A stretch of 26,098 nt of DNA from assembly GCA_963842945.1 (NCBI GenBank), contig CAWJIM010000014.1:1-26098 (forward strand), given 5' to 3'. Shown here one piece after another: positions 1-26,098 of this stretch (position 1 is the first letter of the stretch; each line of letters begins with the position of its first letter). The notes beneath the pieces were generated by a model. The model searched no databases. It was not told the origin of the DNA and worked only from the letters and a program-made list of their open reading frames with translations. The translations under genes were made by a program, and so were the position numbers. The stretch comes from an uncultured Gemmatimonadales bacterium (GTDB lineage Bacteria; Gemmatimonadota; Gemmatimonadetes; Gemmatimonadales; GWC2-71-9).

Positions 1-60
1 GGGGGATTCTTTCCGGCCCGGCGGCGGCTAGGCAGCCGGTGGTGCAAGCGTTGCGGTAAG

Positions 61-120
61 CGGGGCAGGGAGCGGGGCAGAGGGGCAAGCGGGGCAGAGG
101 GGCAGAGGGGCAGAGGGGCA
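61..120 (+). repeat. G-rich short tandem repeat, (GGGGCAGA)n, 7 GGGGCA units
   Basis: GGGGCA at 62, 74, 82, 91, 99, 107 and 115; exact 8-bp period from 91 to 120. Confidence 0.9.
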
Positions 121-237
121 GCGACAACGGTAACCGACGTCGCAGGCGAGTGCCAGGAGCAAAGCCCCAAAGAATTCCCCACCGGATTGGGTCGCGCGGT
201 GTGATTGGCGATTATCGCCGTTCGACGAATCGCGTGT

Positions 238-587
238 TGGCGGTCATCGCTTAAAGGGCCACCCCATGAGGGTGGCCGTACTCCGGTCATCGGTCCTCCG
301 GACCGAATGTCCAATGTGAATTCCGATCCCTTCGGGTGAGCGGTCCGGGGGACCGCCGATACGGCTTCGCGTCGAGCCAATATGATCGTGATGGGCCGGC
401 GCAGCGCGTGTGGCAATTATCGCGAAAGGGCCACCGATAAGGGTGGCCCTACACATTTCATCGGTCCTCCGGGAAGCCTGGTCCTGCCGAGCGGTCGGGA
501 GAGCCGCCGAAACCCGAGAGGCCGGCCCTCCTGGGCGGCTTCGCATCGAGCCAACATGATCATGATAGGCCCGGCGAAGCCGGGCGT
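238..587. repeat. Two tandem imperfect ~170-bp palindrome-rich units (REP/BIME-like mosaic)
   Basis: Units start at ~238 and ~411. Shared blocks: AAAGGGCCACC..GGTGGCC(C/G)TAC (253-281, 425-452), TCATCGGTCCTCCGG (287-301, 458-472), GAGCGGTC..CCGCCGA, and GGCTTCGCRTCGAGCCAAYATGATCRTGAT. Confidence 0.8.
427..452 (-). repeat. GTAG-type REP palindrome
   Basis: Minus strand reads GTAGGGCCACC-CTTATC-GGTGGCCCT, i.e. a 5' GTAG tetranucleotide and a 9-bp stem (427-435/442-450). A degenerate copy has stem 257-264/270-277. Confidence 0.6.
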
Positions 588-769
588 GTATGGCGTTCTG
601 ATGTGCCCCGGTTGAATCGTTCGCTACCGGTGTGATCGGCGGGGCCTCCCGGCCAGCCCCACGGCCACTCAGCCGGTGGCGCAGGCGTTGAGATAAGGAA
701 CCTTCACCGGTCCTTCATAGTTTCCTCAAACTGCCTGATCGAGATTTCAGCACGGTTTCTGGAGGAGAT

Positions 770-1777
770 ATGCCCGTGCTGACGAAGGACGTGTGGGAGG
801 TTTCGGAACAGGACTTTCCCGACACCGCTCCGATCGAGACCCAGCTCCGTTTCCTGCTCCGCTACGCCATCCTGGCCCCCTCGACCAAGAACAGCCAGCC
901 CTGGGCCTTCTCGGTGCACGGAAACCGGATCCATCTCATCGCCGACCTGAGGCGGGGCCAGCTGATCGCGGATCCCGACCGGCGCGAGCTCTACATCAGC
1001 CTGGGTTGCGCGCTGGAGAACCTGCTGGTGGCGGCCGAGCACTTCGGCTTTCGACATGGGGTCAGCTACTTCCCCGAGCCGGGGAACGATGAGTTGGTGG
1101 CGACCGTGTCTTCGCGCCGGGCGGGGTGCCGTCCTACGCCCGGGCGGGTGCCACGTTGAGCGCGATCGTCCGGCGCCACAACGACAACAGCGTTTTCCGT
1201 CCGCGCGCCGGTGCCGGAGCAGCTGCGCCGCCGGCTGATGGCCTGCTGCGTGGAGCCCGAGCTGCGGGTCCACCTGACCGACGACCGCCATTTCCGCCGC
1301 TGGATCGACGCGCTCACCCTCCAGGCCGATCGGGTCGAGTTCGCCAACCCGGCGTTCCGGAAGGAGCTGGGCTACTGGATCGGCCAGGGAGTGTTCGGCG
1401 CGCCGCCGCTGATGGCGGGGCTGGGCCGGTTGGCGGTGTCCGAAGATCGACCTGGGCGAGCCGGTGGCCGGCAGGACCACGCGATCCTGGAGAGCGCAGC
1501 CCTGCTGGGCCTGGTCACGCGCCTCGGGCGATAGCCACCTCGCCCACGTCCGGACCGGCCAGCTGTTCGAGCGGCTCTGGCTCACGGCCACGGCGATGGG
1601 CGTGAGCCTCCATCCGATGAGCCAGACCATGCGGCATCCGGAGCTGCGGGCCGCGGTGGGGGAGCTGCTCCCTTCAGCCGGGGTGGACACCGCAGCACCT
1701 GTTCCGGGTAGGGTTCTCCTCCCGAAACGATGAGCAGCACACGCCGCGGCGGACCGGTGGAAGACGTGCTGGTCTAA
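770..1777 (+). CDS. Acg-family FMN-binding nitroreductase-like oxidoreductase (several apparent frameshifts)
   Basis: GGAGGAG RBS before ATG 770. Motifs in successive frames: [88 protein letters not shown] (1775-1777). Confidence 0.85.
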
Positions 1778-1863
1778 ACGCACAACTCCAGCTTCTTCAT
1801 CCTTTCGATCATCAGCTGCGGGGCTCATCCTGCGGACCAGCCTTCATCTTAGGAGAATTCCCC

Positions 1864-3422
1864 ATGGGTACTGCAATCAGGCAGGCAAGATTTGCCACCC
1901 TCCCTCGCGCGGCCGCCGGCTTCAAGCCATGCATTCCCATCCGCGCCCGCTACGACAACTGGATCGGCGGCGAGTACGTCGCCGCCGGTCCGCGGCCAGT
2001 ACTTCATCAATCCCGACCCCGATCACCGGGCAGCCGCTGTGTGAGGTGGCCCGCTCGACCCATGAGGACGTGGACAAGGCGCTCGACGCGGCGCACGCCG
2101 CCGCCCTCAGCTGGAACACCACGTCGCCCGCGTACCGCGCCAACATCCTCAACCGGATCGCCGACCGGCTCGGAGCGAACCTCGAGGCCATCGCGCTCAT
2201 CGAGACCATCGACAACGGCAAGCCGATCCGGGAGACCATGCGACGCCGACCTGCCGCTCGCCATCGACCACTTCCGCTACTTCGCCGGCTGCATCCGGGC
2301 CCAGGAAGGCGGGATCTCCGAGCTCGACGCCGACACCGTCGCCTATCACTTCCACGAGCCGCTCGGCGTCGTGGCCCAGATCATCCCGTGGAACTTCCCG
2401 CTGCTCATGGCGACCTGGAAGCTGGCGCCGGCGCTCGCCGCCGGGAACTGCGTGGTGCTCAAGCCGGCCGAGCAGACGCCGGTGTCGATCATGGCGTTCA
2501 TGGAGCTCATCGCCGACATCCTGCCGAGCGGCGTGGTGAACGTGGTGCAGGGCTTCGGCGTCGAGGCGGGCAAGCCGCTGGCGCAGAGCCCGCGGGTGGC
2601 CAAGGTGGCGTTCACCGGCGAGACGACCACCGGCCGGCTCATCATGCAGTACGCCTCCGAGAACCTCATTCCGGTGACGCTGGAGCTGGGCGGCAAGTCG
2701 CCCAACATCTTCTTCGCCGACGTGCATGGACGCCGACGACGACTTCTTCGACAAGGCGCTCGAGGGGTTCGCGATGTTCGCCCTCAACCAGGGCGAGGTC
2801 TGCACCTGTCCCTCCCGGGCCCTGGTGCAGGAGTCGATCTACGACCGGTTCATGGAGCGCGCGGTGGCACGGATGAAGGCGATCGTCGAGGGCAATCCGC
2901 TCGACCCCAACACGATGATCGGGGCCCAGGCCTCCAACGACCAGCTCGAGAAGATCCTGAGCTACATCGACATCGGGAAGAAGGAAGGCGCCAAGGTGCT
3001 CACCGGCGGCGCGCGCCGGGTCCACGCGGGCGAGCTGGAGGAGGGCTACTACGTCCAGCCGACGATCCTCGAGGGCCACAACAGGATGCGGGTCTTCCAG
3101 GAGGAGATCTTCGGGCCGGTGGTGTCGGTCACCAAGTTCAAGGACCAGGACGACGCGCTCGCCATCGCCAACGACACGCTCTACGGCCTGGGCGCCGGCC
3201 TCTGGAGCCGGGACGCCAACACCTGCTACCGGATGGGCCGCGCGATCAAGGCGGGCCGGGTCTGGACCAACTGCTATCACGCCTATCCCGGCGCACGCGG
3301 CGTTCGGCGGCTACAAGCAGTCGGGCATCGGGCGCGAGAACCACAGGATGATGCTGGATCACTACCAGCAGACGAAGAACATGCTGGTCAGCTACAGCCC
3401 CAAGAAGCTTGGCTTCTTCTGA
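1864..3422 (+). CDS. aldB: AldB/ExaC-type NAD-dependent (acet)aldehyde dehydrogenase (frameshifted)
   Basis: AGGAG RBS. Motifs [64 protein letters not shown] (catalytic Cys), [21 protein letters not shown]-terminal KKLGFF-TGA. Confidence 0.92.
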
Positions 3423-3790
3423 TGGAGAACGTGGCGCGCGTCGAGATCACCGACGCGGCCGCGACCGTGCTGCGCCAGCTGGAGGCGCAGCACGGTCCCC
3501 TGCTGTTCCACCAGTCGGGCGGCTGCTGCGACGGCAGCTCGCCGATGTGCTTTCCCCGGGCGAGTTCAAGTGGGCCAGCGGGACGTGCTGCTGGGCGAGG
3601 TGGAGGGCGTGCCGGTCTACATCGGTGCGCTGCAGTACGAGGTGTGGCGGCACACCCAGCTGCTGATCGACGTGGTGCCCGGGCGCGGCGGCGGCTTCTC
3701 CCTCGAGGCCCCGCTCGGGGTGCGGTTCCTCACCCGATCGCGGGTGTTCGACCAGCGGAACAGGCCTGGCTCGCAGGCGTGCGGAGCTAG
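3422..3790 (+). CDS. DUF779 family protein (usual partner of aldB; frameshifted)
   Basis: ATG overlaps the aldB stop (TGATG). [20 protein letters not shown], then in a shifted frame [35 protein letters not shown]. Confidence 0.88.
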
Positions 3791-5449
3791 TCAGCCGTAG
3801 CTACCTGGCGCATCTTCTTGGGCTTCGTACTACTCCGCCGCTGAAATTCGCCGCCGGGTAGCCACTGCGGCATCGCGGAATCATTCGCCACCGCGATCGT
3901 CACGTCGCGCACATACTCGGCGAACTGTTTGGATCCCTCGAGGTTCAATGGATTGAGGGTTCCCCACTGGTCGCTCGGCTGGTGGTAGTGCTGCTCCAGA
4001 TACTCCTTCACCTTGGCATCGACGAACTGCTTCGTTCCCTGCACCGGTACCGTCCCCAGCGCCATGTAGAGCGAGGGCACGCCGGCCCGGGCAAAGGGAT
4101 AGTTGTCGGCCCGGAGGAAGAAGCCCTCCTCCGGATACGGATCCGGCGACACCTTGAGTCCCATCTGCTCGGCCGTTCTCCGCGCGGCTCGGCCCAGGGT
4201 GCTCAGCTCCACCCCCAGCGGGGCCGCATCCTTCTTGGGACCGAGCAGCTCGATCCCGTCGTCGAGATTCAGGTTGGCGGCAATGCGATCGATCGAAATC
4301 GGTCCCGCGCAGACAAAGGCGTACGCTCCGAAGAGGCCCCATTCCTCCGCGGTCGTGAAGAGGAATGTCAGCGAGCGCGCCTGCGGGATGCTGCGCGAAC
4401 ACTCGCGCCAGCGCCAGCAGCGCCGTCACCCCGGAACCGTCGTCCAGCGTGCCATTGTAGATCGAGTCGCCCTGGACCGGCTTGCCGATGCCGTAGGCGT
4501 CCCAGTGCGCGCTCAGCACGACGTGCTGATCCGCCAGAGTCGATTCGGTTCCCCGTACCGATGCGACCACATTATGCGAGGTCATCGTGCTGGTCTGGGT
4601 GCGGAACTTGACCGCGAGCCTCACGCCTAGCGGAAAGGCTCGGAAACCGGGCTTCTCCGCAGCCTTAAGTACTGCCGGCAGTGAGCCGGACTTCGGCGGC
4701 AGCAGCCGAGCCAGCGCGGTGTCGGTGATGCCGCCCAGGAAGCGGAGCCCGTTGTCGTCCACGTCCGACGCCAGAAAACGGCCGACCCTCACCGGCCCCT
4801 GGGTGAACGCGCCGTTGGGCCGAATCACCAGCATGCCCACGGCGCCCCGCCGCTCGAGGTCGGCCAGCTTGGCGCCGAAGTCGGAGAACCGTGAAGCGCG
4901 CACGCCGTTGAAGCGGAGCGTGTCCCCGGGGATGGTGGGCTCGCCGAAGAGCATGACGGCGATCTTGCCCTTGAGATCGGTCCCGGCAAAGTCGTTCCAC
5001 TTATACATCGGCGCGTCGATGCCGTAGCCCACGAACACCAGGTCGCCCGATGCCTCGACGTCCGGCCTCCGCCCCCCATTAACGAAGGTGGCTTCCCTTC
5101 CCGGCGCGAGCTCGCCGGAGATCCGTCCGCTGAGGCGCGCCTCGACCACGGGCGACGCCGAGTCGGGCCGCTGCACCAGGAGCTGAACCGGCTGCAGCCA
5201 GCTTGCGCCCGAGTCTCCCGGCGTGGGTGCGGCACCGGGCCGGACCCCAAAGCTCTGCAGCTCGGAGATGAGATAGGCGGTGGTGAGCTCTTCCCCCCGC
5301 TTTCCCGGATACCGTCCCTCGAAGAAATCGGAGGAGAAGAAGCGGAGCCGGGCTGTCAGCTCCTGGGTCGAGATCGCGAGCGAATCGGATGTCTGTGCGG
5401 AGAGCTGGGGCGCTGTTAGCGCCAGCACCAAGACGAGAAGTATTAGCAT
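3787..5449 (-). CDS. Secreted M28-family metallopeptidase with PA domain (one frameshift near 4385)
   Basis: Signal peptide; EGRYPG; PA-domain [51 protein letters not shown]. Joins ORF 3881..5449 to ORF 3787..4212. Confidence 0.88.
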
Positions 5450-5492
5450 CCCTATTAAGAAGGGTAGAAACCGAATACCGTCAAGGACGCAC

Positions 5493-5520
5493 TCGTTCCG
5501 TCGTTCCGCCGTTCCGTCGT
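5493..5520. repeat. 8-bp-period tandem repeat (YCGTTCCG)x3.5
   Basis: TCGTTCCG TCGTTCCG CCGTTCCG TCGT between the divergent M28 and MFS genes. Confidence 0.8.
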
Positions 5521-5530
5521 ATCTTCCACC

Positions 5531-6807
5531 ATGCCCAACCCGGGAAAGCAGGTCCAGCGCACCTACCTGTTGCTGACCCTGCTTTCCACTCTCTCCGCCT
5601 CGTTCATCTGGGGCATCAACACCCTCTTCCTGCTCGACGCCGGACTCAGCAACGCCGAGGCGTTCGCCGCCAACGCGTTCTTCACCGCGGCATGGTGGTC
5701 TTCGAGGTGCCGACCGGAGTGGTGGCCGACACCTGGGGCCGCCGCACGTCCTACCTGCTCGGCGCCGCGACGCTCCTGGTGTCCACCCTGCTCTACCTCT
5801 GGATGTGGCGCACCCACGCGCCGCTCTGGGGCTGGGCCATCGCGTCGGTGCTGCTCGGTCTCGGCTTCACCTTCTTCTCCGGAGCCACCGAGGCCTGGCT
5901 GGTGGACGCGCTCACCTTCACCGGCGTCAAGGACAGCCTGGAGTCGGTCCTGGCCCGGGGACAGGTGGTGGGCGGCGCCGCGATGCTGGGCGGCTCGGCT
6001 GCCGGCGGCGTGGTCGCGCAGGCCACCAATCTGGGCGTGCCCTACATCATGCGGTCGGTCATGCTGGGCCTGACCCTGGTGGCCGCGTTGGTCTGGATGA
6101 AGGACCTCGGCTTTACCCCCAACCGGCGCAGCGGACTGGTCAAGAGGTGCGCCAGGTGCTCGCGAGCCTCCATCGACAGCGGCTGGCGCAACCCGCCGGT
6201 GCGCTGGCTGATGCTGGGCGCGCTGTTCGCCGGAGGAGTCGGCATCTATGCCTTCTACGGTCTGCAGCCCTATCTGCTTCAGCTCTACGGCAATCCCCGT
6301 GCGTTCGGCGTCGCGGGGCTGGCCGCTGCCATCGTGGCCGGGACCCAGATGGTGGCGGGATTCCTGGCCCCTCATATCGGACTGGTGTTTCGCCGTCGCA
6401 CCGGCGCCCTGATCGCCAGCTATGCCGCCGGCACCGGGTGCCTCCTCGGGCTGGGGTTGACCTCGAGCTTTCCGGTTGCGGTCGGGCTGCTGGTGATCTG
6501 GGGACTCAGCTTCGCGATCGCAATGCCCATCCGCCAGACCTACATCAACGGCATCATCCCCAGCCAGCAGCGGGCGACGGTGCTCTCGTTCGACAGCCTG
6601 ATGAGCTCGGCCGGTGGCGTCGTCGCGCAGCCGGCGCTTGGCCGGGTGGCCGATCTCTACGGCTACGCCCGATCCTACGTCGTCTGTGCGGCGATCCAAT
6701 TGGTAGCGGTGCCGTTCCTGGTGCTGGCGCGGCGGGAGAGAGCCGAGTCCGATGAGATAACGGCGGGGAAGCGGAGGGCCGGAGAGGCGGAGACGGCTGG
6801 CCAGTAG
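5531..6807 (+). CDS. MFS transporter (frameshift near 5690)
   Basis: N-terminus in ORF 5531 (YLLLTLLSTLSASFIWGINTLFLLDAGLS) continues in ORF 5389 (FEVPTGVVADTWGRRTS, MFS motif A-like). About 12 hydrophobic segments; IPSQQRATVLSFDS. Confidence 0.88.
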
Positions 6808-6840
6808 GCATCACCGACCGCCGTTCCACCCTTCCGCCAG

Positions 6841-7731
6841 TTACGCACTCGGCAGTTCCGCGGTCGGGGCCCACGGCCTGAGGTCCATTCCGAAATCGTC
6901 CTTCAACCTCTGATACCAGGCGTCGTCATCCAGCGCGCCCCAGCCGATCCACTCCTCGTCGGAAAAGCTCTTGCGGTAATCGAGAAAGGGAGCGGCGTCG
7001 GGACCGACCGGGTGGCGGAGCTGCCAGGTGCCGCTCTCCGCGATCTCGAGCATCTTGTCGCCCACCAGTGAGGCGGGCCGATCCGTCTGCAGGCTGGCGG
7101 TGAAGAGTGCGCTGAAGCGCTGCTCGTGGGGATACTGCGAGCGGCTGTGATAATCGGCGATGAGCCGTGCGGCGGGAGTGTCGATGATGCCGGGCTCGAC
7201 TATGGCGACCCGAACGTTGAACGGCTTCAGCTCCTGGGCCAGGCCTTCGCTCAGGCCCTCCAGCGCAAACTTGGTTGCCTGATACGGCGTCATCGGCGCC
7301 ATCGCGATCTTGCCGGAGATGGAGGAGACGTTGATGATGCAGCCGCTCCGCCGATCCCGCATGCCGGGGACCACCGCCTGGATGCAACGAATCACCCCGA
7401 AATAGTTCGTCTCCATCACAGCGCGAAACACGCCGAGCGGGGTCTCTTCGACTGAGCCGATCGGCGCGAATCCGGCGTTGTTTACCAGCACGTCGATCGG
7501 TCCGCTCTCCCGGATTATCCGGGCAATCCCGTCTCTCACCGAGGCATCCGAATCCACGTCTATCACCGAGAGCTGGACCGCCAGTCCCTCCCGCTCGACC
7601 GTTTGGCGCAGCTCGGCGCCCCGCCCCAGGTCGCGCATCGTGGCATGGACCCGGTATCCGGCTCGGCCGAACGCGACCGCGGTGGCCATGCCGATTCCGG
7701 AACTGGATCCAGTGATGAGAACGGTTGCCAT
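6841..7731 (-). CDS. Classical short-chain dehydrogenase/reductase
   Basis: ITGSSSGIG, LVNNAG, catalytic S and YQATK; GGAGG RBS upstream. Confidence 0.93.
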   Translation of the reverse strand: MATVLITGSSSGIGMATAVAFGRAGYRVHATMRDLGRGAELRQTVEREGLAVQLSVIDVDSDASVRDGIARIIRESGPIDVLVNNAGFAPIGSVEETPLGVFRAVMETNYFGVIRCIQAVVPGMRDRRSGCIINVSSISGKIAMAPMTPYQATKFALEGLSEGLAQELKPFNVRVAIVEPGIIDTPAARLIADYHSRSQYPHEQRFSALFTASLQTDRPASLVGDKMLEIAESGTWQLRHPVGPDAAPFLDYRKSFSDEEWIGWGALDDDAWYQRLKDDFGMDLRPWAPTAELPSA

Positions 7732-7844
7732 AGTGAGACCCTCCGGGTTGACGTGCTTCGCGACGAGGAAGCAGCAGAGCGTGCTCCAGGTTGCGTTGAG
7801 CGGAACGGGAGGTCAATACCGGGCATCTATCCCGGCGACAGCTC

Positions 7845-7912
7845 GGCTGGCCTCCTGGGCCGGCTCGGCATCGAGCCAACATGATCATGATGGGCCCGGC
7901 GAAGCCGGGCGT
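7845..7912. repeat. Dispersed copy of the 68-bp palindromic element at 520-587
   Basis: 7868-7912 matches 543-587 at 44 of 45 nt; the 5' part GGCYGG..CCTCCTGGGC is also shared. Confidence 0.9.
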
Positions 7913-7987
7913 TTAGTCCGGAAACGTTCGCACGATCAGCTCAGCCAAGCCTCGCCGTATCCCCGCGCGACCGGTATACTTCAGCAA

Positions 7988-9037
7988 ATGCGACTCATCC
8001 TCACTTTGGCCGCCGCCCTGGGCTTCGCGCTTGGGTGCGGGGACAACGGGACCGGGCCCGGACCGGCACCGAATAGAGACGGCGCCCGGCTGGCCGGGCA
8101 ACTCGACGGGCTGGCCGACTCGGTGGATGCCGGCGGCTATTCGCCTGCGGCCGAGGCACTGCATCACGCCGCGGAGATCGTGCGACTCACCGGTCACGCC
8201 ACTCCGGTAAGCGTGAGCGTCGACCGAGTCGCCAAGAATTTTCTTGCGGTGGGCGAACAGATCGACTTCCCCAATCTGGTCTGCACCTGGCCCTCCGACA
8301 CCGGCGTCGCTCAGCCGGACACGGCCGGCGTTCCGCTGCCCGATACGACCGGCGTGTTCCCACCGCTGCCGCCCGATTCGATTGACCTTCCGCCGGTCGA
8401 CAGCGGCCTACTGCCGCCCGACATGCCTCCCATTCCAATCGACAGCGGCGTCATCCGCCCGCCTCCGGTTCCCGAGTGTCACGAGGATGGGAGCTTCTCG
8501 ATGCGGACGCTCATTGCCTGGGAGCCGGAGCATTTGAATGAGGTGGTCCGGCTGGTGGCGTATCTCGGCTCCAACGGAGTCGAGCCCGGCGTCCCGGATG
8601 TCATGACCGGTCTTCCCGGAGGTTCGACCGACCCATCTCCACCGACTGCGCCGCCCGATTCCGGGAGCGGCAGCGGTGGCAACCCCGGTGGATTCCCCGG
8701 GTTCATGGGCGAGTATCTGGTGCGGGACGTGGGCAGCTGGTACGCGGTGGAAGGGACCCAGACCAACGACATCGTCAGCTCGGGCGGCAGTTGCTCCGCC
8801 GATCGGGCGACGTTCGACTGGGCCCAGTTCGACTGCACCGCGGCCCGGTACCGCTTCGAGTTCTCGATGAAGGTGGACGCCCTCCGCTTCGACCCGCTCA
8901 CCGGATCGCGGGGAGAACCCGAGGGCACTCATGACCTCGCGATGAGTGCCACTGAGATAGATGGCGTGAGGCTCACCTGGCAGTTCTGGAATCCACCTCC
9001 GCCTCCGCTGCCGCCGGATTCGGTGGTCGCGGAGTAA
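7988..9037 (+). CDS. Hypothetical Pro-rich lipoprotein
   Basis: MRLILTLAAALGFALGC lipobox; Pro/Asp-rich low-complexity inserts; four further Cys. The ORF-track start at 7478 overlaps the SDR and is unlikely. TATACT lies 7 nt before the ATG. Confidence 0.75.
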   Translation: MRLILTLAAALGFALGCGDNGTGPGPAPNRDGARLAGQLDGLADSVDAGGYSPAAEALHHAAEIVRLTGHATPVSVSVDRVAKNFLAVGEQIDFPNLVCTWPSDTGVAQPDTAGVPLPDTTGVFPPLPPDSIDLPPVDSGLLPPDMPPIPIDSGVIRPPPVPECHEDGSFSMRTLIAWEPEHLNEVVRLVAYLGSNGVEPGVPDVMTGLPGGSTDPSPPTAPPDSGSGSGGNPGGFPGFMGEYLVRDVGSWYAVEGTQTNDIVSSGGSCSADRATFDWAQFDCTAARYRFEFSMKVDALRFDPLTGSRGEPEGTHDLAMSATEIDGVRLTWQFWNPPPPPLPPDSVVAE

Positions 9038-9067
9038 CACGGCAGCTCTGCCCTGAAACATTCCCTG

Positions 9068-10684
9068 ATGCACCAGCGCGTAGCACTGCTCGCCGCCATT
9101 CTCACAACCCTGGCACAGCCCGCGCGCCTGAATGCGCAGGAGCACGACCACCAGCACAAGATCGGACAATTGGGTCGAGTGGTCTTTCCGGTCTCCTGTA
9201 CACCTCAGGCCCGGCAGCGCTTCGAGCACGCGATGGCGGTGCTGCACTCGTTCTGGTGGGAGGAGGGTGACCGCGCCTTCGGCCAGGTGCTCGAGGCCGA
9301 CTCCAGCTGCGCCATGGCCTACTGGGGCAAGGCGCTCAACGCCTGGGGCAATCCGTTCGCCGGCGGGCCCACCGGCGACGCGCTCACCAAGGGAGCCGAG
9401 GCAGCCCGGCATGCCTCGTCGCTGCCGGCGGGGACTGCACGAGAGCGCGGATTCATTGCGGCAACCGCGGCCCTCTACCACAACGCCGGCTCCACTCCCA
9501 ACTCCGCGCGGCTCAAGGCCTACGCCGACAGCATGGCCCGGCTGTATCAGCGGTTCCCCAAGGACGTGGAGGTCGCGATCTACTACGCGCTGAGCCAGCT
9601 GGCTACGGCGCCGCGCACCGACACCACCTTCGCCCAACAGAAGCGGGCGATCGCCATCCTCGATCCGTTATTCGCCCAACATCCCGATCATCCGGGACTG
9701 GCTCACTACGTCATCCACGCCACCGACAGCCCCGGCCTCGCCCGTCTCGGTCTCGATGCGGCCCGGCGCTACGCGAAGATCGCGCCGGCAGCCCCCCACG
9801 CTCAGCACATGCCCTCGCACATCTTCGTCCGGCTCGGACTCTGGAACGAGACCATCGAGTCGAACTGGAAGTCCTATCAGGCAGGCCACGACTACGCCAA
9901 GGCGATGGGGATCGCAGGCACGATGGAGGAGTTCCACGCCATCGACTACGCCGTCTACGGCTATCTGCAGCGGGGCCAGGACTCGGCCGCGCGCGCGGCG
10001 GTGGCCAGGGCGATGCGGACGAAGCCCAGTCTTCGCGGCCTGGTCAGCGACTACAATCGGACCGCGATGGCAGCGAGGGTTCCGCTGGAAAGGGGCGACT
10101 GGGCCGAAGCGGCGGAGCTCAGGGCGCCGGCGGAATCACTGGGTCCGGTGGCGAGTGCCCTGCTCCGGTTCACCCACGCGATCGGCCGCGCGCGCAGCGG
10201 CCGGCCCGATGCGGCTGGTCCCGAGGTGAAGGCGCTCGATTCGATCGCCGGCGCGCTGGAGCAGAAGGGCGAGCCCTACTGGTCGCGGGTGGTCCGGATC
10301 AAGCACGATGCGGCGGAGGCGTGGGCGCGTTGGGCGGCGGGTGACACCGCCGGTGGGCTGGCGCTGGCCCGGGCGGCGGCCGATTCGGAGGAGGTCACCG
10401 ACAAACACCAGGTCACGCCGGGAGAGCTGCTCCCGGCGCGCGAGCTGGAGGGCGACATGCTACTGCTGGCCAGGCGCTACGCCGAGGCTCGTGCAGCGTA
10501 TAAAGGAACACTGGCCCGGGAGCGCAACCGGGCCCGGAGCCTGTTCGGCGTGGCGCGAGCGGCCGAACTGGCCGGCGACCGCGATGCTGCGGTTGCAGGC
10601 TATCGCGAATTTCTCGGGTTGATGGCCAGCTCCGATGGGAATCGTCCGGAGCTGGCCACCGCAAAGGCGTTCTCGGGCTACTGA
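9068..10684 (+). CDS. Exported TPR-like helical-repeat protein with a His cluster
   Basis: Signal peptide then QEHDHQH; LGRVVFPVSC, LHSFWW, CAMAYWG, HPDHPGLAHYVIHATD, APAAPHAQHMPSHIF; Ala-rich TPR-like helices. Confidence 0.85.
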   Translation: MHQRVALLAAILTTLAQPARLNAQEHDHQHKIGQLGRVVFPVSCTPQARQRFEHAMAVLHSFWWEEGDRAFGQVLEADSSCAMAYWGKALNAWGNPFAGGPTGDALTKGAEAARHASSLPAGTARERGFIAATAALYHNAGSTPNSARLKAYADSMARLYQRFPKDVEVAIYYALSQLATAPRTDTTFAQQKRAIAILDPLFAQHPDHPGLAHYVIHATDSPGLARLGLDAARRYAKIAPAAPHAQHMPSHIFVRLGLWNETIESNWKSYQAGHDYAKAMGIAGTMEEFHAIDYAVYGYLQRGQDSAARAAVARAMRTKPSLRGLVSDYNRTAMAARVPLERGDWAEAAELRAPAESLGPVASALLRFTHAIGRARSGRPDAAGPEVKALDSIAGALEQKGEPYWSRVVRIKHDAAEAWARWAAGDTAGGLALARAAADSEEVTDKHQVTPGELLPARELEGDMLLLARRYAEARAAYKGTLARERNRARSLFGVARAAELAGDRDAAVAGYREFLGLMASSDGNRPELATAKAFSGY

Positions 10685-11550
10685 CTCGAGTCGGACTCCG
10701 CTTCTCCAGTCTCCTGCCCCTGGCCCGCACCCATCTCCCGAAGCTCGGCGCCGGCCTGAGCGCTGGCCAGGTACCGCACTGCATCTTTCGCCATGGTAGC
10801 GGGTGGGACCTTGCTGGGATCGGACGTTTGGTTCTTGAGCGCCCAGACGTTGGTGATGAAGTCGGCGTCCTTGGGCTCAGTCTTCTTCCAGGTCACCCCC
10901 TTGGGGAGGACACCCGTTGCCGGCGGCATCGGACCGTTCAGGGTGACCTTCTTGGCGACCATCGTCATCCCCTGGCTCGGGTCGACCCACCGGAGCATGA
11001 CCATGGGAGCGCCCGGCATGACGCAGGCGGAGCCCTCCTTCGCCTTGTACACGTCGCACTTGTGGCCGGCGATGGTCTCCGAGCCGGTCTTCTCGCCGAA
11101 CAGGGTAATGAACGCGTCGGCGTCGCTTCCCCCGCCCAGCTGAGTGGCGAGTTTGATATTCTCCCGGAACCGCGCCTTGCCGGAGGCATCCAGCGCCGCG
11201 TACTCCCGCGCCAGATGAGGCCGCAAGGCGGCGCTGACCTCGCCGCTTTGCTGGCCACCCATCTTGTTGTAGGTGTACTGCGAGTCTCGCGTCGTGACCA
11301 CGAAGGAGCGCACGGTGTCCTTCTTCCCACCCGCCTCGAACGGCATAACCATTTTGATGATCATGCCGTCGGCAGCGACTCCCATCTCATAGGTAGGGGC
11401 CGCACCGGGCTGCTGCTTCTGGGCGCTCACGTCGTATACGATGTAGGCGGTCTTGACCGAGCCGCCGGTAAGGGCAAAGGGATTGTCCTGCGCTGCAAGA
11501 GAACCGGGCAAGAGAAGCGCGAGAATCGCTGCTCGGCGCGGGGTAAACAT
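10678..11550 (-). CDS. Exported hypothetical protein (DUF4412-like segment)
   Basis: GGAG RBS before ATG 11550; signal peptide ending SLAA-Q; KTGSETIAGHKCDVY resembles the DUF4412/GLPGLI-type motif. Confidence 0.7.
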   Translation of the reverse strand: MFTPRRAAILALLLPGSLAAQDNPFALTGGSVKTAYIVYDVSAQKQQPGAAPTYEMGVAADGMIIKMVMPFEAGGKKDTVRSFVVTTRDSQYTYNKMGGQQSGEVSAALRPHLAREYAALDASGKARFRENIKLATQLGGGSDADAFITLFGEKTGSETIAGHKCDVYKAKEGSACVMPGAPMVMLRWVDPSQGMTMVAKKVTLNGPMPPATGVLPKGVTWKKTEPKDADFITNVWALKNQTSDPSKVPPATMAKDAVRYLASAQAGAELREMGAGQGQETGEAESDSSQ

Positions 11551-11759
11551 GGGAAACACTCCTGAGAACGGGAGGCTACTAAGGACTGGGGCCACTAAGA
11601 TCGTCACCTACGGAGCCCGCGCGCCAGGGGGCAATTGTGAGCACAGTGGATCTGGCAGTCCCTGGGGACGACAACTCAGATCGGTGGCACTCAAGCCATT
11701 CACGGTGCATCTTTCGAGGGGCAGAACAGATTCCAGTGGACCCACAGAAGGGAACGCGC

Positions 11760-12332
11760 ATGCGAACTCTTTATCTCGCTGTATCTCTGGTGGCTCTGCC
11801 GGCGGTGCTCACCGCCCAGCAGGCGAAGCCGCTCGAGGTCGGCGCCGCGGCACCCGACTTCAGCATGAAGGGCGCCACCCGCTACGGCGTCCTGGCCAAG
11901 CCGGTGCGCCTGTCAGACTTCAAGGGGAAGACCGTGGTTCTGGCCTTCTTCTACAAGGCGCGAACCAAGGGCTGAACCGTCCAGATGAACGCGTACCGTG
12001 ATCAGTACGCGACGCTCTTCAAGGACGGCCAGGGTGTGGTGCTCATCGCCATCAGCGCGGATCCAGACACTGCGCTGGCTTCGTGGGCCAAGGATTCGGA
12101 GTTTCCGTTCCTCTTCGCCAGCGACAGCGGGACTGCCGTGGCCAAGAAGTACGGCGCCCTGGCCGACAACCCGGGGATGACCAACCGCAACCTGTTCGTG
12201 GTGGGACCGGATGGGAAAATTGCCTACCGGGCGACGCCGTTCCAGGAGGTCGATCCCAAAGCGTACAAGGATCTTGGGGCAGCGATTCAGAAGGCGGACG
12301 GGCGGACGGGCGGAGGGTCGGAGGGGAGATAG
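11760..12332 (+). CDS. Exported AhpC/TSA (BCP/PrxQ-like) peroxiredoxin, selenoprotein (Sec72 from UGA 11973-11975)
   Basis: ORFs 11637..11975 and 11985..12332 are in the same frame, separated only by TGA. The joined 190-aa protein reads VGAAAPDF..LSDFKGKTVVLAFFYKARTKG-U-TVQM..IAISAD..FPFLFASD..YGA..RNLFVVGPDGKIAY. The UGA sits at the peroxidatic TxxC position and a hairpin follows. Confidence 0.87.
11976..12021 (+). promoter_or_regulatory. Bacterial SECIS-like hairpin
   Basis: CGCGTAC (11990-11996) / GTACGCG (12005-12011) perfect 7-bp stem; 8-nt loop CGUGAUCA with G at position 2; loop starts 21 nt after the UGA; possible lower stem TGAA/TTCA. Confidence 0.75.
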
Positions 12333-12533
12333 CCGTATCCTGTCCGCCAGATCACCCGGCAACTGGTGCGATTCGTAGCCGAGTAATGAACAAATGTTGA
12401 CGGGCTGGCGAGAAGTAACGGATCCTTTACCGGATGGTCATGGTTTGCGGGTAATCCGGGCTTCAGCGGCGGCGGCCTTGGCCCATGGTCTATCTGGCGC
12501 GATCCAGGCCCCAGACGCAGATTCGGAATTGCC

Positions 12534-13406
12534 ATGACCGCCCCCACCATCGAGGGACCCCAGCGCAAGCCATACGATGACGAGATCGACGTCTACGGCC
12601 TCACCCATACGGGAAAGGTCCGGAAGGAGAACCAGGACCACTTCCTCGTCTGCTCCCTGAAGCGGCAGATGGTGGTCCGCCAGACCAGCCTGCCCACCCT
12701 CACCGGCATCACCCGGGAAGGCGACCGGCTCGCCTTTCTCATGATGGTGGCCGACGGCGTCGGGGGCGGCGTCAAGGGCGAGGAGGCCAGCCGGATCGCG
12801 GTCGAGGCGGCCACCCAGTACGTACAGCGCAGCATGCGCTGCTACTATGCCGCCAGCTCCGAGGACGACGAGGAGTTCTTCGAGGCTCTGCGGGAGGCTG
12901 CACTCGGCTGCCATGGGGAACTGGTCCGCCGGGGTGAGAAGGACCCGCAAAACCGGGGGATGGCCACCACACTGACGCTCTATCTCGGCGTGTGGCCCTG
13001 CGCCTATCTGCTTCAGGTGGGGGACAGCCGCTGCTACATCCTGGAGCAGGGGCAGCTGACCCAGATCACCCGCGACCAGACCATGGCGCAGGAGCTGATC
13101 GATCTCGGCGTCATGAAGCCGGCGGATGCCAAGCGCAGCAAGCTCGGGCATACGCTCTCGAGCGCGATCGGTGGACGCAACACCGAGCCGGTGGTCACCC
13201 GGCGCGAACAGAAGTGGGGCAACGTGGCGCTGCTCTGCAGCGACGGCCTCACCCAGCACGTTTCCGACGACCGGATCCGCGAGCGGCTGCTCACCATGAA
13301 ATCGTCGCGCCAGGTTTGTGAGGACCTGCTGAAGGATGCACTCGCAGACGGTGGGACCGACAACATCACCCTGATCGTCGCCCGGACAATCCCGGGAAAT
13401 CGGTAA
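12534..13406 (+). CDS. PP2C/PPM-family Ser/Thr protein phosphatase
   Basis: THTGKVRKENQD, VADGVGG, MATTLT, VGDSRCY, TRDQT, LLCSDGL, GGTDNIT. Confidence 0.95.
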   Translation: MTAPTIEGPQRKPYDDEIDVYGLTHTGKVRKENQDHFLVCSLKRQMVVRQTSLPTLTGITREGDRLAFLMMVADGVGGGVKGEEASRIAVEAATQYVQRSMRCYYAASSEDDEEFFEALREAALGCHGELVRRGEKDPQNRGMATTLTLYLGVWPCAYLLQVGDSRCYILEQGQLTQITRDQTMAQELIDLGVMKPADAKRSKLGHTLSSAIGGRNTEPVVTRREQKWGNVALLCSDGLTQHVSDDRIRERLLTMKSSRQVCEDLLKDALADGGTDNITLIVARTIPGNR

Positions 13407-13504
13407 GGCGTCGGGCGGTCAGTCGGTCAGTCGGCAGAGTGGTTGTAATGGTTCCGTCGTTCCGTCCTTCCGCTGTTGCGCCTTTCCGTCGCTCCGCCGG
13501 TCCC
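13407..13504. repeat. Two opposed 8-bp-period repeat tracts
   Basis: GGCGGTCA GTCGGTCA GTCGGCAG (13414-13437), then seven NNNTTCCG-like units (13449-13504) in the opposite polarity. Confidence 0.7.
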
Positions 13505-13641
13505 CCCTACGATTCGAAGTCCGATTACGGCCACTCCGATTCCACGTCCGAATCCGGCCAGCGTGAGTAGTGTGCTGCACGCTACGGTGTGAAGCAGGAG
13601 CCCCACCACGGTGCGCTCGCTCCTTCCACACCGAGGAATCC

Positions 13642-14871
13642 ATGACAAAGATCTCATGCGCGCTTCTGGTCGCCGCCGCGTACGGCTGCAGCAACGAAGC
13701 CCAGGTCACCCAACCGCGGCAGGAGCACGCCACCGCCGCCAGCGAGGTGCGTTACCAGGTGGTCAAGCTGCCGTCTCTCGGCGGGACCCAGAGCCGTGGT
13801 ATGGCAATCAATCGGCAAGGCTGGGTGGCGGGCTGGTCCAACCAGGCTGACGGCACCCGGCGGGCGGTGCTCTGGAAGGATGGGGCGATCACCAACCTCC
13901 AGACCCTGGGCGGGCCGAGCAGCGCAGTGCCCTGGATCGGACTGAACGACGCCGGAGTCGTCACCGGCATCTCCCACACCAATAGAGAGGATCCGCTGGA
14001 CGAGGACTGGGCCTGCGAGCTGGTGGGCTTCCTCCCCCAGACCACCGACCTGATCTGCCGCGGATTCGTGTGGCAGGGCGGTCCGATGCGCGAGCTGCCC
14101 ACGTTCGGGGGGAACCACGGCTTTGCCACCGGTATCAACAGCGCCGGCCAGATCGTCGGATGGGCGGAGACGACGGTGCACGATCCGACCTGCTCCGAGA
14201 GCTCGGCCCAGCAACTCCAGTTCCGCGCGGCCCTGTATGACCTGAAGGACGGCAGCGCCGAGAAGATCAAGCCGCGCGAGCTGCGCCCTTACCCGGGCGA
14301 CGCGACCTCGGCCGCCACCGCGATCAACGACAACGGCCAGGCAGTCGGCATCTCCGGCGACTGCGACCAGGCGGTAGGACGCTACAGCGCGCGCCACGCA
14401 GTGCTCTGGGAGAATCGGGGCCGGGTGGTCCAGATCCCCAACCTGGGAGGAACCAGTTGGCACACCCCGATGGACATCAATGGGCAGGGCGATGTCGTAG
14501 GGTTCTCCAATCCGGATGAGCCCGGCGACGAGATCGGGGACTTCATCGCGCGTGCCTTCTTCTGGCCCTATGGCGGCGCCATCGCCACAGATCTGGGAAC
14601 GCTCGAGGGAGATGCCGTGAGCGAGGCCTTTGCCATCAATGCGCATCGCCAGGTAGTGGGGATCTCCTTCGGCGGAGCCGCAGGTCCTCGGGCCTTCATC
14701 TGGGAAGGCCAGGACCTCGTCGACCTGAACGATCTGGTGGACATCGCGCCCGACGTCCTCCTCTCAGCCCAGGACATCAACGACGCCGGGCAGATCACCG
14801 GCCGGGTGCTCGATGCCGCCACGGGTCAGGTCCTGGCCTTTATCGCGAATCCGGTCAGCGCGACGCCCTGA
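13642..14871 (+). CDS. HAF-repeat extracellular lipoprotein (probable beta-propeller)
   Basis: GAGGA RBS; MTKISCALLVAAAYGC lipobox; about 7 repeats of L.tlGG..S.A.aIN..GqVvG.S...AflW. Confidence 0.88.
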   Translation: MTKISCALLVAAAYGCSNEAQVTQPRQEHATAASEVRYQVVKLPSLGGTQSRGMAINRQGWVAGWSNQADGTRRAVLWKDGAITNLQTLGGPSSAVPWIGLNDAGVVTGISHTNREDPLDEDWACELVGFLPQTTDLICRGFVWQGGPMRELPTFGGNHGFATGINSAGQIVGWAETTVHDPTCSESSAQQLQFRAALYDLKDGSAEKIKPRELRPYPGDATSAATAINDNGQAVGISGDCDQAVGRYSARHAVLWENRGRVVQIPNLGGTSWHTPMDINGQGDVVGFSNPDEPGDEIGDFIARAFFWPYGGAIATDLGTLEGDAVSEAFAINAHRQVVGISFGGAAGPRAFIWEGQDLVDLNDLVDIAPDVLLSAQDINDAGQITGRVLDAATGQVLAFIANPVSATP

Positions 14872-14881
14872 GCCACCGGTA

Positions 14882-14908
14882 TGTCGATATCGATCCGTCC
14901 AGCTCGAC
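14882..14908 (+). promoter_or_regulatory. ECF42-like sigma promoter
   Basis: TGTCGA (14882-14887), 17-nt spacer, CGAC (14905-14908), about 47 nt upstream of the DoxX start. Confidence 0.55.
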
Positions 14909-14955
14909 GTATAGGTAGAGGGATCTCAAACGTCGCCTGAACTGGAGGTACCCAA

Positions 14956-15393
14956 GTGGAGTCCATCTTGAAACCGAGGCCGGTAACTCATTCGGTCTAC
15001 GCCAACGTGCCGAGCTCGAAGGTGAGCCGGCGAGCCGGCGCCGTCATGACCGGGATCGCGACCCTGTTCCTCCTGGTCGACAGCGTCGGCAAGCTGATTC
15101 CCATTCCTCCGGCGATAGAGTTTACGGTTCGGCTGGGCTATCCTGAGTCCACTGTGCGGTTGATCGGGATGATCCTGCTGGTCTCCCTGATCCTGTATGT
15201 GGTCCCGCGCACGTCGGTGCTGGGCGCGGTCCTGCTGACCGGATACCTGGGCGGCGCTGTCGCCACCCAGTTGCGCGTGGGGAGCCCGCTGCTCAGCACT
15301 ACTCTGTTTCCGATCTATATCGGGGTGCTGGTCTGGGGCGGCATCATGCTGCGGGAAGACCGCCTGCGGGCCCTGTTCCCCTTGCGCCGATGA
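14956..15393 (+). CDS. DoxX-family membrane protein
   Basis: GGAGG RBS before GTG; four TM segments; FLLVDSVGKL, LGYPES, PRTSVLGAVLLTGYLGGAVATQLR. Confidence 0.88.
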   Translation: MESILKPRPVTHSVYANVPSSKVSRRAGAVMTGIATLFLLVDSVGKLIPIPPAIEFTVRLGYPESTVRLIGMILLVSLILYVVPRTSVLGAVLLTGYLGGAVATQLRVGSPLLSTTLFPIYIGVLVWGGIMLREDRLRALFPLRR

Positions 15394-16925
15394 CGGCTTC
15401 AGCGACCATGACCGCCCCCGGCAGATCGTCTCGCGACCACGAAGCCTGGAGCCGGGCCGTCGTCTCCCGTGACCCTCGCTTCGACGGCGTGTTTTACGTG
15501 GGGATCAGCACCACCGGGATCTACTGCCGGCCGGTATGTCCGGCGCGAGTCTCCTATCCCGAGCGGAGGAGGTTCTTCCCCTCTGCCGCTGCGGCCGAGC
15601 AGGAGGGATACCGGCCGTGCCTGCGGTGCCGGCCGGAACTGGCGCCCGGGCTGGCCGTGTGCGATGCAGTCCCCCGGGTGGCTCGGGCGGCGGCGATCCG
15701 TATAGCCGCGGGCGCGCTCAACGGCCGTAGCGTGGCGGAGCTGGCGCAGGAGCTCGGCATTGGCGAGCGGCACCTCCGCCGAGCCATGGAGCGAGAGTTG
15801 GGCGTGTCACCGGTCGAGCTGGCGCAGACCCATCGGCTGCTGATGGCAAAGTGCCTGCTGACCGACACCGATCTGCCGGTGACCCGGGTGGCGTTCGCCA
15901 GCGGGTTCCAGAGCCTCCGGCGATTCAACAGCGTGTTCCAGGAGCGCTACCGGTTGAGTCCGAGCAGGCTACGGCAGCGGCCTCGTCCGAAGCTCGCATC
16001 GCCGGCGCCGGACCTGCCGGGCGACTGGATCCGCTTGACCCTGGGATACCGCGCTCCGCTGGCTTGGGCGGCGCTGGTCCAACGCATCGCCCCTGATACT
16101 CCACCGGGTGTTGGATCGATCGAGGGCATCCGGTACGGCAGAACCGTGGCGCTGGAGGGATGTCGCGGAGTGATCTTCGTGGAGGCGGAGCCGGCAGCAT
16201 CCCACGTCAACGTGGACCTCTCGGCCTCGCTGCTGCCTGCGCTGATGCCGCTGCTGACGCGACTCCGGCACCTGCTGGATCTGGATGCGGAGCCGGCGGT
16301 CATCGACGCTCACCTCAAACAGGAGGGGCTCGCCGACCTCATCGCGCAGAGGCCGGGGCTTCGGCTGCCGGGAGCTTTCGATGGGTTCGAGATCGCCGCC
16401 CGCGAGCTGATGGGCAGCGATCTGCTCGGCAGGGTCACTCGGGAGCTGGGAGAGCCGTTCGACACCGGCATCGCGTCGCTCGACCGGTTGGGACTCACTC
16501 CCTATCGCGTGGCCGAGGCCGGCCGGTTCATGACCCACTTGGGCGTTCCGGCCCGGCGGGCGGAGGCGCTGGCGTCGCTGGGTCAGGCGGTGGCGGATGG
16601 AGAGCTGCGACTGGAACCAGGAAGCGAAGTACCGGCCACGCTGGAAGCACTGACCCGAATCCCGGGCGTCGATGGGCGCAGTGCTACGGCGATCGTGATG
16701 CGCGCTCTTCATTGGCCCGATGCCGTTTGGGCAGCGGACCCCGAGCTCCAACGCGCGGCTGGTGTGAGGAGTACGGAGGCGCTCCGGAGAATGGCTGAGC
16801 GCTGGCGACCCTGGCGGGGCTATGCGGCGGCACAGCTGGCTTACGTTAAGGCGGTAAGGCGAGAATATGGCGTATCTCATTCCGAGCAAGTCAAAGCGAA
16901 GGAGGGATCGACCCGCCGAGCCTGA
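15390..16925 (+). CDS. alkA: Ada metal-binding/AraC-HTH/AlkA fusion (AdaA-AlkA type)
   Basis: ATGA overlap with DoxX. SRDPRFDG..TTGIYCRPVC..GYRPCLRCRPE (Ada Zn site); AraC HTH (AFASGFQSLRRFN); AlkA_N; LLDLDAEP; PGLRLPG..DGFE; WRPWRGYAA. Confidence 0.9.
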   Translation: MTASATMTAPGRSSRDHEAWSRAVVSRDPRFDGVFYVGISTTGIYCRPVCPARVSYPERRRFFPSAAAAEQEGYRPCLRCRPELAPGLAVCDAVPRVARAAAIRIAAGALNGRSVAELAQELGIGERHLRRAMERELGVSPVELAQTHRLLMAKCLLTDTDLPVTRVAFASGFQSLRRFNSVFQERYRLSPSRLRQRPRPKLASPAPDLPGDWIRLTLGYRAPLAWAALVQRIAPDTPPGVGSIEGIRYGRTVALEGCRGVIFVEAEPAASHVNVDLSASLLPALMPLLTRLRHLLDLDAEPAVIDAHLKQEGLADLIAQRPGLRLPGAFDGFEIAARELMGSDLLGRVTRELGEPFDTGIASLDRLGLTPYRVAEAGRFMTHLGVPARRAEALASLGQAVADGELRLEPGSEVPATLEALTRIPGVDGRSATAIVMRALHWPDAVWAADPELQRAAGVRSTEALRRMAERWRPWRGYAAAQLAYVKAVRREYGVSHSEQVKAKEGSTRRA

Positions 16926-16936
16926 CATTCAGGCCA

Positions 16937-18422
16937 CTACGCGCGCCCTGAAACCACCTCACCGGCAACGCGGCTCGGTGCACTTCCGGCCGCCTTGATA
17001 ATGTTGCGGAGCATGCCGGCGAAGACCACCTGGTGAATCCCCCACAAGGCATACCAGTACACCAGCCCCAGCAGCCCGACCGGGTCGAAGACCGCGGTCT
17101 GCCGAATAAGGCTCCCGCCCTTCTCCGGCGTGACCTCGAACTGCAACCAGGCGCGGCCGGGCAGCCGCATCTCGGCCGCGAGCCGCAGCAGGCGGTCGGG
17201 CTCCACCGCTTCGACCCTCCAGAAGTCCAGGGCCTCGCCGGGACGAAGCGTGTCGGGATCCCGGCGTCCCCGTCGCATCCCAATCCCCCCGACCAACCGA
17301 TCCAGCAAACCCCGCAGCCGCCACAGGTGGTCCCCGTAATACCACCCAGCCTTGCCGCCGATTCGGGCGATGGGGCGAAACGCCTCCCGCGGAGAGGAGT
17401 CTACCCAAGCGGCCCGGGAATCCACCCGGCGAGATCCGAACCGGGCCCCGCCCCAGGACCGAGGCGTGCGCCGGGAGGAGAGCGCGTCGGACCAACGCGT
17501 TGCCGCAAAGCTCAGGTCCTCGTTCACCAGCGCGCGAGCCAATGCTTCGCGGACTCCTCGGGGCCGCACGGCGAAGTCCTGGAGCGCCCGGGTGTCGCGT
17601 ACCACGGTCTCGTTCCGAACACCGTCGATCAGCTCCCGCCCTACGCCGGCGTAGAGCGGCGTCACCAAGCCGAGCCAGAGACTGGAGAGTCGCGGTGTGA
17701 GCACCGGCACTCGCAGCATTCTGCGCTCGAGACCGCGGAGCCGGCCGTATTCCCGCATGAGGTCGCCATAGGATACTCGATCGGGTCCGCCGATCTCGTA
17801 GATCGCGCTCCGATCACCCGGCAGCTCCAGCGCGGCGACGAGGTAGGCCACCAGATCTTCGATCCCGATCGGCTGGGTTGTGGTGTCCACCCAGCTTGGG
17901 GTCACCATCACCGGAAGCTTCTCGACCAGGGCGCGCACCAGCTCGAACGACAGGCTACCGGAGCCGAGCACGATCGAGGCGCGGAATTCGACGGTAGGAA
18001 CTCCCGACTCGCGGAGAATCAGGCCGACCTCCTGCCGGCTCGCGAGGTGGCGGGAGAGCTCGGTCTCCGTGCCCCAGCCCGCCGAGATAGACGATGCGAG
18101 CGATGCCGGCGGCGCGGGCCGCGGCCGCAAAGCAGCGGGCGCCCTCCCGGTCGCTGCGGTCATACTCCCGGCCCGAGCCCATCGAGTGGATCAGGTAGTA
18201 CGCGGTGTGAACCCCTTCGAGCGCCGGGCCGAGTGACGCTGGATCGAGCACATCGCCCGCCACCACTTGGGTCCGAGGACCCGCCTGGCCGCGAAGATAC
18301 TCGGGCCGCCGAGCCATGCAGCGGAGCGGCCGCTGGCTTTCACCCTCGAGCGCCCGGCGGACCCGTCCCCCCACATAGCCGGTGGCGCCGGTGACCAGAA
18401 CCAGTCCTTCTCTCTGGCTCAC
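16937..18422 (-). CDS. YbjT-like NAD(P)-binding atypical SDR with C-terminal DUF2867 (frameshift near 18065)
   Basis: LVTGATGYVG, AYYLIHSM, IVYLGGLG, then SRHLASRQEVG, FRASIVLGSGSLSFE, IGGKAGWYY..LWRLRGLLD, DFWRVE, AEMRLPGRAWL. Confidence 0.9.
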
Positions 18423-19365
18423 TCCGCCTCTCTCAGCTCCCGGAGCATGGCCCGACCCTCGGGCAGCGAGTCCAGCACGATCGCGCCGGAGGCTTCCATC
18501 CCTTTCTCAAGCGGTTTGCCGCGGCTCCGCCGATCATCAACGGCGTATTCCTGGGCAGTCCCTCCCGAGTTGCCTTGACCGCCGCCAGCAACTTTTCGTC
18601 GTTGGGAGAGTAGACGGTGCTGAGCGCGACGGCTCGGGCCTCGATGTCCCGGGCAGCCGCGAGCAGCTCGGCGACCGGCAGGTCAGGGCCGAGATAGGTA
18701 ATCCCCCATCCCTCGCCCACCGCGCTCACCGCCACCATCAGGGCACCAAGCTCGTGCGTCTCGCCCGGAGGAGTCGCGACGACCAGCCTCGGCATGTCGC
18801 CGTCCACCCGGTATGCCCCTAACTGCCACTCCAGAACCCGCCGGAACACCGCCGTGCTCATGTGCTCCTGGGCAACCGACAGTGCTCCGCTGGACCAGCC
18901 GTCGCCGACCGCTTCGACAGCGGGAGCCACGACTTCATTCAGAAAGACCGGGCCGCCGAGGGTGATGGCCCCCCGCTGCAGCACCGCCTGAAGCTCCTGG
19001 GCGTCGAAGCGGCCGACCGCACCGAGCGCTTCGCCGACTACGTCCGCCGCGGCGGAGCTCTGACCCTTCCCTGCTGGTAGGGTCACCGGCGACGGAGGGA
19101 CCTGCTCCTCGAGGCGCTCAAGGTCAGCCAGCGAAAGACCGGCGACCCGGGAGATGCTGTGCCCCCGACCGGTGAGCTGCCTCAGCCGGCGGAGCCGCTC
19201 GACGTCGTGGTCGGAATAGAGTCGCTGTCCGCCCTGCGACCGGTGGGGAGCCACCACTCCGTAGCGCCGCTCCCAGGCCCGGAGGACGTGAGGGGAGAGG
19301 CCGGTAAGATTCGCCACCAGGCGGACGGGATGCCGTGGCGCTTCGAAGCTACTGTCTCGGTTCAC
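18419..19365 (-). CDS. carH: CarH/LitR-type MerR-family adenosylcobalamin-binding photoreceptor/repressor (frameshift near 18500)
   Basis: MerR HTH (TGLSPHVLRAWERRYG..P.RS.GGQRLYS..D); Wx9EH (WSSGALSVAQEH); ExHxxG (GETHELG); YLGPDLP, VALS, IGG. The corrected C-terminus MEASGAIVLDSLPEGRAMLRELREAE-TGA overlaps the next GTG. Start placed at GTG 19365 from the promoter position. Confidence 0.85.
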
Positions 19366-19372
19366 CCGGCGT

Positions 19373-19401
19373 ATCATACCACCCTGTCTAATTAATGTCA
19401 A
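19373..19401 (-). promoter_or_regulatory. sigma70 promoter of the carH operon with overlapping operator repeats
   Basis: Minus strand TTGACA (19401-19396), N17, TATGAT (19378-19373); TAGACA lies 11 bp downstream of TTGACA. Confidence 0.8.
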
Positions 19402-19411
19402 GCATATTACT

Positions 19412-19470
19412 TATACTCGAGCTTGACAACCCGCTATCACGGTCATACTTTGTTAGACGATCGTTAGACG
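19412..19470 (+). promoter_or_regulatory. Divergent sigma70 promoter and 11-bp-phased repeats upstream of the DUF4397 gene
   Basis: TTGACA (19423-19428), N17, TACTTT (19446-19451); TATACT 11 bp before TTGACA; GTTAGACG direct repeat at 19452 and 19463. Confidence 0.65.
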
Positions 19471-19560
19471 GAACCTGCCTCACGTGATCGGGCGGAAGCC
19501 TGAACAGGCCGAGATCGCCCGGCCGGCAACAGGGGCAAACACCAAACTTCAGGAGTGGCC

Positions 19561-20253
19561 ATGAAACTCAGACTGCTTACTCTCGGGTTCGCTGCCGCGG
19601 CTTTTGCGGCCGGCTGCAGCGATGACGACAGCAGCACCGGTCCCGCAACCGATGCAGGAGTGCGGGTGGTGCACGCCTCGCCCGACGCACCCAATGTTGA
19701 CGTCCTGGTGGATGACGTCCAGGTGCTGAGCGCGGTGCCTTACCTCGGCTCCTCGAGCTACCTCGAAGTCCCAGCTGGAAGCCGAAATATCAAGGTGAAC
19801 GCGGCAGGCACCAGCACGACGGTGATCGATGCCGACCTCCCGCTGACAGCGGGGACCGACTACACCGTGATCGCCGGGGGCCTGGTCTCCGACATAGCGC
19901 CGATCGTGGTGGAGGACGATCGATCGGCCCCAGCGACCGGGAACGTCAAGGTGCGGGCAGTCCACGGCGCACCGAGTGCTCCGGCAGTGGACATCTATGT
20001 CACCGCGCCGGGGGCAGATCTCGAGGTGGCGACTCCCACCCTGACGAGCGTTCCATTCGGCGCGGCTTCCGACTACCTGGAGATTCCAGCCGGCGACTAC
20101 CAGCTTCGGGTGACGCCGGCGGGCAGCAAGATCGTGGTGATCGATAGCGGCACGCTGAGTCTGGCCGCGGGGCAGGTGCGTACGGTAATCGCGGTCGACT
20201 CGACCGGCGGTGGAGCGCCGTTCGACCTGCTGTTGCTGGCTGACGTCAATTAG
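19561..20253 (+). CDS. DUF4397-domain lipoprotein
   Basis: AGGAG RBS; MKLRLLTLGFAAAAFAAGC lipobox; two internal repeats VRVVHASPDAPNVDV / VRAVHGAPSAPAVDIY, each with YLE(V/I)PAG. Confidence 0.9.
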   Translation: MKLRLLTLGFAAAAFAAGCSDDDSSTGPATDAGVRVVHASPDAPNVDVLVDDVQVLSAVPYLGSSSYLEVPAGSRNIKVNAAGTSTTVIDADLPLTAGTDYTVIAGGLVSDIAPIVVEDDRSAPATGNVKVRAVHGAPSAPAVDIYVTAPGADLEVATPTLTSVPFGAASDYLEIPAGDYQLRVTPAGSKIVVIDSGTLSLAAGQVRTVIAVDSTGGGAPFDLLLLADVN

Positions 20254-20354
20254 CGACGCTGGCAGGCTAATCGGAGGGTGCGGCAGAGGCCGCCGTACCT
20301 TCCGCCGCTTCACCCACCGCTGTAACCTTCCGCCAAACCTCTCCCAGGACCCGC

Positions 20355-23064
20355 TTGCAAGATGGATTGAGTCGCCTTCAGGCTGCGCTCGCCGGCCAGT
20401 ACCGCATCGAGCGCGAGCTCGGCCGCGGTGGTATGGCAGTGGTGTATCTCGCCCACGACCTCCGCCACGACCGGCCGGTGGCACTCAAGGTGCTCCATCC
20501 GGAATTGGCCGAGACAGTCGGCACGGACCGATTCCTCCGCGAGATCAAGCTCGCCGCCCGCCTGCAGCATCCCCACATCGTTTCAGTGCATGACAGCGGG
20601 ACGACGGCTGCTGCGGGGGAGCAAGGCCGCGGGGCGGCGCATCTCTGGTTCACCATGCCCTACATCGAAGGCGAGAGCCTGCGCGACCGGTTGCGTCGCG
20701 AGCGGCAGCTCCCCATCGACGAAGCGGTTCGCATCACCCGGGAGGTCGCCCTCGCCCTCGATTTCGCCCATCGGCACGGGATCATCCACCGCGACGTGAA
20801 GCCGGAGAACATTCTGCTGGTGGACGGCCAGGCGCTGGTCGCCGATTTCGGCATCGGACGAGCGCTGGATGCTGCGGCAGGTAACGAGCAGATCACCAAC
20901 ACCGGATTCGCGGTCGGAACCCCGGCGTACATGAGCCCGGAGCAGTCGCTCGGCGAGCGCGACATCGACGGCAAGACCGATGTGTACAGCCTGGGCGTCG
21001 TGCTCTACGAGATGCTGGCCGGCGAGGCTCCGTTCAGCGGATCCAGCGCGCAGTCGATCACCGCCAAACGGCTGACCGGTGAGATCCCCAGCCTTCGCCG
21101 GCTCCGGCCCTCGGTGCCGGAACAGCTCGAGCGGGTCGTGCTCACCGCCCTGGCCACGATTCCGGCAGACCGGTTCGCCACGCCGGGCCAGCTGGCGCAG
21201 GCGTTGTCGCCCAATGTGGCCGGGATGACTTCCTCCCCCACCATCGCGACTCCTGCAGGGACGGCCGAGACTTCGGCATCTCCAACGACTCGTCGTCGCA
21301 AGCCGGTTCCCGCGTGGCTCACCTTCGTGCTCGGACTGCTGGTCACGGCGACGATGGGGATGTTCCTCTGGCAGCGGAGCCGCCATCCGGCCGAGACGCC
21401 GGGCACCAAGATGCTGGCGGTGCTGCCCTTCAAGAACATGGGCGCCGCCGGGCGACCAGTACTTCGCCGACGGGCTCACCGAGGAGATCACCAGCCGTCT
21501 GGCCGGCGTCTCCGACCTCGGCGTGGTCTCCCGCACCAGCACCGATCCATATAAAGGATCGACCAAGAGTATCCGGCAGATCGGGCAGGAGCTCGGAGTC
21601 GGCTACATCCTCGAGGGCAGCGTCCGCTGGGAGAAGTCGCCCGACGGGAGCAGCAAGGTACGGGTCACGCCCCAGCTCATCCGGGTGGCGGACGACCGGC
21701 ACCTCTGGACCGACCGCTACGATGCGCAGCTGGCGGACGTGTTCCAGGTGCAGTCCAGCATCGCGGAGCAGGTGACCAGTGCGATGAACCTGGCGCTGGA
21801 TCCCTCGGAGAAGCAGGCGATCAACGAGCGGCCGACGGCGAACACCGAGGCCTACGACTTTTACCTGCGGGGCATCGAGTACGCCAACCGCGGGCCGGGA
21901 CGAGAGGACGTTCGGAATTCGGTTCGGATGTTTCGGCGGGCGGCCGAGCTGGACTCGAATTTCGCGCAGGCCTGGGCCCGGTTGTCTCAGGGACGCTCCA
22001 GCGAGTACTGGTTTTTCTACGATCGCAGCGAAGCCGCCCTGGCGGAGGCGAAAGCGGCGGCGGAGCGCGCACTCCGGTTGCGTCCCAATCTCCCCGAGCC
22101 CCACGTGGCGATGGGTTATTACTACTACTGGGGCAAGCTGGACTACGATCGCGCGCTGCAGGAGCTGGCTCAGGCGCGGGAGAAACAGCCCAACAATGCA
22201 GAGTTGTTCATGGCATCTGCGGCGGTCCAGCGGCGCCAGGGCCGCTGGGCGGGCTCGATCGCGGACTTCGAGAAGGCGGTACAGCTGAACCCGCGATCGG
22301 CCGATGCGATCGGGAACCTGTCACAGACCTACAACCTGGTTCGCAAGTATGATCTGGCCTGTGCGACCGCCGACAAGGGGATAGGCATCGGGCCCGACCT
22401 CTCCTTCCCCCACTGGCTCAAGCTCCAATGCCTCATCGGAATGGACAGCGTGGAGCCGGCGAGGCAGGCGTTTCGCGCGGCTTTGCGGGGCGTAGACTTC
22501 GTGGAGATGAGCCGGATGGCCGCGGGAACCGGGGCGATTGCCAGCTTCGCGGTGGTGCCGAGCTTCCTGTTCACCGCCGATTCCGTCGTTCAGCCCAGGA
22601 TCGAGGCGCTCACTTCCGCCGACGTCGCCGACACTGCCGGCCTGTACATGCTCAAGTCCGACATGTATCGCATTCGGGGCCGGGCTGCGCGGGACCGGGC
22701 CTACCTCGACTCGGCACGCACCATCCTGGAATCCCAGGTGAAGGCGCATCCCGAGGAGGCGAATTTCCATGCCCGACTGGGCCTGGTGTACGCCAATCAA
22801 GGACGAAAGACCGACGCGGTGCGGGAAGGCGAGACCGCCGTGAAGCTGCTGCCGGTGAGCCGGGAGGCATACCGTGGCGCTAATATCCAGGCGGCGCTCG
22901 CCATGATCTATGCGACGGTCGGTATGCGATCTGAGGCAATCGACCAGTTAAAGTATCTGCTCTCGGTACCCTCGGAGCTCAGCGTCGGCCTGTTGCGGAA
23001 CGATCCGCGGTGGGCGGCGCTCCGAGGAGATGAGAGGTTTGAGGACTTAGTGGGTAAGCGATAA
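20355..23064 (+). CDS. Hanks-type Ser/Thr kinase with TM, TolB-like and TPR domains (frameshift near 21450)
   Basis: LGRGGMAVV, VALK, HRDVKPEN, DFG, GTPAYMSPE, DVYSLG; TM helix; LAVLPFKN..DQYFADGLTEEI..LEGSVR; TPR repeats; LRNDPRWAALRGDERF. TTG start is uncertain. Confidence 0.92.
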
Positions 23065-23092
23065 GAGGATGAGCGGTGAACAGCTCATCCTC
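23065..23092. terminator. Hairpin between the convergent kinase and ABM-like genes
   Basis: GAGGATGAGC / GCTCATCCTC 10-bp perfect stem with 8-nt loop, directly after the kinase TAA. No U-tract. Confidence 0.5.
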
Positions 23093-23121
23093 CTCGAACG
23101 GGGTGACCTGCTCATCGCGAG

Positions 23122-23442
23122 CTAACGAACTCCCATCCCCATCTCTTTCAGCAGCAACAGATCGCCCTCGATCACCTCCGGTTTGCTCAGTTGGTCCTTG
23201 AAGGGATCCTTCTGGACGAATTCAGCCGCTTTGCGGGTGGCCTCAGTCGACCCCTGGCGATCCTCGAACAGGGTAATCGAGAGAATGTCCGTCTCACCGG
23301 TCCTCATCACCCCGTAACTATGAAAGCCGCGGATATCGTGGATGGTGGGAAGAAACTTTTCCTCGATACGGCGCACGAACTGATCGATCATCTCGGTGGT
23401 GGCAGGGGTCTTGGTCGAGTAACGACGGATAGTCGCGTACAT
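23122..23442 (-). CDS. Small ABM-like (dimeric alpha-beta barrel) protein
   Basis: AGGAGG RBS; MYATIRRY..FLP..I.GF.SY..SITLFED...PEVIEGD pattern typical of ABM-like proteins. Confidence 0.78.
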   Translation of the reverse strand: MYATIRRYSTKTPATTEMIDQFVRRIEEKFLPTIHDIRGFHSYGVMRTGETDILSITLFEDRQGSTEATRKAAEFVQKDPFKDQLSKPEVIEGDLLLLKEMGMGVR

Positions 23443-23493
23443 CGGTTCCTCCTGATGGATAGAGCTGGGAGCAGAGAGCTCGGAGCCAGGTTC

Positions 23494-23533
23494 AATAGAA
23501 AACCGGCGGAGCTATAGCTTGCTCAGCCGGTTT
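23494..23533 (-). terminator. Intrinsic terminator (riboswitch expression platform)
   Basis: Minus strand AAACCGGC-U-GAGC-AAGCUAUA-GCUC-C-GCCGGUUU followed by UCUAUU. The 5' arm is the 3' end of the aptamer. Confidence 0.75.
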
Positions 23534-23597
23534 CGCGATTAGCTCCATCCCGCGCATGGGCGACCAGGAACTGCCGCGGGGTTTCATAGCTTCTGAG
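23522..23597 (-). ncRNA. c-di-GMP-II (class II cyclic di-GMP) riboswitch-like aptamer
   Basis: P1 CUCAG/CUGAG; P2 AGC/GCU with kink-turn (UAU loop, tandem GA/GA); P3 CCCGCG/CGCGGG; pseudoknot P4 GGUCGC pairing with GCGA-AA-CC (AA bulge). Lies between a promoter and a terminator. Confidence 0.8.
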
Positions 23598-23607
23598 GTG
23601 AAATCGC

Positions 23608-23635
23608 AGAATACGTCGACGACCGCGAGTGTCAA
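23608..23635 (-). promoter_or_regulatory. sigma70 promoter for the riboswitch leader
   Basis: Minus strand TTGACA (23635-23630), N16, TATTCT (23613-23608); predicted start ~23601, a few nt before P1. Confidence 0.72.
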
Positions 23636-23677
23636 GAGCGAATAGAAAAGTCTTCCGAGACCGTCCGACCGTCCGAC

Positions 23678-24151
23678 TTACATCTTATAAAACCCTCCCA
23701 GAATCGCGCCGTAAATCAGGTGCGCAACCAGGATCGAGATCGGAGTCTGATATCCATAGTTGAGCGCCAGAAACCCGGGAGGCTCGAGCTGGCGGGTCAC
23801 GGTGGGACCCTTCTGCTCGCTCGCCATGCGCGGATGCATGCTCGACAGCAGGCTTACGCCGGCAGTCAGCACGAAGCTGGCCTGGACCGCTCCGATCGCC
23901 GCGCCGATCCACCAGTTGGTCCGTCCTAACGAGTGAAAGGCTGCGACGTAAGCCAGCGAGAAGATCCAGCCGTTCAGCAGGTGGACCAGAAATCCGACCA
24001 GCTTGGCCCGCTCGCGGTTGGGAGTGAAGATCGAACCCAGGATGTAGGGAAGATTGATGCGAGTGAGGCCAAGACCCTGGCTGCCGGCCAGCACCGTCGT
24101 GAGGGCCAGCGTCGCCACCCCGCTCCAGAGCAGCCAGTCTCTCCAGTTCAT
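23678..24151 (-). CDS. Hypothetical 4-TM membrane protein coupled to the GH15 gene
   Basis: ATGA overlap with the GH15 stop; hydrophobic helices; His-containing motifs VHLLNG, MHPRM, AHLIYG. Confidence 0.8.
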   Translation of the reverse strand: MNWRDWLLWSGVATLALTTVLAGSQGLGLTRINLPYILGSIFTPNRERAKLVGFLVHLLNGWIFSLAYVAAFHSLGRTNWWIGAAIGAVQASFVLTAGVSLLSSMHPRMASEQKGPTVTRQLEPPGFLALNYGYQTPISILVAHLIYGAILGGFYKM

Positions 24152-26052
24152 ACCTTGGGCTCCTCGGCCTTGGGCTCCTCCGGTTTCTCCGGCAGCTGCC
24201 GCGGCATTGGCGTCTTGCCCTCGAGCCGCCGGGCCAGCGAGATCGCCGCATTGATCAGTCCCACGTGGGTAAACGCCTGGGGAAAGTTGCCTAGCGCGGC
24301 GCCGGTCCCGGGGTCGATCTCCTCGGCGAAGAGCCCCACGTCATTGGCATATCCGCAGAGTCTCTCGAAGAGTTGCCGAGCATCGTCCACGCTCCCGCCT
24401 CCCAGTGCGAGGTACTCCACTACCCAGAAGCTGCAGATGCCGAACGCGCCCTCCCCCGGGGAGACCGGATCTCCCTCTTTCTCCGGCTCTCTGATCCTCT
24501 GGTACCGGTAGAGCAGCCCGTCGCCAGCACCCAGCCGCTCGCGAATCCGCTGGTAGGTCTGCCGCATCCGCACGGAGGTGGCGGACTCGAAACCATACCA
24601 GGCGAGCAGCAGCAGGGTGGCGTCCACCCGGTCGCCCTCCGCTTGGGCAACGTAGCTTTCCAGCCCCGGATTCCATGCCCGGGTCTCGACCTGGCGGCGA
24701 ATGGCGTCGCGATTCTCTTCGAACTTCGCCTTGGGAGCCCAGCCCACATGATCCTTCGCGTGTAGCTGTAGCAGGCGGTCCAATGCCACCCAGCTCAGTA
24801 CCCGGGAGTGAGTATGGTTGGCCCGGCCGGTGCGCGGCTCCCAGATGCCTTCGTCGGGCTCCTCCCAGTGCCGGCAGATGTATTCGCCCCAGGCCCGCAG
24901 CACCCGCTGGGTCTCCCGGTCCAGGCTGCCTCCGGCCTGCACGAAATGGGTCACCGCATCGATCACCTCGCCGTACACATCGAGCTGACGCTGCTCCACC
25001 GCCAGGTTGCCGATTCGGACCGGTCGCGATCCGCCGTGTCCAGTCAGGCGATCCAGCGTGCGCTCATCCGGCGGCTTGTTGCCGTAGACATCATAGAGCA
25101 CTCGAAGCTCGGGCCGGGTCAGGCGAGTCGCATGCAACAGCCAGTGGACGAAGGCGTGGGCCTCGTCCATGTAACCCAGACCGGTGAGTGCGCGAACCGT
25201 GAGCGAGGCGTCGCGCAGCCAGCAGAAGCGGTAGTCCCAGTTGAGCGGACCGCCGATCCGCTCGGGCAGCGAGGTGGTGGGCGCCGCCACCACCGCACCA
25301 GAGGGAGCGAAGACCATGAGCTTGAGGGCGAGCGCGCTTCGAATTACCGCCTCGCGGCAGGGGCCGTCGTAGCGCGCGATGGAGGCCCAGCTCTGCCACC
25401 AGTCCACCGTGCGATCGAGTGCAGCCCGTGACCACTCACCCAGCGGCGGCAGCACCGCCGGACCCTCGCTCGCCAATGTGAGCGACGCCTGGGCCGACGC
25501 TCCGGAGGAGAGGCGGGCGCGTCCCCCTACCCTGCCGTCACCGCCGATCTCGGTCGCCAGGTCGGTTCGCAACGTGAGCAGGCCCACACCGGTTTCGACC
25601 CGAAGTCCCAGTTGTCCAGCCGTGCGAACTCTGGCCGCGCGGAGGGCGTACCCGGGACGCGGCTCGAACGACCACTCGAGCTCCACTTCTCCCCGCTCGC
25701 ACTCGATCAGCCGGAGGATCTCCCGCTCCGGCACCAGCAGACGTTCCTTCTCCTGCTCCGAGGACACCGGCATCAGATCGGTGAGGACCAGCGTCCCCGC
25801 TTCGGTGATGAACCGGGTCTGGAGCACGTTGGTGTTCTCGATGTAGCGCCGTTCGGTCCGGAAGGGTGCGGCTGGGGCTATGCGCCAATGCCCGGCGGTA
25901 GGATCGAGGATGCGGCCGAAGAGTGAAGGACTGTCGAACCGGGGCCAGCAGAGCCAGTCGATCGATCCGTCGCGCCCCACCAGGGCGACGGACCGGCCAC
26001 AGCCGATAGCCGCGTAGTCGCCGATGGCATTCGGGTTATGCGCCGAGGTCAC
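24148..26052 (-). CDS. Glycoside hydrolase family 15 (trehalase/glucoamylase-like)
   Basis: IGDYAAIG..DGSIDWLCWPRFDSPS; AAPTTSLPE..NWDYRFCWLRDA; QLDVYGE; PDEGIWE; EGAFGICSFW; GLFAEE; GNFPQAFTH. Confidence 0.95.
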   Translation of the reverse strand: MTSAHNPNAIGDYAAIGCGRSVALVGRDGSIDWLCWPRFDSPSLFGRILDPTAGHWRIAPAAPFRTERRYIENTNVLQTRFITEAGTLVLTDLMPVSSEQEKERLLVPEREILRLIECERGEVELEWSFEPRPGYALRAARVRTAGQLGLRVETGVGLLTLRTDLATEIGGDGRVGGRARLSSGASAQASLTLASEGPAVLPPLGEWSRAALDRTVDWWQSWASIARYDGPCREAVIRSALALKLMVFAPSGAVVAAPTTSLPERIGGPLNWDYRFCWLRDASLTVRALTGLGYMDEAHAFVHWLLHATRLTRPELRVLYDVYGNKPPDERTLDRLTGHGGSRPVRIGNLAVEQRQLDVYGEVIDAVTHFVQAGGSLDRETQRVLRAWGEYICRHWEEPDEGIWEPRTGRANHTHSRVLSWVALDRLLQLHAKDHVGWAPKAKFEENRDAIRRQVETRAWNPGLESYVAQAEGDRVDATLLLLAWYGFESATSVRMRQTYQRIRERLGAGDGLLYRYQRIREPEKEGDPVSPGEGAFGICSFWVVEYLALGGGSVDDARQLFERLCGYANDVGLFAEEIDPGTGAALGNFPQAFTHVGLINAAISLARRLEGKTPMPRQLPEKPEEPKAEEPKV

Positions 26053-26098
26053 GTCGAAGCGCGGTGCAGTCGAAGTGCTCCGGCGGCTGCCTCATCAA
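26049..26098 (-). CDS. 3' end of an upstream gene (partial), possibly 6-phosphogluconolactonase/NagB superfamily
   Basis: Frame reads ..DEAAAGALRLHRAST-TGA with a GTGA overlap onto the GH15 start. DxAAA is typical of Pgl/NagB C-termini, but only 15 residues are visible. Confidence 0.35.
   Translation of the reverse strand, partial: DEAAAGALRLHRAST

Follow-up and report, generated by a model that had tools for sequence, protein, structure and literature searches.

Selenocysteine (Sec) is an established catalytic residue of bacterial peroxiredoxins, where the family 'Prx' is recognised by the AhpC-TSA domain (PF00578) and a TxxU motif and has PrxU of Eubacterium acidaminophilum as its prototype (PMC13188914, PMC1794560). 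The Pro and Arg of peroxiredoxins have been described as absolutely conserved, the Pro belonging to the essential site (PMC4749874) and acting as a barrier to solvent (PMC3337327), and the motif was found in 99.3% of 38,739 peroxiredoxin-like sequences, a set itself gathered with active-site profiles (PMC5302317). About a third of PrxQ proteins are without a resolving Cys (PMC4749874). Outside the cytoplasm, a precedent comes from Caulobacter crescentus, in which ScsB reduces TlpA and TlpA reduces the periplasmic PrxQ-type protein PprX (PMC3322552), and exported bacterial selenoproteins are represented by SaoB and MccSep (bioRxiv 10.1101/2022.07.06.499078; 10.1101/2025.11.18.688581). There are thus separate precedents for Sec in peroxiredoxins, for peroxiredoxins in the periplasm and for selenoproteins that are exported. 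The open literature yielded no Gemmatimonadota or exported Sec peroxiredoxin and no Sec-linked loss of Pro, and the supplements of surveys may list members. Why enzymes use Sec over Cys, and what changes in the protein around Sec, is an open question that is usually probed by artificial swaps.

The gene described here lies in a 26,098-nucleotide stretch of DNA from an uncultured Gemmatimonadales bacterium (contig CAWJIM010000014.1), hereafter the window. Like the Sec 'Prx' family, it combines an AhpC-TSA domain, TxxU at the peroxidatic site and a UGA with a downstream SECIS element, and it has Cys homologues; unlike that family, for which the review gives a highly conserved PxxxTxxU, the Pro is replaced in 179 of the 195 Sec genes collected here, and the protein has a predicted signal peptide, where the main text of the review contains none of the terms 'periplasm', 'signal peptide' and 'Gemmatimonad' (PMC13188914). 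The best sequence and fold matches are to BCP/PrxQ and AhpE proteins (2YWN, 3HJP, 5ENU, 1XVW), at about 25% identity and a TM score of 0.83 on the target. The likeness extends to the Gly before the catalytic residue and to the existence of 1-Cys members (PMC4749874, PMC5302317), but in the window protein Tyr stands at the Pro position, Ala replaces the Gly of G(V/I)SxD, Sec takes the place of Cys, and a signal peptide is predicted at the N-terminus. PprX is a BCP/PrxQ-type protein with a signal sequence, a TlpA-like thioredoxin and a DsbD-family donor (PMC3322552); in the present case the signal sequence is predicted and the partners are suggested by gene linkage. However, PprX uses Cys, with the full PXXXTXXC motif and a resolving Cys, in contrast to the Sec, the Tyr65 and the absence of Cys here, and its membrane donor is ScsB whereas ours would be of the stand-alone CcdA type, so that the likeness drawn here is one of architecture (PMC3322552). 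SaoB and MccSep set a precedent for selenoproteins outside the cytoplasm, although their folds and functions are unrelated.

The gene, its product and the hairpin

Translated with table 11, the locus gives two open reading frames, the first ending at 11975 and the second starting at 11985, and it is as two pieces that it is annotated. When TGA is read as U the same nucleotides form one open frame of 190 aa that places U72 in FFYKARTKG-U-TVQM and has no Cys at all, which bears out the initial annotation, where the two frames had been joined across the TGA (Table 1). The Pfam AhpC-TSA match spans the TGA (residues 27-156, 102 bits against a cut-off of 26, E 2.3e-29) and T69-K-G-U72 supplies the (T/S)xxU element, which places the protein in the catalogue family 'Prx' as defined by PF00578 plus TxxU. 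A structure predicted with Cys in place of Sec has a pLDDT of 89.9 and puts U72 within helix 70-81, and in a Foldseek search this model matched structures of BCP and Prx proteins best, at E 4e-14 to 1e-12.

Table 1. Features of the selenoprotein gene, with positions counted along the window
Feature	Position	Strand	Basis or remark
Single gene for a 190-aa peroxiredoxin-fold selenoprotein	11760..12332	+	annotation splits the gene at the TGA
Predicted cleavable signal peptide, residues 1-19	11760..11816	+	hydrophobic stretch ending LTA-QQ
Tyr65 (TAC) at the Pro position of Pxxx(T/S)xxC	11952..11954	+	alignment to 2YWN and 3HJP; Cys homologues have FFP-K/R-ART
Thr69, conserved Thr of the active-site motif	11964..11966	+	Thr/Ser in 193/195 Sec orthologues
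In-frame TGA, Sec72, peroxidatic position	11973..11975	+	TGA 195, Cys 36, TAC 1 of 232 distinct orthologues
Bacterial SECIS, 7-bp stem and 8-nt loop	11990..12011	+	arms 11990-11996/12005-12011, loop 11997-12004
Arg143, catalytic Arg (RNLFVV)	12186..12188	+	invariant in a 61-protein alignment; aligns with the Arg of 2YWN

Measured against a strict definition of a peroxiredoxin, the protein has the Thr/Ser at -3, the redox residue starting helix 2, the fold and the Arg, the last at the downstream position where the initial annotation had located it. The Pro of Pxxx(T/S)xxC, present in 36/36 Cys orthologues, is replaced by Tyr65, and we therefore class the protein as peroxiredoxin-derived and predicted to work like one, not as a canonical member. 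The initial annotation had read Lys as the replacement for the Pro, an assignment rejected by alignment to solved BCP proteins and to the Cys homologues: the residue concerned is Tyr65 (Phe in most relatives), and Lys66 is the ordinary next residue. None of the curated peroxiredoxin equivalog models reaches its cut-off, the best being NF006960 (61.7 bits against 140), and the PrxU model NF040737 scores 57.4 against a cut-off of 270, below the equivalog threshold. As regards PrxQ/BCP features, G71 is present, and the segment A-I-S-A-D at 97-101 keeps the Ser and Asp of G(V/I)SxD but not the Gly. The single redox residue without a resolving partner, also anticipated in the initial annotation, is general, with no other Cys in the core of 194/195 Sec orthologues; since the Cys orthologues are 1-Cys proteins as well (36/36), the missing resolving residue is not specific to Sec.

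The hairpin reported in the initial annotation was recovered as described, with seven Watson-Crick pairs, a loop that opens C-G-U and thus has G at position 2, and a distance of 21 nt from the UGA. The bacterial SECIS model calls for a loop of 3-9 nt, a stem of 4-16 bp, a G within the first two loop positions, a spacing of 16-37 nt and an energy of at most -7.5 kcal/mol (PMC13188914, Fig. 2 legend); with these values applied directly, the window hairpin lies inside every range (8 nt, 7 bp, C-G-U, 21 nt, -10.5 kcal/mol). Taken alone, it is only modestly unusual when compared with shuffled sequence: over 36 nt the energy of -10.5 kcal/mol corresponds to a z of -1.75, with 13/200 shuffles as good, over 58 nt the z is -2.76 (3/200 shuffles), and over 88-100 nt it is about -0.7. 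An Rfam search of the window gave no match at the hairpin. That it is more than chance is argued by the conserved pairs and the frozen synonymous codons across TGA loci. Six or seven of the seven pairs are kept in 180/180 distinct TGA loci examined, a point that the initial annotation had proposed to check in homologues, and 179/180 of these loci encode the AYRDQY peptide with one of three codon strings, whereas five Cys loci with the same peptide use five different strings. The outer pair varies among the 180 loci (C-G 84, U-A 34, G-C 27, A-U 1, U-G 1, unpaired 33); because the other six of the seven pairs are invariant, the covariation signal, which 42/500 shuffles equal over 6 distinct rows, rests on a single pair. 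Some Cys genes (10/22) retain a hairpin remnant of 5-6 pairs.

Occurrence in Gemmatimonadota and the selenocysteine machinery

The best 80 loci in named genomes all belong to Gemmatimonadota, mostly to Gemmatimonadales MAGs, and the gene is present in 323/401 genomes sampled from the phylum at a cut-off of 1e-38, a tally that takes in two unpublished genomes (G196 and G219), neither of which carries any conclusion by itself. It occurs in seven families; five small families have it in 0/25 genomes, and in the window's own genus its distribution is patchy (9/24). The set of 232 distinct orthologues comprises best hits, genera chosen for spread and genomes that seemingly have Cys, so the proportions of TGA (195), Cys (36) and TAC (1) at the catalytic codon do not represent a random sample, but they do place TGA and Cys as alternatives in the peroxidatic column, the check that the initial annotation had proposed. 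Among the 120 matches listed from a protein collection, 101 are full Cys forms, 16 are second halves (112-118 aa) of split Sec genes, and three are full-length proteins with Leu or Trp at the catalytic column; a metagenome scan with a Cys query returned three close loci among the 80 listed. For annotation, this means that about 80% of the genomes sampled from a phylum abundant in soil carry a gene whose listed product is a fragment that lacks the catalytic residue. The ATG that starts the split second frame is replaced by Leu, His, Phe or Val in 7/195 Sec orthologues, which indicates that this start is not needed.

The codon also follows the machinery that would decode it. The search for selA covered 80 genomes, of which 63 have a TGA copy, 16 have only Cys copies and one has only the paralogue; selA was found in 63/63 of those with TGA and was missing from 14/16 of the Cys-only genomes, all of which are at least 91% complete. 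An earlier genome set had included two Cys-form genomes without selA (G049 and G057) and one TGA-form genome, 85% complete, with no selA match (G054). Two contigs of relatives (85-95% identity) span the TGA and have the same letters there; in a search of sequencing runs, no run contained half of the words, and no RNA run was listed. The alternation of Cys with TGA, the conserved hairpin and the tie to selA make Sec recoding nearly certain, and we conclude that the TGA is almost certainly read as selenocysteine.

The initial annotation implied that selABCD would be found elsewhere in the genome, and the bin to which the window contig belongs (G000, 87% complete and 6% contaminated) does contain selA, selB, selD and two tRNA-Sec genes, so called from tRNAs with a UCA anticodon. 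Here selA is in three frameshifted pieces, selB is in pieces that include the C-terminal part and scores below the model cut-off, and selD carries an in-frame TGA and hairpin of its own. The bin is mixed, however: the window contig (C14) shows synteny to another contig of this bin, C4, with an identity of 78-88% (window 629-13381 and 23681-26081), and contig C15 duplicates C1 at 85% identity, including the second tRNA-Sec. The window contig thus seems to stem from the second of two related populations, and for this reason the Sec machinery is not assignable to it with certainty. Among congeners, selA was found in 34/36. C4 holds a second copy of the Sec gene (L053, G000:C4:83480-83965) that is 82% identical and has an identical hairpin, with its signal-peptide region out of frame, probably through an assembly indel. 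Several genes of the window (770-3790, 3787-5449 and 20355-23064) are also split across frames in a manner consistent with assembly indels; they include nitroreductase-like, aldehyde dehydrogenase and M28 peptidase genes, named from their translations, and a Ser/Thr kinase-TPR gene.

Related genes were met in several arrangements. Sec and Cys copies stand as tandem duplicates in two genomes of genus g12 (L303 and L372, in G129 and G241), and one genome (G325) has two Sec copies side by side (L272). A cytoplasmic BCP-like gene of the bin (L055, G000:C24:121777-122157, minus strand) has a TGA at its catalytic column (YPGNNTPG-TGA-NRQ); it retains the Pro, and the hairpin that lies downstream is a different one. 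Genes of this type also occur in G036 and G042. Matches of 39-45% identity that appeared to contain a TGA were considered as a second exported Sec family and rejected, as they encode Cys (or Gly/Ser/Ala) at the catalytic position and have the TGA at another site.

Selenocysteine and the active-site proline

The selenium form of this protein has swapped the active-site Pro for Tyr or Phe, and its Cys relatives nearly always carry Pro. Only 16 of the 195 Sec genes keep the Pro, and the 179 without it have Phe (116), Tyr (59), Ser (2), Ile (1) or Val (1) in its place. The Pro is present in 36/36 Cys genes and in 100/101 Cys proteins among the 120 protein matches listed, so that Cys without Pro is seen in 1/137, the exception being a protein with Tyr and Cys (P0028). 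The coupling between the Pro column and the Sec column (phi 0.83) exceeds that of any other column (at most 0.49). Sec alone does not force the loss, as the cytoplasmic Sec-BCP of the same genomes keeps Pro (3/3). Possible intermediates are this Tyr + Cys protein and a Sec + Pro gene (L374) among Sec + Tyr sisters (L378) in one genus, where the difference is local.

The history of these switches was examined on trees that rest on about 148 columns, from alignments in which the Pro and catalytic columns and the residues encoded by the SECIS were masked, and with rows thinned to 1 in 4 or 1 in 5 of L056-L135 and to every second Cys protein. A single clade of Cys genes is rejected (22 versus 30 rows, AU p 3.6e-10); the Cys forms are polyphyletic, and the Pro/Cys coupling therefore recurs. 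Under parsimony, a tree of 150 rows requires 12 changes and one of 228 rows requires 20. On the careful 52-row tree there are eight supported independent pairs, of which 6-7 go in the same direction and none in the opposite one (sign test, median p 0.016); two larger quick trees give 4 and 7 supported pairs with none opposite, non-significant at p 0.125 each. A model of dependent evolution is preferred over independence with a likelihood ratio of 92, against a highest value of 14.2 in 35 null simulations, and puts Sec without Pro at the root (0.94); this result is rough, as some rates lie at their bounds and the model was run on a weakly resolved quick tree of 237 rows. Several Cys genes are supported sisters of Sec genes of the same family (L257/L325, L287/L339/L355 and L308/L052). 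The hairpin is identical across Sec forms, which would argue for one origin of Sec with repeated returns to Cys. For Prx, no event of this kind, from Sec to Cys, is recorded in a 2006 survey (PMC1794560), and a 2026 review describes such events as rare (PMC13188914); in the Gemmatimonadota family they seem to be many.

The chemistry of selenium offers a reason why the Pro might be given up. Even at neutral pH Sec is ionised, and it withstands irreversible oxidation, properties that would explain a dispensable Pro shield, and the strong preference for Phe or Tyr suggests a positive role of the aromatic residue, which we speculate may shield the oxidised selenium or shape a hydrophobic substrate pocket. 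A wider reading, which we would rate a little short of an even chance, is that selenium and the 'invariant' Pro solve one catalytic problem in alternative ways throughout the phylum, with an ancestral Sec peroxidase that was exported and had an aromatic residue in place of the Pro, at least ten returns to Cys + Pro upon loss of the Sec machinery, and an envelope peroxide defence fed by CcdA-TlpA. If true, evolution would have supplied a repeated natural experiment on those requirements of a Cys enzyme from which a Sec enzyme is free. The family offers many natural Sec/Cys switches paired with a switch at the Pro site, through which the role of the Pro and the cost of losing selenium become measurable. 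Motif-based peroxiredoxin classifiers that require the Pro would miss this protein even once its halves are joined.

Predicted export, a candidate reductant and a proposed mechanism

Signal peptides were called by a simple heuristic that scores out of 3. The window gene scores 3 of 3, which agrees with the signal peptide and periplasmic location given in the initial annotation, and the call is also positive in 151/195 Sec orthologues; the remainder comprise 24 for which the range contained no Met (in many of them a hydrophobic stretch can be seen), three that are truncated and 17 with a lower score. Elsewhere the call is positive in 34/37 non-Sec orthologues and in 0/4 cytoplasmic-type homologues. 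The peptide has no lipobox and no twin Arg, the Leu at -3 is atypical, and Gln20 is nearly invariant. The selenoprotein is thus likely to be exported to the periplasm, an indication that bacteria of aerobic soil life station a selenium enzyme in their envelope.

The commonest neighbour of the Sec gene is a convergent pair that encodes a WCxxC TlpA/ResA-like protein and CcdA. The tlpA gene adjoins 97/179 Pro-less Sec genes, nearly always together with ccdA (75 are unlinked and seven loci are too short), and this linkage is seen in all seven families that have the gene, whereas it occurs within 1.1-3 kb in 0/16 Sec genes with Pro and in 0/36 Cys genes. The arrangement is convergent and not an operon, and the window copy and some 12 copies of its own genus do not stand beside ccdA-tlpA, the Sec gene of this genus having moved away from the pair. 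In the bin, an ispG-ccdA-tlpA-prx cluster is found at C2:315-317 kb, the prx being an exported 1-Cys paralogue with 39% identity; this paralogue is linked to ccdA-tlpA in 25/28 intact copies and in 0/7 copies lacking Cys or Pro. A separate ResA-like protein and a second CcdA are encoded elsewhere in the bin, which suggests that the ccdA-tlpA pair is not the sole one for cytochrome c maturation. TlpA is found in 78/80 genomes regardless of the catalytic form, and it may accordingly have other clients; the idea that the aromatic residue marks genomes with TlpA was rejected on the same count. The initial annotation called for an unknown extracytoplasmic reductant, a claim that is weakened by this linkage and by the resemblance to the ScsB-TlpA-PprX architecture: CcdA and the TlpA-like WCxxC protein are probably the evident candidate. 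Six paralogue copies (L156, L159, L161, L168, L169 and L170) have Gly, Ser or Ala for the catalytic Cys in intact frames and no ccdA-tlpA nearby, and are candidate non-catalytic proteins of the peroxiredoxin fold.

The reading that we favour, and hold to be moderately probable, is that the gene encodes an exported PrxQ/BCP-type peroxiredoxin with a single Sec. This enzyme would act on peroxides within the cell envelope, and a TlpA-like thioredoxin supplied with electrons by CcdA would regenerate it. SelB on the hairpin would almost surely deliver Sec-tRNA to UGA 72, to judge from the machinery, the hairpin and the Cys/TGA alternation. The predicted signal peptide would very probably be removed past residue 19 (Ala19), with the protein folding in the periplasm. 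By analogy with the peroxiredoxin mechanism, the selenolate of Sec72 would then attack a hydroperoxide held by Thr69 and Arg143 to give a selenenic acid, a step that we consider likely. As there is no resolving Cys, we propose resolution by TlpA: the attacking Cys of the WCxxC protein would form and resolve a mixed selenenyl-sulfide, and CcdA would pass electrons from cytoplasmic thioredoxin to TlpA, to which, on the grounds of gene linkage, we give slightly better than even chances. Selenium would relax the need for Pro, with an aromatic residue favoured, and loss of the Sec machinery would lead to Cys + Pro; the correlation is observed, and the chemical cause is our proposal for it.

Several other explanations deserve weight. 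It is very improbable that the TGA results from a base-call error, serves as a genuine stop (leaving two small genes or a pseudogene) or is read as Trp or Cys: the assembly is indeed rich in indels, with split ORFs and selA in three pieces, and the second half, of 112-118 aa, does have protein entries of its own in databases (16 of the 120 matches listed), yet 195 orthologues from independent assemblies have the TGA and the hairpin in common, the TGA tracks selA, tRNAs with the UCA anticodon are called as tRNA-Sec, and the first half alone would end short of the catalytic residue. Because the Pro that the Tyr/Phe form has lost is described as absolutely conserved, it does not follow that this form is an active peroxidase. 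The exported selenoprotein might no longer be mainly a peroxidase, its site being reshaped by the aromatic residue for envelope thiol repair or an oxidation relay, for example. This we regard as unlikely, because Thr69, Arg143, Gly71 and the fold are retained and because orthologues with the full Pro-Thr-Cys-Arg site repeatedly replace the Sec form in genomes without selA, which suggests the same job, although the loss of a Pro found in 99.3% of 38,739 sequences (PMC5302317), the failure to reach any curated equivalog cut-off (best 61.7 bits against 140) and the presence in the same bin of an exported 1-Cys paralogue and a cytoplasmic Sec-BCP that both retain the Pro all speak for it.

The recycling of a periplasmic Sec peroxidase could also proceed otherwise, through a small thiol, a diselenide dimer or another Dsb protein, with ccdA-tlpA only an ancestral neighbour. 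The convergent orientation, the loss of linkage in the window's genus and in all Pro-bearing forms, and the near-universal presence of TlpA in the phylum fit such a reading, as does, weakly, the lack of a close fusion with a reductant among 46 longer homologues, itself a weak test. We nonetheless judge it rather unlikely, given that the ccdA-tlpA pair adjoins two distinct exported paralogues of Prx, each in an arrangement of its own, that catalytically degenerate paralogue copies are never linked (0/7 versus 25/28), and that Caulobacter PprX is reduced by TlpA (PMC3322552). The coupling of Pro and Sec, in turn, could be historical, with one early loss of Pro and Cys + Pro re-entering by gene transfer or by recombination of a 21-nt block that contains the two codons, processes that could yield part of the pattern. 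In favour of this, Cys forms never occur at the ccdA-tlpA site (0/36), some Cys genes fall outside the Sec clade of their family (L256/L258), a switch from Tyr/Phe to Pro takes two substitutions, several Cys/Sec pairs match slightly less well in the block -18..-1 than on either side of it, and the trees are weakly resolved. Set against this are the Cys genes that are supported sisters of same-family Sec genes, the Sec gene with Pro and its Tyr sister in genus g43, whose block is 89% identical (L374/L378), and the hairpin remnant of 5-6 pairs in 10/22 Cys genes; even under transfer, Cys without Pro is almost unseen (1/137). A purely historical coupling is in our view improbable, though it merits real consideration beside the functional coupling that we prefer.

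Around the window copy, the neighbours are a 309-aa protein without a Pfam match and a PP2C phosphatase. A conserved operon at this site was considered and rejected, as the neighbours are not common beyond close relatives, and a promoter and terminator scan found nothing. Three regions of the window encode predicted exported or long proteins without a Pfam match, namely 7478-9037 and 9068-10684 on the plus strand and 10678-11607 on the minus strand, the last being transcribed divergently from the Sec gene. At 23516-23603 on the minus strand, the window matches the c-di-GMP-II-GAG riboswitch (Rfam RF03169, 42.2 bits against a gathering threshold of 40), upstream of a 106-aa ABM-like ORF at 23122-23442.

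Follow-up and report, generated by a model that had tools for sequence, protein, structure and literature searches.

The canonical class II c-di-GMP riboswitches (c-di-GMP-II; RF01786, clan CL00127) are mainly clostridial. The same clan holds two orphan variants, c-di-GMP-II-GAG (RF03169) and c-di-GMP-II-GCG (RF03170), whose original description is said to be that of Weinberg et al. in PNAS in 2017. Literature on the canonical class names Clostridioides and Paraclostridium, and a limited literature search including reviews yielded nothing on the ligand of the variants. In the class II structure (3Q3Z, treated in PMC13715770) A69 binds G-alpha, A70 intercalates and G73 binds G-beta, while A61 forms the ceiling of the pocket, an A.G pair tops P1, and A14-U60, the first pair of P2, stacks on the ligand. 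The engineered c-di-GMP-II-Bh, made in the laboratory by a deletion in an aptamer from Bacillus halodurans, has the same fold and pocket composition and binds both 2',3'- and 3',3'-cGAMP, the latter with a Kd of 11 nM (PMC13715770). Control by a terminator is, according to PMC10043782, an ordinary riboswitch design.

The window considered here is a stretch of 26,098 nucleotides from an uncultured soil Gemmatimonadales bacterium. A leader on its minus strand is a genuine class II c-di-GMP-type riboswitch at the level of clan membership (the c-di-GMP-II clan). It probably senses c-di-GMP and, as an ON switch, permits transcription of a monocistronic gene that encodes a 106-amino-acid protein with an ABM fold. 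A narrow literature search found no paper on a class II c-di-GMP-type riboswitch in Gemmatimonadota. An earlier note on this DNA, made from the letters alone, had read there a promoter, an aptamer, a terminator, AGGAGG and an ATG, and every one of these is found at its place on the minus strand. Its guess at a Gemmatimonadota host also holds, the homologue search and the loci of a pattern scan both pointing to a Gemmatimonadales-like organism. The features, all on the minus strand, are these:

23630..23635, minus: -35 box TTGACA (sequence and promoter scan)
23608..23613, minus: -10 box TATTCT, 16-nt spacer to the -35 box (sequence and promoter scan)
23516..23603, minus: aptamer (RF03169 match), P1-to-P1 core 23522-23597
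23597-23522, minus: aptamer string CUCAG AA GC UAU GA ... GGUCGC ... GGA GCU AAUCGCGAAACCGG CUGAG
23593..23597, minus: P1 5' strand CUCAG, partner 23522-23526
23592, minus: A13 (model alignment)
23591-23589, minus: P2 5' strand A14-G-C (model alignment)
23588-23586, minus: kink-turn bulge UAU, followed by GA at 23585-23584 (model alignment)
23574..23582, minus: P3 5' strand (relatives' alignment)
23560..23565, minus: pseudoknot P4 5' strand GGUCGC inside the P3 loop, complementing GCGA (23536-23533) and CC (23530-23529)
23547..23555, minus: P3 3' strand (relatives' alignment)
23546-23544, minus: kink-turn 3' side GGA
23543-23541, minus: P2 3' strand GCU (U60 at 23541)
23527..23540, minus: junction and P4 3' strand AAUCGCGAAACCGG, with A61 at 23540, A68 at 23533, A69 at 23532, A70 at 23531, then C71-C72, G73 at 23528 and G74 at 23527
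23522..23526, minus: P1 3' strand CUGAG (model and relatives' alignments)
23500..23533, minus: terminator hairpin (5' arm 23533-23521, loop 23520-23513, 3' arm 23512-23500)
23448..23453, minus: Shine-Dalgarno sequence AGGAGG, 5 nt ahead of the ATG (sequence)
23122..23442, minus: 106-amino-acid ORF with ABM / dimeric ferredoxin-like fold, ATG at 23442, end at 23122

Aptamer scaffold and class assignment

When the entire window was searched on both strands with cmscan against 4227 Rfam families, a single gathering-level match was returned, RF03169 at 23516-23603 on the minus strand (42.2 bits, where 40 is the cut-off; E 3.1e-05). It is also the sole match above the cut-off in the 4.3-Mb genome, with an E-value of 1.2e-6 per genome. 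The search with the c-di-GMP-II models that the earlier note had called for bears out the clan and RF03169, but not the other two families: the canonical RF01786 scores 37.8 bits at the site (E 2.5e-6 per genome), below its gathering score of 53.5, and in the genome search RF03170 has no match there. The alignment to the 86-position model is full-length and bears out the P1 helix, the P2 with its kink-turn, the P3 hairpin, and the pseudoknot with its AA bulge that had been drawn from the letters. With the canonical class the aptamer shares this architecture, including the pseudoknot from loop to junction, the two bulged adenines and the bases A13.G74, A14-U60, A61, A69, A70 and G73. It departs from that class in having A rather than G at position 62, C rather than g at 64, and GCGA instead of GUGC as the 3' strand of the pseudoknot, the substitution that had been noticed earlier and that the consensus lines confirm. 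The host, one of the Gemmatimonadota, and the target, a gene for a cytosolic ABM-fold protein, set it apart further.

The pseudoknot is that of the variants: RF03169 too has the GGUCGC(C) loop and, with the U-A68 pair, the GCGA strand. It is because the aptamer has this pseudoknot sequence in common with the orphan GAG and GCG types that the GAG model scores it best. The names GAG and GCG, as deduced from the model consensus lines, stand for nucleotides 69, 70 and 73, at which the window, like the canonical family, has AAG. The sequence 3' of P2 is AGUgGUGCAACCGg in the canonical model, AgUGGCGAGACCGa in GAG, AgUGGCGAGCCCGa in GCG and AAUCGCGAAACCGG here; over the signature region the GAG consensus is GCGAGACCG and the window GCGAAACCG. 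Thus the RF03169 score threshold is passed without the G69 that names the class, and the window also has C64 in place of G and G74 in place of a; most copies described here use a terminator and lie ahead of a gene for a cytosolic protein. For RF03170, with which clan and scaffold are shared, the signature is G69-C70-G73, and the window carries A69 and A70 where that class has GC. On the pocket numbering of PMC13715770, transferred to the model consensus lines on the assumption that crystal sequence and consensus align without gaps, every contact position (A13.G74, A14-U60, A61, A69, A70 and G73) has its canonical base. As far as its letters tell, then, the aptamer is a canonical pocket on the pseudoknot scaffold GGUCGC/GCGA of the variants: a database label would make it an orphan variant, yet the bases that would contact the ligand are standard.

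Support for the fold from comparison was obtained with a structure alignment of 23 sequences across the relatives. Over all helices 94.1% of the cells pair and nine pairs have changed on both sides, a level of pairing and covariation that none of 500 shuffles matched, and control helices slid along the alignment pair in 28-38%. The covariation among leaders of homologues that the earlier note had looked to is present in P3, with both-sided changes in seven of nine pairs and 94.2% of the cells paired, although two of these pairs are mismatched in the window itself. P1 (98.3% of cells paired, nearly invariant) and P4 (99.3%, with zero variation) draw no support from covariation because neither varies within the clade. 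The G-C and C-G pairs of P2 are retained in 22 and 23 of the 23 sequences, respectively. Folded alone, the aptamer is no more stable than its shuffles (z +0.34) and the predicted fold departs from the model, as is expected of a pseudoknotted fold that depends on a ligand.

Promoter, terminator and the proposed switch

The promoter scan gave one site where 0.3 were expected from shuffles. TTGAC is conserved at an equal distance in the leaders of the relatives, whose -10 box is mostly TATAGT. Downstream, the arms of the terminator are AAACCGGCUGAGC (23533-23521) and GCUCCGCCGGUUU (23512-23500), and the leader takes this hairpin as its fold of minimum free energy (-40.5 kcal/mol, z -2.38); in the 23 sequences 96% of its cells pair, with no covariation. 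The tail, UCUAUU to 23494, offers a short U-run, merely UUUU and then CUAUU, and a simple terminator scan of 23000-24300 called no terminator.

The 5' arm of the hairpin, at 23533-23521, includes A68 to G74 and the 3' strand of P1. The claim that this arm also supplies the 3' strands of both P4 and P1 can be read directly in the overlap, and ON-switch logic follows from it. Transcription would begin a few bases past the TATTCT box. With no ligand bound, the hairpin at 23533-23500 would form and transcription would mostly terminate in the U-run. With ligand, P1 and the pseudoknot P4 would form and sequester AAACCGGCUGAG (23533-23522), which also belongs to the 5' arm of the terminator; because P1 and P4 would hold that arm the terminator could not form, and polymerase would read into the gene. 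Clan membership, the helices with their conservation and the P3 covariation, the overlap between aptamer and terminator, the linkage to the gene and the protein's fold are shown by the analysis, whereas the ligand, the function of the protein and the way regulation runs in vivo are inferred. One contig from a metatranscriptome library (243 nt, two differences; X4) covers 23328-23570, starting in the aptamer loop, crossing the terminator and ending within the ORF. It is weak evidence of a transcript, since such libraries may contain DNA, and contigs from sequencing runs cannot reveal the ends, strand or level of an RNA, nor do stretches left uncovered carry any information; none of the sequencing runs contains half of the sampled words.

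The downstream gene and the distribution of the aptamer

The product of the gene is an ABM-like protein, as had been suggested, at the level of its fold. The AlphaFold model (pLDDT 89.6) has a predicted beta-alpha-beta-beta-alpha-beta order, that of the dimeric alpha+beta barrel superfamily, and Foldseek returned 116 PDB chains at E<=0.001, the top matches all being ABM or dimeric ferredoxin-like proteins. These ABM-type matches have a probability of 1.00 and TM values of 0.5-0.72 at a sequence identity of 9-20%. With the structures compared (2od4, 2pd1, 1iuj TT1380, 1r6y YgiN, 2gff LsrG, 3kg0 SnoaB and IsdG/IsdI) the modelled protein shares the ferredoxin-like fold at a size of about 100 amino acids. 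By sequence the resemblance is fainter: Pfam ABM (PF03992) reaches 19.7 bits (E 0.001), below its cut-off of 23.1, and MoaE, at 20.8 bits, is likewise below its own; an NCBIfam search with the protein found no family, and a PDB sequence search with its profile had no match. The protein atlas gave solely clusters labelled 'hypothetical protein', some with ABM on 11-14% of their members. A cytosolic ABM-fold protein is not a classic c-di-GMP target, in agreement with the earlier view of this gene. Homologues number 311, and relatives have GGAGG at the same position ahead of the gene.

Of 60 genomes sampled from the same genus, 24 carry an aptamer match, whereas 40 genomes from two other families carry none. 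Among 27 loci that were read, 24 have an orthologue of the 106-amino-acid protein downstream of a TTGAC/TATAGT promoter, nearly all with terminator and GGAGG. The terminator is missing in one of the 23 aligned sequences (L036) and in two public loci, L044 and L157. In one orthologue locus (L165) the promoter and the 5' strand of P1 are kept and the remaining aptamer and the terminator are lost, and in another (L180) the 3' half is replaced; these natural losses are compatible with a dispensable cis-regulator. In other genera the same aptamer precedes unrelated genes, including those for lipoproteins, Hsp20, SnoaL and an af470-like protein.

A pattern scan of genome contigs gave at least 122 loci, and a strict rule that demanded both an exact complement in P1 and the 3' motif of the kink-turn recognized at least 42 aptamers among the matches listed. 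Seven loci that the rule rejected were shown by cmscan to be aptamers (L049, L117, L136, L052, L101, L150 and L153); of these, L052, L101, L150 and L153 are of the AAG type and come from outside Gemmatimonadota. L103 had no match with cmscan at E<=0.01. L057, L090 and L147 were rejected as c-di-GMP-II aptamers, being cobalamin riboswitches, and the other 69 loci rejected by the rule, by eye mostly in coding sequence, were treated as chance matches. Two more, L037 (26.8 bits) and L197 (31.2 bits), were dropped for their resemblance to coding sequence.

The ligand and its wider reading

The ligand is most likely c-di-GMP because each contact position of the solved class II structure carries its canonical base. 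Membership of the orphan GAG class, with sensing of that class's own ligand in place of c-di-GMP, is unlikely. It would agree with RF03169 scoring highest and being alone in exceeding its cut-off, with the scaffold GGUCGC/GCGA common to the GAG and GCG consensus, and with the occurrence in one genome of the same genus of a real GAG-type aptamer (L035, GGCGAGACCG, 35.1 bits), so that A69 and G69 types coexist in one genus. Against this, the window and all 23 aligned sequences have A in place of the eponymous G69, and at position 74 the window has the canonical G where the variants have 'a'. Moreover, two related AAG-type aptamers of other phyla, L101 (51 bits) and L150 (37.6 bits), best match the canonical model. 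The GG before P1 had been offered in the earlier note as a sign of altered specificity, a suggestion that falls away: G73 and G74 are the canonical consensus.

Pocket bases alone do not fix the ligand, since the engineered aptamer with the same pocket binds 3',3'-cGAMP, and changes to the first P2 pair shift the selectivity of c-di-GMP-II-Bh (PMC13715770). The engineered RNA bears on the case in this respect alone, for the window aptamer has no evident deletion of its kind. The first P2 pair, A14-U60 in the window, is not conserved in the clade, being a standard pair in 8 of the 23 sequences and not in the other 15. Sensing of a different cyclic dinucleotide, for instance 3',3'-cGAMP from a GGDEF enzyme of the Hypr type, is nevertheless quite improbable: GGDEF and EAL genes are abundant in the genome (13 GGDEF matches, eight of them full-length, and two of EAL), and neither a SMODS-type cyclase nor DAC was found in it. 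PilZ was not found either, and at 86.9% genome completeness 'not found' is not absence for any of the three. That the leader is a conserved structure without response to a ligand, such as an attenuator that acts constitutively or a site for protein binding that resembles a riboswitch, is very hard to credit. The invariance of P1 and P4 might stem from recent shared ancestry in a single genus, and the aptamer by itself gives no thermodynamic signal, yet against this reading stand the full-length match to a covariance model of 86 positions and the retention of every ligand contact. Moreover, 13 of the 14 junction nucleotides are invariant in all 23 sequences and the remaining one, C64, nearly so, while P3 covaries freely, and the same aptamer stands ahead of unrelated genes in other genera. 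A c-di-GMP-sensing ON switch thus remains the preferred reading.

Class II c-di-GMP-type riboswitches are extended by this additional member of a catalogued clan to Gemmatimonadota, here in a GGDEF-rich host, and the messenger would be tied to an uncharacterised ABM-fold family, as a first handle on its role. An annotation trap is corrected as well, for score thresholds assign this RNA and some 50 similar ones to an orphan variant despite contact bases of an ordinary c-di-GMP sensor. The A69 and G69 forms on one scaffold are a natural pair for testing binding by the GAG class. A broader proposition, speculative and rather doubtful, is that aptamers with an AAG pocket and a UCGC pseudoknot are an uncatalogued branch linking canonical c-di-GMP-II to the orphan GAG and GCG variants. 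As PilZ was not found in this genome, they could be one of the chief outputs through which the GGDEF/EAL network, or cGAMP from Hypr-type GGDEF enzymes, is read, switching on surface lipoproteins and small barrel proteins without known cofactor (ABM-like, SnoaL-like and af470-like). If true, the coexisting A69 and G69 types would give a natural handle, one nucleotide in size, on the ligand of the orphan variants, and a second messenger would govern unknown small-molecule chemistry in Gemmatimonadota.

Leader anatomy and the shared strand

The leader lies on the minus strand in a 235-nt intergenic gap between the gene for a DUF6789-like membrane protein (23678-24151) and the 106-aa ORF (23122-23442), and all the features that the earlier note had listed for it are present there:

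23635-23630, minus strand: -35 element TTGACA, with a 16-nt spacer to the -10 element
23613-23608, minus strand: -10 element TATTCT
23597-23593 to 23526-23522, minus strand: aptamer string, from CUCAG to CUGAG
23533-23521 and 23512-23500, minus strand: arms of the terminator hairpin, then UCUAUU
23453-23448, minus strand: AGGAGG
23442, minus strand: ATG of the 106-aa ORF

A promoter scan returned one site, which is this same promoter, with 0.3 expected. A simple terminator scan called no terminator at the leader; the hairpin is the minimum-free-energy fold of the leader (-40.5 kcal/mol, z -2.38). Its 5′ arm (23533-23521) is composed of A68-G74, in the numbering of the class II aptamer crystal structure, together with the P1 3′ strand, and so ligand-bound aptamer and terminator are mutually exclusive, just as had been proposed. 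This overlap is conserved among the relatives. In the absence of ligand the terminator would end transcription, and in its presence P1 and P4 would hold the shared strand so that the gene is read; it is in this direction that we infer regulation to run. The leader is very probably a riboswitch of the c-di-GMP-II clan with ON logic. Parts of the locus occur in three metatranscriptome runs of one study, and one contig of 243 nt with 2 differences (X4) covers 23328-23570, reaching from the loop of the aptamer across the terminator and into the ORF, which is loosely compatible with read-through transcripts, as the contig gives neither strand nor RNA ends and the library may contain DNA.

Beyond the ORF stop, an inverted repeat, GAGGAGGATGAGC ... 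GCTCATCCTC (~23064-23095), separates the 106-aa ORF from the end of a convergent TPR gene and may be a shared terminator; a consensus terminator scan did not call it. The TPR ORF (513 aa, 21523-23064, plus strand) overlaps by 32 nt, in another frame, a 399-aa ORF that begins like a protein kinase (20355-21554, plus strand), and the two look like one kinase-TPR gene that a frameshift or a misassembly has split near 21520-21555. On the minus strand at 24148-26052, upstream of the riboswitch and unrelated to it, is a gene for a 634-aa glycoside hydrolase family 15 protein with a trehalase-like N-terminal domain.

Pocket and scaffold relative to the Rfam models

When the whole window was searched with cmscan against 4227 Rfam families, the sole gathering-level match was to RF03169 (c-di-GMP-II-GAG) at 23516-23603 on the minus strand (42.2 bits, cut-off 40, E 3.1e-05), and the 4.3-Mb genome holds no second site above that cut-off. 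The canonical model, RF01786, reaches 37.8 bits at the aptamer, below its cut-off of 53.5, and RF03170 (c-di-GMP-II-GCG) has no match at that site. The assignment to class II c-di-GMP aptamers made in the earlier note therefore survives by way of the GAG model and not by the canonical or GCG ones. Formal membership is split: the canonical threshold is failed and the GAG threshold is passed, but the G69 that defines GAG is absent.

Consensus lines of all three models were obtained by permissive cmscan on three loci, and the 14 unpaired positions that follow the P2 3′ strand were compared, with numbering counted from U60.

Junction sequences of the three models and of the window
Canonical, RF01786: AGUgGUGCAACCGg
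GAG, RF03169: AgUGGCGAGACCGa
GCG, RF03170: AgUGGCGAGCCCGa
Window: AAUCGCGAAACCGG

In the class II structure the first P2 pair, A14-U60, is stacked against the backbone of the ligand, the pocket has A61 as its ceiling and an A·G pair topping P1 as its floor, and G-alpha is bound by A69, G-beta by G73, and A70 is intercalated between both ligand bases (PMC13715770). Positions 69, 70 and 73 spell AAG in RF01786, GAG in RF03169 and GCG in RF03170, from which it can be deduced that the variant names refer to these three nucleotides. The window shares AAG at these positions, and G74, with the canonical aptamer. With the variants it shares the pseudoknot, in which loop GGUCGC pairs with GCGA and A68, paired with U, replaces the C68 of the canonical 3′ strand. 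Read from its nucleotides, the RNA thus combines a canonical pocket with the scaffold of the variants, and it is because of this combination that its score falls between the canonical and GAG models. Among aptamers of other phyla with the same junction, two (L101, 51 bits, and L150, 37.6 bits) score best with RF01786, and two (L052 from Actinomycetota and L153 from Brocadiaceae) with RF03169, at 42-43 bits.

Relatives, conservation and downstream genes

At E<=0.01, RF03169 matched in 25 of 101 genomes, namely this one and 24 of 60 of the same genus, and in 0 of 40 from two other families. A phylum-wide draw gave matches in 11 of 151 genomes (this one included), among them 7 of the 11 sampled from the genus and also members of two further genera in its family. 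These tallies, like that of orthologues, include one or both of the unpublished genomes G003 and G047, and the readings of loci L016, L019 and L038 rest on unpublished genomes. Two matches look like coding sequence: L037 (26.8 bits), dropped from the 28 matched places of the first search, and L197, a sub-threshold match in the phylum-wide draw. Besides L037 and one further locus, L035, the other 26 places all have AAU(C/G)GCGAAACCGG. L035 (208-299, plus strand, in G042) is a real GAG-type aptamer, the sole one in the genus, with GGCGAGACCG and 35.1 bits; it has no terminator, GGAGG is directly 3′ of its P1 3′ strand, and the gene downstream of it encodes 111 aa that begin like a signal peptide. 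That locus opens with 53 bases matching a tmRNA 3′ end.

The alignment (n=23) leaves out L035, L037 and the loci of the two unpublished genomes, which are absent from both alignments, the structure model and the covariation counts. The aptamer structure, pseudoknot included, is paired in 94.1% of cells, slid controls giving 28-38%; both partners change in nine pairs, and none of 500 shuffles reached any of five measures. The covariation that the earlier note had proposed to look for in leaders of 106-aa homologues comes from P3, where 7 of 9 pairs covary, whereas P1 and P4 are nearly invariant and so conserved without covariation support. At the first P2 position just 8 of the 23 sequences have a standard pair. 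Within the junction (23540-23527), 13 of 14 nucleotides are invariant in 23/23 and C64 is nearly so. The terminator pairs in 96% of cells and does not covary, which is to be expected of a hairpin whose 5′ arm the aptamer fixes. Three copies, L036 (G022), which is one of the 23, and the public Gemmatimonadales records L044 and L157, have an intact aptamer, no terminator and a ribosome-binding site ~20-25 nt past P1; these may regulate translation, or not at all.

The 106-aa orthologue (MYATIRRY...), preceded by GGAGG, is downstream at 24 of 27 loci read, nearly all with hairpin and U-run (L036 has no hairpin and in L017 the U-run is interrupted). The other three are L029, whose contig ends 34 nt past the aptamer, L038, with a SnoaL-like gene (an association also seen in public locus L077), and L035, with its small secreted protein. 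A protein search gave orthologue-level matches (E<=1e-22) in 26 genomes, those in G009 and one G051 copy being cut by contig ends. Upstream of the orthologue in G048 (L165), the promoter and CUCAGAAG, the P1 5′ strand, are kept and the rest of aptamer and terminator is deleted; in G033 (L180) the aptamer 3′ half is replaced by unrelated sequence. Both are natural riboswitch losses. G049 has two copies of aptamer and gene (L023, L039) with identical aptamers, and beyond about residue 65 the L023 protein no longer follows the family, as if by a frameshift. Paralogues have 29-41% identity (37% for the one in the same genome, contig C4:11588-11887, minus strand). None of the four paralogue leaders read in other genomes has the aptamer, each being directly after a gene for a protein with a short-chain dehydrogenase-like C-terminal end, and contig C4 has no riboswitch match.

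A pattern scan with one genome per species gave at least 122 loci. Under a strict rule (exact P1 complement and kink-turn 3′ motif) there are 42 aptamers among the matches listed, a set that overlaps the 101 genomes and is not independent of them: 41 are in records titled Gemmatimonadales, Gemmatimonadaceae, Gemmatimonadetes or Gemmatimonadota and 1 in 'Candidatus Eisenbacteria'. Downstream of these 42, again among the matches listed, are 26 ABM-like genes, 15 others and 1 locus too short to read. Pfam scans of 11 of the 15 found SnoaL (L077), an af470-like monooxygenase (L091), Hsp20 (L107), PD40 beta-propeller lipoproteins (L058, L083) and a Big_2 lipoprotein (L059), with five having no family. 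Elsewhere in the family, in two other genera, it is genes for a lipoprotein, a membrane protein and a 134-aa protein of unknown type that stand downstream of the same aptamer. Three Chloroflexota records (L057, L090, L147) were chance pattern matches inside cobalamin riboswitches (RF00174, 45-50 bits).

The 106-aa protein, the ligand and significance

The 106-aa protein has only sub-threshold Pfam scores (ABM 19.7 bits, MoaE 20.8 bits) and no match in NCBIfam or by PDB sequence search. There are 311 homologues, the NCBI-named ones being 'Gemmatimonadales bacterium' and JGI labels reading HmoA, MoaE or hypothetical. An AlphaFold model from a 32-sequence alignment (pLDDT 89.6, order beta-alpha-beta-beta-alpha-beta) predicts an ABM-like fold, its best Foldseek matches in the PDB being the dimeric ferredoxin-like/ABM proteins 2od4, 2pd1, TT1380, SnoaB, YgiN, LsrG and IsdG (TM 0.5-0.72, identity 9-20%).

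The genome assembly, 86.9% complete, has 13 GGDEF matches (8 full-length) and 2 EAL domains, and SMODS, DAC and PilZ were not found in it, so that among cyclic dinucleotides c-di-GMP alone has synthases found there. GGDEFs of the Hypr type produce cGAMP. An engineered class II aptamer whose pocket has the same composition binds 3′,3′-cGAMP at 11 nM (PMC13715770), so that the pocket bases are not enough to identify the ligand, for which c-di-GMP is the favored candidate.

Within the literature searched, c-di-GMP riboswitches of Gemmatimonadota were the subject of no paper, and there was nothing on the ligand of the GAG and GCG variants. The leader RNA would work in the manner of the canonical c-di-GMP-II riboswitch. 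Score alone would mislabel it, and a natural comparison of A69 with G69 is on offer.
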